NCBI GenBank assembly: GCA_036391685.1
Contig: DASVZK010000033.1
Coordinates: forward strand, 22,701 to 86,700
DNA length: 64,000 nucleotides
Source of the DNA: Ktedonobacterales bacterium
GTDB lineage: Bacteria > Chloroflexota > Ktedonobacteria > Ktedonobacterales > JADMIN01
Direction: 5' to 3'
This document shows positions 1 to 64,000 of the stretch, piece by piece (positions within the stretch are counted from its first letter, which is position 1; the number at the start of each line of letters is the position of its first letter). Made by a program: the position numbers and the translations under genes. Under the pieces are notes generated by a model that worked only from the letters and a program-made list of their open reading frames with translations, made no database searches and was not told where the DNA came from.

Positions 1-108
1 CTGGTCAGCGCCTTCGCCGGGCGCGAGCGCATCCTGGCGGCCTATGCCGAGGCGATCGCGCGCGAATACCGCTTCTACAGCTTCGGCGACGCCATGCTGC
101 TCATCTGA
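1..108 (+). CDS. C-terminal fragment of an unidentified protein (gene starts left of the window)
   Basis: Frame +1 is open from base 1 to TGA at 106-108 (...[22 protein letters not shown]) with G/C-rich third codon positions. It is too short to assign a family. Confidence 0.35.
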
Positions 109-218
109 GGGTCCGGCTCCAGCCAACCCGCGCGTCCGCCAGCGCGTAGACCTGAGAGAGGGAAGGCGCGCGATCGCTATATGGATTGGCTGGCCGCGCG
201 TAGAGAAGTGGACGCTGG

Positions 219-968
219 ATGAGCCTGATTCTGAACCTGATCGCCACCTTTGGATATGTCGTCGTGCTGCTGGCGATTCTGGCGGAGAGCGCGGGCGCGC
301 CTGTGCCGGGCGAGACGACGCTGCTCGTAGCGGGCGCGCTGGCGGGCGCGGGGCAGCTGTGGCTGCCGGGCGTCATGCTGGCCGCGGCTGCGGGGGCGGT
401 CCTCGGCGACACGGCCGGCTACTGGATTGGCCGCCGCTACGGGCTGCCGCTGCTGCGTCGCCACGGCCGCCTCTTCCGCTTCAACGAGGTCAGACTGGAG
501 CAGGCGCAGCAGTTCTTCGCTCGGCACGGCGACAAGACGGTCTTTTTGGGACGCTTTGTGCCGGTTGGCCGCATCTTCAGCGCCCTACTGGCCGGGGTTA
601 GCCACATGGAATACCGCCGCTTCCTGCTTTGGAACGCCACTGGCGGGATCGTCTGGGCCGTGGTCATGGGCGGCCTGGGTTACCTCTTCGGCCAGCAGTT
701 GCCGCTCATCGAGCGTCTCGTGCACACGTTTGGGTACGGGCTGCTCGGCGCGCTGGCGCTGGCCGCGCTGGTGTGGCTGGCGGTCAGGCGGCGTGCGGCC
801 TGGGCGCCCCAGGTCGCCCGGATCTGGCAGGCGCTGGCCCAGCGTGTGGCCGCGCTTCGTGTCCGGCTGACGCCCGCTGGCTGGTCGCCACGCCTGGTCG
901 CCGCGCTGGGTGGCCTCGGCGCGCTCCTGGCCATTGGCGGCGGCGCGCTGGCCCTGCTGCTGAACTAG
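219..968 (+). CDS. DedA/SNARE-associated family membrane protein
   Basis: 249-aa ORF with several hydrophobic segments. Motifs ESAGAPVPGETTLLVAG, GDTAGYWIGRRYG and FLGRFVPVGR are typical of the DedA family. Confidence 0.85.
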   Translation: MSLILNLIATFGYVVVLLAILAESAGAPVPGETTLLVAGALAGAGQLWLPGVMLAAAAGAVLGDTAGYWIGRRYGLPLLRRHGRLFRFNEVRLEQAQQFFARHGDKTVFLGRFVPVGRIFSALLAGVSHMEYRRFLLWNATGGIVWAVVMGGLGYLFGQQLPLIERLVHTFGYGLLGALALAALVWLAVRRRAAWAPQVARIWQALAQRVAALRVRLTPAGWSPRLVAALGGLGALLAIGGGALALLLN

Positions 969-977
969 GCGCGCCGC

Positions 978-1664
978 TCAGCGCGCCAGCAACTTCTGGA
1001 TCTCGGCGCTCACGGGATGCTTCGCCTGGGGATTCAGCCAGAGGACGGGGCGGCCCGGCGCTGACGCATTCCACCCCGGGCGCGCCAGCACGCCGCTCAG
1101 GCGCTGGAGCGCGCGCAGGAAGTCACGCGCGTCGCGGTAGCCGCGCTCGCTGAAGTAGTCATCCTGTTTGGCATCCGCACGCTGGACGAGACGCTTGACG
1201 GTCGCGGCGGCGTCCAGGCTGGCTGTGGCAGGGCTGGCGTCCACGCCGAGCAGGAGGACGTTGACGGCGCCTGGCGGCGCCTGGCGCAACTTCTCGCAGA
1301 TGACCTCGCTGGCCTTGCCCGGAGCGACCGGCGCGCGCAGCCGCCGCACCTCGATGTTGAAGACCATATGCCCTTTGTAGATTACGGTGAAATCAGGGCC
1401 GCGCGATTTGTTCGCCAGGTAGCGCTCATAGATGAGTGTGACGCGGCGGTCGCCGAGCAGGCGGTAGGCTGCGTCAATCTCGAGCCGCAGGTCGCCCAGA
1501 CTCTCGCCGCCGCCCGCCTGACGCGCTTTCTTGCGGATCTTGCCAGCGTTCTCTTCCAGGAACGCGCGAAATAGGCGCGATGAGGCGATCCACGCCGCGC
1601 ACGCCTCGCGCAGCGGGCTCTCTTCGCCGCCAAAGATGGTCGCCAGCAACTCGTTATCTGTCAT
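978..1664 (-). CDS. hypothetical protein
   Basis: 228-aa ORF with balanced, non-low-complexity composition that fills the gap between neighbouring genes. No family recognised by eye. Confidence 0.55.
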   Translation of the reverse strand: MTDNELLATIFGGEESPLREACAAWIASSRLFRAFLEENAGKIRKKARQAGGGESLGDLRLEIDAAYRLLGDRRVTLIYERYLANKSRGPDFTVIYKGHMVFNIEVRRLRAPVAPGKASEVICEKLRQAPPGAVNVLLLGVDASPATASLDAAATVKRLVQRADAKQDDYFSERGYRDARDFLRALQRLSGVLARPGWNASAPGRPVLWLNPQAKHPVSAEIQKLLAR

Positions 1665-1719
1665 CTCGCTGATCTCCGCGCTGGACCCATGCGGCCCGCG
1701 CAGGACGCCGCACCGCGCG

Positions 1720-2526
1720 TCATGACGCGGGCGCTTTGGCGCGCAGCCACGCCTCCACGCTCGATGCGACCTCTTCCCAGCCCGGCTGCGCGATCAGCCA
1801 GTGAGTGCGGCCGGGAAACTCGCGGAAGTCGGGAGCGTTCGCCTGGTCGCGTGGATATTTGCGCCATGTTGCCCTGACCATCGTCGCCGGGACGATGTGG
1901 TCCGCCGCCCCGGCGACGATCAGTAGCGGGGCGCGCCGGGGATTGGCGAAGTCGATGCGCGCCGGGCTGTGCGCGCTCAGCGCCGAGAGCGCATTCTGGA
2001 AGAAGACGCGCCCTGACTCCGGTACGACATAGTCGCGAAAGGCGCGCGCCTGCGCGTCCGGCGGCAGGGTATGGACGAAGGCGTAGGCGAACTCCGGCTG
2101 CGTCCAGTGGAAGACCTTCGACCAGCCGCCGGGCGTGATGATGACGCGCAGCAGCGAGCGGGTAGTGGTGGGGTAGAGGGCAGCGATGATTCCGCGTGGT
2201 GGCGCCGGATCGAGCGCGACGCCCGCGGCTCCCAGCCCGCGATCGAGCAGGACTTGCGCGACGAGGCCGCCGAAGGAGTGGCCGATGATGAGCGGCGGCA
2301 TTGGCAGCGCGCGGATGATTCCCTCGAAGTGGTCCGCGATCTCTCCAAGCCCCAGGCGACCCAGGCGCGGGTCTGGAAGTGTATTGAGCTCCTCGACCGA
2401 GCGGTCATGATATGGCCAGGCGGGCGCGAGGCAGTTGTACCCGCGCGCCGTAAAATAGCTCAGGAACGGGTCCCAACACTTGGGTGTCATCCAGGCGCCG
2501 TGAATAAAAACAACCGGGCGGCTCAT
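1720..2526 (-). CDS. alpha/beta-fold hydrolase
   Basis: 268 aa. N-terminal VVFIHGAW and the nucleophile elbow GHSFGG are typical of alpha/beta hydrolases. Confidence 0.8.
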   Translation of the reverse strand: MSRPVVFIHGAWMTPKCWDPFLSYFTARGYNCLAPAWPYHDRSVEELNTLPDPRLGRLGLGEIADHFEGIIRALPMPPLIIGHSFGGLVAQVLLDRGLGAAGVALDPAPPRGIIAALYPTTTRSLLRVIITPGGWSKVFHWTQPEFAYAFVHTLPPDAQARAFRDYVVPESGRVFFQNALSALSAHSPARIDFANPRRAPLLIVAGAADHIVPATMVRATWRKYPRDQANAPDFREFPGRTHWLIAQPGWEEVASSVEAWLRAKAPAS

Positions 2527-2854
2527 TGTCCCTCCCTCTGGGCGGCGCGGATGCGTCGCCCAGCGATGTTTGTAGCATATTCTCCCATCGATTACACGCT
2601 ACGCGGCCGCGGTCGGCAGGGAAGTTGATGGTGATGGCGCTACCTACCGGCGCTCGCGCGCTGGACAAGCGGGCCGCGCGCGGCTATCATGGAAACAGAC
2701 GATGGAAAGACTACGGTCCCGCCAGGAAGCCCACTGAGTTCCCCTCTCGTGTAGCGCAATCCCCCAGTGATAGCGGCGTTCTTCGCATTGAGTGGCTTCG
2801 CGCGCTGGCCGGCGCTGTCGCCGCGCCAGGTGAGCGATAGAGAGGACCATCGTT

Positions 2855-4255
2855 ATGAGGCATCCCTTGCGCTGGCTCCTGGTCGCGGCGCTGATCGCCG
2901 CGCTGGGCAGTCTCACGCTGAGCGCGCGTGTCGCGCACGCGGCTGGAAGCTGCCCCGGCGTAGAGAGCAATGGTGTTTGCACGGTGACGGGAACGAGTCT
3001 GGGCGCGGCGTATTTGCTTGAAGTCCCTGACTCCTGGAATGGCGCGCTGGCGCTCTATAGCCATGGGTATGTCGCGCCAGGATCACCCAACCCCGCGCGC
3101 GATGCGGGTGACCCGGCGACCCGTGGGTGGCTGCTGGGCCACGGCTACGCGCTGGCGGGCTCGTCGTACAGCACGACCGGCTGGGCGCTGCAGCAGGCGT
3201 TCGCGGACCAGATGGACGTGCTCAGCATCTTCACGTCGGACTTCAGCAAGCCCACGCGCACGATCGCCTGGGGGCACTCGCTCGGTGGCATTATCACCGC
3301 CGGTCTGGTGCAACTCAACCCCGGAACATTCGACGCCGCGCTGCCGATGTGCGGCGTGGTGGCGGGCGGCATTGGCACCTGGAACGCCGCGCTGGATAGC
3401 CAGTTCGCCTTCAATCTGCTGGTGGCGGGCGGCGCGCTCAGCGTTGTCAATATCACCAACCCCGGCCTAAACCTGCACAATGCCGAAGTGGCGCTCGCCG
3501 CCGCGCAGGCCACCCCACAGGGCCGCGCGCGCATCGCGTTGGCGGGCGCGCTCGACGATCTGCCCGGCTGGTTTGACTCCGCCTCGCCAGAGCCCGCTCC
3601 CACCGACTACGCCACCCAGGAAGCCAACCAATACCTGTGGGACGCCAACGTGGACTTCCCCTTCGTCTGGGCGCTGCGCGCCGAACTGGAGGCCCGCGCC
3701 GGTGGCAATCCGTCCTGGAACGTGGGCGTGAATTATAACGTCCAGTTCTCACATTCCGTGGACCAGGCGGAGGTCGAGGCGCTCTACGCGCAGGCTGGCC
3801 TCAACCTCAGCGCCGACCTGGCGACGTTGAACGCCGCGCCGCGCATCGCGCCCGACACAGGCGCCGTGCAGTACCTGAACACCTACCTCTCGTTCAACGG
3901 CCAGATCTCCATCCCGATCTTGACCATGCACACCGCCGGCGATGGTCTGGTGCTGAACGAGCAGGAGAGCTCCTACGCCGCCGTTGTGCGCTCGCAGGGC
4001 AATAACAGCCTGCTGCGCCAGGTCTTCGTGCACCGCGCCGGCCACTGCGCCTTCACTCCCGCTGAGACGATCACCGCCTTCCAGACGCTGATCAACCGGC
4101 TGGACACTGGGGTGTGGGACGGTTCGACGAACCCGGATACGATGAACGCCGCCGCCGCCGCGCTCGGCGCCTACAATGTCGCCCCGCCGTCGTTCATGGA
4201 CTACCATCCCGCGCAGTTCCTGCGCCCCTTCACTGCCTACAGCAGCGCGCCATAG
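2855..4255 (+). CDS. secreted alpha/beta-hydrolase-like protein
   Basis: 466 aa. N-terminal signal peptide (LLVAALIAALGSLTLSARVAHA) and a GHSLGG nucleophile-elbow motif. GAGAGG lies upstream of the ATG. Confidence 0.7.
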   Translation: MRHPLRWLLVAALIAALGSLTLSARVAHAAGSCPGVESNGVCTVTGTSLGAAYLLEVPDSWNGALALYSHGYVAPGSPNPARDAGDPATRGWLLGHGYALAGSSYSTTGWALQQAFADQMDVLSIFTSDFSKPTRTIAWGHSLGGIITAGLVQLNPGTFDAALPMCGVVAGGIGTWNAALDSQFAFNLLVAGGALSVVNITNPGLNLHNAEVALAAAQATPQGRARIALAGALDDLPGWFDSASPEPAPTDYATQEANQYLWDANVDFPFVWALRAELEARAGGNPSWNVGVNYNVQFSHSVDQAEVEALYAQAGLNLSADLATLNAAPRIAPDTGAVQYLNTYLSFNGQISIPILTMHTAGDGLVLNEQESSYAAVVRSQGNNSLLRQVFVHRAGHCAFTPAETITAFQTLINRLDTGVWDGSTNPDTMNAAAAALGAYNVAPPSFMDYHPAQFLRPFTAYSSAP

Positions 4256-4472
4256 CTGGCGCCCGGCTTGCGGCGCTGGGGGACATACGGCCCACGACCG
4301 CATCTCCCCCGGCGCGTTTTCTTGCGACTGTAGTAGACCACAATGAATCCCCGACGCGAGAGGCGGCGCATTAGTCAGGAGATTTGCCAGTTCAGCCTCA
4401 CGTTTGTTAGCATGATGCGCGTGAGTCACGGGCGCGAACAGTGGGGACGCCCGCGCCGGGAAGGATAGCCGC

Positions 4473-5147
4473 ATGCGCCAGAACGGACCCACCCTCCCAG
4501 GGCATGATTGGAATGATCAGGGACCCGAAGCGGGTTCGCCGTTGGAACCATATTCATCCGGCCCGGCGCCGATCTGGCCGGATGCGCGAGCGCGCCGCGC
4601 GTTCTTCACCGAGTCCACCCAGGAGCCTCGAGGCTATGTCAGCGCCACGCTGTTCGCCGTGAGCGTGGGCGCGAATGTGGCGCTGCTAATCGGCCTGATC
4701 GGCCTGATTCTGCTGAGCTACTCGGGTGTGTTTCCGCCGGGCGGCGCGAGCCGGCTCGCGCCGGGCACGGCCCTGTCCCCGACTGGCAGCCCTACGCTCA
4801 CTGTGACACCGGCCCCCAGCCCGACCGCTGGCTCTTCTGGCTGGCTGCAGGTGTCGCCGGCGAGCGTGCGGCTGGGCTGCAACGGCTCCAAGCAGACGCA
4901 ATATGTCGTTCTGCGGAATACCGGGCCGAACCAGGTGTCATGGCAGGCCCAGTTGTCGGGCTCCGGCGATCAGGCCGGCGTGTCGGTCGACCCGCACGAT
5001 GGTACGCTCGACTCTGGCCAGAGCGTATCGATCCAGGTGCAAAACACGACACAGTCCAGCGCGCAGCAGGGCGTCATCCAGTTCGCCGCCTCGTCCGAGG
5101 ACGCCGGCGCGCCCGCCAGTGTCACGTATAACGCCGCGGGCTGTTAG
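4473..5147 (+). CDS. membrane-anchored protein with C-terminal Ig-like domain (paralog family, see 27214 and 29664)
   Basis: 224 aa with one TM segment (VGANVALLIGLIGLILL) and a Thr/Pro/Ser linker. The C-terminal ~110 aa (LQVSPASVRLGC...VVLRNTGPNQVSWQAQ...AAGC*) resembles the C-termini of the 27214 and 29664 proteins. Start codon uncertain. Confidence 0.6.
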   Translation: MRQNGPTLPGHDWNDQGPEAGSPLEPYSSGPAPIWPDARARRAFFTESTQEPRGYVSATLFAVSVGANVALLIGLIGLILLSYSGVFPPGGASRLAPGTALSPTGSPTLTVTPAPSPTAGSSGWLQVSPASVRLGCNGSKQTQYVVLRNTGPNQVSWQAQLSGSGDQAGVSVDPHDGTLDSGQSVSIQVQNTTQSSAQQGVIQFAASSEDAGAPASVTYNAAGC

Positions 5148-5186
5148 CGCGCGCGCCACCAGTCGTCGCTGGTTATTCATCACGCC

Positions 5187-5252
5187 CCGCGCGCGACGAC
5201 GATGTCATGCTTCGCCGCCCACTGGGCGAGGTCCTGGCGCTGGATGGCGGCG
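5187..5252 (-). pseudogene. displaced remnant of the VWA gene 3' end (direct-repeat copy)
   Basis: 66 nt matches 6039-6104 at 64 of 66 positions by hand alignment (offset 852 bp). Read on the minus strand it encodes AAIQRQDLAQWAAKHDIVVARGA*, versus AAIQRQDLTQWATKHDIVVARGEEAG* at the end of the intact VWA gene. Confidence 0.8.
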
Positions 5253-5287
5253 CGGCGCTGCATGTGTAGCGCAAGAATTTGAACTGG

Positions 5288-5722
5288 TTACGGCGCCGTC
5301 ATCCAGCCTGCGAAGGGATAGCGATGTTGCTGGAGTAGGTTCGCGCGTATGGTGATGCGCTGTGGCTCGTTGAAACGAAGCAGTATCTCGGTAGCGCGTC
5401 CAATCGGCGTGAGTGGATCGATGCGCGCGCCATCCCATCGAAAGTGGTCTTGCCACCGATCTGCGCGTGGATGATAGAGGCGCGTGACGGCGCCACTTAT
5501 GTGGTCAACTGAGGCGATATCTGAACCTTTGCTGTGATTGCAGGCGTAACAGGCGTAGGCGAGGTTATCGAGTTGCGTCTGACCACCATGTTTGGTGGCG
5601 ATGATGTGATCGGGCTGATGCGACACAAGCGCTACGTCATCGGGTAAACCGCAATACTCGCAACACTGACGCGCGCGAGCCACGACTTGTTTGCGTAGCG
5701 CGGGACTTACGCGCTCACTCAT
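5288..5722 (-). CDS. HNH endonuclease
   Basis: 144 aa. Contains CEYCG...DHIIATKHGG...NLAYACYACNHSKG, the HNH Cys/His motif set. The stop of the upstream small ORF overlaps its start by 4 nt. Confidence 0.85.
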   Translation of the reverse strand: MSERVSPALRKQVVARARQCCEYCGLPDDVALVSHQPDHIIATKHGGQTQLDNLAYACYACNHSKGSDIASVDHISGAVTRLYHPRADRWQDHFRWDGARIDPLTPIGRATEILLRFNEPQRITIRANLLQQHRYPFAGWMTAP

Positions 5723-5964
5723 GTGACCGAGCGCGGGACTTGCGCGCGAATCAGGGCGACGAGATCGTTGAGGATGAGAAGTTCGTCGAGTTGCCGCTTG
5801 TCCTCTATGCTCAAGGTTCCGTCATCTTCTTTGTCGAGCAGGCGCTCGATCAGTTTCTGTGCGCCTTTGGAGAGATGAAAGCGCGCGATGTCCTCGGGGG
5901 AAGGGCCTCGTGCGAAAAACGTCGCCACTTCCTCTACTGGACTCACTGTGGATGCATGACTCAT
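5719..5964 (-). CDS. small hypothetical protein coupled to the HNH gene
   Basis: The ORF runs up to 6012. The ATG at 5964 follows GGAGG. It is translationally coupled to the HNH gene by a 4-nt overlap. No family recognised. Confidence 0.5.
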   Translation of the reverse strand: MSHASTVSPVEEVATFFARGPSPEDIARFHLSKGAQKLIERLLDKEDDGTLSIEDKRQLDELLILNDLVALIRAQVPRSVT

Positions 5965-6023
5965 GGTCTGTTTGGCGCCTCCATCGTCATATGAGCGTCC
6001 TACCAGCATCATAGCACAGCCGT

Positions 6024-7235
6024 TCAGCCTGCTTCCTCGCCGCGCGCGACGACGATGTCATGCTTCGTCGCCCACTGGGTGAGGTCCTGGCGCTGGATGG
6101 CGGCGGCCATCAGGTCGGGGAAGAGGTCGGGCGTACAGGCGAAAGAGGGGACACCAAGGGCGGCCAGCGCGGCCGCGTGCTCGCCATGGTAGCCTGGCGC
6201 GCCGTGGTCGCTGAGCGCCAGTAGGCAGACCATCTGCGCGCCGCTGGCGACGATTTCCGCCGCGCGGCGCAACATGCCCTTGGCGTCGCCGCCCTCATAG
6301 AGGTCGGTGATCAGCACGACGATGGTTTGTGGCGGGCGCGTGATGAGCTGCTGGCAATAGGTTAGCGCGCGGTTGATGTCGGTACCGCCGCCAAGCTGCG
6401 TGCCGAAGAGCAGGTCAACAGGGTCCTGCAGGTCTTCGGTCAGGTCTACAATGGTGGTATCGAAGACCACCATGCGCGTGGAGACGGCGCGCAGGCTGGC
6501 CAGCACGGCGCCGAAAACGCCGCTATAGACCACCGAGGTGGCCATCGAGCCGCTCTGGTCCACGCAAAGGATAATTTCGCGCAGTGAGGAGCGCTTGCGC
6601 CCGTGGCCGACCAGCTTCTCGGCGATGATCGTCTTCAGGCTGGGCTGGTAGTTCTTGAGATTGACGCGGATGGTGCGGTCCCAGTCCAGCTCGCTGGGGC
6701 GCGGGCGGTTGGTGCGCGTGGCGCGACTGAGGCTGCCGCGCACCGCCTGGACCATCGCGCTCGCCAGTTTGCGCTCCAGCTCCTCGACCACCCGCCGCAC
6801 GACCTGCCGCGCGGTGTCTTTGGTCTTCTCAGGCAGGACACGGCTGAGCGAGAGCAGCGTGGCGACCAAATGGACGTCGGGCTCGACCTCAGCCAGCATC
6901 TCCGGCTCCAGCAGCATCTGGGTCAGGTTCAGGCGATCGAGGGCGTCGCGCTGCATGACGCGCACGGTGGAGCTGGGGAAGTAGGAGCGGATGTCGCCCA
7001 GCCAGCGCGCGACGTTAGGCGAGGAGCCGCCTAGCCCGGCGGAGCGCCCGCTATCATACAGCGCCGCCAGCGCGCGATCCATACCCAGATCGAAGTCGCT
7101 CAAGTCTCCCGCGCCCCGCCCTTTGCGGGATTGTCCCGCGGCCTGGGCGTCCGATTCAGCGCCTAGGACTAGCCGCCAGCGGCGCAGCCGCTCGGCTTCG
7201 GCCGGGGATAGGGGAGATGTAACGCGCTCGCTCAT
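6024..7235 (-). CDS. VWA (von Willebrand factor A) domain protein, CoxE-like
   Basis: 403 aa. MIDAS motif DQSGSM (DxSxS) in ILCVDQSGSMATS, followed by GGGTDI. Its start overlaps the stop of the upstream gene by 4 nt. Confidence 0.85.
   Translation of the reverse strand: MSERVTSPLSPAEAERLRRWRLVLGAESDAQAAGQSRKGRGAGDLSDFDLGMDRALAALYDSGRSAGLGGSSPNVARWLGDIRSYFPSSTVRVMQRDALDRLNLTQMLLEPEMLAEVEPDVHLVATLLSLSRVLPEKTKDTARQVVRRVVEELERKLASAMVQAVRGSLSRATRTNRPRPSELDWDRTIRVNLKNYQPSLKTIIAEKLVGHGRKRSSLREIILCVDQSGSMATSVVYSGVFGAVLASLRAVSTRMVVFDTTIVDLTEDLQDPVDLLFGTQLGGGTDINRALTYCQQLITRPPQTIVVLITDLYEGGDAKGMLRRAAEIVASGAQMVCLLALSDHGAPGYHGEHAAALAALGVPSFACTPDLFPDLMAAAIQRQDLTQWATKHDIVVARGEEAG
6039..6104 (-). repeat. 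in-gene copy of the 66-bp direct repeat bounding the HNH cassette
   Basis: Partner of 5187-5252, with two mismatches (6067/5215 and 6079/5227). Confidence 0.85.
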
Positions 7236-9556
7236 GCGGGGCCTCCTCCAAGAAGCTGCGCCAGGACGGGCAGAACCAGCGCCGCCCGCGCCTCATCCAC
7301 CGCGACCGCGACGTCCGCCGCGCCGGGCCGCCTCGCGCCGCCAGAGCGCAACTCACGGACCATGTCGCCCATCGCGCGGCGCTCGGGCGGCTGGAAGCCG
7401 GAGAAAGTCCGGCGCAGCAGCGGCAGCAGGGCGATGAACGTCTCGGGCGATTGCTCGACCAGCCAGTCGTCCAGCGCCAGCCAGAGGCCGTCCTGCAGCA
7501 GCAGCGTCAGCGCCGGGCCGCGCACGACGCCATCGACCCACGCCGCGGCCTCCGGCGCGGGGACAGCGGGCGAGAGCGCCAGCCCGGCCAGCCGCCGTAG
7601 CCCCTCGCCATCCAGCGTGCGCAGCTCCAAAAGCAGCCGCGCACAGCGCCCGCGCACGAGGGGGTGAACGCCGTCGCGAGTCGTCAGCGCGCGTAGCGTG
7701 GTCACCCACTCCGCGCGCTGCCCGGCGTCATCCAGCAGCGCCACACTGTCGTGCGCGGCGCCAATGGATTCCACCATCGTGGTGGCGGCGTCATCGTCAA
7801 GCGCGAGGCAGGCGTTGGGCAGCGCGATCAGCGCGCGCTCAAAGAGCGCGTCGTAGACCGGGCGCACCTCGCCGGCCCGCGCGCCGCGCACGTTGCTGTA
7901 ACGCGCAATGCGCGCCAGCGGCGGTAGCGCGTTGAGCAGGTGGTGGGCGTCTGTCGCGGCGGCGGCTTGCGCGTGGACGCGCTCCAGGACCCCCGCGACA
8001 CCGTCAGGCAGCCCAGCGAGCATCACGGCGTCTAGCAGCTCGGACAACTCGGGCAAGTCGCTGGCCTCGTCAGCGCGGGCCGTGGCGCGGGCGGTGGCGG
8101 CGCGCTCGATGGTGTTGCCCCAGATGCTGGCCTCGATCAGCGCGACGGCGAACTCTACCTGCCACTGGACCTGCCACAGTTCATGGAACGTCCCGGCTGC
8201 CAGCCGGTAGCCGCGCTGCGGCTTGCCCCACGGTACGCCGAGCAGCGCCAGGCGCCGCAGCAGGTGGCTGCGAGCCAGCGCGCTCTCTTCGCGCAAGTCG
8301 AGGTCGAGGGTCTTGAATGCGGTGGATGGTGGGAAGCGCAGGCGTTTCTGTTGCGCCGCCAGGTCGCGGGCCAGCGGGACAGTCGGCGTGTCCTCAGGGA
8401 CCGCGCCCATGCGTTCGCCGATCTCCAGCTTGTCGCGGATGAGCGTCATGCGCGCGGCCTCGCCGTGGCAGAGGACGGTCTGTGTCGCCTCATGCAGCTC
8501 GGTCAGGCCGGGCATTGGCAGGTCGCGCAGGGCGGCCAGCGCGCCAACCAGCCGCACGGCCTCGATGACGCTGGCGGAGGAGATATCCAGGCCCTCGGCG
8601 CGCAACGTCTGCGCCGCGCGCGTCAGCCAGCGGGCGGGGGCGCCATCCGGCGCGTCCCAGAGGTACTCATACCAGCCGGGCGAGGTGATGCCCGCGCCGT
8701 AGCCGCCCCGATAGGCCAGCCGTGAGTTCGTCCAGGGAACCCACGTCGCGGCGACTTTCATCTGCTTGAGGCCTTTGAGCAGCGCCGCGTCGGCGGCCTG
8801 CGCGCCCTTCGCGTCGAGGTCGCGCAGGGCGGGCGAATGCCAGGCGCCGGTGACGACGGCGATGCGCTGGTAGCCCTCGCGCGCGGCGGCGCGGATGCTT
8901 TGCCGCATGTGCGCCTCGCGCCGCGCCTCGCGCTCGTCGCGTGGTGACGCTCCGTCGCGCAGCGCGGTCATCGCTTCCAGGATGGACTCGAAAAAGCCGG
9001 AAATGTCGTGGCGCTGCTCGATCTGGCGCTCCCACCAGAGCTCATGGTCGTCGTAGCCCGCGGCCTGCGCCAGCAGCGCCAGCGGGTCGTCCCGCGGGTC
9101 AGGCGTCTGCGGCGTGGCCTGTCCAGGGTTTGGCGCCTGGACGGGAGCCACCGCGCCGGCCGCTTGCGCTGGCTCATCGTCGGGCTCAGCATCCGCCGGC
9201 GCTTCCACCGCGCCGTTGGACTCTGACTCTTCTGGCCCCTGGGCAAACTGCATGGCCTGGGGCAGGTCTATGAAGCGGGCGGGAACGCTGTGGGCGTGGG
9301 CGTAGGTCAGCGCTTGCCATTCCGGGGAGAAGCGCGCCAGTGGGAAGTAGACAGCGCACGCGGGCGCCTCGGGCGCGTAGACCAGCAACGCGACCGGCGG
9401 CGTCATCTCGGCGCGGGCGAGAAGCGGCAGGACTTCGGCGGCGTCGGGTGGGCCTTCGACCAGGACGATATCCGGGTCGAGTTGCGCCAGCGCCAGGGCC
9501 AGCGCCCGCGCGCAGCCGGGGCCATGGTGGCGGACGCCGAAGAACGTGACGGTCAT
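7232..9556 (-). CDS. large uncharacterised protein (DUF5682-like; name recalled from annotations of syntenic clusters, not verified)
   Basis: 774 aa with normal composition. The start lies 2 nt after the AAA+ gene stop, and the stop overlaps the VWA start. Confidence 0.7.
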   Translation of the reverse strand: MTVTFFGVRHHGPGCARALALALAQLDPDIVLVEGPPDAAEVLPLLARAEMTPPVALLVYAPEAPACAVYFPLARFSPEWQALTYAHAHSVPARFIDLPQAMQFAQGPEESESNGAVEAPADAEPDDEPAQAAGAVAPVQAPNPGQATPQTPDPRDDPLALLAQAAGYDDHELWWERQIEQRHDISGFFESILEAMTALRDGASPRDEREARREAHMRQSIRAAAREGYQRIAVVTGAWHSPALRDLDAKGAQAADAALLKGLKQMKVAATWVPWTNSRLAYRGGYGAGITSPGWYEYLWDAPDGAPARWLTRAAQTLRAEGLDISSASVIEAVRLVGALAALRDLPMPGLTELHEATQTVLCHGEAARMTLIRDKLEIGERMGAVPEDTPTVPLARDLAAQQKRLRFPPSTAFKTLDLDLREESALARSHLLRRLALLGVPWGKPQRGYRLAAGTFHELWQVQWQVEFAVALIEASIWGNTIERAATARATARADEASDLPELSELLDAVMLAGLPDGVAGVLERVHAQAAAATDAHHLLNALPPLARIARYSNVRGARAGEVRPVYDALFERALIALPNACLALDDDAATTMVESIGAAHDSVALLDDAGQRAEWVTTLRALTTRDGVHPLVRGRCARLLLELRTLDGEGLRRLAGLALSPAVPAPEAAAWVDGVVRGPALTLLLQDGLWLALDDWLVEQSPETFIALLPLLRRTFSGFQPPERRAMGDMVRELRSGGARRPGAADVAVAVDEARAALVLPVLAQLLGGGPA

Positions 9557-9558
9557 GG

Positions 9559-11910
9559 CTAGAGAACCTCATGGCAGGCGCGGTAGAGATCTTTCCAGCC
9601 TTCGCGCTCCTTGGCAACCGTTTGCAGGTATTCCAGCCAGACGACACGGTCTTGCACAGGATCCTTGACGATGGCGCCGGTGAGGCTGGCGGCCAGATCG
9701 TCCGCTTTGAGCGCGCCGTCGCCGTAGTAGCCGGCCATCGCCAGCCCGGCGCCCATCACTGAGATCGCCTCAGCGGTGGAGAGCGTACCGCTGGGGGTCT
9801 TCAGCTTGGTCTTGCCGTCCAGCGTCATACCAGAGCGCAATTCGCGGAAGACGGTGACGATACGGCGGATCTCGTCCAGCGCGGGCTTCTCGGCGGGCAG
9901 CTCCAGCGCCTGGCCCAACTGGGCGACGCGCCGCTCGACGATTTCGACCTCCTCGTCCATCGTCTCCGGCACGGGCAAGATGACGGTATTGAAGCGCCGC
10001 AGCAGGGCGCTGGTGAGCTCATTGACGCCCTTGTCGCGGTTGTTGGCGGTGGCGATGAGGTTGAAGCCCCTGCTCGCCTGGACCTCACTATCCAGCTCAG
10101 GGATAGGCAGTGTCTTCTCGGAGAGGATGGTGATCAGCGCATCCTGCACCTCGGCTGGCATGCGTGTCAGTTCCTCGATGCGCCCGATCCTGCCCTCACG
10201 CATCGCGCGCATGATCGGGCTGACGACCAGCGCGGTCTCCGACGGCCCCTCGACCAGCAGCCGCGCGTAGTTCCAGCCGTAGCGGATCGCCGCCTCATCG
10301 GTCCCCGCCGTCCCCTGCACCAGCAGCGTGGACTCGCCGCAGATCGCCGCCGCCAGATGCTCGGCCACCCAGCTGTTGTGAATGATGAAGTCATTCGCTA
10401 CGAAATTGTGAGTATCGGCCATGCTCAAGTCATAGACTTGGTGTTCACCGATTGGTTCAATTGCGACGATGACATCCCAATAGATGTCGCTCGCGGCAAG
10501 TTGGCGAAGTTCCTCACTATTCGCAAGTCGCGCAAGGCGAAGTAAGCGTGAACGTGAAATGCTCTGATGTGGGCGTACTGAGGCGCTTGCTGCAAGTTTG
10601 CGCTGATTTATGTCGGCCTGCAACAAGGTCCCCACACTGGCAAATCCTGCGGTTACAGCGGCGCTTTGGAGACGCGACCATATTTGCTGTGGGATAGTAT
10701 CGAGATTGGGATTAACAGTTCCCTTGAAAGACGCCAAAAAAGCGTTCGCTTCTTGGATATACTTCCGCCCTAAGAGTCCAATCTCATTGAGGAACGTGCG
10801 ACACTGGTCAGTTCCATGAATGAACAGGCGGTAGTGCCCGCTCGATAGACGGCGGACACGCGCGTTGATGCCAAAGCGCAATAGTAAGTGTTGCACGCCC
10901 TGTATCAGCCGCCTCGATTTGCTGGCGTAGTCAATGGTGGCCTGTTTCTTCGGCGTCTCACGGATGTGAAGGAACCCATCGCCGCTGAACAGGCGATTGA
11001 GGAAGAGCGCAACCTGCCGTTTGGGCAGCGTAAAAACCAAATCGGGAATGAATTTGGTCCCTGAGTTAGTCCCCATCTGACCCAGATCGCGCAGCCATTG
11101 TGTGCAGGGATTCGTGGTCTTTCCGCCGCGCATGCCTCCCGAAACGCTGCACGTCCTACCGTCAGGATACCAATGCGCCTGGAGGCTGGGGAAAGCTTCA
11201 ATAACCGCCTTACTGAAATCCTCTTTCATCTCAGGATTAGTGTTAGAGAAGTACGGTAGCTCTTGAGTGAGCGTACCTTCAGCAATGAGGTGCCCAAGCA
11301 ACTTGACGTGCGCGTCACTTGTTTCTGCTGTCCCAAAATATGGCAACGCACGAGGAAGGGCGATTCTGCTGCCCACTTCGAGTTTTTCAAGTGGTTGCCA
11401 ACCATCCATTGTGAGGAATGGATGGTTGAGCGTCACCTCGATTTCTCGCCCTAGATGTGTCGTAACGCGATAGCATGGGCGAACGCCGTTATCCACGTAG
11501 TCGCTCGGCGCTTGCGACTTGAGATGATACTCACCATCTAGTGTAGCCACCTCAACATCCCGCGTTTTGCATGCTTCAGCAACAGTTACACGCTTCCCCG
11601 TCCGCGTATCCAGAATCAGCATGTCGTGTTTGACACATTTCGCTGTCCCGGGCAGGCCATACAGCAGCAGGGCGCGGTCAGTGGCCAGCGTGGCGATGGC
11701 GATCTCCATCAACCGGGCCGAGCCGATGTATTTGGGCGAGACCGCGAAGCCATTGGGTAGCGTGCCGCCGAGCAGGTAGGTGCGCACGGCCCAGGGCGAG
11801 AGCTTCCAGTTCGGCGGGCGCTGGCGGTCGTCGGCTTTGGCCAGCTCGGCCAGTTCCTCAGCGTACTGCGTCTCGGCGTGCTGGCGGAGGACGTTTGGGA
11901 GAGTGGTCAT
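9559..11910 (-). CDS. MoxR/AAA_5-class AAA+ ATPase interrupted by an intein
   Basis: 783 aa. Walker A is split as LLYGLPGTAK | intein | SWVAEH. A Walker B-like RIGRIEELTRMP and a MoxR-like C-terminal region follow. The exteins total 362 aa. Confidence 0.9.
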   Translation of the reverse strand: MTTLPNVLRQHAETQYAEELAELAKADDRQRPPNWKLSPWAVRTYLLGGTLPNGFAVSPKYIGSARLMEIAIATLATDRALLLYGLPGTAKCVKHDMLILDTRTGKRVTVAEACKTRDVEVATLDGEYHLKSQAPSDYVDNGVRPCYRVTTHLGREIEVTLNHPFLTMDGWQPLEKLEVGSRIALPRALPYFGTAETSDAHVKLLGHLIAEGTLTQELPYFSNTNPEMKEDFSKAVIEAFPSLQAHWYPDGRTCSVSGGMRGGKTTNPCTQWLRDLGQMGTNSGTKFIPDLVFTLPKRQVALFLNRLFSGDGFLHIRETPKKQATIDYASKSRRLIQGVQHLLLRFGINARVRRLSSGHYRLFIHGTDQCRTFLNEIGLLGRKYIQEANAFLASFKGTVNPNLDTIPQQIWSRLQSAAVTAGFASVGTLLQADINQRKLAASASVRPHQSISRSRLLRLARLANSEELRQLAASDIYWDVIVAIEPIGEHQVYDLSMADTHNFVANDFIIHNSWVAEHLAAAICGESTLLVQGTAGTDEAAIRYGWNYARLLVEGPSETALVVSPIMRAMREGRIGRIEELTRMPAEVQDALITILSEKTLPIPELDSEVQASRGFNLIATANNRDKGVNELTSALLRRFNTVILPVPETMDEEVEIVERRVAQLGQALELPAEKPALDEIRRIVTVFRELRSGMTLDGKTKLKTPSGTLSTAEAISVMGAGLAMAGYYGDGALKADDLAASLTGAIVKDPVQDRVVWLEYLQTVAKEREGWKDLYRACHEVL
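10375..11637 (-). mobile_element. intein with LAGLIDADG homing-endonuclease domain (421 aa)
   Basis: Begins with Cys (TGT, 11637-11635, CVKHDMLILD) and has block B TLNHPF. Two LAGLIDADG motifs are present (LLGHLIAEGT, FLNRLFSGDGF). It ends VANDFIIHN (AAC, 10377-10375) followed by +1 Ser (AGC, 10374-10372). The DNA is visibly more AT-rich than the exteins. Confidence 0.9.
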
Positions 11911-13484
11911 AGCGGCAACACTTTCACTAGGCGCTCGCGCAGGCGGATGGTCTCGGCGAACGCGTTCAGCTGGTTCTTGAAGCGGCTACTGTAGGGGTTC
12001 TGGGCTTCGGGAACGGCGATGGGTTCGCGCGCCACCGTGAACGCGGTTTCCGGCATCGCCAGCGCCGCGTCGTTGAGCGTGGTATCCCATGGGTCGGTGG
12101 CGCGCGCCTTGGTGTCAGTGACGACCGCGAAGGCGCGCAGGCCGTCGAGGTAAGCCTGGGCCACGGCGACGCTCCACGGGCGCGGCAAGAGGTCCAGCGC
12201 CGCCCGAAGACCCATATCCGCGTATGTGTCAGGCGCGGCGAGCACCCGCAGGACGAATGCGTCCAATGTGGCGGGCGGCAGCAGCGGCGCGAGCGGTCGG
12301 CAATAGCTGGCGCGGTCCGCGTCCATCTGCGCAATCTCTTTGTCAGGCATTGCGAGCAGGGCGTCCCATAGGGCGAGCGCCCAGTCGCGAGCCTGAAAGC
12401 TGGTTGTCGCGGTACTCCAGCTTTCCAGGATGCTGGCGCGCCATTTCGATGCGGCGCTGGCGGCGATAAGCGCGGCGGGCGCCACGCCAAAGCGCTCTGT
12501 CCAGTGCGCTGGCGGTACGCGCTCAAGGAGCGCCGCCAGCCAGAACGCGCGCTGGCCATTCTTGTTCGAGATGGATTGGGTAGGCAGACCGTCGCGCGCC
12601 CAGCTGCCGTCTATCGCGGCGGGTGGGTCGGCGTCGAGCGCCGCGCCATCGAAGGTGATGGCGGCGTTGGCGCGGTCGCGGAGACGCAGCGCCAGCGCCG
12701 ATGCCGGAAGATCGGTGAGCAGGCGCGCGGCGACGGCGCGCACGCGCTCGCCACGGTCGTCTAGCGCTGCCTCTAACAGCGGCTCATCGTCGGGCGCGAG
12801 ACCGGTGGCGAAGGTTTCGAGCATGCTGGCGCGGGTCTCAGCCTTCTCCTTCTTCCAGACGCCCTCGAGCCAATCGCGCGCCAGCGCCGGGTCTTGAGTG
12901 CGCAGGCGACCCAGCAGCGCGATCCGCTGCCTTGTCGTTCCCTCCTGCCAGATGGTCTCGGCGTCGGGCGGCAGGGCATCGCGCACGCCGGGCAGCGTGC
13001 GCTCCAGCAGCCACGACCATTCGGGATTGTGGCTCGCCAGCCAGCGTCCGCGCTCTCCCGCCAGCGGCCCCAGCGCGGCGCGCAGCTCGTTGGTGGCGAA
13101 GGCGCGCGCCTTCTTGAGGGTGAGTGGCAGCAGCGTGGGTGGCAGCAACTCGCCGCGCCGCTCCATCCGCGCGCAGGCTTCCAGCAGCAGGTCGTCGCGC
13201 CCGGTGACGACGAGGCCTTCGATCAGCGCGGCGGCGTCGGGCGGGCAGATTGGGCGCTCCTCCGTCTTCGCGGCTTCCAGCGGCGCGACGCCACGCGCGG
13301 GCAGGCGTCCCGCCGCGTGGTAGATGGCGGATTCAGCCGCGCGCAGCAGCAGATCTCGCCCCGCGTCCTCGCCCGGCAGCGGAATGCCATCGACTGGCGC
13401 GCCGGTGGTGGGAGATGCGTTTGGGCTGTGCGCCAGACCGGCCAGCGCCTGCGCGGTCAGCGAATTGGGGCGGGTCGCCGTCAT
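11907..13484 (-). CDS. uncharacterised helical protein (DUF5691-like; name recalled, not verified)
   Basis: The ORF extends to 13727, but the ATG at 13484 forms an ATGA overlap with the SWIM gene stop. 525 aa, Leu/Ala-rich and predicted helical. Its stop overlaps the AAA+ start by 4 nt. Confidence 0.65.
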   Translation of the reverse strand: MTATRPNSLTAQALAGLAHSPNASPTTGAPVDGIPLPGEDAGRDLLLRAAESAIYHAAGRLPARGVAPLEAAKTEERPICPPDAAALIEGLVVTGRDDLLLEACARMERRGELLPPTLLPLTLKKARAFATNELRAALGPLAGERGRWLASHNPEWSWLLERTLPGVRDALPPDAETIWQEGTTRQRIALLGRLRTQDPALARDWLEGVWKKEKAETRASMLETFATGLAPDDEPLLEAALDDRGERVRAVAARLLTDLPASALALRLRDRANAAITFDGAALDADPPAAIDGSWARDGLPTQSISNKNGQRAFWLAALLERVPPAHWTERFGVAPAALIAASAASKWRASILESWSTATTSFQARDWALALWDALLAMPDKEIAQMDADRASYCRPLAPLLPPATLDAFVLRVLAAPDTYADMGLRAALDLLPRPWSVAVAQAYLDGLRAFAVVTDTKARATDPWDTTLNDAALAMPETAFTVAREPIAVPEAQNPYSSRFKNQLNAFAETIRLRERLVKVLPL

Positions 13485-14878
13485 GCGCGCGCCTCCGTCA
13501 GCGGGGTATATGTCCCGACGGCGATGACGCCTAGCGGCAGCAGCGTCTCGCCATTCCACTCCACCATCACATCTACCGGCTGGCCCCCAGAGACGGCCAG
13601 CAGCCGCCAATGCTCGCGCGCGACCAGCGGCAGCGCGTCGCCATCGGCGTCTAGCAGCCGCCAGTCGCCCTCCGGCGTCAGCGTCGGCGTCACTCCGCGC
13701 AACACGCCGCCCAGGCGCCCAAGCCATGGATCACACGCCAACCCTCCGGCATAGGCCTGAAGAAGCCCTTCGACCCGCGTGTAACTTGCCGGGTCCCAGT
13801 TCGCGAAGGCGGGCTTCGCGGCCGCCGGGCCCGTAGCCGCGGATTTATCCGCCTGGCCGGACGTGACGATTTTGGCGCGCAGAGGGTATGCGCCGGGCCA
13901 GTAGCGCAGGTCGGCGGTCAGGCTAGAGCCAGGGAGATAGACCTCAGCGAAGGTCCCGAAGGAGGGCGAGTACTGCATGATGACGGCGGGACGCTGGCTG
14001 CGCTCGCCCAGCAGCCATGTGCGCTGGACATGGATGCGCTCGCTGTCGTCCACCCACTGCCCCAGGACCAGCCAGCCGTCGCTGACCAGTTCTCCGCGCG
14101 CGTCTACCTCCTCGGCGCTCAGCGCCCATCCGGCCACCTGGCGCACCGTCTCGCGCAGCGCCGGACTGAGCGAGTCCAGACACCTCCAGGCCTGAGAGAG
14201 CAGGGCAAGCTTGCCAAGCTCGGCCAGCAACCGTTCTGGCCAGTCCGCTGCGGAGCCGGGGATGCCTGCCATGCGGCGCAGGCGGTTGGCCGCGCCGGGG
14301 ACCTGCGCGTCCACCATGCGCGCGGCCTGCGCTTCCCAGAAGCTGGCGCCTTTGACCTCCAGCCCGGCGATGCCGTTGCGCATCAGGTCGCTCAGCCAGA
14401 GATCGAGATTGTCGAAGCCGCCCGCCATCAGCCGCTGGCGCTTCTCGATGCGCCTGGACGCGACCTTGTCGGCGGCGGCCCGCGCGGGGGCGTCATCCGT
14501 GGCGTCGGCGGGCTGGACGGGCGTGTCAGTGTTGGGCGCGGCCGCCTTGAGCGCGGCCTTGGCGGCGCGCTTGGTCAGCCAGCCGCTCATCCACTCTGGC
14601 GGCTGCGTGGTGGGAACAGTGTCATCGGCGGCGAGAAGGAGCAGGCCGATACCGTGCTTGCAGGGGAATTTGCGACTGGGACAGCTACAGGCGACGGTCA
14701 GGTTGGCGAGATCTATCTTGACCTGATACAGCGCGCTACCCAGGCATTCGCCCCAGAGCCCGGCGTCATCACGTCCCACGCTTTTCCAGTGGCGCGGCGC
14801 GGCCAGCTTGCGGCCCGCCTGCGCGGACGCGGTATCGGGCGTGAGCGCGAGGACCTGCTCAGCGGATATGGCTGGCAT
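13481..14878 (-). CDS. SWIM zinc-finger protein
   Basis: CxCx6CxH signature (ACSCPSRKFPCKHG) near the N-terminus. The ATG at 14878 is preceded by GGAAGGAGA. The track ORF extension to 15085 lacks coding character. Confidence 0.8.
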   Translation of the reverse strand: MPAISAEQVLALTPDTASAQAGRKLAAPRHWKSVGRDDAGLWGECLGSALYQVKIDLANLTVACSCPSRKFPCKHGIGLLLLAADDTVPTTQPPEWMSGWLTKRAAKAALKAAAPNTDTPVQPADATDDAPARAAADKVASRRIEKRQRLMAGGFDNLDLWLSDLMRNGIAGLEVKGASFWEAQAARMVDAQVPGAANRLRRMAGIPGSAADWPERLLAELGKLALLSQAWRCLDSLSPALRETVRQVAGWALSAEEVDARGELVSDGWLVLGQWVDDSERIHVQRTWLLGERSQRPAVIMQYSPSFGTFAEVYLPGSSLTADLRYWPGAYPLRAKIVTSGQADKSAATGPAAAKPAFANWDPASYTRVEGLLQAYAGGLACDPWLGRLGGVLRGVTPTLTPEGDWRLLDADGDALPLVAREHWRLLAVSGGQPVDVMVEWNGETLLPLGVIAVGTYTPLTEARA

Positions 14879-15178
14879 GCGCGGCGTCTCCTTCCACCAG
14901 AGGGGATGGCGCTGTAGAACCGTCGAAATCCTGTTCTCCGCCAGTATGCCGTAGCCGGAACCCCATGTATAGCCCCCATTGCCGGGGCCGCCTGCAAAGG
15001 ATGGCGGAGCGCGAATTGCATGGTCGGTGGTATGCGATACAATAGCGTGATGGGCGCTGGCCCTCACCCCTTGACGCTGTCCCACGGAGAGAGGGGAGTC
15101 AGAGTGGCCAGTACGCCTCGCGTGGCCATGAAGCTGGCCCCGCTGGATAATCCAATCGCCACAGGGAGAAACCCATAC

Positions 15179-15637
15179 ATGGCCACGTCAAAGTCAGCCG
15201 GGAAGGGACGCGTTCCAGGCGTCTACGGCAAGGAAGAGATCGCCACCAACCGGCTGGAGCCGTGGCCCAATCCCTATACGGGCCGCGATTACATCATTCA
15301 CTTCGAGATTCCGGAGTTTACCTGCGTCTGCCCGCGCTCTGGCTTCCCCGACTTCGCCACGATCGTCATTGACTACGCGCCCGGGCCGAGCGTGGTCGAG
15401 TTGAAGAGCCTCAAGCTCTACATCAACGGCTACCGCGACCGCGCGATCAGCCATGAAGGCGCGACCAACGTCATCCTCGATGACCTGCTGGCGGCGCTCA
15501 GCCCGAAGTGGATGCGGGTGGTGGGTGAGTTCAACGTGCGCGGCAACATCAAGACGGTAGTGACCGCCGAGCATTTCGCGCCGGACTACAGCGGCCCGCG
15601 CCCGGGCTATGAGCGCCCGGCTTACCGCGGCATCTGA
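15179..15637 (+). CDS. queF: NADPH-dependent 7-cyano-7-deazaguanine (preQ0) reductase
   Basis: Unimodular QueF motifs: catalytic Cys in [13 protein letters not shown] and the QueF motif ELKSLKLYI. The ATG at 15179 follows GGGAGA. Confidence 0.9.
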
Positions 15638-15675
15638 GGCGCGGCCAGGCGCTTGATCTGAGCGAGGGAGACGGC

Positions 15676-16479
15676 ATGGAGCCACAGTCACGGGCGGCGC
15701 TGCTGCTCGAACGTCTCGACGCGATTGGCGCGTCGCTCGCGGAGAGTGGCCACGCGCTGGCGCTGATCGGGCTGGGCTCCGTCGGCGCCGAGCTTGGGCG
15801 GCTGGATGTGTACTCCGACCTCGATTTCTTCGCCATCGTACAGCCGGGCTTCAAGGAGCGCTTTATCGGCGACCTCGTGTGGCTCGCGCGCGTCCATCCC
15901 ATCGCCTTCGCATTCCCCAACACCCGCGACGGCGACAAGGTCCTCTTCGCCGATGGCGTTTACGCCGAGTTCGCCGTCTTCATTCCAGACGAGCTTGGGC
16001 ATATTCCCGCGCATGGAGCCCGCGTAGTGTGGCAAACCAGCGGCTTCGACTGCGACGCCTTGCTCGCGCGCGCGCCGGAGCCGCCAGCGCCAGAGCCGCC
16101 AGCCGTCGAGTGGCTGACCGGTGAGATCCTGACCAACCTCTACGTCGGTCTAACCCGCTACCGGCGCGGCGAGCGGCTTTCCGCCATGCGCCTCATCCAG
16201 ACGCACGCCGTTGACCGCCTCATCGAGCTTTCCGCGCGCATCGAGCCTGCAGCGGCCGCCAGCGCCGACCCCTTCGCGCTGGAGCGGCGCTATGAGGCGC
16301 GCTACCCGCAGACCGCCGCTCTGCTGCCCCAGTTCGCGCAAGGCTACGAGCGCAGCGTGGAGTCCGCACTGGCCATCCTCGCCTTCATCGATCGCCATTT
16401 CCCCGCCCATGTCAACGCCGCCCTCAAGCGGCGCATCCTCGACCTCTGCGCGCCAGTCTCATCCGGCGGGCAGCCGTAG
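15676..16479 (+). CDS. Pol-beta-superfamily nucleotidyltransferase domain protein
   Basis: 267 aa. GLGSVGAELGRLDVYSDLDFF fits the GS...DxD nucleotidyltransferase signature. The substrate is not inferable. Confidence 0.6.
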   Translation: MEPQSRAALLLERLDAIGASLAESGHALALIGLGSVGAELGRLDVYSDLDFFAIVQPGFKERFIGDLVWLARVHPIAFAFPNTRDGDKVLFADGVYAEFAVFIPDELGHIPAHGARVVWQTSGFDCDALLARAPEPPAPEPPAVEWLTGEILTNLYVGLTRYRRGERLSAMRLIQTHAVDRLIELSARIEPAAAASADPFALERRYEARYPQTAALLPQFAQGYERSVESALAILAFIDRHFPAHVNAALKRRILDLCAPVSSGGQP

Positions 16480-16494
16480 CCGCGCGCTAGCAGA

Positions 16495-17430
16495 CTAGCT
16501 GGCGGGCGGGCAGACGAAGAACCCAGACGATGGCATCATGGCTTGCATGGTGGGCGCTTGGCAGTTCTCGCCGTTCCACGTCTGAGTCGGCGGCGCGAGC
16601 AGCGTCGGCTGTGAGGTCGCGACAACCCGGGGCGCGGCGCCATCCACACTCAGCGCGAACGAGAAGCCATACGTCGCGGGGCCCGTCAGACCTGTCATCA
16701 CGACGTCAATGCTCAGTCGCTGATTGGGCTGGAGTGTAACGGGTAGCGGACCCAGGACCGGATCGAGCGCCGGGCTGACTTCGACCATCCTGGCGACGGC
16801 CATCGCGCCTGCTCCGGCCCCGCTGGGGAAGCTGGCGCGCATGTAGTCATTCTGGATGTTGGCGCCGCCGCAGCCAGCGGTGATCACCTTGTGTCCCTGC
16901 GCATCATAGGAGCTCACGCAGGGCTTCCAGATTCTGAGCGCGCCGGTAAATGGCGTCAGCGTGGCGAGCGTCACCGTGACCCCATCTATGCGCCGCGTAT
17001 GGCCTGAGGTGTTGCACAGTACAATGACGTACCCCCCAGAATTCTGGTCCACGATGGGGTTGACCTGCACATCTGTGGGCGCGCCGCTGCCATTGAAGCT
17101 GTTCGTATTGTACGGCGCGAGTGGCGCGCTGTCGGGTACCCGGCCTTCAGGATACGCCGTATTGCCCATATAGGCCGTGCTTCCTACGAGCATCCCATCG
17201 AAGGCCGCGCCGGCGAATGACCCGTCGCAGCCAGGGCTTGAAGTTGGCTGGGACGTCGCCGCGGCGGTCGCGGTCGGGTTGCTGATCACCGTCGCCACGG
17301 TTGTGGCCGGGGTGGGGGCGCTCGCGGCGCCAGCGCCGCTACACCCAGCAAGTGTCAAGGTCGCCAGCGCCGCCAAGGTCATGAACGAGATACGCATTTC
17401 TAGGCCAGACATCCGACGCATAGAGATCAT
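16495..17430 (-). CDS. secreted lipoprotein, hypothetical
   Basis: Signal peptide with lipobox (LTLAGC) followed by a Thr/Ala-rich linker. No family recognised. Confidence 0.6.
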   Translation of the reverse strand: MISMRRMSGLEMRISFMTLAALATLTLAGCSGAGAASAPTPATTVATVISNPTATAAATSQPTSSPGCDGSFAGAAFDGMLVGSTAYMGNTAYPEGRVPDSAPLAPYNTNSFNGSGAPTDVQVNPIVDQNSGGYVIVLCNTSGHTRRIDGVTVTLATLTPFTGALRIWKPCVSSYDAQGHKVITAGCGGANIQNDYMRASFPSGAGAGAMAVARMVEVSPALDPVLGPLPVTLQPNQRLSIDVVMTGLTGPATYGFSFALSVDGAAPRVVATSQPTLLAPPTQTWNGENCQAPTMQAMMPSSGFFVCPPAS

Positions 17431-17575
17431 CCTTCCCGTTCGCTACATAGGCGTCCACAGCGCGCCTATCTCGCCCATCCTGTTATGTCGCCAGGCAGGG
17501 AATGATGTGACATAGGGAAGACGTAGAGCAGAGGAGTTGTGTTCCTCCGAACACATGCGCATGGTGGCGGCTCGG

Positions 17576-18037
17576 TTAGCTGGCGCGGCGCAGGAGGACA
17601 ATCGGGATCTCGCGGGACGTTCCGGCCTGGTAACGGGCGTACTGGCGATTGGCGGCGACGACCTGCGGCCAGAGGCGCGCGCGCTCCTCGGGAGAGGCGA
17701 CGCGGGCGACGACCGGGAATCGCTCGCGCTTGAGCTGGACCTGCGCTTCAGGGTGGACGAGCAGGTTGAAATACCACGCGGGCTGCGCGTCACTGCCCCA
17801 GTTCGAGGCGACCAGCGCCAGCGCGCCATCCAGATTGGGGAATGAGAAGTAGGTGATGGCGCGGGTGCGCGGCTCGCCGCTCTTGCGCCCGGTGGTGGTG
17901 AGCAGCAGCGTGCGCTGGATCACCAGCGAGTGACCGATGACGCCATCGGTAGCGCGATAGAGCGCGGTATGGGCCTTCCAGAATACGCGCGCCCACAGTG
18001 GCGCGCCGCGCGTGGCGGCAGTGCGTGGCGCGGTCAC
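17576..18037 (-). CDS. deazaflavin (F420)-dependent nitroreductase-family oxidoreductase (DDN/DUF385-like)
   Basis: 153 aa. LLLTTTGRKSGEPRT...ASNWGSDAQPAWYFNL...ARYQAGTSREIPIVLL is characteristic of the DDN family. Confidence 0.75.
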   Translation of the reverse strand: MTAPRTAATRGAPLWARVFWKAHTALYRATDGVIGHSLVIQRTLLLTTTGRKSGEPRTRAITYFSFPNLDGALALVASNWGSDAQPAWYFNLLVHPEAQVQLKRERFPVVARVASPEERARLWPQVVAANRQYARYQAGTSREIPIVLLRRAS

Positions 18038-18065
18038 AGGTGGCTCCTCTCGTTTCGTGTATGAC

Positions 18066-18100
18066 GCGGCGCGGCGCGGCGCGGCGCGGCGCGGCGCGGC
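18066..18100. repeat. pentanucleotide microsatellite (GCGGC)x7
   Basis: Seven perfect tandem GCGGC units. They lie in the 71-bp spacer between the stop of the 18109-20100 gene and the start of the DDN-family gene. Confidence 0.95.
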
Positions 18101-18108
18101 GCGCCGCG

Positions 18109-20100
18109 CTAGCGATCGCCCGGTCCATTCTCCTGCTCTGCTTGGGCCTGCGGGCCAAAGCGCGGAAGGACGGGCGGCTGCCAGCCCTCCTTCAGCCAGG
18201 GAGCGGGCTCTTCGGGTGTCTCGTAGTCCGTCCAGTCCTCACCCTCATCACCCTCGAACTCCACATCGTCATCGTCTGGGGGTTGGGTCAGCGGCATGCT
18301 GACCGGAGCGGTCGCCGTGCGCTCGGCCTCCACCATGGCAGGATGCGACGCGGGCGCGGCCTCCACGACCTGCCGCATGGGTAGCGCGGATGGCTCCTCG
18401 CGCGGCATATCGGGGTTGTACGGCGCGAACGGCGAAGGCACGGGCGCGTCGGGCAGCGTAGGCTTCGTGGAGCGCGGGTTCACCTGCGGCTGCCCAGCCG
18501 GCGGCTTCCCGGCCGGCGGTTGCCCTATCGGCGGATGAGCGGGCGCCCGTCGCGGGAAGCCTGGCCGGCGAATGAACTGGGGTGACCGTGGTGTCACTGG
18601 CTCAGGCATGGCCGGTCGTGGCTGGTCCGCTGTGAGTGGTGGGGCCGCCGCCTGGTCGTCAAGCGGCGCGGTGGGGGCGCCGCTCATGCTCAGTAGCGCC
18701 CCAGTCTCACGCAGCCAGGCCTCGCTATCGACCCCTGTGGCTGCTGGAGTTTCTGGCGGTTGATCGAGGCCCGCCCGTTCCTGGAAGCTGGCGCCCGACG
18801 GCGCGCCGCGGAAGAGTGGCTCCGGGATCCGCTCACGCGGGCCTTCAACTGGCGCGTCCACCACGTCGCCACGGCGGCCGCCGCCCCACGGGTCTATCGG
18901 GCCAGTGGGACTGGAGAGGTCGGGCGCGCGCTCCTCCACCACCGACGCTATCGGCGTCGCGGGCTGCCGCAAAGAGCCCGAGGACGCGGGCGCGCGGCGC
19001 GGAGCCGTCTGCGCGCCGGTCGCGGTGGCCGCTTCTGGACGCGGGGTACCCGCGCGGCGCAGACCCGTGTAATACTCGATCCAGGCCAGTAACTCTTCCG
19101 GCTGGGCGAGGTGGTGGAGACGGATGCGCGCCCGCCGCCCGCCGCCGCGCAGCGTCACGTACTCCGGCACGCGCGGCGACCAGGCGAAGCTGCGAATCCC
19201 ACCGTCACCGCGCGAGGCCAGCCGCAGGGCCAGGCGCCCAGCGGCGACGGCCGCCAGGATAACGCCACCCGCCGGAAAGCGGGTGCGCTCGACTTTCGAG
19301 ACCTCGCGCCAGGTAAGCTGAACGCGGCCGATCGCGCCTTTGCTCTCGATCATGCGCCCGTCCAGTGAGTAGACCCGCCGCTGGACGAAGACAATGAGCA
19401 CCATGAACAGGCTGAGGAGTGTCAGCCCCAGCAGCGCGAGACCCGCGACCAGGCCCGTAGGAATCAGCAGCGCCAGGTAGACGCCCAGGAGGGCCACCAT
19501 TAGCGCCGCGAGCGCCCACCAGCCCGCGTACCCGCTGACCGATTCGCGCGCGATGAACGGGCCGCCGCCGGTCGTGCCCCATGTCCCCCCGTGGTCGCGC
19601 CAGAGGCGGTAGCGCTCATAGACCTCTCGCCGGTAGCGCTCATAATCGAGGAGAGCGTCCTCGCGCACCTGGATGCGGCGGCCATCGCGCGCCAGCGCCA
19701 CCACCCAGCGGTAGCGGCGGCCGCCCGATACCTGTGGCCGCTCCATGAGGCGGGTGATCTCGCTCCAGCGGAGCTCCACACGCCAGGGGCCGCGCACGAT
19801 CGCCATGCCTTGCGGGCCGACGCGCGCCGAGAGGGAGAGCTTGAAGGTGTAGACGAGCGCTAGCCAGTAGATCGCCATCAAGAGCAGGCCGAAGAAGATC
19901 GCCCGCCCGACAGGATCGCCCCAGCCCAGTTGCGACCAGACACGCGCGCCGATGCCCAGCAGCGCCACCACGAGCACTCCCAGCAACAGCCAGTCACCAG
20001 CGCGCGGTGTATAGAATGCGACCTCACGCTCAGGTAGCTGCTGGTCCTCTAGCCGGACGGTGTTTGGCGCTTTCGTGCGCGGGCGGGGGGAGTATGTCAC
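18109..20100 (-). CDS. membrane protein with two TM-hairpin plus PH-like modules and a Pro-rich tail
   Basis: 663 aa. Two similar units (TM-TM followed by ~90 aa, e.g. ...VELRWSEITRL... and ...VQLTWREVSKV...) resemble membrane-flanked bacterial PH domains. The C-terminal ~300 aa are Pro/Ala-rich and low in complexity. Confidence 0.6.
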   Translation of the reverse strand: MTYSPRPRTKAPNTVRLEDQQLPEREVAFYTPRAGDWLLLGVLVVALLGIGARVWSQLGWGDPVGRAIFFGLLLMAIYWLALVYTFKLSLSARVGPQGMAIVRGPWRVELRWSEITRLMERPQVSGGRRYRWVVALARDGRRIQVREDALLDYERYRREVYERYRLWRDHGGTWGTTGGGPFIARESVSGYAGWWALAALMVALLGVYLALLIPTGLVAGLALLGLTLLSLFMVLIVFVQRRVYSLDGRMIESKGAIGRVQLTWREVSKVERTRFPAGGVILAAVAAGRLALRLASRGDGGIRSFAWSPRVPEYVTLRGGGRRARIRLHHLAQPEELLAWIEYYTGLRRAGTPRPEAATATGAQTAPRRAPASSGSLRQPATPIASVVEERAPDLSSPTGPIDPWGGGRRGDVVDAPVEGPRERIPEPLFRGAPSGASFQERAGLDQPPETPAATGVDSEAWLRETGALLSMSGAPTAPLDDQAAAPPLTADQPRPAMPEPVTPRSPQFIRRPGFPRRAPAHPPIGQPPAGKPPAGQPQVNPRSTKPTLPDAPVPSPFAPYNPDMPREEPSALPMRQVVEAAPASHPAMVEAERTATAPVSMPLTQPPDDDDVEFEGDEGEDWTDYETPEEPAPWLKEGWQPPVLPRFGPQAQAEQENGPGDR

Positions 20101-20302
20101 GCTCGCTCCCTGTTATCCAGACAAGTGATGATCTCAGACACAGCGCGCCCATCGCGTGGGGCGCGCGGTATGACGCGGCGCGCCCTCGGTATGTCCCCCA
20201 TGAGCCGGGCTGGGCGCTGCGCCTGCGTCACAGTATACCTGATGACCTCGCGCGCGTCGCCATCATGGGCCATTGGGCGGGCGGAGTGGCCGGCGAGTCT
20301 CT

Positions 20303-21124
20303 CTAGCGTTTGCGCGCAAGGGCGCAGATCCAGGCGTGGTCGGTGGGGGAGACGCGTTTGTCGCTGACGCGTGTCTCGATTCGGTCCAGCCCGGCCCTGG
20401 TGAGCAGCGCGGCGACCTCATCCTCGGTATAGAACGTGTAGTAGCGGGTGAGATTCTCCGGATTCTCGCCGGGATAGGGCTCGTAAGCTTCCACCGCTTC
20501 ATTAGGCTTGCGCCGTTTGAGGAAGAGCGCAATGGGCGCGTCCGGCCGCGCCACGCGCGCCAGCTCCGCTATGGCGCGCTCCGCCGAGCGGCGAGGCACA
20601 TGCAGTAAAGAGGCTGAACACCAGACGCCACGGACGCAACCATCGGGGAGTTCCAGTCGTCGCAGATCCATCAGCGCGTAGCGGATGGCCCCCTTGGGCA
20701 AGCGGCGCGCAGTGCGCTCGCCTGCCGCGTCCAACATGCCCTGCGAGAGGTCTACCGCCAGTACGGGAAGGTTCCGCGCCGCCAGGAGGCGCGCGTCGCG
20801 CCCCGGGCCACAGCCCGCGTCCAATACCGGGACAAACGCCAGATAGTCTTCGAGGGCGATGTCGTCTCCAGGACGGCCGAGGCTGGCGATATCCGCAATG
20901 GGGCGCTCCTCCAGCGCCTGTTCCATCACCTCCACAAACCGCTCCATGCGCTCGGACCAGAACTCCGGCTGCTCCTCATTGCGCGTGGCGTAGTCCTCTG
21001 CTTTTTGGTCATAGGTCGCCGTTGTGATTTCGGCCGCCTGGAGGAATCGCGGATCGCGCGAGTCAGGGGGTGACATGGGCGCTGGCTCCTTGTGGTGCGC
21101 GGGCAGACTCCCCTCTTCCTGCAT
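20303..21124 (-). CDS. class I SAM-dependent methyltransferase
   Basis: Motif I VLDAGCGPGRD, followed by an acidic residue (AVDLS). 273 aa. Confidence 0.75.
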   Translation of the reverse strand: MQEEGSLPAHHKEPAPMSPPDSRDPRFLQAAEITTATYDQKAEDYATRNEEQPEFWSERMERFVEVMEQALEERPIADIASLGRPGDDIALEDYLAFVPVLDAGCGPGRDARLLAARNLPVLAVDLSQGMLDAAGERTARRLPKGAIRYALMDLRRLELPDGCVRGVWCSASLLHVPRRSAERAIAELARVARPDAPIALFLKRRKPNEAVEAYEPYPGENPENLTRYYTFYTEDEVAALLTRAGLDRIETRVSDKRVSPTDHAWICALARKR

Positions 21125-21170
21125 AAGGAGAGGCGCTGAGGGCGAGGTCGCTCGCTTGTTCCCGCCGCCG

Positions 21171-21887
21171 CTAGCGAGCGACGAGCTTTTCGCGCTTCTC
21201 GGTCAGCGCGGCGATCATTGAGCCGAAGACCAGCCGGCCATCTTCGCCGCCTAGCAGCGCCTCAACGCAGCGCTCAGGATGCGGCATCATCGCCGCCACG
21301 GTACGCGCGGGGTTGATGATCCCGGCGATATTGCGGCGCGAGCCATTCGGGTTGGCGGCGCTGGTTAGCTCCCCGTTGGGCTCACTGTAGCGGAAGAGAA
21401 TGCCGTTGCTAGCCTCCAGCGCGTCGAGCGTCGCGTCATCGGCGTAATAGTTGCCCTCGCCGTGCGAGATGGGAACGCGGATGACCTGGCCTGGCCGCAT
21501 CAGCCGCGTGAAGGGGGTCTCGGCATTCTCGACGCGCAGATGCGTCCACTGGCAGCGGAATTCCAGGCTCGCGTTGCGCTGCATGGCGCCCGGCAGCAGC
21601 CCCGCTTCCAGCAGGATCTGGAAGCCATTGCAGATGCCCAGCGCCAGGCCGCCGCGCTCGGTGAACGACTTGATCGCGCCCATCACGGGAGCGAACCGCG
21701 CTACCGCCCCGGCGCGCAGGTAGTCGCCATACGAGAAGCCGCCAGGCAGGATGACAGCGTCGCACCCCTGCAGGTCGGTATCTTCATGCCAGATCGCCAC
21801 CGCCTCATGACCCATCACCGGGCCGAAGGCGCGCAGCGTATCTTTATCGCTCCAGGTGCCGGGGAAGACGACGACCCCGAATTTCAT
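21171..21887 (-). CDS. purQ: phosphoribosylformylglycinamidine synthase subunit PurQ (glutaminase)
   Basis: MKFGVVVFPG..., catalytic Cys in GICNGFQIL, and HGEGNYY. The ATG at 21887 was chosen; the upstream ORF extension has no homology-like character. Confidence 0.9.
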   Translation of the reverse strand: MKFGVVVFPGTWSDKDTLRAFGPVMGHEAVAIWHEDTDLQGCDAVILPGGFSYGDYLRAGAVARFAPVMGAIKSFTERGGLALGICNGFQILLEAGLLPGAMQRNASLEFRCQWTHLRVENAETPFTRLMRPGQVIRVPISHGEGNYYADDATLDALEASNGILFRYSEPNGELTSAANPNGSRRNIAGIINPARTVAAMMPHPERCVEALLGGEDGRLVFGSMIAALTEKREKLVAR

Positions 21888-22006
21888 GCTGTGTTGTCTC
21901 CTGATGGCGTAAATGACATGATGCGGGCCGACGTGACACGGGCCAATGCATTCGCGCTGCAAGAGCCTCGCGGCCACAAGACGCGCCTGCGTGGATCCGG
22001 GCGCGC

Positions 22007-22465
22007 TTAGCCTTCGACCCACGCCTCGCCGTCCTCATAGAACTCTTTCTTCCAGATCGGCACGCGCGATTTGAGCTCATCGATCGCGTAGCGGCAGGCC
22101 TCGAACGCTTCGCCGCGATGCGGGCAGGCGGCGACGATGACCACACTCGCCTCGCCTATCGCCAGCGGGCCGGTGCGGTGTGCCATCGCCAGCGCGCACT
22201 CCGGCCAGCGCTGCGCCACCTCGGCGGCGATGGCGCGCATCTCGCGCTCCGCCATCTCTGGATAGGCGTCATACTCCAGCGACCGAACCCGCTTGCCGCG
22301 CGCGTTATCACGCACGACTCCGGCGAAGGTGACGACGCCGCCCGCGCCGGCATAGGTCACCGCCGCCTCCAGCGCGCGTGTGGCCCCGCCGTCCAGCGAT
22401 TCAGCGGTGATGCGGATGATCGGCGCGGGCAGGGCGCGCGTGGCGTCCGCGGCCTCCTCGGCCAT
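22007..22465 (-). CDS. moaE: molybdopterin synthase catalytic subunit MoaE
   Basis: 152 aa with FAGVVRDN...LEYDAYPEMA...RVPIWKKE motifs. It sits directly downstream of moaD. Confidence 0.85.
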   Translation of the reverse strand: MAEEAADATRALPAPIIRITAESLDGGATRALEAAVTYAGAGGVVTFAGVVRDNARGKRVRSLEYDAYPEMAEREMRAIAAEVAQRWPECALAMAHRTGPLAIGEASVVIVAACPHRGEAFEACRYAIDELKSRVPIWKKEFYEDGEAWVEG

Positions 22466-22467
22466 GC

Positions 22468-22713
22468 TCAGCCTCCCCCCAGCGGCGGGATGAATACCAG
22501 TTCATCGTTCTCCGTCAGTGGCGCGTCAACCGGGACATAGCGCTGGTTGATGGCGGCCATGCAGGGCGGAAGCGCGACCGCCAGCGCGTGGCTGCGCTCC
22601 GCGACAAGCGCACGCGCTTGCCCTACGGTGACGCCGTCTGGCAGGTCGAGCGTCTCCTCCGCCATCCCGGCCGCCTCACGCAGCGAGGCGAAATAGCGTA
22701 TCCGCACGCGCAT
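22468..22713 (-). CDS. moaD: molybdopterin synthase sulfur-carrier subunit MoaD
   Basis: 81 aa, ubiquitin-like ThiS/MoaD pattern ending in FIPPLGGG (C-terminal Gly-Gly). Confidence 0.8.
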   Translation of the reverse strand: MRVRIRYFASLREAAGMAEETLDLPDGVTVGQARALVAERSHALAVALPPCMAAINQRYVPVDAPLTENDELVFIPPLGGG

Positions 22714-22863
22714 GGATTCTTCCGCGCCCTCTCCATGATACGAGCCAGCGCCCGCGCGCCAGTCCCTCTCCAGTGTACCGCGCGCCGTCGCGGCGCCGCC
22801 AGCGACCGCGGCGTGGTACCTTCAAGGGTAGGCGGCCAGACCCGCCAGACAGGAGCGCGCTCG

Positions 22864-23463
22864 ATGGCTTCCAGGGTTCCCTACGACAGCCGCGATGTCC
22901 AGCAGTTCGAGCAGTGGTCGCGGACGTATGACGCCTCGTGGATGCAGCGCCGTCTCTTCATCCCGATTCACCGCGCGCTGCTCGATCTCGCCGCTGGTCT
23001 GCCCGCGCCCGCCAGCGTGCTGGACGTTGGCTGTGGCACTGGGCGGCTGCTGCGTGGCGTCGCGGCCCGCTGGCCGGATGCCGCGCTCTTCGGCGTGGAC
23101 CCGGCGGAAGGGATGGTTGAGGCGGCGCGGCGGCTGACGCCAGGCGCGACCATCCAGCGCGGGCTGGCCGAAGCGTTGCCGCTGCCCGACGCCAGCATAG
23201 ACCTGGCGGTTTCCACGATGTCTTTCCACCACTGGGGGAACCAGCAAGCGGGTGTGCGTGAGATCGCGCGCGTCCTGCGCCCCGGCGGCCATTTCATCCT
23301 GGTGGACTTCGCCCCGCCCCGCGGTCTGGGCTGGCTGATGTTCCATGAGCGCGCCCAGCCGGCCGTCACCCGCGCGCGCATCTTCGCCGCCGCCGGGTTG
23401 CGCACCGAGCGCCAGCGCGGCGTTGTCTATCCGCTGATTCTGGCTACCGTAGCCGCGCGTTGA
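22864..23463 (+). CDS. class I SAM-dependent methyltransferase
   Basis: Motif I VLDVGCGTGRL. The ATG at 22864 was chosen because the track ORF start at 22588 would overlap moaD antisense. Confidence 0.8.
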   Translation: MASRVPYDSRDVQQFEQWSRTYDASWMQRRLFIPIHRALLDLAAGLPAPASVLDVGCGTGRLLRGVAARWPDAALFGVDPAEGMVEAARRLTPGATIQRGLAEALPLPDASIDLAVSTMSFHHWGNQQAGVREIARVLRPGGHFILVDFAPPRGLGWLMFHERAQPAVTRARIFAAAGLRTERQRGVVYPLILATVAAR

Positions 23464-23471
23464 GAGGGCTC

Positions 23472-23912
23472 CTACGGGCCGCCCTCCAGCGGGTAGACTA
23501 CATAGCAGTCCTGGCCGTCGGCGATGATAATCGGCGCGGGCAAACCAGCGTTTCCAACAGGGCGCAGGAGGTCATGCGGGGCGCCGAAGAGGGTGAACAT
23601 CGTCCCGACCGATTGCAGCGGCCACGCCTTGAACTGCGTCAGGTCTGCCTGTGTGTAGCAGCGCGCGATATTCTGGCTGGCCATATCCGCCTGGCGCCAG
23701 CCCGCGCCCGCGCAGACCTGCGGCGAGTGGTAACGCCGGCCGTAGAAGAATACGTAGGTGGGTAGTCCATCGCGACCCGCGAGCGCGTAGCCGAAGTGGT
23801 TGGCCGTCCATGGTTGCGACGCGCCCAGAGTCAGTCCGGCGAGCAATAGCGCGAGTATCACGCCTCCAGCGACAAGCCAGCGCCGCCCGCGTCTCATCCT
23901 GTGCGCATCCAT
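23472..23912 (-). CDS. membrane-anchored hypothetical protein
   Basis: 146 aa with an N-terminal TM/signal anchor (WLVAGGVILALLLAGLTLG). No family recognised. Confidence 0.5.
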   Translation of the reverse strand: MDAHRMRRGRRWLVAGGVILALLLAGLTLGASQPWTANHFGYALAGRDGLPTYVFFYGRRYHSPQVCAGAGWRQADMASQNIARCYTQADLTQFKAWPLQSVGTMFTLFGAPHDLLRPVGNAGLPAPIIIADGQDCYVVYPLEGGP

Positions 23913-24028
23913 TCTCTATGCGCGGGCTGGCCATCCTGCCGTCCGCAGCAGGTCCATCATGCGCCGTGGCGCCGATTCGCGCTGTGAACAAGCTCACATT
24001 TCTGGCGTCAGCGGATCGACGATGCGAC

Positions 24029-24463
24029 TTACTGCGTCGTCTCTGGCATGTTGGCGGGACTCCCGCTGGATGGAGTGCGAAGGAGCGATTCCGCCTCGTG
24101 TACCGCTTCGACCAATTCGTCAATATTGAATGGCTTGGCCATGACGGTGGCGTTCACGTCGCTGATCGCGCTTTCGCAGTCATCCTGGGCCGCTATCGGG
24201 CTGGCGGTCATGAAGACGTAGGCGTGCTGATCGCGCAGGCGCTCATCATGGGCGACAAGCTCCAGCAGGTCGCAGCCGTCCATCGCGGGCAGCCGGTGGT
24301 CGAGCACAACGACCATCCGCTGGGTGGAGGTATTCAGCAATGTCCATCCCGCCAGGCCATCCGGCGCTTCGGTGACCTCGTAGCCCTCTTCTTCAAGGAG
24401 TTCGCGGACGGTCTGGCGCGTCGCGTCATCGTCTTCGATCAGGCAGATATGCGCTTTCGCCAT
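24029..24463 (-). CDS. stand-alone response-regulator receiver domain protein
   Basis: ICLIEDDD...VVVLDHRLPAMDG...MAKPF fits the CheY-like receiver pattern, with no output domain. The ATG at 24463 is preceded by GAAAGGA. Confidence 0.8.
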   Translation of the reverse strand: MAKAHICLIEDDDATRQTVRELLEEEGYEVTEAPDGLAGWTLLNTSTQRMVVVLDHRLPAMDGCDLLELVAHDERLRDQHAYVFMTASPIAAQDDCESAISDVNATVMAKPFNIDELVEAVHEAESLLRTPSSGSPANMPETTQ

Positions 24464-24477
24464 AAGTGTCCTTTCTC

Positions 24478-24525
24478 GCGCCTTGCTGTGTCTGCGCGCA
24501 TGAGCGCGCAGACACAGCAAGGCGC
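24478..24525. repeat. perfect 22-bp inverted repeat (hairpin or palindromic operator)
   Basis: gcgccttgctgtgtctgcgcgc (24478-24499), loop atga, then the exact reverse complement (24504-24525). It lies 14 nt upstream of the receiver gene ATG and downstream of the 24653 gene stop. No U-tract follows it. Confidence 0.9.
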
Positions 24526-24652
24526 GCACAGGTCTTACCATAGCGAATGCGGCGCCAGACCGTTGAGTGTGAGCGATCGCAAGCGACCATATAGGCGCCA
24601 GGTGATGGTTGATGAGTAGGCGGAAGGGTATGAGGCGCCGCCACCACATCGT

Positions 24653-25246
24653 TCAGTTCATGTCGACCACTACGGTCGTGAGCGCGAGCGCGACGCACAC
24701 GAACATAAACACACCCACAGCGATAGTAAACGCCACACGTCGCTTGTAGAGTGTTTCATAGAGCAAGACGAGCGTGGGCAACGCGACATAGGCGAAGATG
24801 AATGGCCCTGTCAAAGCGCTTGGTCCCAGGCTGAGGTAGTTGTTAGGATCGCTGGTCCTGGTGGCCGCCACGGATTCAAAGACGAGAAAGACCAGCGCCA
24901 TGGCCGCGCCGATCGAGACCAATAGCGCATCGTCAGCGACCGCGCGGCGTCGCAGATTCCGGATCAAAAGCACGATCATCAACACTGCCAGGGCGAGCGC
25001 CGGCAGGAAAAGCCCAATCCCGGCTTCGGCCATTTGAACGTTTGAGTAGAGACCTCCACTCGCCCCGCCACAGCAAGCGATTGTCGCGAGCGACAGAGCG
25101 ATAAGCGCGACGCCTGAATCGGCGGCCGGTCGTGGCTGGCCGGCCGCAGGCGTGGCGAGTTGCGGGGCCTCTCCAGTTTGCGGAGTCTTGTCCGGCTGTG
25201 GCTCATTGGGCTGATATGCGTCAGGCTGGCTGTCTTCGGGCTGCAT
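24653..25246 (-). CDS. polytopic membrane protein, hypothetical
   Basis: The ATG at 25246 is preceded by GGAG. A Pro/Gln-rich N-terminus is followed by ~5 hydrophobic segments. Confidence 0.55.
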   Translation of the reverse strand: MQPEDSQPDAYQPNEPQPDKTPQTGEAPQLATPAAGQPRPAADSGVALIALSLATIACCGGASGGLYSNVQMAEAGIGLFLPALALAVLMIVLLIRNLRRRAVADDALLVSIGAAMALVFLVFESVAATRTSDPNNYLSLGPSALTGPFIFAYVALPTLVLLYETLYKRRVAFTIAVGVFMFVCVALALTTVVVDMN

Positions 25247-25524
25247 AGTGAGCTCCAATCCGCGCGAAGAGCGTACGCGAAAAACGGAGTATGGCGTGAG
25301 GTATGCCTGGGGAGAGCCACTGTGGCGCGGCGTAGGGGAAAGTCGCAGAGCGTGCGAAACAAAACGATCAAACGCGCTAACGCTGTTGGCGACATAATGG
25401 CACGCAACACGGCGCAAGAAGTGTGAAATCCGCCACAGGTGGGCGGCGCGACGGGCGAACTGTGCTCAGCGCCACACATTCACTATACTTGACATGACAG
25501 TTGTGTTGGCGTGGGAGATCGAGC

Positions 25525-27192
25525 ATGGCGCAGAGCGCGACGGATACCGACGTGATCATCGTCGGCGCGGGGCTGGCGGGACTCGTGGCGGCGGCGGAGT
25601 TGACGGACGCTGGCAAGCGCGTAATCATCGTTGAGCAGGAGCCAGAGCAAAGCCTGGGCGGCCAGGCGTTCTGGTCCTTCGGCGGCCTGTTCTTCGTGGA
25701 TTCACCCGAGCAGCGCCGCATGGGCATTCGTGACTCCCGTGACCTTGCCCTGCAGGACTGGATGGGCTCAGCGCAGTTCGACCGCGAGGAGGATCGCTGG
25801 CCGCGGCGGTGGGCCGAGGCATATGTGAACTTCGCCGCCGGCGAGAAGCGTCCCTGGCTGGCAAGTCAGGGCATGTCCTGGTTCCCGGTCGTCGGCTGGG
25901 CCGAGCGCGGCGGCGGGAATGCCAGCGGCCACGGCAACTCCGTCCCGCGCTTCCATGTCACCTGGGGTACAGGCCCCGGCGTGCTGGAGCCATTCATCCG
26001 TCGCGTGCGCGCGGCGGAGCAGCGCGGCAAGCTAACCTTCACGTTTCGCCACCGCGTGGACGAGTTGACTGTGACCAACGGCGTGGTGGATGGCGTACAC
26101 GGCGAGGTCCTGGAGCCAAGCGGGATCGAGCGCGGACAGGCAAGCGCGCGCGTCGCCGTGGGCGAGTTCACCTTCTCCGCTCAGGCAGTGATCGTCACCT
26201 CCGGCGGCATCGGCGCCAACCATGACCTGGTGCGCCAGAACTGGCCGGAGCGGCTGGGGACGCCGCCTGCGGCGATGCTCTCCGGTGTGCCCGCGCATGT
26301 GGACGGGCGTATGCTGGCAATCACCGCGGCGGCCGGCGGGCGGATCATCAACCGCGACCGCATGTGGCACTACACCGAGGGCATCCAGAACTGGAACCCG
26401 ATCTGGCCGCTGCATGGCATCCGCATTCTGCCTGGCCCTTCCTCGCTCTGGCTCGACGCGCGCGGCAAGCGGCTGCCCGCGCCGCTTTACCCCGGCTTCG
26501 ATACGATGGCGACGCTGGCCTACCTGCGCCGCACGGGCTACGACTATAGCTGGTTCATCCTGACGCAGAAGATTATCAAGAAGGAATTCGCGCTTTCCGG
26601 CTCTGAGCAGAACCCGGACCTGACCAACAAGAGCTGGCGCCAGGTGTTGGGTCGCGCGGTCGGATCGAAGGCGACCGGCCCGGTCGAGGCGTTCAAAGAG
26701 CATGGCGCGGACTTCGTCGTCAAGCCGACGCTGGCGGAACTGGTCGCGGGGATGAACGCGCTCACCGCCGAGCCGCTACTGGACTACGCGGCGGTGGCCC
26801 GCGAGGTGGTCGCGCGCGACCGCGAGCTGGCCAATCCCTTCAGCAAGGACACCCAAATCACCCACATCCGTGGCGCGCGTCACTACCTGGGCGACCGCCT
26901 GATCCGCACGGCTCCGCCGCACCGCCTGCTCGACCCCGCCGCTGGCCCGCTGATCGCCGTGCGCCTGCACATCCTGACGCGCAAGACGCTTGGCGGACTG
27001 GAGACTGACCTCGACGCGCGAGTGCTTGGCGCGGACGGCCAGCCGGTTCCCGGCCTCTACGCCGCGGGTGAGGTGGCCGGCTTCGGTGGCGGCGGCGTCC
27101 ACGGCTACAACGCGCTCGAAGGCTCATTCCTCGGCGGCTGCATCTTCTCCGGACGGACGGCGGGCCGCGCGGCGGCGCGTGCGGTGGTGTAG
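25525..27192 (+). CDS. FAD-binding dehydrogenase (KstD/fumarate-reductase-like flavoprotein)
   Basis: N-terminal dinucleotide-binding motif DVIIVGAGLAGL and C-terminal GLYAAGEVAGFGGGG. 555 aa counted from the ATG at 25525 (GGGAGA upstream). Confidence 0.8.
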   Translation: MAQSATDTDVIIVGAGLAGLVAAAELTDAGKRVIIVEQEPEQSLGGQAFWSFGGLFFVDSPEQRRMGIRDSRDLALQDWMGSAQFDREEDRWPRRWAEAYVNFAAGEKRPWLASQGMSWFPVVGWAERGGGNASGHGNSVPRFHVTWGTGPGVLEPFIRRVRAAEQRGKLTFTFRHRVDELTVTNGVVDGVHGEVLEPSGIERGQASARVAVGEFTFSAQAVIVTSGGIGANHDLVRQNWPERLGTPPAAMLSGVPAHVDGRMLAITAAAGGRIINRDRMWHYTEGIQNWNPIWPLHGIRILPGPSSLWLDARGKRLPAPLYPGFDTMATLAYLRRTGYDYSWFILTQKIIKKEFALSGSEQNPDLTNKSWRQVLGRAVGSKATGPVEAFKEHGADFVVKPTLAELVAGMNALTAEPLLDYAAVAREVVARDRELANPFSKDTQITHIRGARHYLGDRLIRTAPPHRLLDPAAGPLIAVRLHILTRKTLGGLETDLDARVLGADGQPVPGLYAAGEVAGFGGGGVHGYNALEGSFLGGCIFSGRTAGRAAARAVV

Positions 27193-27213
27193 GCCTGACC
27201 TCGCCCGGAGCGC

Positions 27214-28098
27214 TCAGCAGGAGAACGTGACCGCCTGACTTCCCTGGCTAGCGGTCTGATCGCTGGCGCCATGTGGCGTGAACGTCACTACGACCGCTGG
27301 ATGAGCGGATGTTGGATGGAAGACGCCACTCACCGTCACCGTTTGTTGCTGGCCCGCGCCGAGCGCCCCGCTCGCGGGCGAGATGGTCACGGGTGTCGCT
27401 GGGTCCGCCTGGGCTGACCAGACGAGCGTGCCGCCACCACTGGTGGCGATGGTCACGAGCGGATAGGTCCCGCGAAGGCAGTCAGTCGCTGGAGCGCTGG
27501 CCTCGGTGATCGTGAGCTGTGGCGCGGCGCCTGTCTGCCCTGCGACCGGAGCGGTGGCGGATGAGATCGCGGTCAACACGACCAAAGTGGCGACAATGGC
27601 GCCCATGGCGATGCGCAACGGCAGGCGCCTGCTCCAGTACAGGTCGATTGCCAGCGTCGCGAGCGAAACAGCCGTGATTGCCAATGTCACAGACCACGCG
27701 GTCAGCCACCAGTGACCGCCGGCCTGAGCGGAGACGCTATGAGACGCGGTGGTCTTGCCAAGCTCTATCACGGTATCCGCGTTCCAGAGGTTTTCGAGCA
27801 GCGCCCCACAGATGAATGCGGCCGCCAGCGTGAGTAGCAGGAGCCACAGGCCGGCGCGGTCGCTCTCGCGGCTGCGCGCCAGCCGCAGCGCCCGAACCAG
27901 CGCGATAATCGCCGCGCCAATACCCACAATCGCGAGCAACGCGCCCGGGATTCCCGTGATAAACGGGTTGTAGCCACAGGATGGGCACGCGATCCCGCGC
28001 GCGATAATCCACCACGCCAAGCCGAGACTAAGAACGGCGATGATGGACCACATTGCAGCCCTGCGGTCAGGCGATCGGTGTATCTGTTGGCGCCGCAT
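27214..28098 (-). CDS. polytopic membrane protein with C-terminal Ig-like domain (paralog of 29664-30533)
   Basis: 294 aa. It shares CPxCG/CPGSG, the RRLPLR(I/L)A TM segment, and a C-terminal domain (...TLVWSAQ...VTFSC*) with the 29664 protein. Confidence 0.65.
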   Translation of the reverse strand: MRRQQIHRSPDRRAAMWSIIAVLSLGLAWWIIARGIACPSCGYNPFITGIPGALLAIVGIGAAIIALVRALRLARSRESDRAGLWLLLLTLAAAFICGALLENLWNADTVIELGKTTASHSVSAQAGGHWWLTAWSVTLAITAVSLATLAIDLYWSRRLPLRIAMGAIVATLVVLTAISSATAPVAGQTGAAPQLTITEASAPATDCLRGTYPLVTIATSGGGTLVWSAQADPATPVTISPASGALGAGQQQTVTVSGVFHPTSAHPAVVVTFTPHGASDQTASQGSQAVTFSC

Positions 28099-28432
28099 GG
28101 TTGGCCTCGCTTTTGCGTCCCCGCGCCGCGCTGGAAACGTTACGCCTCCGTACAGTCAACACTATCATGTGATGGTATGCGCGCCAACGTTTCTTGGCTG
28201 AGCTATTCCACCGTATGCTCGGTCAAAGTCGCGATGATGGCTGGAAAGCCTGCCGATAGCATTTGGAAGCCACTGTTGGTGACCACGCGCCATGCGCCAG
28301 CTGTCTCGGCCGCCTGTGTCACTGCGCGCTGGCCGCCGCATGGCGCTGGTCGATTGAAAGGCCAGATTTGCGAAGGGAGAGCCAAGCGCGACGCCATCTT
28401 GTGGCCGCATGTTGCGCTCTCTGTCGGACTTC

Positions 28433-29449
28433 TCACTCGTTGATTTGCAGCGCGTCCACGGTGAGACGCCCGTCAACAACATCGCCGCTGAAGGTGTGCG
28501 TACCATAAGCCAGATTGGTTGTGTTGAAGACAACCACCTGGTTCTGCTGAGAGCTCGCGTACAAATCGAGCGTTGTCACAAGCGATCCATCGATATAGAT
28601 GGCCGTATGCCCATAGTCCACACCCTCGGTGGTGATGAACGTCACGCCTGTCCCCTTGAATGTGTAGGAAAAAGCGCCCCCCGCTTCCGTTGTCGTATGA
28701 GCGGTGGAATCCACATACACAGCATAAGTGGGGCCCTGGAGGGAGGTCCACGTTCCCACGTAGGAGATGCCTGGGTTGGCGTCGTCAATGGTGACTACCT
28801 GGCCTGTGGGGCCGGTGTTAACCGTCGGAGTGATGGTCGGCGTTGGCGTCCAGGTCGCTGTGGGAGCCGCGCCATGGAGCGTCTGCACGATGGAGGCGCC
28901 CTGCGGCGTCTGGCTGAGCACCCCAAGACCCAGCGCCACGAGCGCGACCGCCGAAACCGCCGCCACCCAACCCTTTGACAAGGATCCCAGCGGGTTACGC
29001 CCACCACCGAGTCCTCGGCGCACCCAGTCCATGTCGTAGTCGAATGAGTCAGCGCGAACCTGCCGCGCATTGCGGCGCGTGAGTGGGCGCAGGCTTTCGG
29101 GCAGGCGCTCGGCGGGCGGCATCTGCGCGCCGCCGACCAGCACCGGGATGACAGGGATATTCTGGCGCAGGGCCGACTCCGCCTCCAGGCGGACGTAGGA
29201 GGTATCAGGATTATTGACCTGGTTGAGCCACGACGGGCTGATGACCACAACCACCGCCCTGCACTGGCTGATGGCCTTCTCGATCTCCTGCAGGAAATCA
29301 GCGCCGGGCAGAATCGCGGTCACGTCCATGAAGATGTCGTCGCGCGCGGCGCGCTTGGTCTGGACAAGCCAGTCGCGGATGCGGCCGGAGATGTCCGCCG
29401 CATCCTCACGCCGATAGGAGATGAAGATCTTGTTGCCTTTGGCCGCCAT
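28433..29449 (-). CDS. TIR-domain transmembrane protein with extracytoplasmic beta-sandwich (CBM-like) domain
   Basis: N-terminal TIR pattern KIFISYRREDA...FMD...PG..F...I..AI..C..VVVVISP.W...Y.RLEAESAL. One TM (WVAAVSAVALVALGLGVL) and a Thr/Pro linker precede a C-terminal ~130-aa beta-rich domain. The ATG at 29449 is preceded by GGAGG. Confidence 0.8.
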   Translation of the reverse strand: MAAKGNKIFISYRREDAADISGRIRDWLVQTKRAARDDIFMDVTAILPGADFLQEIEKAISQCRAVVVVISPSWLNQVNNPDTSYVRLEAESALRQNIPVIPVLVGGAQMPPAERLPESLRPLTRRNARQVRADSFDYDMDWVRRGLGGGRNPLGSLSKGWVAAVSAVALVALGLGVLSQTPQGASIVQTLHGAAPTATWTPTPTITPTVNTGPTGQVVTIDDANPGISYVGTWTSLQGPTYAVYVDSTAHTTTEAGGAFSYTFKGTGVTFITTEGVDYGHTAIYIDGSLVTTLDLYASSQQNQVVVFNTTNLAYGTHTFSGDVVDGRLTVDALQINE

Positions 29450-29663
29450 GTTCACCCCTCCTGAAATCACGCGGCGCGCGCTCTTGCCTGGAGCGCGCTG
29501 GATTGGCTGCTTGAATACGAGTGGCGCGCTGTGCCAGGTCGGCTCTGGTGGTCGCCTGTCAGCTTGGGGGATCTCATTATTCCGGGCGCCACTTGACTAC
29601 GCACAACGACGAACCAACTAGACACGGTAGGCGCGATACACTGCGAAGGTCTACCAGGTGCCG

Positions 29664-30533
29664 TCAACATGTGATGTTGACGGTCTGGTCAAAGCCTTGT
29701 GGCACGTAGCCGGCCGATTGCGCCGAGATATCTATCCCGAAGCCGACAAAGCCGGTGTCGGTCTGGCTGAATGCGCCATGCGGTGTTATGCTTTGTCGCT
29801 GGCCGGGACCAAGCGCGCCGTTCGCCGGGGTGACGGTAATGTTGTCGGGGGCAATATTCGGCTGCGCCGTCCAGCGCAGCGCCGCGCTCCCAGTGTTGAC
29901 GAGCGTGATCGGGGGATACACGCCGTGCGCGCAATCAATCTGCGGTTTTGGAGCCAGGCTCACGTTGAGTTGCAGGGGGCCATTGTCACGCGTCTGGCCG
30001 AAAGCGAGCACGGTAAGCACAAGTGTCAGTGCGAGTAGGCCGCTGAGTGCGAGTCGCAGTGGCAAGCGCCGGTTGCGCAGTGTGGCATAGACGAGAATCG
30101 CCACAGGCAGCCCGAACAGCGCTACTATGAGGGCTGGGCCAGCGAGCGCGTATGGCTGAGGCGATTGCGCGCTGAACGAATTCGGGTTCTCGCCCGCCCA
30201 CAAAAGATAGAGATAGTACGAGCAGGCGACCGCGACAACCGGCACGAACGAGAGCAACACTACCGTCACCCAATCGCGACCTCGCGCCGCGACTCCGATG
30301 GCGAAAGCGGTGGCCACGATCGCGCAGACACCACCCACAAAGCCTGCGATCAGGAGCGCGAGCGCCAGAAGCAGCCCACATGTTGTAATACCGCTCCCCG
30401 GGCAAGAGATATTTTGTGGGTTCCAGGCCCAGATGTATGCCGCCAGAGCGAGCAAGAAGACGGTGTCCAGCCCGACAGCCCACCTGAGGAGGAGGCTTGA
30501 GGTTCTACGGCTGTTGGCGCTCTCGTGTGACAT
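29664..30533 (-). CDS. polytopic membrane protein with C-terminal Ig-like domain (paralog of 27214-28098)
   Basis: 289 aa with the same layout and conserved segments as the 27214 protein. It ends ...VNITC*. Confidence 0.65.
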   Translation of the reverse strand: MSHESANSRRTSSLLLRWAVGLDTVFLLALAAYIWAWNPQNISCPGSGITTCGLLLALALLIAGFVGGVCAIVATAFAIGVAARGRDWVTVVLLSFVPVVAVACSYYLYLLWAGENPNSFSAQSPQPYALAGPALIVALFGLPVAILVYATLRNRRLPLRLALSGLLALTLVLTVLAFGQTRDNGPLQLNVSLAPKPQIDCAHGVYPPITLVNTGSAALRWTAQPNIAPDNITVTPANGALGPGQRQSITPHGAFSQTDTGFVGFGIDISAQSAGYVPQGFDQTVNITC

Positions 30534-31009
30534 GCTCTCCTCCCCTCAATCGCGCGCCGCTGGTGGGTAGGGCCGGGCTCGACCATAGCGGTCGCCAGTG
30601 TGGCCCGCGGTCCGCTTGTTATGTAAACGTAAATGTAGAGAAAGCGTTACTCGAAATCGGAACCGCAGAAACTGGGCGCCGAGTGGGATGAGCAGGCCGA
30701 GATTGGCCAGCGGGAAGCGCGTCATTCGCCTGGTGTGTGGCGCCAAGTGAAGGGCCGTCTTCTCGGTTACAGCGTACCTTATGTCACGGCGGCGATGATG
30801 TGTCGTGCGACGCGCTTGCGCTGTGCTCCAGTTCACAGGAATGCGGGCGCGCGGTCAGTGTTTGGCGCCGCGAGTGTGAGCGCTACCTGTCACGCTGCTC
30901 TGGATGTGACCGCTGTCATACGCCAGCCGTTCGGCTGTTATGTCATGGCGCGCGGTGCGATGTTGGCCCTGGATAGCTACAGGGCATAGCTGGCGAAGGG
31001 AGAGCGGGC

Positions 31010-32294
<1,285 letters not shown>

Positions 32295-32298
32295 GTCC

Positions 32299-33321
32299 AT
32301 GACCATCGAGACGCACACCTCCGCCGTGCTGGTTCCCGCCGCGACGCCCGACGCCCTGCCGCGCTACCGCGACCTGATTGATCTGGATGACTGGTCGCCG
32401 CGCGACCTGGCCGCGCTGATCGCGCGCGCCGCCTGGTGCCGCGAGGCGTTGGCCGAGCCCAAGCGGCGCTTCGAGACGCTGCGCGGACAGACGATGGTCA
32501 CGCTTTTCTACGAGAACAGCACGCGCACACGGATTAGCTTCGAGCGCGCCGGGCGGCTGCTGGGCGCGGACGTCTTCAGCGTCGCCGCCTCATCCAGCAG
32601 CGTCACCAAAGGTGAGTCGCTGCGCGACACCATCGAGACGCTGCAGGCGCTGGGAGCGACCATCATCGCCGTGCGCTCGTCGCAGTCCGGCGCGCCAGAT
32701 GTCATCGCCCGCCATCTGCGCGGCGCGGTCCTCAACGCGGGCGACGGCTGGCGCGGCCACCCCACGCAGGCGCTGCTCGACCTGCTCACCATCACCCGCC
32801 ATATTGGCGCGCTGGAGGGCCGCCGGGTGGTCATCCTGGGGGACATCCTGCACAGCCGTGTCGCGCGCTCCAATCTGTGGTCGCTGACGGCGATGGGCGC
32901 CGAGGTGGTCCTCTGCGCGCCGCCAACACTCATGGCTCCCGAAGCGGTCGCCGCATACACTTCGCGGCCCATCCCGGAGACAGGCGCGGCGCGGCGCGTG
33001 ACCATCGAGCCGCGCATCGAGGCTGCTATGGCAGGGGCCGACGTAGTGATGGCGCTGCGGCTGCAGAAGGAGCGCCAGCAGGCGGGGCTGCTGCCTTCGA
33101 TCCGCGAGTACAGCCTGCGCTGGGGGCTGACACCCGAGCGGCTGGGGCTGGCGAAACGCGGCGCGCTCGTCCTGCATCCTGGCCCGATGAATGAGGGCGT
33201 CGAGATCACGCCAGAGGTGGCGCACGGCGCGACCTCGGTGGTCGAGGAGCAGGTGACCAACGGCGTCGCGACCCGCATGGCCACGCTGGAGATGATCGCC
33301 CGCGCACGGGGCTGGGCCTAA
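32299..33321 (+). CDS. pyrB: aspartate carbamoyltransferase catalytic subunit
   Basis: ENSTRTRISFE and HPTQALLD motifs. The ATG at 32299 lies just after the pyrR stop. Confidence 0.9.
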   Translation: MTIETHTSAVLVPAATPDALPRYRDLIDLDDWSPRDLAALIARAAWCREALAEPKRRFETLRGQTMVTLFYENSTRTRISFERAGRLLGADVFSVAASSSSVTKGESLRDTIETLQALGATIIAVRSSQSGAPDVIARHLRGAVLNAGDGWRGHPTQALLDLLTITRHIGALEGRRVVILGDILHSRVARSNLWSLTAMGAEVVLCAPPTLMAPEAVAAYTSRPIPETGAARRVTIEPRIEAAMAGADVVMALRLQKERQQAGLLPSIREYSLRWGLTPERLGLAKRGALVLHPGPMNEGVEITPEVAHGATSVVEEQVTNGVATRMATLEMIARARGWA

Positions 33322-33329
33322 CGCCACGC

Positions 33330-34802
33330 ATGAACAGGACAACACTACCAATGACCGGTACAACCGCATCATCCCAGCCGATCCTGCTGCGCGGCGCGCG
33401 TGTCGTGGACCCCGCCCGCGCGCTGGATGGCCCGGGCGCCGTGCTGATCGCTGACGGGCGCATCCTCGCCTGTGGCATGGCAGCCAGCAAGGGCGGCCCG
33501 CTTGGCCCCGACGTGACGCGCGCGCTGGCGCGACTGGAGGCCGAGGGGCAGCCCGCGCGCGTGGTGGACCTGCCGTCCGGCTGGGCTATCGCGCCGGGCT
33601 TCGTGGACCTGCACGCGCACCTGCGCGAGCCGGGGTTCGAGGCCAAGGAGACCATCGCCAGTGGCGCGGCGGCGGCGGCGCGCGGCGGCTTCACCACCAT
33701 CTGCGCCATGCCCAACACCAGCCCGGTCACCGATTCGCGCGCTGGCGTCGAATACGTCCTGCGCGCGGCAGAGGGCGCGCCCGCACGGGTACGCGTCATC
33801 GCCGCCATCTCGCAGGGTGAGCGCGGCGAGGAACTCAGCGACATGGGCGAGCTGGCCGCGGCCGGCGCAGTGGCCTTCTCAGACGATGGCCGCCCGGTAT
33901 CCAGCGCAAAAGTCATGCGCCACGCGCTGGAGTATGCCGCGCCGCTGGGTCTGCCCATCGTGGAGCACTGCCAGGACGAGGAACTGGTCGGCGAGGGCGT
34001 GATGCATGAAGGTGCCGCGGCGACGCGCCTGGGCCTCAAGGGCTGGCCAGCCGCTGGCGAGACAGTCATGCTGGCGCGTGACCTGGAACTCGTGCGGACG
34101 AGCGGCGCGCGCTACCATGCCGCGCATCTCAGCGTCGCCGGAGCGGTGGCGCTGGCGCGCGAGGCGAAGCGCGCCGGGCTGCCGGTGACCGCCGAGGTCA
34201 CGCCGCACCACCTGCTGCTGACCGATGACTGGGTGGCGGGCGAGCGTACTGGGCCGCTGGCGGACGCGCTGCGTGAAATGGGCCATGACCTGCCCGCGGG
34301 GCCGCGCTACGACACCGCCGCCAAGGTCAATCCGCCGCTGCGCACGGCCGCCGACTGCGAAGCGCTGCTGACGGGTCTGCTGGATGGGACGATCGACGCC
34401 ATCGCCACCGACCATGCGCCGCATACGCAGGTGGACAAAGACTGCGAGTTCGCCGAGGCGGCGTTTGGCATGAGCGGCTTCGAGACGGCGCTAGCCGCGC
34501 TGCTGGCGCTGGTCCACACCGGCAAGCTGCCGCTCTCCCAACTGATCGCCGCGCTGACTGTGCGCCCCGCCACCGCCTGGGGGCTGGACGCCGGGACGCT
34601 GGAGCCAGGAAAGCCAGCCGATCTGGTCATCTTCGACCCCGATGAGACATGGACGGTGGACCCGGCGCGCTTCGCCTCGCTGGGCAAGAACACCCCGCTG
34701 GCCGGGCTGACGCTGCGCGGACGCGTGCGCCAGACCTGGCTCGGCGGCGCCCTGGTCTACGACGCCGCTTCCGGGCCGGCGGCTGAGGAGACGCAGGTAT
34801 GA
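33330..34802 (+). CDS. pyrC: dihydroorotase
   Basis: DLHAHLREPG (HxH metal ligands) and ATDHAPH motifs. 490 aa. Confidence 0.9.
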   Translation: MNRTTLPMTGTTASSQPILLRGARVVDPARALDGPGAVLIADGRILACGMAASKGGPLGPDVTRALARLEAEGQPARVVDLPSGWAIAPGFVDLHAHLREPGFEAKETIASGAAAAARGGFTTICAMPNTSPVTDSRAGVEYVLRAAEGAPARVRVIAAISQGERGEELSDMGELAAAGAVAFSDDGRPVSSAKVMRHALEYAAPLGLPIVEHCQDEELVGEGVMHEGAAATRLGLKGWPAAGETVMLARDLELVRTSGARYHAAHLSVAGAVALAREAKRAGLPVTAEVTPHHLLLTDDWVAGERTGPLADALREMGHDLPAGPRYDTAAKVNPPLRTAADCEALLTGLLDGTIDAIATDHAPHTQVDKDCEFAEAAFGMSGFETALAALLALVHTGKLPLSQLIAALTVRPATAWGLDAGTLEPGKPADLVIFDPDETWTVDPARFASLGKNTPLAGLTLRGRVRQTWLGGALVYDAASGPAAEETQV

Positions 34803-36025
34803 CCGCCAGCATGGCGCGCGACGAGGCCGGGAAGATGCGTGTGCTGGTGAGGAACAGGAAAGGAGCGAGCGGCGTGGATGAGGCGAGCGAGTTGACCGCC
34901 GCGTTGGTCCTGGAGGACGGCGCCATCTTCACCGGCAAACCGTTTGGCGCGGTGGAGGCGCTGGCGAAGGGGCGCCGCGGCGAGGTGGTCTTCTGCACCG
35001 CGATGACGGGCTATCAGGAGATCTGCACCGATCCCTCCTATCGCGGCCAGATGGTGACGATGACCTACCCCCTCATCGGCAACTATGGCATCGCTGACGA
35101 GGATGTAGAGTCGCGGCGGCCGTGGCTCTCGGCCCTGATCGTGCGCGAGTGGTGCGATGAGTACAGCAACTGGCGCGGCGGCCAGAGCGTGGACGATTAC
35201 CTGCGGCGCTACGGCATCCCTGGCCTGCATGAGGTGGACACCCGCGCGCTGACGCGGCACCTGCGCGAGGCGGGAAGCCTCCGCGGCGTCATCCACACCT
35301 TCGCCGCGGGCCAAACGCCCGATCTGGCCGCGCTGACCGCCGAGGCGCGCACGGTCAAATCGGTCTCGGATATTGATGTCGTCGCCGAGGTTTCGATTGA
35401 TGACCTCGCTCCCTGGGAGACACGGCCCTCCACGCCGGGCGCGCCGCGTGTCCTGCTGGTCGATACCGGCTTCAAGCGCAATATCGCCCGCCAGCTGACC
35501 GCGCATGGCATGGAGGTGGTTGTCGCGCCGCACACCGTCGATATGAGCGTCATTCGCAAGGTGCAGCCTGACGGCGTGCTGCTCTCCAACGGCCCCGGCG
35601 ACCCGGAGCGTGTGGAGGCGCTCATCGCGCTGACCAAGGCGCTGATCTACGAGGAGCGCATCCCGATGATGGGCATCTGCCTGGGCCACCAGATCATTGG
35701 CCTGGCGGCGGGCGCGCAGACCGGGCGGCTGCTCTTCGGTCACCACGGCGCAAACCATCCTGTGCGCGATGTGCGCGACGGCCGCGTGACGGTGACCTCG
35801 CAGAACCACAACTTCCAGGTACTGGCGGAGACGCTGCCAGCGGAGAGCGGCTTCAGTGTCAGCCACATCAATCTGTCGGATGGCAGCGTCGAGGGGTTGG
35901 CGCATGAGTCGCTGCCGGTCTTCTCGGTGCAATACCACCCTGAGGCGGCGCCCGGCCCGGAGGACAACCACTTCCTGTTCACCCAGTTCCGCGCGCTGAT
36001 GACCGGCGCGGAGGCGCGGCCCTAG
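34799..36025 (+). CDS. carA: carbamoyl-phosphate synthase small (glutaminase) subunit
   Basis: ATGA overlap with the pyrC stop. Catalytic Cys in MGICLGHQI and C-terminal YHPEA. The N-terminal ~30 aa are unusual, so a later start (ATG at 34835) is possible. Confidence 0.9.
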   Translation: MTASMARDEAGKMRVLVRNRKGASGVDEASELTAALVLEDGAIFTGKPFGAVEALAKGRRGEVVFCTAMTGYQEICTDPSYRGQMVTMTYPLIGNYGIADEDVESRRPWLSALIVREWCDEYSNWRGGQSVDDYLRRYGIPGLHEVDTRALTRHLREAGSLRGVIHTFAAGQTPDLAALTAEARTVKSVSDIDVVAEVSIDDLAPWETRPSTPGAPRVLLVDTGFKRNIARQLTAHGMEVVVAPHTVDMSVIRKVQPDGVLLSNGPGDPERVEALIALTKALIYEERIPMMGICLGHQIIGLAAGAQTGRLLFGHHGANHPVRDVRDGRVTVTSQNHNFQVLAETLPAESGFSVSHINLSDGSVEGLAHESLPVFSVQYHPEAAPGPEDNHFLFTQFRALMTGAEARP

Positions 36026-36538
36026 ATGGGCGGCGTCTACGCCATCGCCCGTGTGGACGCGGCGGATTCGGCCAGCCTGGCGGCGTTCGTCGCGGTCCAC
36101 GAAGAAGCGGCGGCGTGGCTCTGGGCGCGCGGGATCGAGCAGTGGCGGCCGGGCGAGTGTACCCTGGCGACGCTGCGGCGCGAGCGCGCGGAGGGCCCCG
36201 AAGTGTATGTCGCGCGGCGCGACGGCGCGGTGGCGGGCGGTTTCACACTCCAGTGGGACGACCCGGAGAACTGGGAGGAGCAGCCGCCAGTCGCTGGCTA
36301 CCTCCACGCGCTGTGCGTGCGCCGCGCCGACGCCGGCCACGGCCTGGGCGCGATGATGCTGGACTTCGCCGGGCGGCGTGTCGCGAAGATGGGGCGCCCC
36401 TGGCTGCGACTCGACTGCTGGAAGGGAAACGCCACGTTGCGCGCCTACTACGAAGGCCTGGGTTTCAGGTATCAGGGCATCGGCGATCACGGCTGGGCGG
36501 CGCTCTACCAGCGGTCATCTATGAGCTTTCAGGAGTAA
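36026..36538 (+). CDS. GNAT-family N-acetyltransferase
   Basis: 170 aa. Acetyl-CoA-binding pattern LCVRRADAGHGLGAMML. The ATG immediately follows the carA stop, and carB starts 6 nt after its own stop. Confidence 0.75.
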   Translation: MGGVYAIARVDAADSASLAAFVAVHEEAAAWLWARGIEQWRPGECTLATLRRERAEGPEVYVARRDGAVAGGFTLQWDDPENWEEQPPVAGYLHALCVRRADAGHGLGAMMLDFAGRRVAKMGRPWLRLDCWKGNATLRAYYEGLGFRYQGIGDHGWAALYQRSSMSFQE

Positions 36539-36544
36539 CCAGAT

Positions 36545-39500
36545 ATGACGCGCGACGATATCCACAGTGTGCTGGTCATCGGCTCCGGGCCGATCATCAT
36601 CGGGCAGGCGGCGGAGTTCGACTACGCCGGCGCCCAGGCCTGCCGCGCGCTGCGTGAAGAGGGCAAGCGCGTCATCCTGGTCAACTCCAACCCGGCGACG
36701 ATCATGACTGATGAGGGCGTGGCCGATGTTACCTACATCGAGCCGCTGACCGTCGCTTCGGTGCGGCGCATCATCAAGGCGGAGCGCCCCGATGGCCTGC
36801 TGGCGACGCTCGGCGGCCAGACCGGGCTCAACCTGGCCGTCGCGCTCGCGGAAGACGGCGCGCTGGACCAGTACAAGGTCAAGTTGCTCGGCACCCCGCT
36901 CCAGACCATCAAACAGGCGGAGGACCGTGAACTCTTCAAGCAACTGCTGCTGAGCCTGGGGCTGGGGGTGCCGCCGAGCAAGACCGTGACGACCGTCGCG
37001 GACGCGCTGGCGTTCAGTGACGCCGAGATCGGCCTGCCCGCCGTCATCCGCCCGGCCTTCACGCTGGGCGGCTCCGGCGGCGGCATCGCGCGCACCCGCG
37101 CCGAACTGGCGACCATCGCGCAGCGCGGCATCGACGCCAGCCCCATCCACCAGATCCTCGTTGAGCAGTACCTCGGCGGCTGGAAAGAGATCGAGTACGA
37201 GGTCATCCGCGACTCAGCCGGAGCCTGCGTCACCGTCTGCAACATGGAGAACTTCGACCCGCTGGGCGTCCATACCGGCGATAGCATCGTCGTCGCCCCC
37301 AGCCAGACGCTCTCCGACCGCGAGTACCAGATGCTGCGTACCGCCTCGGTGCGGATCATCTCGGCGCTGGGCGTCGAGGGTGGCTGCAATATCCAGTTCG
37401 CGCTGGACCCGCGCTCCTTCCGCTACTTCGTCATCGAGGTCAACCCGCGCGTCAGCCGCTCCTCGGCGCTCGCCTCCAAAGCCACTGGCTACCCCATCGC
37501 GCGCGTCGCCACCAAGATCGCCATCGGCAAGCGGCTGGATGAGATCACCAACGAGATCACCGGCAAGACCGTCGCCGCCTTCGAGCCTGCCCTGGATTAC
37601 GTCGTCGTCAAGATACCGCGCTGGCCGTTCGACAAGTTCCCGCTGGCCGACCGCGGCCTGGGCACGCAGATGAAGGCCACCGGCGAGGTCATGGCCATAG
37701 ACCGCACCTTCGAGGCGGCGCTGCAGAAAGCCATGCGCGCGCTGGAGGTCCGCGCCGACACGCTTAACGCCAACCCCGGCGACGTGGACGACCTGGGCGA
37801 GTTCCCGCCCAACGATGTGCGCCTCTGGCGACTGCTCGACTCGCTGCGCGTGGATACCGCCGATGGCGCGATCCAGACGCTCCACGACCAGACCGGCATC
37901 GATGTCTGGTTCCTCGCCAAACTGCGCCGCATCATCAGGATGGAGCAGCGGCTCGCCCGGCAGGAACTGACGCCGGAGTTGCTGCGCGAGGCCAAGCGCA
38001 TGGGCTTTTCCGACGCGCAGATCGCGGTGGCGCAGGCGCAGCGGCCCGGCGCGACCGAGACAACGGCGAAGGCGGTCTACGAGCTCCGCCGCGCGCTGGG
38101 CATCCTGCCGACGTTCAAGATGGTGGACACCTGCGCCGCCGAGTTCGCCGCGCGCACCCCCTACTTCTACGCCACCTATGAGCAGGAGAACGAGGCTCCG
38201 GCGCTTGAGGGCGCGAAGGCGGTCGTTCTCGGCTCCGGCCCCATCCGCATCGGCCAGGGCATCGAATTCGACTACTGCTCCGTGCGCGCCTCGCAGGCGC
38301 TGCGCGACGCCGGGATGCGCAGCGTGATGATCAACTCCAACCCCGAAACCGTCTCCACCGACTTCGACATGTCCGACCGGCTCTACTTCGAGCCACTGGA
38401 CGCCGAATCCGTCATCGCCATCCTCGACAACGAGGCGGGCGCGGGCGCGAAGCCGTCGGTGGTGACGCAGTTCGGCGGGCAGACGGCTATCGGCCTCGCC
38501 GCCCCGCTGTACGCCGCCGGCGCGCCCATCCTGGGCACGTCAGTGGATAGCATAGACCTGGCCGAGGACCGCCGCCGCTTCGATGACCTGATGGAGCGGC
38601 TGGGCGTGCCACGACCGCAGGGCGCGGCGGTGACGAGCGTCGCGGAGGCCGAGCGTGTGGCGGCCGAGATCGGCTACCCGGTGCTCGTGCGCCCATCTTA
38701 CGTCCTCGGCGGGCGGGCGATGGAGATCATCAGGGCGCCCGAGGCGCTCACGCGCTACGTGACCCGCGTCATCTCGCAGTTCGGTGAGCACCCCATCCTG
38801 ATCGACCGCTACCTGACCGGGCGCGAGATCGAGGTGGACGCCATCAGCGACGGCGAGTCCGTCCTGATCCCCGGTGTGATGGAACACATCGAGCGCGCGG
38901 GCGTGCATTCCGGCGATAGCTTCGCCGTCTATCCAACGCGCAGCCTCTCTGAGGACGAAATCCGCGCCGTCGCCCGCCACACAACCAACATCGCGCGGGC
39001 GCTGAAGGTCAAGGGACTGATCAACGCGCAGTTCGTCGTCACCGAGCCCAATGGCGAGCCAGGGTCCAACGTCTGGATCCTGGAGGTCAACCCGCGCGCC
39101 TCACGCACCGTCCCATTCCTCTCCAAAGTCACGGGTGTGCCGATGGCGCCGCTGGCGACGCGCGCGGCGATGGGCGAGTCACTGGCGGCGCTGGACGGCG
39201 GGAAGTGGGTCGGGCATCCCGACAACCTGTGGCCGGTCCAGCCGCTCTTCGCCGTCAAGGGCCCGGTCTTCTCGATGTCCAAACTGGTGGGGGCGGAACT
39301 GGCGCTGGGGCCGGAGATGAAGTCCACCGGCGAGGTAATGGGCATCGACAAGACCTATCCCGCCGCGCTGCGCAAGGCGCTGATCGCCGCGGGCGTCACC
39401 GCGCCCGACCGCGACGGCGCGGCCTTCGTCAGCGTCGCCGACCGCGACAAGGCGGAGGCGCTGCCGATCCTCCAGGCGCTGGGCGCGGCGGGGTACACCT

Positions 39501-39826
39501 TCTACGCCACCGGTGGCACCGCGAAGATGCTCACCGACGCCGGGCTCACCGCGGCGGAGGTCGCGCGCATCAGCGACGAGGACGATACCATCCTCACCCT
39601 CATCCGCACGCGCACCGTCCAACTGGTGATCAACACCATCACTGGCGGCTCGGGTCGCGCGCGCGCCGGCATCGAGATCCTCGACGGCTTCAAGATCCGC
39701 CGCGCCGCCGTCGAGGCCAACATCCCCTGCCTCACCTCGCTTGACACCGCCCGCGCCCTGGTCGAAGCGATGCGCGCGGGCGACGAGGCGCTCTGCCTGC
39801 CGTTTGTGGCGTACCGGGAAGGATAG
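36545..39826 (+). CDS. carB: carbamoyl-phosphate synthase large subunit
   Basis: 1093 aa. Duplicated ATP-grasp halves ([21 protein letters not shown] and [20 protein letters not shown]) and a C-terminal MGS-like domain. Confidence 0.95.
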
Positions 39827-39841
39827 TCGCTGCCCTGATGT

Positions 39842-40393
39842 CTACGCCTGAGGCGTCGCATAGGCCAGCGAGCAGACAGCAATCGTCCATTCCGGCAGGG
39901 AGACGCCATAGAAGATCCAGCCTGCGGCGACCTGGCCATGCTTCCATTGCCAGAAATTGTTCGCCTGTGTGCCGCAGCCACCGGCGTTATCTACCGTTGG
40001 GTTCCAGCGAGTCCAGCCTGCCCGCTGAAAGCCTGCGTTCAGCGATGCGACCAGAGCAGCCTGAGTGGTGTTAGGCGTGCATTCTATGTAGTAGGTCGCG
40101 CCGGCCGCGCCTCCACCGATGTTATACGAAACGGTGTTAGGTGGCACAGGCATGGTCAGATTGATGGAGTCGCCATTAATGGAAGGGCAACCTCCTACGG
40201 GCGTATTCGTGGCGGCTGGTATGGTAGTCGGCGCCGCGGTTGACGTGGCTATGACGGTAACAGTCGAGGATGCGTTTACGCCGCCTGTGTCGCCAGGGCG
40301 GCACGCGCTCGCGAACAGGGCCACGAGGCAGCATAGCGTTGCGGCGGCGGTGAACCGGAGGGCGGCCCCACGCGCGTAGCGCGGATACAGCAT
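39842..40393 (-). CDS. secreted lipoprotein-like hypothetical protein
   Basis: 183 aa. Signal peptide with a lipobox-like LFASAC and a Thr/Ala-rich linker. It lies inside the cassette between carB and the first carB remnant. Confidence 0.55.
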   Translation of the reverse strand: MLYPRYARGAALRFTAAATLCCLVALFASACRPGDTGGVNASSTVTVIATSTAAPTTIPAATNTPVGGCPSINGDSINLTMPVPPNTVSYNIGGGAAGATYYIECTPNTTQAALVASLNAGFQRAGWTRWNPTVDNAGGCGTQANNFWQWKHGQVAAGWIFYGVSLPEWTIAVCSLAYATPQA

Positions 40394-40406
40394 GCGAACG
40401 TGCCTC

Positions 40407-40661
40407 CTACTGGCGCTTGATTACTACGATCTTGTTCATCTCGCCACAACTGGAGTATGGGCGCTTGTTGGTCGCGATGAAGTTGATGTAGCAATTGTAC
40501 TGCGATCCCGAAGCCCGGACGTTAATCACCACAACCGGCGACTGATGCGGCGGCATGGCGCAAGACGCCCATTGGCTCGGCGCTAAATGGACTTTCGCTC
40601 TCGGATCGTGGCTAATTACGGCTATCCACTGCGCTTGCATCGCGGCGGCGTGCCTCTTCAA
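40407..40661 (-). CDS. possible small protein (weak call)
   Basis: 84-aa ORF in a locally AT-richer stretch that ends 13 nt before the 40393 start. Its N-terminal part overlaps the carB remnant region, so a shorter product from an internal Met is equally possible. Confidence 0.3.
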   Translation of the reverse strand: MKRHAAAMQAQWIAVISHDPRAKVHLAPSQWASCAMPPHQSPVVVINVRASGSQYNCYINFIATNKRPYSSCGEMNKIVVIKRQ

Positions 40662-40685
40662 GCTGCTCGATCCGCTTGCGCGCCG

Positions 40686-40752
40686 ATCGAAGCGCTGCGC
40701 GCGGAGGATGAGGCGCTCTGCCTGCCCTTCGTGGCGTATCGCGGGGGGATAG
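40686..40752 (+). pseudogene. displaced carB 3'-end remnant (copy 2)
   Basis: Encodes [21 protein letters not shown] followed by TAG, versus car[22 protein letters not shown]. The nucleotide alignment to 39761-39826 is roughly four-fifths identical by eye. Weaker similarity continues upstream to about 40640. Confidence 0.75.
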
Positions 40753-41423
40753 AAGAGCGATATACGCCGACACTACGCGGACATCCGCGCGGGCTGGCGC
40801 CAATCACCGCAGGCGAAGGACCGTATGCTAATCTGCGGATTGAAAACGCTTGACACGTGTGCTACGTTATCACATGGCGCTCGCGTTCACCCGCAATTCC
40901 CCGCGCCACGCGACCTCTTGTCCCGTTCGGCGTTCCCCTCAGCGCGCGAACATGACATCACGCGCTCAGGCCACGCGCTGAACCGCGCCTCCCATATCGC
41001 GACTCCCTGAACTCTCGCGACCCCTCGCGACCCCTTCGCTTCATCTGATGGATTATGCCTGTCATTTCGAGTTTGCGCGTCCTTTCGCCCCGTGACGCCT
41101 GGAGGACCGTGACGGAGCCTGCGGATGACAGCGCGATCGAATGTGTGGATGTGGATAATCAACCGCCAATGGACGTGGTGGCCGTCATTGCCAACGGACT
41201 GGCCTGAAACAACCCCGTGTAGGCGGCATTTTGGCGGATCGAGTGGCGCGCGTGTTTGCGCCGCTGCTCTCGGTGGTAAGCGCGTACAAGCGCCAAATTA
41301 CGACGTTCCACAGGGGGAAATGCTCTGGCGCTGGAGTCGGGCGCGCCCGGCTTCCTGACAGACTGTGGGCCGTGGGACTGTGTCGTTACCCAATGGCCCA
41401 ACGATGGATGGAGGGTACATCGT

Positions 41424-43589
41424 TTGTTCCGTATGACTCTGTGGCCGCCTTCGGGGCGGCAGCGAACATCCTGGATCGCAACCTCGCTCGCGCTGGTATT
41501 GGCCCTGACCGTGATTCCAAGCGCGTTTGCGTCGACCACAGGGAACCTCGGTGGGAACATCATCGAAATTGACGGAACCCAGATCGCTGGCGCGGCGGCT
41601 GGGCTGGGCATGGGCGCCAACCTATACCCCGATGGGTACACGGGCGCGCCCTATAGCTCGAGCAATCCAGCGCCCACCAGCCCGCACCTGAACGCCAACG
41701 CGAATATTGACTGGGTCAAGTCTTCCACCGGCAACATCGGAACTAACTGCCTCAACGTGACCGACTTCGCTACTTGCGACCAGGCTGGAGTGACCGCTTC
41801 TACGAACGGCGCTGGCGACTGGAATGGCCTGCGCATCGTTGATGGCATTGGGAACAACGACCAAGACATCTTCACCAAGGGTGGCAAGGAGAACGATACC
41901 TCGACCTGGACTGTCGGGCCAGGCTCCGTTGGATCGGCGAAGTACGATATTACGCAGGCGTACATCGCCAACACCGCTACCAGCAACACGAGTGGCTACC
42001 TCTTCTTCGGCATGGAGCGGCGCGGCAACGACGGCACCACCGCGTTCGACTTCGAGTTCAACGCGAAGGCGCCCGCCGCGGGCAGCAGATATGTGCCTAC
42101 CCGCACAGTCGGTGATGTGTTGTTCACCTTCGAGATGCAAGGCTCCGGGTCCAGTGGCTCGGCGGTACCGCATGTCTTCACCTGGAACGGCAGCGCGTAC
42201 ATCGAGCAGACCAACCTGGCAGCCGGCGAAGTGGTCACCTCGATCAACAACGCCCCAACGCCGGGCGCGCCATGGGGCTTCGTCAACAGCAAGGGAAACT
42301 GGACCGACTCCTCGGCGACGAGCGCGAGCGGCATGCTTCCGAACTTCGAGTTCGCTGAGGCCGCCGTCAAGATCGGTGCCGGTGGCGTCGCCTTACCTGG
42401 TGTGGGCGCCTGCGGTGGCGTCGCGTACTCTGAGGTGCGCACCCGCTCCTCGGCGACCGATACCAGCGACCTGAAGGACACGACGAAGATCTTCCCGTTC
42501 AACTTCGGATCGCCGACCGCGGCCGCGACGCTGGCGGCGCTCTGCCCGCCGACTCAGGGCTCCGCCCCGCAATTCAGCTACGACGGGCGCGCCTCGACCG
42601 ATTCGTCGGGTAACACCAACTCCTCCAACCTGTCCTACAGTTGGAACATCTCAGTGGCGCCCACTTCTGTGACTCTCTCGGGAGGCGGCGTCGCGGGGAC
42701 AGCTACCGCTGGCCAGTACACCTCGACCGCCTCCAATGGCACGGTGGATGTCATCTTCCCGGCAGACACCACCGTGACGCAGGCGAGTGTCACGGTCAAG
42801 AACACGGTGTCTGAGAATGGGGCCTGTTCGAACTCCACAGGCAATCTCACGGTGACGGTCTATCGCGGGCTCGGCGCCACGGCGACGCTCGCGCCCACCT
42901 GTGGATTCGGCGTTTCCTATAGTTCGAGCGTCTCGGGAGGGTTGGCGCCATACACCTACTCCTGGGCGTTCTATAAAGTCGGCGCGGGTACGGGCGGCTC
43001 TGACCTGCAGGTGGGGACGAGCACTTCCGCATCGGGCACGTTCGACGCGACCTCGAGCGGCGCGGGCAGCTACTATGGCAAGCTCACGGTGACTGATAGC
43101 GCCGACACGACGAACTATGGCGCCGGGGTCACTGGCAAGGGCTCCTGTACGTTCAATGTGACGTCGAGTACGATCCAGGTATTTGGACCGCTGAATCCGA
43201 CCGCGAGTAAGTCCGGTCAGGACGGTACCGCGCTGACCGTGACAGGCAGCGGCGGCGCCAACGCCGCGACCTTGCTCCAGTGGCAGTACCAGGACAGCAG
43301 CGGTAACTGGCACAACATCGGAACCGCCGACACCAGCACGACTGCCTCACTGACGAACGCGACGGCGCTGACGCTGGGTGAATTGAATTTCCGCGGCTCC
43401 TCAAGCATCGCGAAGTCGCAGACCAGCTCGACGGCTACCATTGGCTCATCGTCGTATGTGGGTCAGTTGTATACCATCGTGTTGCGCCTGCATGCGGAGC
43501 GCTCCGCTTCCGCCGGCGGCACGACGAGCGATTGTACGGCCGATTCGTCGCCCGTTACCCTGACCCTCTTCATTGGTGTTGATCCGTAG
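41424..43589 (+). CDS. large secreted surface protein with Ig/PKD-like repeats
   Basis: 721 aa. Signal peptide (SLALVLALTVIPSAFAS), Thr/Ser/Gly-rich beta-type composition, and repeated ~90-aa segments in the C-terminal half. Confidence 0.7.
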   Translation: MFRMTLWPPSGRQRTSWIATSLALVLALTVIPSAFASTTGNLGGNIIEIDGTQIAGAAAGLGMGANLYPDGYTGAPYSSSNPAPTSPHLNANANIDWVKSSTGNIGTNCLNVTDFATCDQAGVTASTNGAGDWNGLRIVDGIGNNDQDIFTKGGKENDTSTWTVGPGSVGSAKYDITQAYIANTATSNTSGYLFFGMERRGNDGTTAFDFEFNAKAPAAGSRYVPTRTVGDVLFTFEMQGSGSSGSAVPHVFTWNGSAYIEQTNLAAGEVVTSINNAPTPGAPWGFVNSKGNWTDSSATSASGMLPNFEFAEAAVKIGAGGVALPGVGACGGVAYSEVRTRSSATDTSDLKDTTKIFPFNFGSPTAAATLAALCPPTQGSAPQFSYDGRASTDSSGNTNSSNLSYSWNISVAPTSVTLSGGGVAGTATAGQYTSTASNGTVDVIFPADTTVTQASVTVKNTVSENGACSNSTGNLTVTVYRGLGATATLAPTCGFGVSYSSSVSGGLAPYTYSWAFYKVGAGTGGSDLQVGTSTSASGTFDATSSGAGSYYGKLTVTDSADTTNYGAGVTGKGSCTFNVTSSTIQVFGPLNPTASKSGQDGTALTVTGSGGANAATLLQWQYQDSSGNWHNIGTADTSTTASLTNATALTLGELNFRGSSSIAKSQTSSTATIGSSSYVGQLYTIVLRLHAERSASAGGTTSDCTADSSPVTLTLFIGVDP

Positions 43590-43693
43590 GAGTTGATTCC
43601 GCAAGGGTTCGCGTCTGGACCCGTGGGCGCGCTGGACTCTCCCATCTGGCGCGCCCGATGGCGCCCGGCGCGAACGGCATTGTGGATACAAAC

Positions 43694-43729
43694 TGAGGGG
43701 AAACTGGCGCTTGCGCCAGTTTCCCCTCA
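43694..43729. terminator. perfect 17-bp hairpin between convergent genes
   Basis: tgaggggaaactggcgc tt gcgccagtttcccctca. There is no clear U-tract on either side, so terminator function is inferred from position only. Confidence 0.5.
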
Positions 43730-43736
43730 CATATCT

Positions 43737-43871
43737 CTGCGAGAGCGACACATCCTCAATGGAGTCGTCGCCGGAGACCCCACGCCCAATCGCGGCGGCG
43801 CGGCCTTCGTCAGCTTCGTCCGCCGCGACAACACTCCGCCGCTCTTCGTGGCGTATACCGCGGGGAAGGGA
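43737..43871 (+). pseudogene. decayed carB-like fragment (copy 3)
   Basis: An 18-nt exact match ggcgcggccttcgtcagc (43797-43814 versus carB 39416-39433) sits inside a longer similar stretch (LRERHILNGVVAGDPTPNRGGAAFVSFVRRDN versus [28 protein letters not shown]). It is followed by cttcgtggcgtat, identical to 40727-40739 (PLFVAYTAGKG versus LPFVAYREG). Confidence 0.55.
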
Positions 43872-43909
43872 CTCGCGAGGACGTATACGGACAGCGGTGT
43901 CCCAACGAT

Positions 43910-44827
43910 TCACACACGCTGGCCGATGGCGATGTGAACTGGCATGTTGCAGCGGTACTGGCGGGAGTCAATGTCGCGCAGCGCCTGAGTCAGCGTCTGG
44001 TCAAACTGTGTCTCCGTCGCCAGGCCCTGCGCCACGATCACGCCGCGCACCGCCTGGACGCCCGCGAAATAGTCCGTCATCATCATCTTGCCGACGCGCC
44101 CGCCCCAGGAGCCACACGGAATCTCGATGGTACGCGTCGCGATGGCGCTCAGGCCCGCATCGCGCAGCAACCCGGCGACGCGCGTCGCGTCCTCGATCTC
44201 CACATTACGCCGCAGGCTGATGGCGCGGATCCAGTCCATTAGCTGCTCCGCCTGCGGGCCGCCCGCGGTAGGCAGGGTTGGCTCGACGGACTCGATCCAC
44301 CCGCCAGGCGCGGTGACACGCGCCAGCTCATGGATGACCAGCGGCCAGCGGTCGTGCAGGATCGCGCTCACCAGCAGGCGCATATGGGTAAAGTCGAAGC
44401 TTTGATCGGGGAAGGGCAAACCCTCCAGGACATTGCCAGCGTAAAAGGCATAGTTGGGTGGCGCTGGCTCAGTCAGGGCGCTGGGCGAGACATCGGCGGG
44501 CGGCTGATTGATATCGAGGCCAACAACTCGCGCCTGTGGGAAGTTCTGCGCCATCTCGCGCGCCCAGCGGCCGGTGCCTGTGCCGACGTCCAGGATGCTG
44601 CGCGGGTAGGCGATTGGCGCGGCGTAGTTGCCTCGCAGCGCCGCGCGAAAGAGGTAGTGCTGGAAGTCCAGCCGGTTCATTTCCTCCAGGTCGCGCGGCA
44701 GATTATAGGGAACCCCCCGCGCCCTGACGCGCCCGGCGATCATGCCGCTGGGCGCGTCGACGCCACTACCAAAATCTCCGGCGCGCTCAGCGGACCGCCG
44801 CCGGAAAAGCCTGCTCAACCATCCCAT
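43910..44827 (-). CDS. class I SAM-dependent methyltransferase
   Basis: Motif I ILDVGTGTGRWA, followed by VVGLDI. 305 aa. Confidence 0.8.
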   Translation of the reverse strand: MGWLSRLFRRRSAERAGDFGSGVDAPSGMIAGRVRARGVPYNLPRDLEEMNRLDFQHYLFRAALRGNYAAPIAYPRSILDVGTGTGRWAREMAQNFPQARVVGLDINQPPADVSPSALTEPAPPNYAFYAGNVLEGLPFPDQSFDFTHMRLLVSAILHDRWPLVIHELARVTAPGGWIESVEPTLPTAGGPQAEQLMDWIRAISLRRNVEIEDATRVAGLLRDAGLSAIATRTIEIPCGSWGGRVGKMMMTDYFAGVQAVRGVIVAQGLATETQFDQTLTQALRDIDSRQYRCNMPVHIAIGQRV

Positions 44828-45302
44828 GTCGCCCTCCTGCGCTCCCAGGCGGTTTCACGCGTTTCACGTGAAAGGCGCCACGTCCAGTGTGGTGAAGGAT
44901 GTGGGCTAGCGCGCTCCTTGCCACGCTTGCGATGCGATCCTGCGCTCAAGCCCGCCAAGCCCCACAAGCCCCACGCGCGCATCCTCATGCGCACGTCGTC
45001 ACGCGTCTCAGCGCGCTTTACTCTGCCCTTGCTATCCTACCAAATGCGGTCAAGCGCGAACACTTGCTGGCGCGCCCTCTGGCAGTTGCGCGGGCGCCAG
45101 TCCCATTTCGCTGCTTTACCTGAATTTAACAGCGGCCCCTAACCGGGAGGCGAGCGAGCGCGTAGAAAGAGCGTGCCGCGTGACGGCGAGCGGCGCCGCC
45201 GCGAGGACGGTTGGTGGTCGCCGGCGCCGTCTATGTCTGCTCGCGGAGTGGACTGAGATGAGGCGGGAAGCCAAGCGCCTCACCCAGACGAGAGGGAGCC
45301 TT

Positions 45303-46241
45303 ATGGGGGAATACGAGAGCGCCATCGTCGTGGAAGACCTGCGCAAGTCCTACGGCGCCACCAGAGCGGTGGACGGTGTCAGCTTCAGTGTCCAGCAGGG
45401 CGAGGTCTTTGGCATGCTGGGGCCGAACGGCGCCGGCAAATCAACGACCATCGAGATCGTTGAGGGGCTGCGCACGGCTGATGCGGGCAGCGTAAGTGTG
45501 CTTGGGCTGAAACAGCCGCGCGCCGCGCGGGCCATCAAGTCGCGCATTGGCATCCAGTTGCAGACCACCTCGCTCTACCCGCGCCTGACCGTCACCGAGA
45601 TCCTCGACCTCTTCCACACGTTCTATCCTCACCGCAAGTCGCTGCCCACCGCCGAGTTGATCCGCATGGTGGATTTGGGCGAAAAGGCGCGCACCCGTAG
45701 CAAGCAGCTTTCTGGCGGGCAGAAACAGCGGCTGAGTGTCGCCCTGGCGTTGGTGAACGATCCAGACATCGTGTTCCTTGACGAGCCGACGACCGGCATG
45801 GATCCACAAGCCCGCCGCCAGTTGTGGGATGTCGTTCTCGACCTCAAGCGCCAGGGCAAGACCGTATTGATGACCACGCACTATATGGAAGAAGCCGAGC
45901 AGATCTGTGACCGTGTGGCGATTGTGGACCACGGCCATATCATCGAGATCGGCGCGCCGGGAGAGTTGGTGCGCCGCCACTTCAGCGATATCGCTATCTC
46001 GTTCCAGGCGTCCGGCAAAGGGGTGGAGAATCTCGATGACTATCAGGCGCTCGCGGGCGCCCTGCATGTCATGCGTGAAGATGGCCGGGTGACGGTCTAT
46101 ACCAGCGACGCGCCGCGCACGATGTCCGCGCTGCTGGAACGTGAGTCCGCGAATGGCGCGGCGCTGCGCGATCTGAACGTGCACAGCGCGACGCTGGAAG
46201 ATGTCTTTCTCAAGCTGACCGGTCGCGCGCTGCGTGAGTAG
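45303..46241 (+). CDS. ABC transporter ATP-binding protein
   Basis: Walker A GPNGAGKST, signature LSGGQKQRL, Walker B IVFLDEPT. The ATG at 45303 is preceded by GAGGGAG. Confidence 0.9.
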   Translation: MGEYESAIVVEDLRKSYGATRAVDGVSFSVQQGEVFGMLGPNGAGKSTTIEIVEGLRTADAGSVSVLGLKQPRAARAIKSRIGIQLQTTSLYPRLTVTEILDLFHTFYPHRKSLPTAELIRMVDLGEKARTRSKQLSGGQKQRLSVALALVNDPDIVFLDEPTTGMDPQARRQLWDVVLDLKRQGKTVLMTTHYMEEAEQICDRVAIVDHGHIIEIGAPGELVRRHFSDIAISFQASGKGVENLDDYQALAGALHVMREDGRVTVYTSDAPRTMSALLERESANGAALRDLNVHSATLEDVFLKLTGRALRE

Positions 46242-46311
46242 CCGCAAGCTCCAGAGCGACTGAACCGAACGTCTGAGCCTGCTCATCCCAGGGAAGAGGA
46301 GCGTAGCTACG

Positions 46312-47403
46312 ATGTCAACCGTTTTCAGCCTCTACATCGCGAACATGAAGGAGTTTATTCGCGACCGGGCGGCGCTATTTTGGACTTTCGCCTTCCCGGT
46401 CTTCTTCATTGTCCTCTTCGGCGCGATCTTCTCAGGCAATAGCTCCGTCTCATTCAACGTTGGCCTGGTGGACCAGGACGGCGGGCAGATCAGCGCGCAA
46501 CTTGCGCAGGTTTTCACGCGTGACGTGAAGCCCTTCAAGGTCAAGACGGGCAGCTACGCCAGCGAGATGGACGCGCTGAAAAAGGGCAATCTCGACCTAG
46601 TGATCGTGCTGCCCCCTGGCCTGAGTCAGACCGTGGCGGCGGGTCACACCGCGCATGTCCAGATGTATTACGATCCCTCCAAGAACGCGACCGACGCGCA
46701 GGTCGAGCAGACGATTGTCTCACAGGTCCTCGACGGGTTCAACCGTGCGGTGGCCCGCTCCGCCCCGGCGCTGGACCTGACGACGACCAGCGTTACCTCG
46801 CAAACCCTGCGCACGATCGACTTCCTGATGCCGGGCATCCTGGCGATGTCGCTCATGCAGCTTGGGCTCTTCGCCACGGCCACGCCGCTGGTCTCGCTGC
46901 GCGAGGAGGGCGTGCTGCGGCGGCTAGGCGCGACACCGTTGCCGCGCTGGCAGTTGATCGCCGGCCAGCTGCTGATGCGCCTGACGATTGGCATGGCGCA
47001 GGCGGCGTTGATCATCGGCATCAGCATTGTCGGGTTCAACGTGAAGATTCAGGGGAGCTATCTGGCGCTCGCCGGGCTGACGCTGCTGGGCGCGCTGACA
47101 TTCATTGGACTGGGCTATTTGATCGCGGCGCTAGCGAAATCAGTGGAGAGCGCGAGCGGCATCTCGTCGGCGATCAACTTTCCGATGATGTTTCTCTCGG
47201 GTGTCTTCTTTCCCCTGGCCTTCCTGCCGGCGTTCCTGGCGCCCATCGTCCGGGCGATGCCGCTGACCTACCTGGCCGACGCTTTCCGCCAGATCACTAC
47301 GGGCGGCACGCCGGCGTTTCCAATGTGGATGGATGTCGCGGTCCTGGCTGGCTGGGGCGTGGTCTGTACGGCGCTCGCCTCGCGCTTCTTCCGCTGGGAA
47401 TGA
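46312..47403 (+). CDS. ABC-2 type transporter permease
   Basis: 363 aa with an N-terminal TM, a large loop and then five TM segments, which is the typical ABC-2 layout. It is adjacent to the ATPase gene. Confidence 0.85.
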   Translation: MSTVFSLYIANMKEFIRDRAALFWTFAFPVFFIVLFGAIFSGNSSVSFNVGLVDQDGGQISAQLAQVFTRDVKPFKVKTGSYASEMDALKKGNLDLVIVLPPGLSQTVAAGHTAHVQMYYDPSKNATDAQVEQTIVSQVLDGFNRAVARSAPALDLTTTSVTSQTLRTIDFLMPGILAMSLMQLGLFATATPLVSLREEGVLRRLGATPLPRWQLIAGQLLMRLTIGMAQAALIIGISIVGFNVKIQGSYLALAGLTLLGALTFIGLGYLIAALAKSVESASGISSAINFPMMFLSGVFFPLAFLPAFLAPIVRAMPLTYLADAFRQITTGGTPAFPMWMDVAVLAGWGVVCTALASRFFRWE

Positions 47404-47546
47404 CGCCTGGCCGCCAGGCTTGCGGCGCGGCGTACAATAGGCGATAGCCGTTGGTGGATGGGCGCGAGGCGAGCGCCGCCAGCGAGAGCCGTTCAGCTGC
47501 CATCGCTCTGTGATGTCATGCTCATGGTGTCATTCGTGACTCTCTG

Positions 47547-49667
47547 TTGACTCTCGCAGGCCACCTAACCCGCGCTGCCGCGCTTGTGCCGTTGGGAAGG
47601 TCTGCGCCTGTGGATTCTCTCAACTCCTACGATTCCCTCGATGAGCGGCGGGCGTCCACGTCCGCTGCGACAGACGCCGGGCGCGCGCCGTTGACCGTCT
47701 GGGGACATATCTCCCTGAGCGCGCTCTGGCTGGGCGTTAATGCGGTCTCCGCCGCGCTGCTGCCAATCGTGCTGCCGGTGCAAATCCTGTTGTTTGTGGC
47801 GCCTGGCGGAGTGGGCAGCGCGCAGCAGGCGGAGCTGCTGGGCTGGCTCTCGGCCCTGGGCTCGGTGATCGCGCTGCTCGCGCCGCCGCTTGTTGGCGCG
47901 CTTTCCGACCGCTCGACCTCGCCCTGGGGGCGCCGCCGCCCTTATATCGTGCTGGGCGTCGCTATCTCGGTGTTGGGCGCGTGGGCGATGGCGCGCGCCG
48001 GCGACCTGAATACCCTGATCCTGGCCTTCCTCGTCCTCAATCTGGGTTTCAACGTCGCCATTGGCGCCTATCAGGGGCTGCTGCCAGATAACACGCCAGA
48101 GAGCCAGCGTGGCGCCGCTTCAGGCTATCTGGGACTGATGACAATTCTCGGCAACGTGGGCAGCCTGGCGCTCGCGGGCGCGCTCTTCGCCAGCGTGACT
48201 CTCACTAATGCGCGCACGGGCGCCGGGCGGGTCGCGATTCTCAACGGCTCGAACCTGTTCTACGGCGTGACCGCCGCTGTGATGGTCACGACGGCGATTG
48301 TCACGTTGGTTTGGACGCGTGAGACGCCGCTGAGCGCCCAGATGGCGGCGGCGCTGCGTCCGGCGAAGACAGGCGGGAGCCTGCTGGAGCGGCGTCTGGG
48401 CTCGCTGCGCGCCCTGTGGCTGGAGCCCTGGCGCAGCCATAACTTCACCTGGGTCTTCCTGACGCGCGCCTTCGTCATGATGGGCCTGACGCTCTTCCTG
48501 ACCTTTATCGAGTACTACTTCGCCAATGTCGTCGGCGCGACGAGTTTCGTCAGCGCGACGGCGGTCGTCGCCGGGCTGGCGCTGCTTGGCGCGGTGCTGA
48601 GCGCGCTGGCGCTGGGTATCCTCTCTGACCGCATGAACCGCACGCTGCTGGTGGGCGTTTCCAGCGGCCTGATGGCCCTGCCCGCGCTGGTCTTCGTCAT
48701 CGCCCCGGCGCAGATTCCGCTCTGGCCGCTGGGGCTGGTCTTTGGCCTGGGTTACGGCGCATATACCAGCGTGGACTGGGCGCTAGCGGTGGATGCGCTG
48801 CCCGTGCAGGCTAACGCTGGGAAAGACCTCGGCATCTGGAGCGCCGCCTCGACGCTGCCCGCCATCCTCGCGCCCGCCGTCGGCGCGCTGGTGATCGCGC
48901 TGGTGGACGCGCTGGGCGGCAAGACCGCGCTGGGTTACCAGTCAATCTTCGCGCTGGCGGCGGTCTGCCTGGCGCTGGGCGCTGTCTTCGTCTCCTTCAT
49001 TCGCGGTGAGCCGGGGGCGGCGCCGCCCTCGCCCGCCGAGCGCCCAGGCGCGGGCTGGCGGCTGGCGGGCCACTCACATGGCGGTCAGGCGCGCGGCTTC
49101 CTGCGCTTCTGGCCGTTTTGGGAATGGGTGACGCGCACGCTCAAGCCAGTGACGCCGATCCCCCACGCGCCGCACGGCTTGCTTGGCGTCCACTTCGCCC
49201 GCTATCACGGCCAGCCGATCACCCTGCCCGATGGTACACGCGTCACCCAGGGGGCGGCCGTCGCCGAGCTCCACTTCAACAACCGGCTGCTGAGCGCCAC
49301 CGCCCAGGGCGGGCCCTGGCGCATCACCCATATGGTCGCGGATGATCTGGGCGCGCTGGCGCGCTGGGCGCAGGGGACCGGCGAGATGGCGCAGGTAGAG
49401 GCCATCGTCGGCGTGACGCTGCTGGGGCGCGCTGGCAGGCGGGTCGGCTTTACGCTACGCGAGCGCCCGGTCACGCTTCACGCCCGGCTGGAACGCTTCT
49501 TCATGCAGGGGTTACTGGCGATGTACAACCCCGCGGGCGTCCAGCGGCTGGAGCGCGGCGCGACCTACGCCAGTTATCCGGTCGAGGTCTGGATGTCACG
49601 CGCGGAGCTGCTGCGCCGCTACGGCGGCGAGGCGCCTGCCGCCAACGCGGAGTCGCGGGAGAAATAA
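47547..49667 (+). CDS. MFS transporter fused to an uncharacterised C-terminal soluble domain
   Basis: About 12 TM segments with an MFS-like loop motif (LSDRSTSPWGRRRPY), then a ~200-aa non-membrane domain (FWPFWEWVTR...ERFFMQGLLAMYNP...). The start codon is uncertain (TTG in the track). Confidence 0.7.
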   Translation: MTLAGHLTRAAALVPLGRSAPVDSLNSYDSLDERRASTSAATDAGRAPLTVWGHISLSALWLGVNAVSAALLPIVLPVQILLFVAPGGVGSAQQAELLGWLSALGSVIALLAPPLVGALSDRSTSPWGRRRPYIVLGVAISVLGAWAMARAGDLNTLILAFLVLNLGFNVAIGAYQGLLPDNTPESQRGAASGYLGLMTILGNVGSLALAGALFASVTLTNARTGAGRVAILNGSNLFYGVTAAVMVTTAIVTLVWTRETPLSAQMAAALRPAKTGGSLLERRLGSLRALWLEPWRSHNFTWVFLTRAFVMMGLTLFLTFIEYYFANVVGATSFVSATAVVAGLALLGAVLSALALGILSDRMNRTLLVGVSSGLMALPALVFVIAPAQIPLWPLGLVFGLGYGAYTSVDWALAVDALPVQANAGKDLGIWSAASTLPAILAPAVGALVIALVDALGGKTALGYQSIFALAAVCLALGAVFVSFIRGEPGAAPPSPAERPGAGWRLAGHSHGGQARGFLRFWPFWEWVTRTLKPVTPIPHAPHGLLGVHFARYHGQPITLPDGTRVTQGAAVAELHFNNRLLSATAQGGPWRITHMVADDLGALARWAQGTGEMAQVEAIVGVTLLGRAGRRVGFTLRERPVTLHARLERFFMQGLLAMYNPAGVQRLERGATYASYPVEVWMSRAELLRRYGGEAPAANAESREK

Positions 49668-49709
49668 AGGCGCAGGAGACCGGCATGCGCCAACAGAGTC
49701 CATTGCCCG

Positions 49710-50558
49710 TTAGGGGTGGGCGCTGCTCGTGGGCTCAACAATGAGCAGGTCGCGTGTGGCGTCGTAGCCGGTGACGGCTGGAACCGCCGTTGAAGCGTCC
49801 ACCGCCGCGCACCAGGCGAGATCGGCCCCGAGACCGACATCCAGGACATCGCGCGCGGGTTCGGAGGCCGCGAGCCGGTCATAGATCCAGCGCTCGGCGT
49901 ACTGACTGCCCCACTCGGAGGCCGCGAGCATGGCGCGAGCGGTCTGTGCCGCGGTGTCTGGCGTAACCTGCGTTCCCTCGCCGTGCGCTACTTCCTCCAA
50001 TGTGGCGATAAGCCAGGCCGCGCAGAGCGAGTCATCCTCAGCGGGCCGGTTCTCGCGACCCGAGCACACAACCAGGACGCCCGCGCCCGCGCCATCCGCC
50101 ACCAGGCCGCGCGCCGCGGCAAGCGCCGCGCGGCTGACCGCCGTCGCGTTGCGCAGCGAGCCCGCGAAGATCGGTCCACCTCCACGGCTGGCGTGCAGCG
50201 CGCGGGCGCCGTTGGTGGTCGAGAAGAGGATGTCGCGTCCGGCGACGATCTTTTCCGGAAGGCTCCCCCATTCCTCAGGAGAATTGCCACAATCGAAATC
50301 AGACGGGGCGACGGCGGCCACCTCACCCGCGACCAGCGCGCCGGTCAGGCTGTCGCGCGCGGCGCGGGCAGCCTCCACATCCCGCGCGACCCACACCCGC
50401 CGCACGCCGCGCTCGAACATGACCGTCAGCGTGGTCGTCGCCCGGATGACATCCACGACGACGTAGACCGTCCGCGCGCGCCGCTCCGGGTCAGCAGGGA
50501 TCTCCGCCGGGATGTGGGCGACGCTCAAGGTGATCGCTGAGTCGCTGGCGCTGGTCAT
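49710..50558 (-). CDS. comB: 2-phosphosulfolactate phosphatase family protein
   Basis: VVVDVIRATTT...CGNSP...STTNGARAL is the characteristic ComB pattern. The ATG at 50558 is preceded by AGGAGGAG. Confidence 0.8.
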   Translation of the reverse strand: MTSASDSAITLSVAHIPAEIPADPERRARTVYVVVDVIRATTTLTVMFERGVRRVWVARDVEAARAARDSLTGALVAGEVAAVAPSDFDCGNSPEEWGSLPEKIVAGRDILFSTTNGARALHASRGGGPIFAGSLRNATAVSRAALAAARGLVADGAGAGVLVVCSGRENRPAEDDSLCAAWLIATLEEVAHGEGTQVTPDTAAQTARAMLAASEWGSQYAERWIYDRLAASEPARDVLDVGLGADLAWCAAVDASTAVPAVTGYDATRDLLIVEPTSSAHP

Positions 50559-50726
50559 ACGGACGCTGGCTCCTCCTATCGCGCGCGGGCCGCCCGCGCG
50601 CCGCAGCCAGTATGGCATAGGCCATCCTGTCAGACAAGCGCGAGTCGTCGCGCTCGTCGGCTGGGCGGCGGCATATACTGCGTCAGAGCGGACGCCGATG
50701 AAGCGCCGAGCAGGAAGGAGCGGACA

Positions 50727-51279
50727 TTGATGGGCGACACACCTGAGCTGACGATCCGCGACTATCTCGCCGAGCCTGAGACGAACATTGTGTCGCAGCA
50801 AGCCGTGGGAGGCTGGCGCGGCCAGACGTCATCGGGTGGATTCAACGCGGCGCCAGACAGCTTCACCTTTGGGAGCATGCGTGAGCTAGGCGATCGGCGG
50901 GTGTACGCGGTGACGTTCGCGACGCGCGCGGGCGCGCGCATGCGTGTCATCTGCCATGTGCGCCGCGCCGCCACCGGCGACTGGCGCTGCGAGGGCGTGG
51001 CGGGTGGTGGCGTTGGCGGCGACCCGCATCGCGGCCAGCCATGGGTCAACTTCTGCGGCAGTTATGGGCGCGAATTCTACGCGGGCGGGCAGGTCCTGGA
51101 GCATGGCGGCGCGGTCGCGCGTGTGCGGATGGTGGGCGCGAACGGCTACGCGCTGGAGGACGCGCCTGGCGAGGTTGACATCGTTCTATTTCTTGCTGAT
51201 GACCCCACCCATGCCGCTGCGGGTCGAGTTGCTGGGCTTCGCGGGCAAGATCCTGGCGAGGGGTAAGCCCGTGGGGTAG
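50727..51279 (+). pseudogene. hypothetical protein with an apparent +1 frame change near 51190
   Basis: The 50727 frame loses G/C-rich third positions after about 51185. The frame ending at 51279 (...LLMTPPMPLRVELLGFAGKILARGKPVG*) gains them. This is a frameshift or a sequencing error at the T-run cta ttt ctt. Confidence 0.45.
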
Positions 51280-51291
51280 TGACGCGGCGTT

Positions 51292-52266
51292 TCAGCGGGA
51301 AAGGACGCCAGCCAGCTCGAGCAGCTCCGGTGTGACCTTGACCGTTGGCGTGGTGACGTGGGTGAGGGGAATCTCGGCGATGTCGCCCCGCTGCCAGCCG
51401 ATGAGCGCGCCCTGACGTCCCGCCATCAGCGCGTCCACCGCCGCGGCTCCGAAGCGGCTGGCGTAAATGCGGTCGCGCGCGGTGGGAGAGCCACCCCGCT
51501 GGACATGCCCCAGCACACTTATCCGCGCCTCGAAGCCGCTGGGGTGCTGGCTGAGGTAGCTGGAGAGCGCCTGTGTCCCAATCCTGGCGCCCTCGGCGCG
51601 CACGACGATGTAGTGCGCTTTGCCGCGCGCGTAGGCCGCCTGTACATCCTGGGCGATCGCTTCCAGCGCGGTATCGCGCTCAGGGACGATGGCCAGCTCA
51701 GCGCCAGTGGCGATGGCGGTCAGCAGCGCCAGATAGCCCGACGCGCGGCCCATCACTTCGACGATAAAGGCGCGATGGTGCGAGGTGGCGGTGTCCTTCA
51801 GGCGGTCGATGTAGCCCACCGCGGTGTTCAGCGCCGTATCGAAACCAAGCGTGATCTCAGTCTCGGGCAGGTCATTATCAATTGTGGAGGCGATGCCCAC
51901 AACCGGGAAACCCAGTGTATGGAGCGCGAGCGCGCCCTGCTGGGAGCCGTTGCCGCCAATGACTACGAGCGCCTGAATGTCGCGGCGCTCGAGCTCCGCC
52001 AGCGCCTCACGCTGCGTCTCGATGGCGCTGAACTCAGGGAAGCGCGCCGTGCCGAGAAACGTGCCGCCGCGCTGCAGAATACCCGCTACAGCCCGGTCGT
52101 CGAGGCGCTCGAACTCGCCACCGTGCAGCCCGGCATACCCATTCCGGATGCCAAGCATCTCGACGCCATGCGCCCCCGCGGCCCGCGTGACCGCGCGTAT
52201 CGCGGCGTTCATGCCAGGCGCGTCGCCACCGCTCGTCAGCGTCGCAATCCGTCGTATGCCGGCCAT
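51292..52266 (-). CDS. pfkA: ATP-dependent 6-phosphofructokinase
   Basis: TSGGDAPGMNAAIR, VVIGGNGS, VEVMGR and LGHVQRGG motifs. The ATG at 52266 is preceded by GAGGAG. Confidence 0.9.
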   Translation of the reverse strand: MAGIRRIATLTSGGDAPGMNAAIRAVTRAAGAHGVEMLGIRNGYAGLHGGEFERLDDRAVAGILQRGGTFLGTARFPEFSAIETQREALAELERRDIQALVVIGGNGSQQGALALHTLGFPVVGIASTIDNDLPETEITLGFDTALNTAVGYIDRLKDTATSHHRAFIVEVMGRASGYLALLTAIATGAELAIVPERDTALEAIAQDVQAAYARGKAHYIVVRAEGARIGTQALSSYLSQHPSGFEARISVLGHVQRGGSPTARDRIYASRFGAAAVDALMAGRQGALIGWQRGDIAEIPLTHVTTPTVKVTPELLELAGVLSR

Positions 52267-52360
52267 TTCTCGCGCGCTCCTCATGCTCAACAAATGGCGT
52301 CACGCTCGCGCCGCGGCGCCACAGTGTACAACGGAGAGTCGTGCGGCCGCGACAGCACAT

Positions 52361-53450
52361 CTATATCACAAGATCGCGCCCGCGCTGGCTGGACATTCCG
52401 CTGGGCGAGCCGCGAGTGTCGTGCGTGGCCTTTGTCAGCGGAAGCACGCGGGTCAGCAACTCGGCGAGGAATCGTTCTGGTTGGGCGAAGGCCGCGAGAT
52501 GGCCAGCATCCTCGATCAGGACGAACTCCTTGCGTGGCGCTTCGATCCAATCAAAATAGGCCTTCGCTGTTTCAACTGGCGTCAGCGCGTCGCACGCCCT
52601 GGAAGATGAAGAATGGCGCCACCAAGCGCGGACCAAGCGCGCGCAAGTCCATGCTCATCATCTCAGCAAAGAGCGCCTTATTCGAGAAGGCCAGGCCGTT
52701 GGCGATGTCCATGACATCATGCAGGGTATGGTCAGGTGAGGAGAGCATGCCTGGGAGGAAGATATCGTCGATCATATCGGGAACGCTCGGGTCGGCCCTG
52801 ATCGTCCACTGGTGCAGCGTTCTGGCTTCCTTCGGCGTCAGTCGGTCCAGGCGCGCGCCGATCATCTCGACCGCCTGCACCCCTCGGGTGTTTCTCGCCG
52901 CGCGCAGCATCGCCAGTGTCAGTTCGTAGGAGCGCTGGAGGGAGGCCACGCCCGTGTTTTGGTCTGTGCCCACATAGGCCCAGAATAGATCGGGCCGTCG
53001 CTTGGCCATCATCATCCCGGTGAGGCTGCCAACTGAACTGCCGACGAGGATGATCTTTTCCTGGCCGAGATATCCTCGCAGGTACTCGGTCAACTCAAGC
53101 CCATCCTGGACCAGACGGTCGAAGGTGATGGCGCCGCAGCCGGCCTTGCCGTTCCGGCCGAGTGTCTTGCCCGCGCCACGCTGGTCCCACTGGACGATAG
53201 TGAAGAATCGCTCCCAAGGACGCAGCGGCGGCGAGAGGACGGAGTAGACCGACCCTGGCCCGCCGTGAACGAAGAGCAAGACAGGGTTGGCGCGGTCCTC
53301 GCCGCTGATCGTGATCCACTGCTCGATCTCGCCGATCGTCGCGAACCGCTGTTCGAGGACGCCGCTGGGCGCCGTGATGACCAGTTGTCGCGCCAGGTTC
53401 CGCTGGTTGCGCCCACGCATGAGCAGCGCGGCTAGCAAGTTGGTTGCCAT
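52361..53450 (-). pseudogene. alpha/beta hydrolase (proline-iminopeptidase-like) with a 1-nt frameshift near 52600
   Basis: The N-terminal part (ATG 53450 after AAGGAGG; HGGPG, nucleophile GSSVGS) stops at 52572 after ...PFFIFQGVRRADAS*. The expected continuation, DALTPVETAKAYF...IEDAGHLAAF (catalytic His), is in another frame and ends at 52361. Confidence 0.7.
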
Positions 53451-53601
53451 GCGATAGCCTCCTTCGCGCTCCCGCTCGCCACCGAGTTGGCGGCGAGCGT
53501 ACATAAACTGTGTATAACGTACACTGTTTATTTCTGCGTATACTGCACACAGTTTTCGCGCGCTGTCAAGAGGGCGCGGGAGAGACGAAAGAGCGTGTGG
53601 G

Positions 53602-54399
53602 ATGTCTAAAAGCGAACCGGACCACGGAACGCCGCTGGAGCGGCGGCGAACGCTCGATCTGCTGTGGGGCAAGCGGGCCGGGCCAACGCGCGGACCGAAA
53701 CCCAGCCTGAATGTTGAAAAGATCGTGGCCGCGGCCGTCGCCATCGCTGATTCCGAGGGGTTGGAGGCTGTTTCGATGCAGCGCGTCGCAGAGGCATGTG
53801 GCGTCACGACGATGGCGCTCTATCGTTACGTGCCCGGGAAATCGGAGCTCGTCGCGCTGATGCTCGATGTCGGGCTAGGCGCGCCGCCGCCGCTCGCTGG
53901 CGCGCCTGGCGACTGGCGTGCGCAACTGGAGGACTGGGCGCGTCGGCTGTGGGTGATCTTCCAGGCGCACCCCTGGAGCCTGGCGGCGACCGCGCCCGCG
54001 CGTGTGATGGGTCCAAACGAGTTGGGATGGTTCGAGGTCGCTGTCAGTGTGCTCGGAGGGACCAGCCTTAGCGCCGAAGAGGCGGTCCAGGCGGTGATCG
54101 CAATTCTGCTGCATGTACGCGGCATGGCAGGAGCCATGCTGGGCGGCTCGGCGGATCGGGGGCAGAACGTTTCGGGGGGATGGAGCGCGATGGTCGCCGA
54201 GCTCCTGCGCGCGCATGGGGAAAGCTTCCCAGCCTTGCGTGCGGCAAGCTTCGACCCGCCAGCGAGTGAGGCGCCGGACGGTGGGCCGGGCGGTGGGTTG
54301 GGATTCGGCCTGCGCTTGCTGCTAGATGGGTTGAGCGCGCATATCGGCGGACGCGCACGTTCGACGTCTAGCGCGAAACGTCCGCGAGCGGCAGAGTAA
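53602..54399 (+). CDS. TetR/AcrR-family transcriptional regulator
   Basis: N-terminal HTH VSMQRVAEACGVTTMALYRYVPGKSELV. It is divergent from the hydrolase pseudogene. Confidence 0.85.
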   Translation: MSKSEPDHGTPLERRRTLDLLWGKRAGPTRGPKPSLNVEKIVAAAVAIADSEGLEAVSMQRVAEACGVTTMALYRYVPGKSELVALMLDVGLGAPPPLAGAPGDWRAQLEDWARRLWVIFQAHPWSLAATAPARVMGPNELGWFEVAVSVLGGTSLSAEEAVQAVIAILLHVRGMAGAMLGGSADRGQNVSGGWSAMVAELLRAHGESFPALRAASFDPPASEAPDGGPGGGLGFGLRLLLDGLSAHIGGRARSTSSAKRPRAAE

Positions 54400-56866
54400 A
54401 CCAAAACTCCGCGCCTTGTCCCTCCTCGCTCTCGACGCCGACCTGGCCGCCATGCCGCTCGATGATCTCGCGGCTGATGAAGAGGCCCAGCCCAAGGCCG
54501 ATGCCTGAGCCACTCGTGTGAGCGACGCCTGGCGCGCGGTAGAACCGTTCCCAGACACGGTCGATTTCATCAGCCGCAATCCCCGGCCCTTCATCGCGGA
54601 CCGCCACACGCGCTACGCCAACGTCCAGCGCCTGTGTCAGGGTGATCGTCACAGGCCGCTCCACTGGAGAATAGCGCAGCGCGTTGATCAGATAGTTGGC
54701 CAGCGCCTGGCGTACACGGTCACCATCCGCCCAGACGCTGATCGGCCCTGCGACGGGCTCCAGCGTCACCGTCCGGTTTGGGAAGACCAGCCGCTGCTCC
54801 TCGATGGCGTCGCCAGCCAGCTTCACGAGGTCCAGCCGGGCGAAGTGGTGTTCCAGTGTATTGGAGCGGATCCGCGAGACATCCAGCAGGTCGCTCACGA
54901 GCCGGTCCTGGCGTGTGACTGCTTCATCGGCGCGCTGCAGCAGGCGCTCCAGCGCCTCTATCTCGGTGACAGGCGCTTTGAGCCAGGGCTCGGATGCCGC
55001 CTCGTGCGGGGTGTTCCAGTGACCCAGCCGCCGTATCGTCGTTTGCAGACCTTCACGCATGACGGTGAGCGGCGCATCGCGCTGGGCCAGAAGCTGGTTC
55101 ACCCGCCGCGCGCTCATCTGGATGCTGGCTTTCATCGTCGTCAGGGGCGTGCGTAACTCGTGGCTGGCCAGCGAGAGGAAGCGGTCCATCTGCTCCTGGG
55201 CGGTCCGCAGCGCCATCTCGCGCGACTGCGCTTGTGTGCGCTCCTGCGCGAGCCGCTCACGCTCGATGACCAGCGCCACCAATTGCGTCACGGCGCTGGC
55301 GAGCGATTGTTCCTGGGCGGAATAGGTGTGCGGGTCGCTGGCGTAGTCCACGTTGAGCAAGCATACCAGCTTGCCGCGGAGCAGGCCGGGGGCTACGAGC
55401 GCCGAGTGGGCGGAGTAGGGATTGCGTTGGCGATCGAGGCCATCCGCGTCGAGGTCGCTGGTCAGCGCCTCACCGGCTCGCAGTCGCGCGAGGTCTTGCG
55501 GACTGAGGGTGGCGCCCAGCGTGGCGCGCTCAGGCCAGGTCGCCCACATATGCGCCTCTTGTTCTGGCGTCAGCCCGACCGCGGCCAGTGGCCTTATGGT
55601 GTCCGACTCGGGGTTGACCAGGGTGATCACGACGCGCTTGCAGCCCAGCACGCTCTGGGTCAGTTCCGCGAGCCGGCGGGCCGCCTGCCGCGCGGGTGGG
55701 ATTGGCTGGCTGGACGAGATGCGCGCGCGGGGCTGGCTGGCGCTGATTGTCGCGGTGGCCGGGCCGTCTTCAGGCGTGGCCGTAACGAGCGCCTGGGCCA
55801 TCTCCAGCAGCGCCGCCAGCGTCTCCTGCGTGCGCCGCTCTAGCTGGCGCCGCTCGGTCACATCACGGTAGACGGTGACGGAGCCGGTGATGCGCCCGTT
55901 TGCGTCGCGCACAGGCGCCGCCGAGACATTGACATCGAGCGTGCGCCCATCGAAGGCGACCATGCGCAGGTCGACGGCGCGCTCGCCGGTAAACACCTCA
56001 CCCGCCAGCGCGCACATCTGGGGCATGCGCTCCAGTGGCACCACATTGCCTTCGGTGTCCTGCACGGCCAGCGGGGCGTAGCGCCGCTCGTCTGGCAGCG
56101 TGGCAAAGTCGGGCGCCTGCTCGAAGCGCAACATGCGGTCGAGGGCGTTGTTGCGCCTGACCAGACACTTGTTGGCGTCATAGAGCAGCACGGCGTCGGC
56201 CATAGCGTCGAAAGCCGTCTGTAGCTGCTCGGCCCTGCCCGCCGCTTCGGCGCGGGCCTCCAGCGCCTCAGCGTGGGCGCGCTCCGCGGTGCGCTGGGAG
56301 CGGGTGACCTGGCTGGCGAGGATGCTGATCGCGACGCCGACGGCGAGCAGCAGCAGAATGCCAGCCAGGTCGTTGGGTGTGCGCGCGGCGAGATCGTACC
56401 GCGGCGGAAGAAGCGCAAAATAGACGAGCGCCGCGCCCCAGAACGCGGCGAAGAAACTTGGCCCGGCGCCAAAGGTGAGCGCGATCAGCACGGTGACGAG
56501 CAGTGGGAGCGCGCTGCGAAAACCCAGATTTGGGGCCAGGGTGATCAGACCGGCGGAGATAAGAGTGACGGTGATCTGCCCGGCGGCGGCCAGGATGTAG
56601 CCCGTCACGGAGCCGCGCCATTGGGGCGCGAGCCAGGCTGGTTGGAGCGTGTTCGTGGTGATCCAGCGCGCGCTGTGGCCGAAGCTGTCACGCGCGAACT
56701 GGATAGCCCGCGCTACTGGGCCAGATGGAGGACGAGGTTCTCGCGGGGGGCCGCCGGGCAACGGGGCAAGCGAAGTGGATGGACCAGCGCGGGGCGCGGC
56801 AGCCGCGTCTGACGCAGGTGGACGTGACAGAATTGTTTTGCGGTTGGGCACAGTCGCGCTCCGCAC
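54368..56866 (-). CDS. sensor histidine kinase with membrane, PAS and GAF-like modules
   Basis: H-box SHELRTPLTT and ATP-binding boxes (DEGPGIA..., GSGIGLGL). An N-terminal 4-TM region and central sensor domains are present. 832 aa. Confidence 0.85.
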   Translation of the reverse strand: MRSATVPNRKTILSRPPASDAAAAPRAGPSTSLAPLPGGPPREPRPPSGPVARAIQFARDSFGHSARWITTNTLQPAWLAPQWRGSVTGYILAAAGQITVTLISAGLITLAPNLGFRSALPLLVTVLIALTFGAGPSFFAAFWGAALVYFALLPPRYDLAARTPNDLAGILLLLAVGVAISILASQVTRSQRTAERAHAEALEARAEAAGRAEQLQTAFDAMADAVLLYDANKCLVRRNNALDRMLRFEQAPDFATLPDERRYAPLAVQDTEGNVVPLERMPQMCALAGEVFTGERAVDLRMVAFDGRTLDVNVSAAPVRDANGRITGSVTVYRDVTERRQLERRTQETLAALLEMAQALVTATPEDGPATATISASQPRARISSSQPIPPARQAARRLAELTQSVLGCKRVVITLVNPESDTIRPLAAVGLTPEQEAHMWATWPERATLGATLSPQDLARLRAGEALTSDLDADGLDRQRNPYSAHSALVAPGLLRGKLVCLLNVDYASDPHTYSAQEQSLASAVTQLVALVIERERLAQERTQAQSREMALRTAQEQMDRFLSLASHELRTPLTTMKASIQMSARRVNQLLAQRDAPLTVMREGLQTTIRRLGHWNTPHEAASEPWLKAPVTEIEALERLLQRADEAVTRQDRLVSDLLDVSRIRSNTLEHHFARLDLVKLAGDAIEEQRLVFPNRTVTLEPVAGPISVWADGDRVRQALANYLINALRYSPVERPVTITLTQALDVGVARVAVRDEGPGIAADEIDRVWERFYRAPGVAHTSGSGIGLGLGLFISREIIERHGGQVGVESEEGQGAEFWFTLPLADVSR

Positions 56867-57096
56867 TCATGGCTGACTCGATCAAATGGTGTGGCGCAGC
56901 GCTGTCAGGGCGCTCCCGCTACGCATGAGTCTCGCATGCGGAATGCCAGACTCCCGCTCTCCCATGTGGGTAGCGCCACATCGCCCGCCGATTGCGCTCA
57001 TTTGACACGCCGCGCCCGTTCCGGCGAAGCCATGCAGGCCGCAGTTATACATATAGAGGTCGCGGGCAATTCCGGGGTTAGGCAGGCGGAGGAAGT

Positions 57097-57140
57097 TGGT
57101 GGCCCCACTGGGAATCGAACCCAGATGCTCGGTTTAGAAG
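57097..57140 (-). other. tRNA 3'-half remnant (att-like island boundary)
   Basis: The minus strand reads ...CUUCUAA ACCGA GCAU CUGGG UUCGAUU CCCAG UGGGGCC A CCA. This gives a perfect T-arm, acceptor 3' strand, discriminator and encoded CCA. No complementary 5' acceptor strand (GGCCCCA) or anticodon-stem partner is present upstream. Confidence 0.6.
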
Positions 57141-57212
57141 GTCGGGGAACGACTTTCGCTGGCTTTCGGGGAGTGTCGCCACAGGGCGGCATTCCCCCTC
57201 TTTTTGTTCGTC

Positions 57213-57650
57213 TTAGGCCGCCGTCTGCCGATCACTGTCACCGGATTGGTGGTCAGATTGGTGGTCATCGAGAGTTGACGCAAGGTACTTTATCGGATCG
57301 TCAGCGATGACCATTTGCTGAAGTTGCCATTGCCATGCAGGCAGCTTACTCTGAGTCACCACCCTCTGATAGTGCCCCGACTGGGTATAGGTCGTTCCGG
57401 TGGTAGGATTTGTTTTTGTTCGCGCAGGCACCCATCGCTTATGCACATCGCCCCACAGCGCCTTGGCAAAGCCGTGGTCGAAGACGAGTGTGTAAGGCTC
57501 CATCGTCACGTGCCTGGCACCAGGAAGATTATTGAACTCTATCCATTTCAGGTCAGGCACAAAGACATTCACGTTCGGGAACGGTGGTTGCCAGCCGCCA
57601 TCAATTGCCTTCCGGATAGCTTCTTCTAAGATTTGTTGGTTGGTCATCAC
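57213..57650 (-). CDS. hypothetical protein (island gene)
   Basis: 145-aa ORF in the lower-GC region with a 4-nt overlap with the upstream ArdC-like gene. No family recognised. Confidence 0.55.
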   Translation of the reverse strand: MMTNQQILEEAIRKAIDGGWQPPFPNVNVFVPDLKWIEFNNLPGARHVTMEPYTLVFDHGFAKALWGDVHKRWVPARTKTNPTTGTTYTQSGHYQRVVTQSKLPAWQWQLQQMVIADDPIKYLASTLDDHQSDHQSGDSDRQTAA

Positions 57651-58435
57651 TCTCCTTCTAGAGCTACACGCCCTGCTTTTAGTACTGCCTCAGCCGCTCT
57701 ACACACTCGTCTAATCGACGTGTCCGGTGGTTGTTCATTATGTAACCAGTGTTGGATGTAGCCCCGACTATGCGCTGACCACGCGTCATCCGCAATACCC
57801 AGCTCATTGCCGACTAGATAGGAGGTGGCTTCCGCTTCAAACTCGCGTAGTCCACGGTGCGGGAGGAACTCCCCAGCGGATAAGGCGGTGGTATGCCCGA
57901 GAATGATGTGGCCGATCTCATGGAACGTCGTCCGCGTCCGATTGACAGCCATCGGGTTGATGGCAAACTCCAGCCCGCGTGAGTAGCCTTGCATATTGCC
58001 GTCTACGCTGTCATACGGGACTTCGCGTATCCCAAACTTGGCGAGGGCTTGCTGGAGATCCCAGCGCGGCGTGGGTGGCTCCGGCAGCTCCTTGCCTTCC
58101 GTATCTGAATAGCCAAAGACGGCGTTGACCACTTTGAAACCGATGAGCCGCGCCACGCGTTCGCGTTTCTCGTCGAGCGTCTCTTCTTCGGGAGGCTTCT
58201 CTTTGACCAGGACAGGCACGATCACCTCTTTCGCCCGCGCTCCCTGTACCACGTGCCTACCGAGCGATTGCCAGCGCCTATACGACGCGACTGGCTCATG
58301 GAGTCCTTGGATACGGAACAGCAAACAATTCGTGAGGCTATAGTCCCAGAAACGGTTATACGTGTTGCCAAGATTACCGGGAACGGTCAGGGCTTCATCG
58401 AGCAGTCTTGGCCAGTCTAATCGTGTCTCGGCCAT
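57647..58435 (-). CDS. ArdC-like protein (ssDNA-binding N-domain fused to HExxH metallopeptidase)
   Basis: 262 aa. The N-terminal region (YSLTNCLLF...SYRRWQSLGRHVVQGARAKEVIVPV) resembles the ArdC/DUF1738 pattern, and the C-terminal part has HEIGHIILGH. Assigned by eye only. Confidence 0.55.
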   Translation of the reverse strand: MAETRLDWPRLLDEALTVPGNLGNTYNRFWDYSLTNCLLFRIQGLHEPVASYRRWQSLGRHVVQGARAKEVIVPVLVKEKPPEEETLDEKRERVARLIGFKVVNAVFGYSDTEGKELPEPPTPRWDLQQALAKFGIREVPYDSVDGNMQGYSRGLEFAINPMAVNRTRTTFHEIGHIILGHTTALSAGEFLPHRGLREFEAEATSYLVGNELGIADDAWSAHSRGYIQHWLHNEQPPDTSIRRVCRAAEAVLKAGRVALEGE

Positions 58436-58444
58436 ACAAAGAGG

Positions 58445-58765
58445 TTAGGCAGCGTCTTCAGGCTCAGGAGGCAGCATGTCCCTCGGCATACGAGCGCGCT
58501 TGCGAGCTGGCTTCGCAACTTCTTGAGCTGCTATCAGTTCGCCCATCTTGAGCGCCAGCTCTCTCTGCCGCAATCGGTTCTCAACGACGGTTCTCCACAC
58601 CAATCCGACGAACTCTTCAAAACGCTCGCCAGGTATAACGCTTGGTGTGTCACCGACCAGCGCATCATAGGCCGCGCCGAGGCGTTCATCATCCAGATCC
58701 CAATAGGCTTGCTCGAACAATGTTGGTGGTGTTTGTTCTGCTATTCCCTCGATTTGGTCTGCCAT
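58445..58765 (-). CDS. hypothetical protein (island gene)
   Basis: 106-aa ORF in the same orientation and closely spaced with its neighbours. Confidence 0.5.
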   Translation of the reverse strand: MADQIEGIAEQTPPTLFEQAYWDLDDERLGAAYDALVGDTPSVIPGERFEEFVGLVWRTVVENRLRQRELALKMGELIAAQEVAKPARKRARMPRDMLPPEPEDAA

Positions 58766-58867
58766 AGCTAACGTCCTTATTTAGATATTTTACGCCTACG
58801 CCTTGTTTTCTCCAGCTCAGCGGTATATGCGGCTGTCCGTCTGTCACAATAGTCTTCCAGACTGCTC

Positions 58868-59251
58868 TTATTCGCTTCCTTCTTGGCCGTCGTTCAGCTG
58901 CCGCCTCAGCTCGTCAAGCCGATCGAGTAGGCTCGCTTCTCCCGGTTCGTATTCATCGGCTATCGCGTCGAGCGTGGCATAAAAGTCTTCTTGGCCTTTA
59001 GGGATACTGAGCCGGGCGTACAGTCCATTCAAAGCCGCAGCACCGATAGCGCTCAACAGAACGCGCTTGCCGAGGTGTTCATTCTCGCCGCCGGGGTCGT
59101 ATAAACCCGAGGTCCAATTGCTGAAGGTGTAACCGTCTTCCGAGAGGGCAAGCATCGTGGTATTGCCGCCACGGTCCATCTCGTCGAACACGAAGGTATA
59201 CGCGTCGATGACCCCTTCCTTATGGAATTGGTCAATCAGCCTCATAGTCAC
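58868..59251 (-). CDS. hypothetical protein (island gene)
   Basis: 127-aa ORF with an acidic C-terminus. No family recognised. Confidence 0.5.
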   Translation of the reverse strand: MTMRLIDQFHKEGVIDAYTFVFDEMDRGGNTTMLALSEDGYTFSNWTSGLYDPGGENEHLGKRVLLSAIGAAALNGLYARLSIPKGQEDFYATLDAIADEYEPGEASLLDRLDELRRQLNDGQEGSE

Positions 59252-59310
59252 ATAGTAGCATCGTTGCCCGGTTGGTTATAAGGCGGAATGATCTGATGTG
59301 ACAAATGCCA

Positions 59311-59574
59311 CTACACGGCTTCGAGGTGACTGATTCTGTGTTCGTGGTGCTCCACCTGATCGCTCAACCCACCGACCGCGTTGCTGAGGTCCCGGACGGC
59401 GACTTTGAGCGCCTGCGTATCATCCATGAGGAGGCGCGTATTCTGCCGAATCTCTGGTAACGCGTGCACTTGCCGCTGCATGTCGCCGACAGCTTCCATC
59501 ACGGCGCGGAACTGCTCGCGCATCTCTTCCAGAAGCACGCTTGTATAGTCGGAGTTATCTTGTTTGTCGGCCAT
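59311..59574 (-). CDS. hypothetical coiled-coil protein (island gene)
   Basis: 87-aa ORF with a heptad-like charged/hydrophobic pattern. Confidence 0.45.
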   Translation of the reverse strand: MADKQDNSDYTSVLLEEMREQFRAVMEAVGDMQRQVHALPEIRQNTRLLMDDTQALKVAVRDLSNAVGGLSDQVEHHEHRISHLEAV

Positions 59575-59583
59575 ACCACCAGC

Positions 59584-59742
59584 CTAGCACTGATGCAGCA
59601 AAACAGAAAGCGCCGACGATTTCACCGCTTCCACGAAGCGGCGGCATGCCTGCTCGTCTCTGCCCACGTAGGCGTGGGGATCCTGCCCCAAGAAATCCCG
59701 GATCTTCGTCCAGTCGTCATCGCTGAGCCGGATATCTGTCAC
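59584..59742 (-). mobile_element. truncated N-terminal fragment of an IS5-like (DUF4096-type) transposase
   Basis: A 52-codon ORF from a GTG start encodes TDIRLSDDDWTKIRDFLGQDPHAYVGRDEQACRRFVEAV. This fits the L(T/S)D..W..I...L......G.....R.F.EAV N-terminus of IS5-family transposases. It then diverges and stops where LW..RTG..WR would be expected. Confidence 0.35.
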
Positions 59743-60011
59743 GCCGCTAGTCTACCGCTGACTCCTCAAACGTCAACAGAACCTAATTTCCTACTTCAGC
59801 GCTTAGCGGGGCTGGCCGCGCTCTCGTGGTGTTTGCTGACAGTTGTCGACACGTGACACACCGCGAATCTATTATTCGTGCTTTGCTACGTGTCCTACTG
59901 CCTACAGGAGCAGAAATATCCAGCCACAGGCAAGAAGAGTGTGTTGTATGATGCTTACACCGGTAGCCAGTAGTTGACGAGCTCGATCACACCTAAGTCG
60001 GAGGGGATACC

Positions 60012-60890
60012 GTGATCATTACCCATCGAGAACTGGCTATCTTCCTCTTATTCGGTCAATTCCTTGATTTGCTTGGTGGACTATACGTAGCAACAGATAT
60101 CCTCGGCGGCAAGCAGGGTGTGCTCCGGCGATTGACTGAGTTATTTACGTATATCGTTCCAACCACCATAGTGACACTGTTCGGATACCTTTCCATCTTT
60201 CTCGCGCTCTATGCTACTGAACCAAAGCTAGTCGCCGCATTTGGCCGCGATACTGCTCTCGCCGGATCCGTTGGTCTAGGTGTTGGGGCTGGCATCGGTT
60301 ACGGGCTGGGATTCGCTCTCAATATTCGCTATCGCAATCATTATGTCGCTCGATCCATACGCCGGCGCGTCATCTATGCTGTCTTGGTAGGTATCGAGTC
60401 TGGAGGATTCGGTTGCCTGCTGTATGGTTGTATTCGACTAGCTCCCAGCTTCTCGTTCACAATCGCCTCTGCGTTTCTGCTTGCCGCCGCCCTCAATTTC
60501 ATCGGCGGCTACCTTTTTTCCGCCTTCGTCGCTCGCCTGCTGATCCGACGAATAAAAGACCCCGATCCTACCAGACGACCAGATATTCAATCCATTGATG
60601 TTATCGTTGGTATGATATGCGGCCTCGTCATTGGCCTGGTCGTTGGACTAGGGTCATTCTTTATCTTCGAGCCTGACCCGGTCTCGGCGATATTCTCGGG
60701 TCTGACTGGTTCAATCCTGTCTTCGCTCGGTCTGGGGGTGTTTGTAGCTGGCGCTCCAATCATCGCATGGCGGGTCAATCTAATCACTTCGAAACGGTTC
60801 GCCTACGCCGGAATCATCCTTATCCTTGTGGCGTTCGCTATCCAGTCCGCGCAATACGTTGTCGTATTGCTGAATTACCCAATCAATTGA
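60012..60890 (+). CDS. polytopic membrane protein, hypothetical
   Basis: 292 aa with ~8 hydrophobic segments. GTG start preceded by GGAGGGG. Confidence 0.6.
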   Translation: MIITHRELAIFLLFGQFLDLLGGLYVATDILGGKQGVLRRLTELFTYIVPTTIVTLFGYLSIFLALYATEPKLVAAFGRDTALAGSVGLGVGAGIGYGLGFALNIRYRNHYVARSIRRRVIYAVLVGIESGGFGCLLYGCIRLAPSFSFTIASAFLLAAALNFIGGYLFSAFVARLLIRRIKDPDPTRRPDIQSIDVIVGMICGLVIGLVVGLGSFFIFEPDPVSAIFSGLTGSILSSLGLGVFVAGAPIIAWRVNLITSKRFAYAGIILILVAFAIQSAQYVVVLLNYPIN

Positions 60891-60898
60891 GGTTCACG

Positions 60899-61330
60899 AT
60901 GGCACGAACGTCGATCCGTCCTCCGGCCGAACTACAATCCGCTACAGTGCTGCTGACTGCGGCCACCCTTTACTGGAATATGGCTCACGGCATGGAGGAA
61001 CTCCGCTATGGCTTCCAACTGAATTTCGGACTCTCGCCAACGTGGCTTGGACTGTTTTTCTGTCTTGGCTATCTCGGAGAAGTTATCACGTTGCTTATGC
61101 TTGCGACTCGGCCAATGCTCGGGTGCTATCTCGCGCTCGTCGTCAACGCACTGATCGCCATTACAAGCTCGCATCACGTTTTCGATATCCTATTCGCGTG
61201 GCCATATCGCGAAGGAATCATCTCCAAAGCCATCGAGGCGGCACTCATCATTTCTGCCTACCTCTCCATTCCCATCACCATCTGGGCGATTGCAGTCGCT
61301 CGCCGCGCGCAGAAACAGAGTCCGTTTTGA
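60899..61330 (+). CDS. small 4-TM membrane protein, hypothetical
   Basis: The ATG at 60899 is preceded by GAGG. 143 aa with four hydrophobic segments. Confidence 0.55.
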   Translation: MARTSIRPPAELQSATVLLTAATLYWNMAHGMEELRYGFQLNFGLSPTWLGLFFCLGYLGEVITLLMLATRPMLGCYLALVVNALIAITSSHHVFDILFAWPYREGIISKAIEAALIISAYLSIPITIWAIAVARRAQKQSPF

Positions 61331-62745
61331 TCCCTTTCCCTGGGCAAGCAACCACCTTACGGTCTCATGCGCTTGACGACCTGACCAGCTGGGGTAGGAC
61401 TGCTCACGCTAAGAGTCTGCGTTATCCAATCACCTCTCTTGAATCCCTTCAGGAAGCTTTCGCACTGGCAGGCATGATCCAACAACCTATCATTGCATGT
61501 GGGGCAGGTCATAGTTATAATGATGCCTCCTTGTTAGACAACGGTATCGTGTTGGACATGCGGCCGATGAACCGCTGTCTCTCATGGAATGCTCACACAG
61601 GCGTCATCACAGTCGAGCCGGGCACAACTCTTGAGGCGATCTATCGTTTGACATTACCAGATGGGTGGTGGTTTCCAGTTACGCCGACTGCTTCTGAAGC
61701 AACGATCGGTGGCTGCGTGGCTATGAACGTCCATGGCAGAAACGCTTGGAAGAGGGGGGCGCTCGGCGAACACGTTACAGAGATTGTACTGATGACCGCC
61801 AGTGGTCAGGTGATGATCGTGCGGCCCGATGAGGAACTGTTCATGGCCGCCGTCGGCGGCGCGGGACTCCTCGGCATCATTACCCAAATCACCATGCAAA
61901 TGGTACGTGTACCATCAGCGTTCATTGCCGTTCAGACTAACCGCATTACCAATCTGGATGCAATGTTCGCTGCCTTCGATGAGCATGCGGCCGACGCCGA
62001 CTTTCTCGAAGGGTGGATCGATGGTTTCGCTTCTGGAGCAGCCATGGGGCGCGGCACCTTCACGGCGGCGACCTACCAGTCCATTGGGAAGCCATATCGT
62101 CCGCAGCGTTCAGGTAGCAGCCTTAGTGTCGTCCAGGCAGCCGCTGCGATTGGAAGTCGGATCGTTGTACGACCATGGGCACGAGTTCTTGCCAGATCAG
62201 GACTTGCAGCGCTCTATCACACAAGCGCGCCAGCGCGAGGCGTCTTGCAGCAGACGGCGTCTTTGCCAGCCTTCACCTATCACCACCCTGCCGAATATCA
62301 AGTAATGCGGGCGTGCATGCCACATGGCGTCTTCGTTTTCCAGCCTTTTGTGCCAGCGTCCGAGGCACGCAGGCTCTTCGAGGTCTTCCTCAAACTCTCG
62401 CATGAAGCAGCTCTCACACCGCTTTGGTGCATTATGAAACGACATCGACGGGATCCTTTTCCGCTGAGTTGTCAGGTTGATGGTTATTCACTTGAACTGA
62501 ACTACCGTGTGACCCCACATAATCGGCGACGTATCGAAGAGCTGCTGTGTTTCATGACTGAGGCCGCACTAGATGCCGGCAGCCGGTTCTACATTGCGAA
62601 AGACCAATTGCTCAATGCCGACCAGTTTCGACGCTGCATCGGTACATCAACGGCCGCGTGGTTCCATCGGCTACGTCGCATGCATGATCCGCAAGGACGC
62701 ATTCAGTCACGGCTAGCTCATCGTCTCTTCCCTGAGGAGGTATAG
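61327..62745 (+). CDS. DprE1-like FAD-dependent oxidase (PCMH-type FAD-binding domain)
   Basis: LTSWGRTAHA, GAGHSYND, TIGGCVAMNVHG and FYIAKDQ...HDPQGRIQSRLAHRL align by eye with M. tuberculosis DprE1 (LTGWGRTAPS, GLGRSYGD, LYTAKDS..., VDPLRVFASDMARRL). The proposed TTG start at 61327 overlaps the upstream stop (TTGA). The track ORF start at 61042 is spurious. Confidence 0.75.
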   Translation: MIPFPGQATTLRSHALDDLTSWGRTAHAKSLRYPITSLESLQEAFALAGMIQQPIIACGAGHSYNDASLLDNGIVLDMRPMNRCLSWNAHTGVITVEPGTTLEAIYRLTLPDGWWFPVTPTASEATIGGCVAMNVHGRNAWKRGALGEHVTEIVLMTASGQVMIVRPDEELFMAAVGGAGLLGIITQITMQMVRVPSAFIAVQTNRITNLDAMFAAFDEHAADADFLEGWIDGFASGAAMGRGTFTAATYQSIGKPYRPQRSGSSLSVVQAAAAIGSRIVVRPWARVLARSGLAALYHTSAPARGVLQQTASLPAFTYHHPAEYQVMRACMPHGVFVFQPFVPASEARRLFEVFLKLSHEAALTPLWCIMKRHRRDPFPLSCQVDGYSLELNYRVTPHNRRRIEELLCFMTEAALDAGSRFYIAKDQLLNADQFRRCIGTSTAAWFHRLRRMHDPQGRIQSRLAHRLFPEEV

Positions 62746-62748
62746 GCC

Positions 62749-64000
62749 GTGCGCATCACGATTATCACCGTTGGAACGTATGGTGACATCGCTCCACTTG
62801 TTGCACTAGGATATGGCTTGCAAAAGCATGGGCATAGCGTTCGTGTGGCTACCCATCGGACTTTTGCAGATCTCGTTCGCGCGTGCGGCTTGGACTTCTT
62901 TCCAGTGCACGGTGATCCACAAGACATTTTACAGACTGGTTCGGGTCAGCACTGGTTGCGAACGAGCGGCAACCCGGTACGTTTCCTAGCAAGGATGAGA
63001 GGCTTGGCTAAGGAGCATATTCGACCGTTGATGGTTGACTGTATCCGGGCTCTTGGGGACACGGACGCAATCGTCTTCTCACAGATCGGCATCGCCCTTC
63101 CAGACGAGGTCCTGCTTTCCTTGCACAAGCCGGTGTGTCTTGCGCTACTGAAACCACTTACGCAGACGTCGGCATATCCCTCAGCACATTTTCCCCAGCT
63201 AACGCGCTGGCCAAAATCCCTGGCACACTGGTACAACCGTACGACCTATGCGATCTACTTGCGCATGCTATGGCGACTCTCCAGACCGTATCTCCAAGAG
63301 GTGGTACCCAACCAACTAGGCGTTCAGCTCCCGACATCTGATTGGATTGAGCAACGCTTTCGTAAGCAGCAAGTACCCGTGGTCTATGGCTACAGCCCAA
63401 CACTCTTACCTCCCCCTGCCGACTGGGGGACTAACAACTATGTCACTGGATTCTGGCCACTTCCTCCTCAAGGAAATTGGGAGCCATCGCAAGAATTGCG
63501 TGAGTTTGTTGGGCAGGGATATCCACTAGTCTATGTCGGTTTCGGCAGCATGGTCGACCGTGAGCAAGAGCAACTCATCATGCTAGCAGTAAGCGCATTG
63601 CAGGCAGTGGGTGCGCGAGGCATCATTGCAACAGGCTGGAATCAGGCAGTCACTCTACCAATGCCCAAGACGATTTTGATAACTAAAGAGATACCTCACG
63701 AGTGGCTCTTCCCTCACATGGAGGCAATTGTGCATCATGGAGGCATTGGCACGTTCGCTGCTTCGCTCCGAGCAGGGCGTCCTATGGTCTGCGTGCCTTA
63801 CTTCTCGGATCAGCCTTTCTGGAGCAATCTGGCCTTCAGCCTTGGCGTGAGCCCTCGCCCTGTTCCGCGCCGCCGGCTCACCTCGTCAAACTTGACAGCT
63901 GCGTTACACATTGCTCTGCGTGACAGCGCGATGCGCCAACGAGCTAGGGCGATTGGAGAGGCCCTCACCCATGAAGACGGTGTCGCCTCGGCAGCAGCGA
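62749..64000 (+). CDS. GT1-family (MGT/sterol-glucosyltransferase-like) glycosyltransferase, 3'-truncated by the window edge
   Basis: Not in the ORF track because there is no stop inside the window. The GTG at 62749 follows GAGGAGG. My hand translation is open to base 64000: VRITIITVGTYGDIAPLVALG...VYVGFGSM...HHGGIGT...PYFSDQPFW. Confidence 0.8.
   Translation, partial: MRITIITVGTYGDIAPLVALGYGLQKHGHSVRVATHRTFADLVRACGLDFFPVHGDPQDILQTGSGQHWLRTSGNPVRFLARMRGLAKEHIRPLMVDCIRALGDTDAIVFSQIGIALPDEVLLSLHKPVCLALLKPLTQTSAYPSAHFPQLTRWPKSLAHWYNRTTYAIYLRMLWRLSRPYLQEVVPNQLGVQLPTSDWIEQRFRKQQVPVVYGYSPTLLPPPADWGTNNYVTGFWPLPPQGNWEPSQELREFVGQGYPLVYVGFGSMVDREQEQLIMLAVSALQAVGARGIIATGWNQAVTLPMPKTILITKEIPHEWLFPHMEAIVHHGGIGTFAASLRAGRPMVCVPYFSDQPFWSNLAFSLGVSPRPVPRRRLTSSNLTAALHIALRDSAMRQRARAIGEALTHEDGVASAAA

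Follow-up and report, generated by a model that had tools for sequence, protein, structure and literature searches.

How do accessory genes come to lie between successive copies of the end of a single housekeeping gene? Accessory genes at bacterial hotspots are mostly found without a recognisable mobility gene, and the route by which they arrive is still debated. The question is raised here by the region behind carB in a 64,000-nt stretch of DNA (the window) from a Ktedonobacterales bacterium. Its genome (G000) is, like all the genomes compared with it, a metagenome-assembled genome (MAG), and is 85% complete with 6.7% contamination.

The carB terminus and its copies in the window

The target gene, whose 3' end is what recurs downstream, is carB (36545-39826, plus strand). 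It encodes an intact carbamoyl-phosphate synthase large subunit of 1093 aa and lies downstream of carA (34799-36025; both identified with Pfam). The Pfam domains of its product are CPSase_L_D2/D1/D3 and a C-terminal MGS domain at residues 972-1064. When carB was searched by BLASTN against the 6 kb downstream, both significant matches were collinear and on the same strand; all remaining hits had E >= 0.003. The first match bears out the recurrence of the carB terminus that had been proposed in an earlier note on this DNA. It pairs the last 80 nt of the functional gene, including the TAG (39747-39826, plus strand; the proximal repeat copy), with remnant 1 (40672-40752, plus strand; GC 0.716), in which the final ~80 nt of carB recur in displaced form (67/82 identical, 82%, E 3e-13). 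The TAG of remnant 1 stands at the aligned position, as had been claimed. The carB frame, which the note took to be retained, is kept only up to the last three codons, one additional G placing the end of the copy +1 out of frame (translated in the carB frame it reads ...YRGGIEE).

Remnant 2 (43765-43871, plus strand; BLASTN and gapped alignment) is an older and more decayed carB 3' fragment. Its front piece, 43765-43831, matches carB 39384-39450 at the start of the MGS domain (...GAAFVSFVRRDN; 56/68, 82%, E 5e-11); the third carB-like piece had thus been recognised correctly, but its exact run is 19 nt and not 18. The tail of the remnant, 43835-43869, aligns with the carB terminus (...LFVAY...; TTCGTGGCGTA, CGGGGAAGG) with a score that was equalled by 8 of 2000 shuffles, and cttcgtggcgtat is indeed common to 40727-40739 and 43843-43855. 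Remnant 2 extends to at least 442 nt upstream of the carB stop and has an internal deletion of ~350 nt between its two pieces. The carB-derived copies in the window, 80 nt and at least 107 nt, are direct repeats of more than 30 bp.

The order in the window is carB, a lipoprotein cassette, remnant 1, a cassette for a 721-aa protein, remnant 2 and a conserved flank. Cassette 1 (39827-40671, minus strand; 845 nt, GC 0.606), delimited from the list of open reading frames (ORFs) and their translation, contains a predicted lipoprotein gene (39842-40393; 183 aa, signal peptide ending ...FASAC) and a small ORF (40407-40661; 84 aa). Cassette 2 (40753-43764, plus strand; 3.0 kb, GC 0.626; ORF list) begins with a 670-nt leader that lacks a convincing ORF, followed by the gene for a 721-aa secreted protein (41424-43589) and a hairpin with a 16-bp stem (43694-43729). 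None of the proteins of cassette 1 or cassette 2 matched a Pfam or PHROG family, and no homologue of the 721-aa protein was found at E <= 1e-10 among 40 related genomes. The same two collections revealed no toxin or immunity family among the window cargo and no endonuclease gene in its carB cassettes. The cassettes are AT-richer than their surroundings, as first noticed by eye (GC 0.61-0.63, compared to 0.686 for carB and 0.71 for the remnants). To their right lie a SAM-methyltransferase gene (43910-44827, minus strand) and an ABC-transporter ATPase gene (45180-46241, plus strand), both assigned with Pfam; the latter is the conserved right flank, which G009 has in common with the window (tblastn and blastn synteny).

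Recurrence behind carB and at other gene ends

The carB locus was examined in eight MAGs of the same genus and in G018, a MAG of another genus. One to three carB-end remnants were present 0.7-4 kb 3' of carB in seven of the eight (two in the window; up to three in G001 and probably G006), and G018 has one too. Remnants were not found in the remoter relatives G019, G022 and L153, and no completely empty carB site was found among the same-genus genomes. The cargo is mostly unrelated between genomes and includes lipoproteins, BRO/Ant-like, XRE, AbiE and Clp_N proteins and a TnpB. These data support the view that the region behind carB is a recurrent insertion hotspot that is used genus-wide, as the earlier note had proposed from the window. 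Its further proposal, that older cassettes are pushed downstream, agrees with a comparison of two relatives. In G003 a single BRO cassette directly follows carB; its counterpart in G001 (84% nt identity) comes after a Clp_N cassette and a 209-nt remnant in which the native terminator hairpin is still present. Cassettes therefore stack at the functional carB end, which supports entry at that end with the newest cassette proximal.

The two boundaries of the remnants behave differently. Approximately ten 5' boundaries were observed (-442, -209, -143/-137, -131, -127, -116, -114, -90/-79, -74 and -57), and the three that lie within 16 nt of one another are no more than expected by chance, by a hand estimate. 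The 3' boundary always falls between the stop codon and about +20, the place where conserved coding homology between relatives stops. Repeats are all at least 38 nt long and most are 55-170 nt; those of relatives and of other loci span 38-209 nt. Single-gene cassettes cluster at ~0.67-0.85 kb, and some cassettes reach 3-4 kb.

No integrase is encoded at the window locus, as previously remarked, and this extends to the carB contigs of eight relatives: no tyrosine recombinase (PF00589) was detected on the carB contigs of nine genomes (G000-G007 and G009), and no serine recombinase (PF00239) on that of G000 (C33). The ~18 cassettes in the nine genomes contain no integrase or phage structural gene. 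By Pfam and PHROG scans the inserts lack integrase, transposase and other mobility genes, with one exception, a TnpB (IS605 OrfB) gene within one G002 cassette. As all genomes are MAGs, and that of G000 is incomplete, an integrase that acts in trans may have escaped detection. No attC-like element was found; the cassette ends share no motif and have no Rfam match.

The same kind of structure occurs elsewhere in the window (5187-6105, minus strand), where the earlier note had drawn the parallel. The end of a VWA (CoxE-like) gene, 6040-6105, is repeated at 5187-5252 (64/66), and a gene for an HNH endonuclease, the activity being predicted (5288-5722), and a 97-aa ORF (5719-6012) lie between the repeats. 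G009 carries the VWA/HNH cassette at the syntenic site with flanking copies of at least ~140 nt; in G001, G006 and G010-G012 the gene end is single-copy and the cassette is missing. Both copies in G000 carry G000-specific variants, which indicates that gene conversion between copies occurs. A genome-wide scan, the check for displaced gene ends suggested earlier, returned about nine loci with an orphan 3'-end copy downstream of the gene, some eight of them besides carB. It returned no orphan copies upstream of genes, where all hits were tandem paralogues. No k-mer motif was common to the repeats of different loci beyond what shuffles gave. G000 also contains a 2.6-kb islet flanked by 66-nt repeats of a tRNA 3' half, with no integrase, and a classical element (C67:54981-61196) with 40-nt perfect repeats and an integrase.

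Possible routes of insertion

With a probability of roughly 0.55, we propose that the region behind carB is a recombinase-free hotspot of repeated cassette gain by homology-guided host recombination. Small accessory cassettes would join the locus time after time, at the carB stop codon or no more than ~20 nt from it. Each insertion would leave a complete carB end adjoining the cassette, and the older copy, comprising the last ~55 to more than 440 nt of carB, would lie beyond it, unselected and therefore free to decay. Most likely the host's own homologous recombination drives this, with the conserved gene end as its guide; we infer both targeting by homology instead of by an enzyme and transfer from relatives. 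A DNA circle or fragment with a carB-end segment and cargo could enter by a single Campbell-type crossover. No Ku homologue was found, which leaves circularisation by end joining without an obvious enzyme. Alternatively, a donor carB end together with the donor's downstream DNA could undergo a homologous crossover in carB and have its other end joined illegitimately, that is, by homology-facilitated illegitimate recombination. The repeat lengths, at least 38 nt and mostly 55-170 nt, are within the range of homology that RecA needs. Once between two repeats, a cassette could be exchanged among relatives by ordinary recombination in the flanks. The lipoprotein cassettes of G000 and G009 fit such allele exchange by flanking homology, as they occupy one slot immediately after carB and their lipoproteins are 51% identical, compared to 85-92% for the flanks.

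Whether the carB fragment arrives with the cassette is addressed by its junctions. XRE-type cassettes have a constant junction in which the XRE stop codon is fused to the carB fragment, present in G002 (twice, with differing cargo), G006 and G007, as if the fragment were travelling with the cassette. This fixed junction and the repeat edge at the stop codon suggest that it does. However, gene conversion of the kind seen at the VWA locus blurs inferences of age and origin, the XRE argument included. The proposal that each cassette supplied a new carB terminus finds no support in the divergence data: the remnants on average diverge more from the functional ends of sister genomes than the resident end does. 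Plain duplication of the resident carB end followed by decay would account for the divergence data equally well. The excess of third codon positions among the differences is modest (48/103) and is also expected after in situ duplication.

As a tentative extension of the homology-guided reading, the cassettes may be "addressed" enzyme-free units that carry 50-450 nt of a host gene end as a homing address. Through a crossover made by the RecA of the host, a cassette could enter that gene in any relative; the gene would be restored and its former end displaced, and repeated insertion would produce an integron-like array without an integrase. If true, such units would be a general way of gaining genes at conserved ends, those of carB, VWA and tRNA genes among them, in Ktedonobacterales and in other phyla, and one that has largely been overlooked.

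Less probably, site-specific integrative elements (prophages, satellites or islands) have left the cassettes as remains or have had them as non-autonomous passengers. Such elements would have an att site in the carB 3' end and an attP with a replacement terminus, would have accreted in tandem, and would have lost their integrases or be served in trans. A restored gene end with the old end displaced is the classical attL/attR picture, and the XRE family has its fixed carB-fragment junction. Some of the cargo of relatives speaks against the homology model, since it is phage-like (Ant/BRO, XRE, AbiE), including anti-repressor-like BRO/P22_AR_N and XRE repressor-like genes. Together with the tRNA-flanked islet, which lacks an integrase in a genome that also holds the classical element on C67, this cargo fits decayed or trans-mobilised integrative elements. 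Against them stand the ~18 cassettes from nine genomes that lack integrase and phage structural genes, the carB contigs free of PF00589, and the ~10 different 5' boundaries, for which many crossover cores would be needed. The repeats of other loci offer no common motif, and the narrow ~0.67-0.85 kb single-gene sizes are unlike random deletion remnants of large elements.

A true long target duplication, with foreign DNA ligated between filled-in breaks that lie staggered around the carB stop at a spacing of 55-440 nt, appears unlikely. Both copies would then be resident sequence and the cassette would bring no carB DNA. Recent repeats are near-identical, as this predicts (98% at C62, 97.5% at C88a, 97% at VWA, 97-98% in G006), each remnant is closest to the carB of its own genome, the functional carB end is not detectably foreign, and the repeats of C88a and C57 run 26-55 nt beyond the stop. 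However, the duplication leaves unexplained why the distal edge stays between 0 and +20 of the stop codon in virtually all carB events, as it does at C38, C56 and C62, and why related XRE cassettes have a common junction, and the Ku homologue for its end joining is absent. An origin of the downstream pieces in a distinct carB-like paralogue, or in an assembly that collapsed or concatenated strain variants, is very improbable in spite of the contamination of G000 and the two carB contigs of G006: the recurrence is limited to the 3' terminal part of carB, collinear, on the same strand and ending at the stop, the remnants are 82-98% identical to their own genome's carB (displaced ends, as the earlier note held), the sole other carB-like similarity is the internal N/C-half duplication (36-38% aa), and the pattern occurs in eight other MAGs, some of only 20-40 contigs, with indels in decayed copies and orthologous junctions common to several genomes.

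The carB locus is a natural record in which an essential gene end has been reused genus-wide, with a datable scar from every event. If insertion is guided by homology, host recombination alone could spread small cassettes with defence or surface-protein genes among relatives, island finders based on integrases would miss them, and models of gene flow in uncultured soil bacteria would be affected.

Comparison with known systems

Free-standing homing endonuclease cassettes differ from the arrangement described here in that an endonuclease gene (HNH) is found only in the VWA cassette and in none of the window carB cassettes. Integron arrays are closer, with small, mostly single-gene, recombinase-less cassettes, one entry point and the newest cassette proximal, but here there is no IntI, attI or attC-like element and the cassettes are separated by copies of the end of a host gene. 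Integrase-borne islands at the 3' ends of tRNA and other genes regenerate the target end upon insertion, leave an old partial copy and can stack. The carB locus shares the regenerated 3' end, the partial old copy and the stacked inserts with such tandem accretion, but has no integrase in or near the cassettes, many remnant boundaries and cassettes down to 0.7 kb. Its repeats also lack the one common start position, or crossover core, of site-specific elements.

In Rhs/CDI and T6SS effector-immunity loci, a new 3' end and cargo are added while the constant upstream part is retained, and former 3' ends move downstream together with their neighbours into an array, newest proximal, without an integrase (Kirchberger et al. 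2017, PMC5361080). [quoted passage not shown] The array of orphan 3' ends downstream of an intact carB, newest proximal, resembles this displacement. There, however, the 3' end is the payload (toxin tip and immunity), whereas the displaced ends here encode equivalent CarB C-termini rather than polymorphic toxins with cognate immunity, and what is delivered is the cassette, unrelated to the gene end. Displacement of this kind, C-terminal or sequential, was reportedly also described by Jackson et al. 2009.

In insertion with long target duplication, a few kb of DNA without a mobility gene are flanked by direct repeats of the target that exceed 30 bp and in many cases overlap with the 3' end of the preceding gene, and relatives have a single-copy empty site (Furuta, Abe & Kobayashi 2010, PMC2853133). 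As a possible mechanism, a cycle was suggested there in which insertion is followed by repeat-mediated amplification and then by release (PMC2853133). Published cases are single events with restriction-modification cargo (Nobusato et al. 2000; PMC2853133). The target-derived repeats of more than 30 bp, the inserts without a mobility gene and the VWA empty site in relatives all correspond. The cargo here differs, consisting of lipoproteins, secreted proteins, regulators, AbiE and HNH genes, and one housekeeping gene end is repeatedly targeted, with stacks of up to three remnants and an edge at the stop. The carB locus is a good example of a known, poorly understood mode of gene gain in a soil Ktedonobacterales bacterium, and it extends the phenomenon of long target duplication or sequential displacement to a housekeeping gene and to the Chloroflexota.

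Displaced carB ends in the window

The carB gene (36545-39826) is intact and encodes a 1093-aa product with all CPSase domains and a C-terminal MGS domain; no identical protein is on record. A GNAT acetyltransferase gene (36026-36538) is situated between carA and carB, 3 to 6 nt from each. The source genome, G000, is a 4.67-Mb Ktedonobacterales metagenome-assembled genome (MAG) in 88 contigs (85.5% complete, 6.7% contamination), in which the window corresponds to C33:22701-86700. BLASTN comparison of carB with the following 6 kb returned two significant matches, both collinear and on the same strand, confirming the earlier note's claim that the carB 3' end is present twice more downstream. In remnant 1, 40672-40752 aligns with carB 39747-39826 (67/82, E 3e-13), and in remnant 2, 43765-43831 aligns with carB 39384-39450 (56/68, E 5e-11). 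There was no further match below E 0.003. The TAG of remnant 1 is at the aligned position, as had been proposed, but the frame is not kept up to it, as an extra G places this stop +1 out of frame. Remnant 2 is continued at 43835-43869 by a decayed carB terminus (gapped alignment; shuffle test 8/2000), and its translation reads ...GAAFVSFVRRDN...LFVAY... within one frame. Remnant 2 is therefore a carB fragment whose original start lay 442 nt or more before the stop, and ~350 nt have since been lost from its interior.

The remnants separate two cassettes. Cassette 1 (39827-40671, 845 nt) has minus-strand ORFs for a predicted lipoprotein of 183 aa and an 84-aa product. Cassette 2 (40753-43764, 3.0 kb) encodes a predicted secreted protein of 721 aa, followed by a hairpin with a 16-bp stem. 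Pfam and PHROG gave no family match for any of the three products, no homologue of the 721-aa protein occurs in 40 related genomes, and no Rfam family matched within 39000-45000. The GC content of the cassettes is 0.61-0.63, compared with 0.686 for carB and a carB-like 0.71 for the remnants.

carB ends and cassette order in related genomes

The carB 3' kilobase was used as a query against 40 relatives; every genome compared is a MAG. Seven genomes of the same genus (G001, G002, G003, G005, G006, G007 and G009) each have one to three extra carB ends located 0.7-4 kb downstream of carB, and a single downstream copy is present in G018, a member of a different genus. G004 has lost a copy between XRE and AbiE genes that is kept in its relatives. 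No remnant was found in the more distant family members G019 and G022, or in metagenome contig L153 (70% aa), the single family-level relative returned by a metagenome scan with the CarB C-terminus. The collection scanned contained no close relatives and no match to the junction of remnant 1 and cassette 2.

The genes between carB-end copies are mostly unrelated across genomes, and the lipoprotein that G009 carries in the same slot as cassette 1 is just 51% identical to the one encoded there. The cargo of the relatives includes BRO-N and P22-antirepressor-like proteins, an AbiEii/AbiEi pair, a Clp_N protein, secreted proteins and a small XRE-type regulator. One G002 cassette contains a TnpB gene (IS605 OrfB / Cas12f-like; locus L038, 8073-9227), the only transposon-related gene in any cassette seen. 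The functional carB of G002 is apparently frameshifted in its last ~60 codons, with the frame running ~110 nt beyond the usual stop (L038, G002:C13:61500-78000, about 1450-1659), reflecting either an error in the sequence or a genuine lesion.

The earlier note had proposed that cassettes stack, with newcomers at carB and older ones displaced. In G003 the order is carB, native terminator hairpin, BRO gene and a single remnant. This BRO cassette (84% nt identity) and its remnant are also present in G001, where a Clp_N cassette followed by a 209-nt remnant now lies between them and carB. The 209-nt remnant retains the native stop and terminator hairpin at its end, and in G009 the native hairpin also follows the distal remnant. 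The G003 and G001 orders, together with the G009 hairpin, indicate that the functional carB end is where new cassettes go in, older ones being shifted downstream, as had been proposed; G003 holds one cassette and G001 two. Beyond the second BRO gene no third-level remnant was detectable in G009, G003 or G001. The 209-nt displaced carB end in G001 has itself been split by a 1.65-kb insertion with four small ORFs (L037, G001:C103, 2519-2678 and 4325-4375), with ~7 nt missing at the joint of the halves and no new duplication visible.

Other loci with the same layout

A wider search for genes followed by their own displaced ends, suggested in the earlier note, was productive. The last 150 nt of each of 2297 crude gene ends in G000 were sought within 8 kb, giving about nine loci with an orphan copy downstream and none with an orphan copy upstream, where all matches were tandem paralogue pairs. 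Single-gene cassettes group at ~0.67-0.85 kb. At the VWA/HNH locus (5187-6105, minus strand) the repeat is 66 nt (97%) and encloses a 97-aa ORF and an HNH gene. At six further loci a second copy of the gene's 3' end, or of DNA near its stop, lies 0.7-2.6 kb downstream with low-GC3 cargo between the copies: C38 (29905-30074 / 32202-32371; ~170 nt, 84%, ending at the stop; two unannotated ORFs of 308 and 255 aa), C49 (54955-55012 / 56498-56555; 58 nt; TPR membrane protein), C56 (36141-36178 / 37404-37441; 38 nt, ending at the stop; cargo not annotated), C57 (10643-10697 / 9896-9950; 55 nt; Imm5-like protein), C62 (7163-7226 / 8055-8118; 64 nt, 98%; cargo not annotated) and C88a (5947-6026 / 3290-3369; 80 nt, 97.5%; DUF4062 protein). 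At C88b (G000:C88:86341-89093), 66-nt direct repeats (94%) corresponding to a tRNA gene 3' half (T arm, acceptor, CCA) flank a 2.6-kb islet in which inspection by eye shows an alpha/beta-hydrolase-like ORF and several small ORFs; it has no integrase.

Empty VWA sites, in which the gene end occurs once, are found in G001, G006 and G010-G012, with native termini such as ...GEGV followed by the stop. In G009 this cassette occupies the syntenic position between VWA-end copies that are no shorter than ~140 nt: the final ~140 nt of VWA, the p97 and HNH cassette and a second VWA-end copy are retained (L143, G009:C6:261000-275000, 6343-7538), and a deletion of ~9 kb compared with G000 (about 6172-15175 in the window) has removed the whole MoxR-VWA operon. 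Both G000 copies carry G000-specific variants (64/66), which points to gene conversion between the copies or to re-insertion and makes repeat identity an unsafe basis for dating events. Homologues of the HNH cassette at other loci (L138, L139) have no clear flanking repeat. A dispersed, intergenic, REP-like palindromic GC-rich element of ~50 nt (GGGGCCTCATCCGGCCTTCGGCCACCTTCTCCCTGCGGGGAGAAGGCCC and relatives) occurs in G000 (C32:33790-33840, C32:36682-36733, C67:10432-10480, C67:13392-13438 and C67:13981-14029) and in L143 (6300-6335 and 7610-7640).

Acquisition mechanism and known systems

Judging from the sequence patterns, we consider a homology-guided, recombinase-independent acquisition the best reading, with a probability of roughly 0.55. 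DNA with a carB-end fragment and cargo could join by a Campbell-type single crossover, or a donor fragment comprising a carB end and the donor's downstream DNA could enter by homology-facilitated illegitimate recombination; ordinary flank recombination would afterwards swap cassettes between relatives. Several features favour this model. The repeat edge coincides with the end of conserved coding homology: proximal-displaced homology always stops at the stop codon or at most ~20 nt past it, within the terminator hairpin. Inner boundaries, by comparison, are numerous, with remnants starting at carB positions -442, -209, about -143/-137, -131, -127, -116, -114, -90/-79, -74 and -57; three of them fall inside a 16-nt span, which by hand estimate does not exceed chance. 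The XRE junction stays the same across several placements, the lipoprotein alleles that G000 and G009 have in one slot are deeply diverged, and the repeat lengths lie within the range suited to RecA.

Decayed or trans-mobilised integrative elements are a real rival, though we regard them as doubtful. Some cassettes contain phage-like regulators and G000 has the tRNA-flanked islet, but both a recombinase and a common motif are missing, which favours the homology-guided model. G000 has 11 tyrosine recombinase (PF00589) matches and eight relatives have 3-13 apiece; no match lies on a carB contig, in agreement with the earlier note's statement that the locus has no integrase. G000 also has five serine recombinases, all on contigs other than the carB contig, and no k-mer motif was common to the repeats of nine loci beyond shuffles. 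In contrast to these integrase-free cassettes, G000 has a classical integrated element of 6.1 kb (C67:54981-61196) with perfect 40-nt direct repeats, the right one adjoined by a tyrosine recombinase gene (60430-60993).

Plain long target duplication at the carB end is improbable, although the distance result, the weak codon bias and the absence of Ku (PF02735) leave room for it. Sites at which remnants differ from the functional end of the same genome number 29/26/48 by codon position, a mild third-position excess expected under both models, so this test does not discriminate. Sister functional ends are further from the remnants than from the resident end, a distance test that neither supports nor refutes a putative imported terminus. 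In G001, comparison by hand hinted, on too few sites, that the remnant is a mosaic and the functional terminus atypical. A carB paralogue or an assembly artefact is very unlikely and was rejected, as 3' ends alone recur, always collinear, the copies are 82-98% identical to their own genome's carB, and orthologous junctions are found again in nine independent MAGs.

The homology-guided reading can be set beside the two closest described phenomena. One is the 'insertion with long target duplication' of restriction-modification units, a process of unknown mechanism that yields repeats often overlapping the 3' end of a gene (PMC2853133). The other, at Rhs/CDI/T6SS loci, is sequential or C-terminal displacement, which has been ascribed to homology-facilitated illegitimate recombination (PMC5361080). 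The carB case differs from both in its cargo, in its target, a housekeeping gene for which the displaced and the current end are functionally alike, and in being a genus-wide hotspot that has been used repeatedly.
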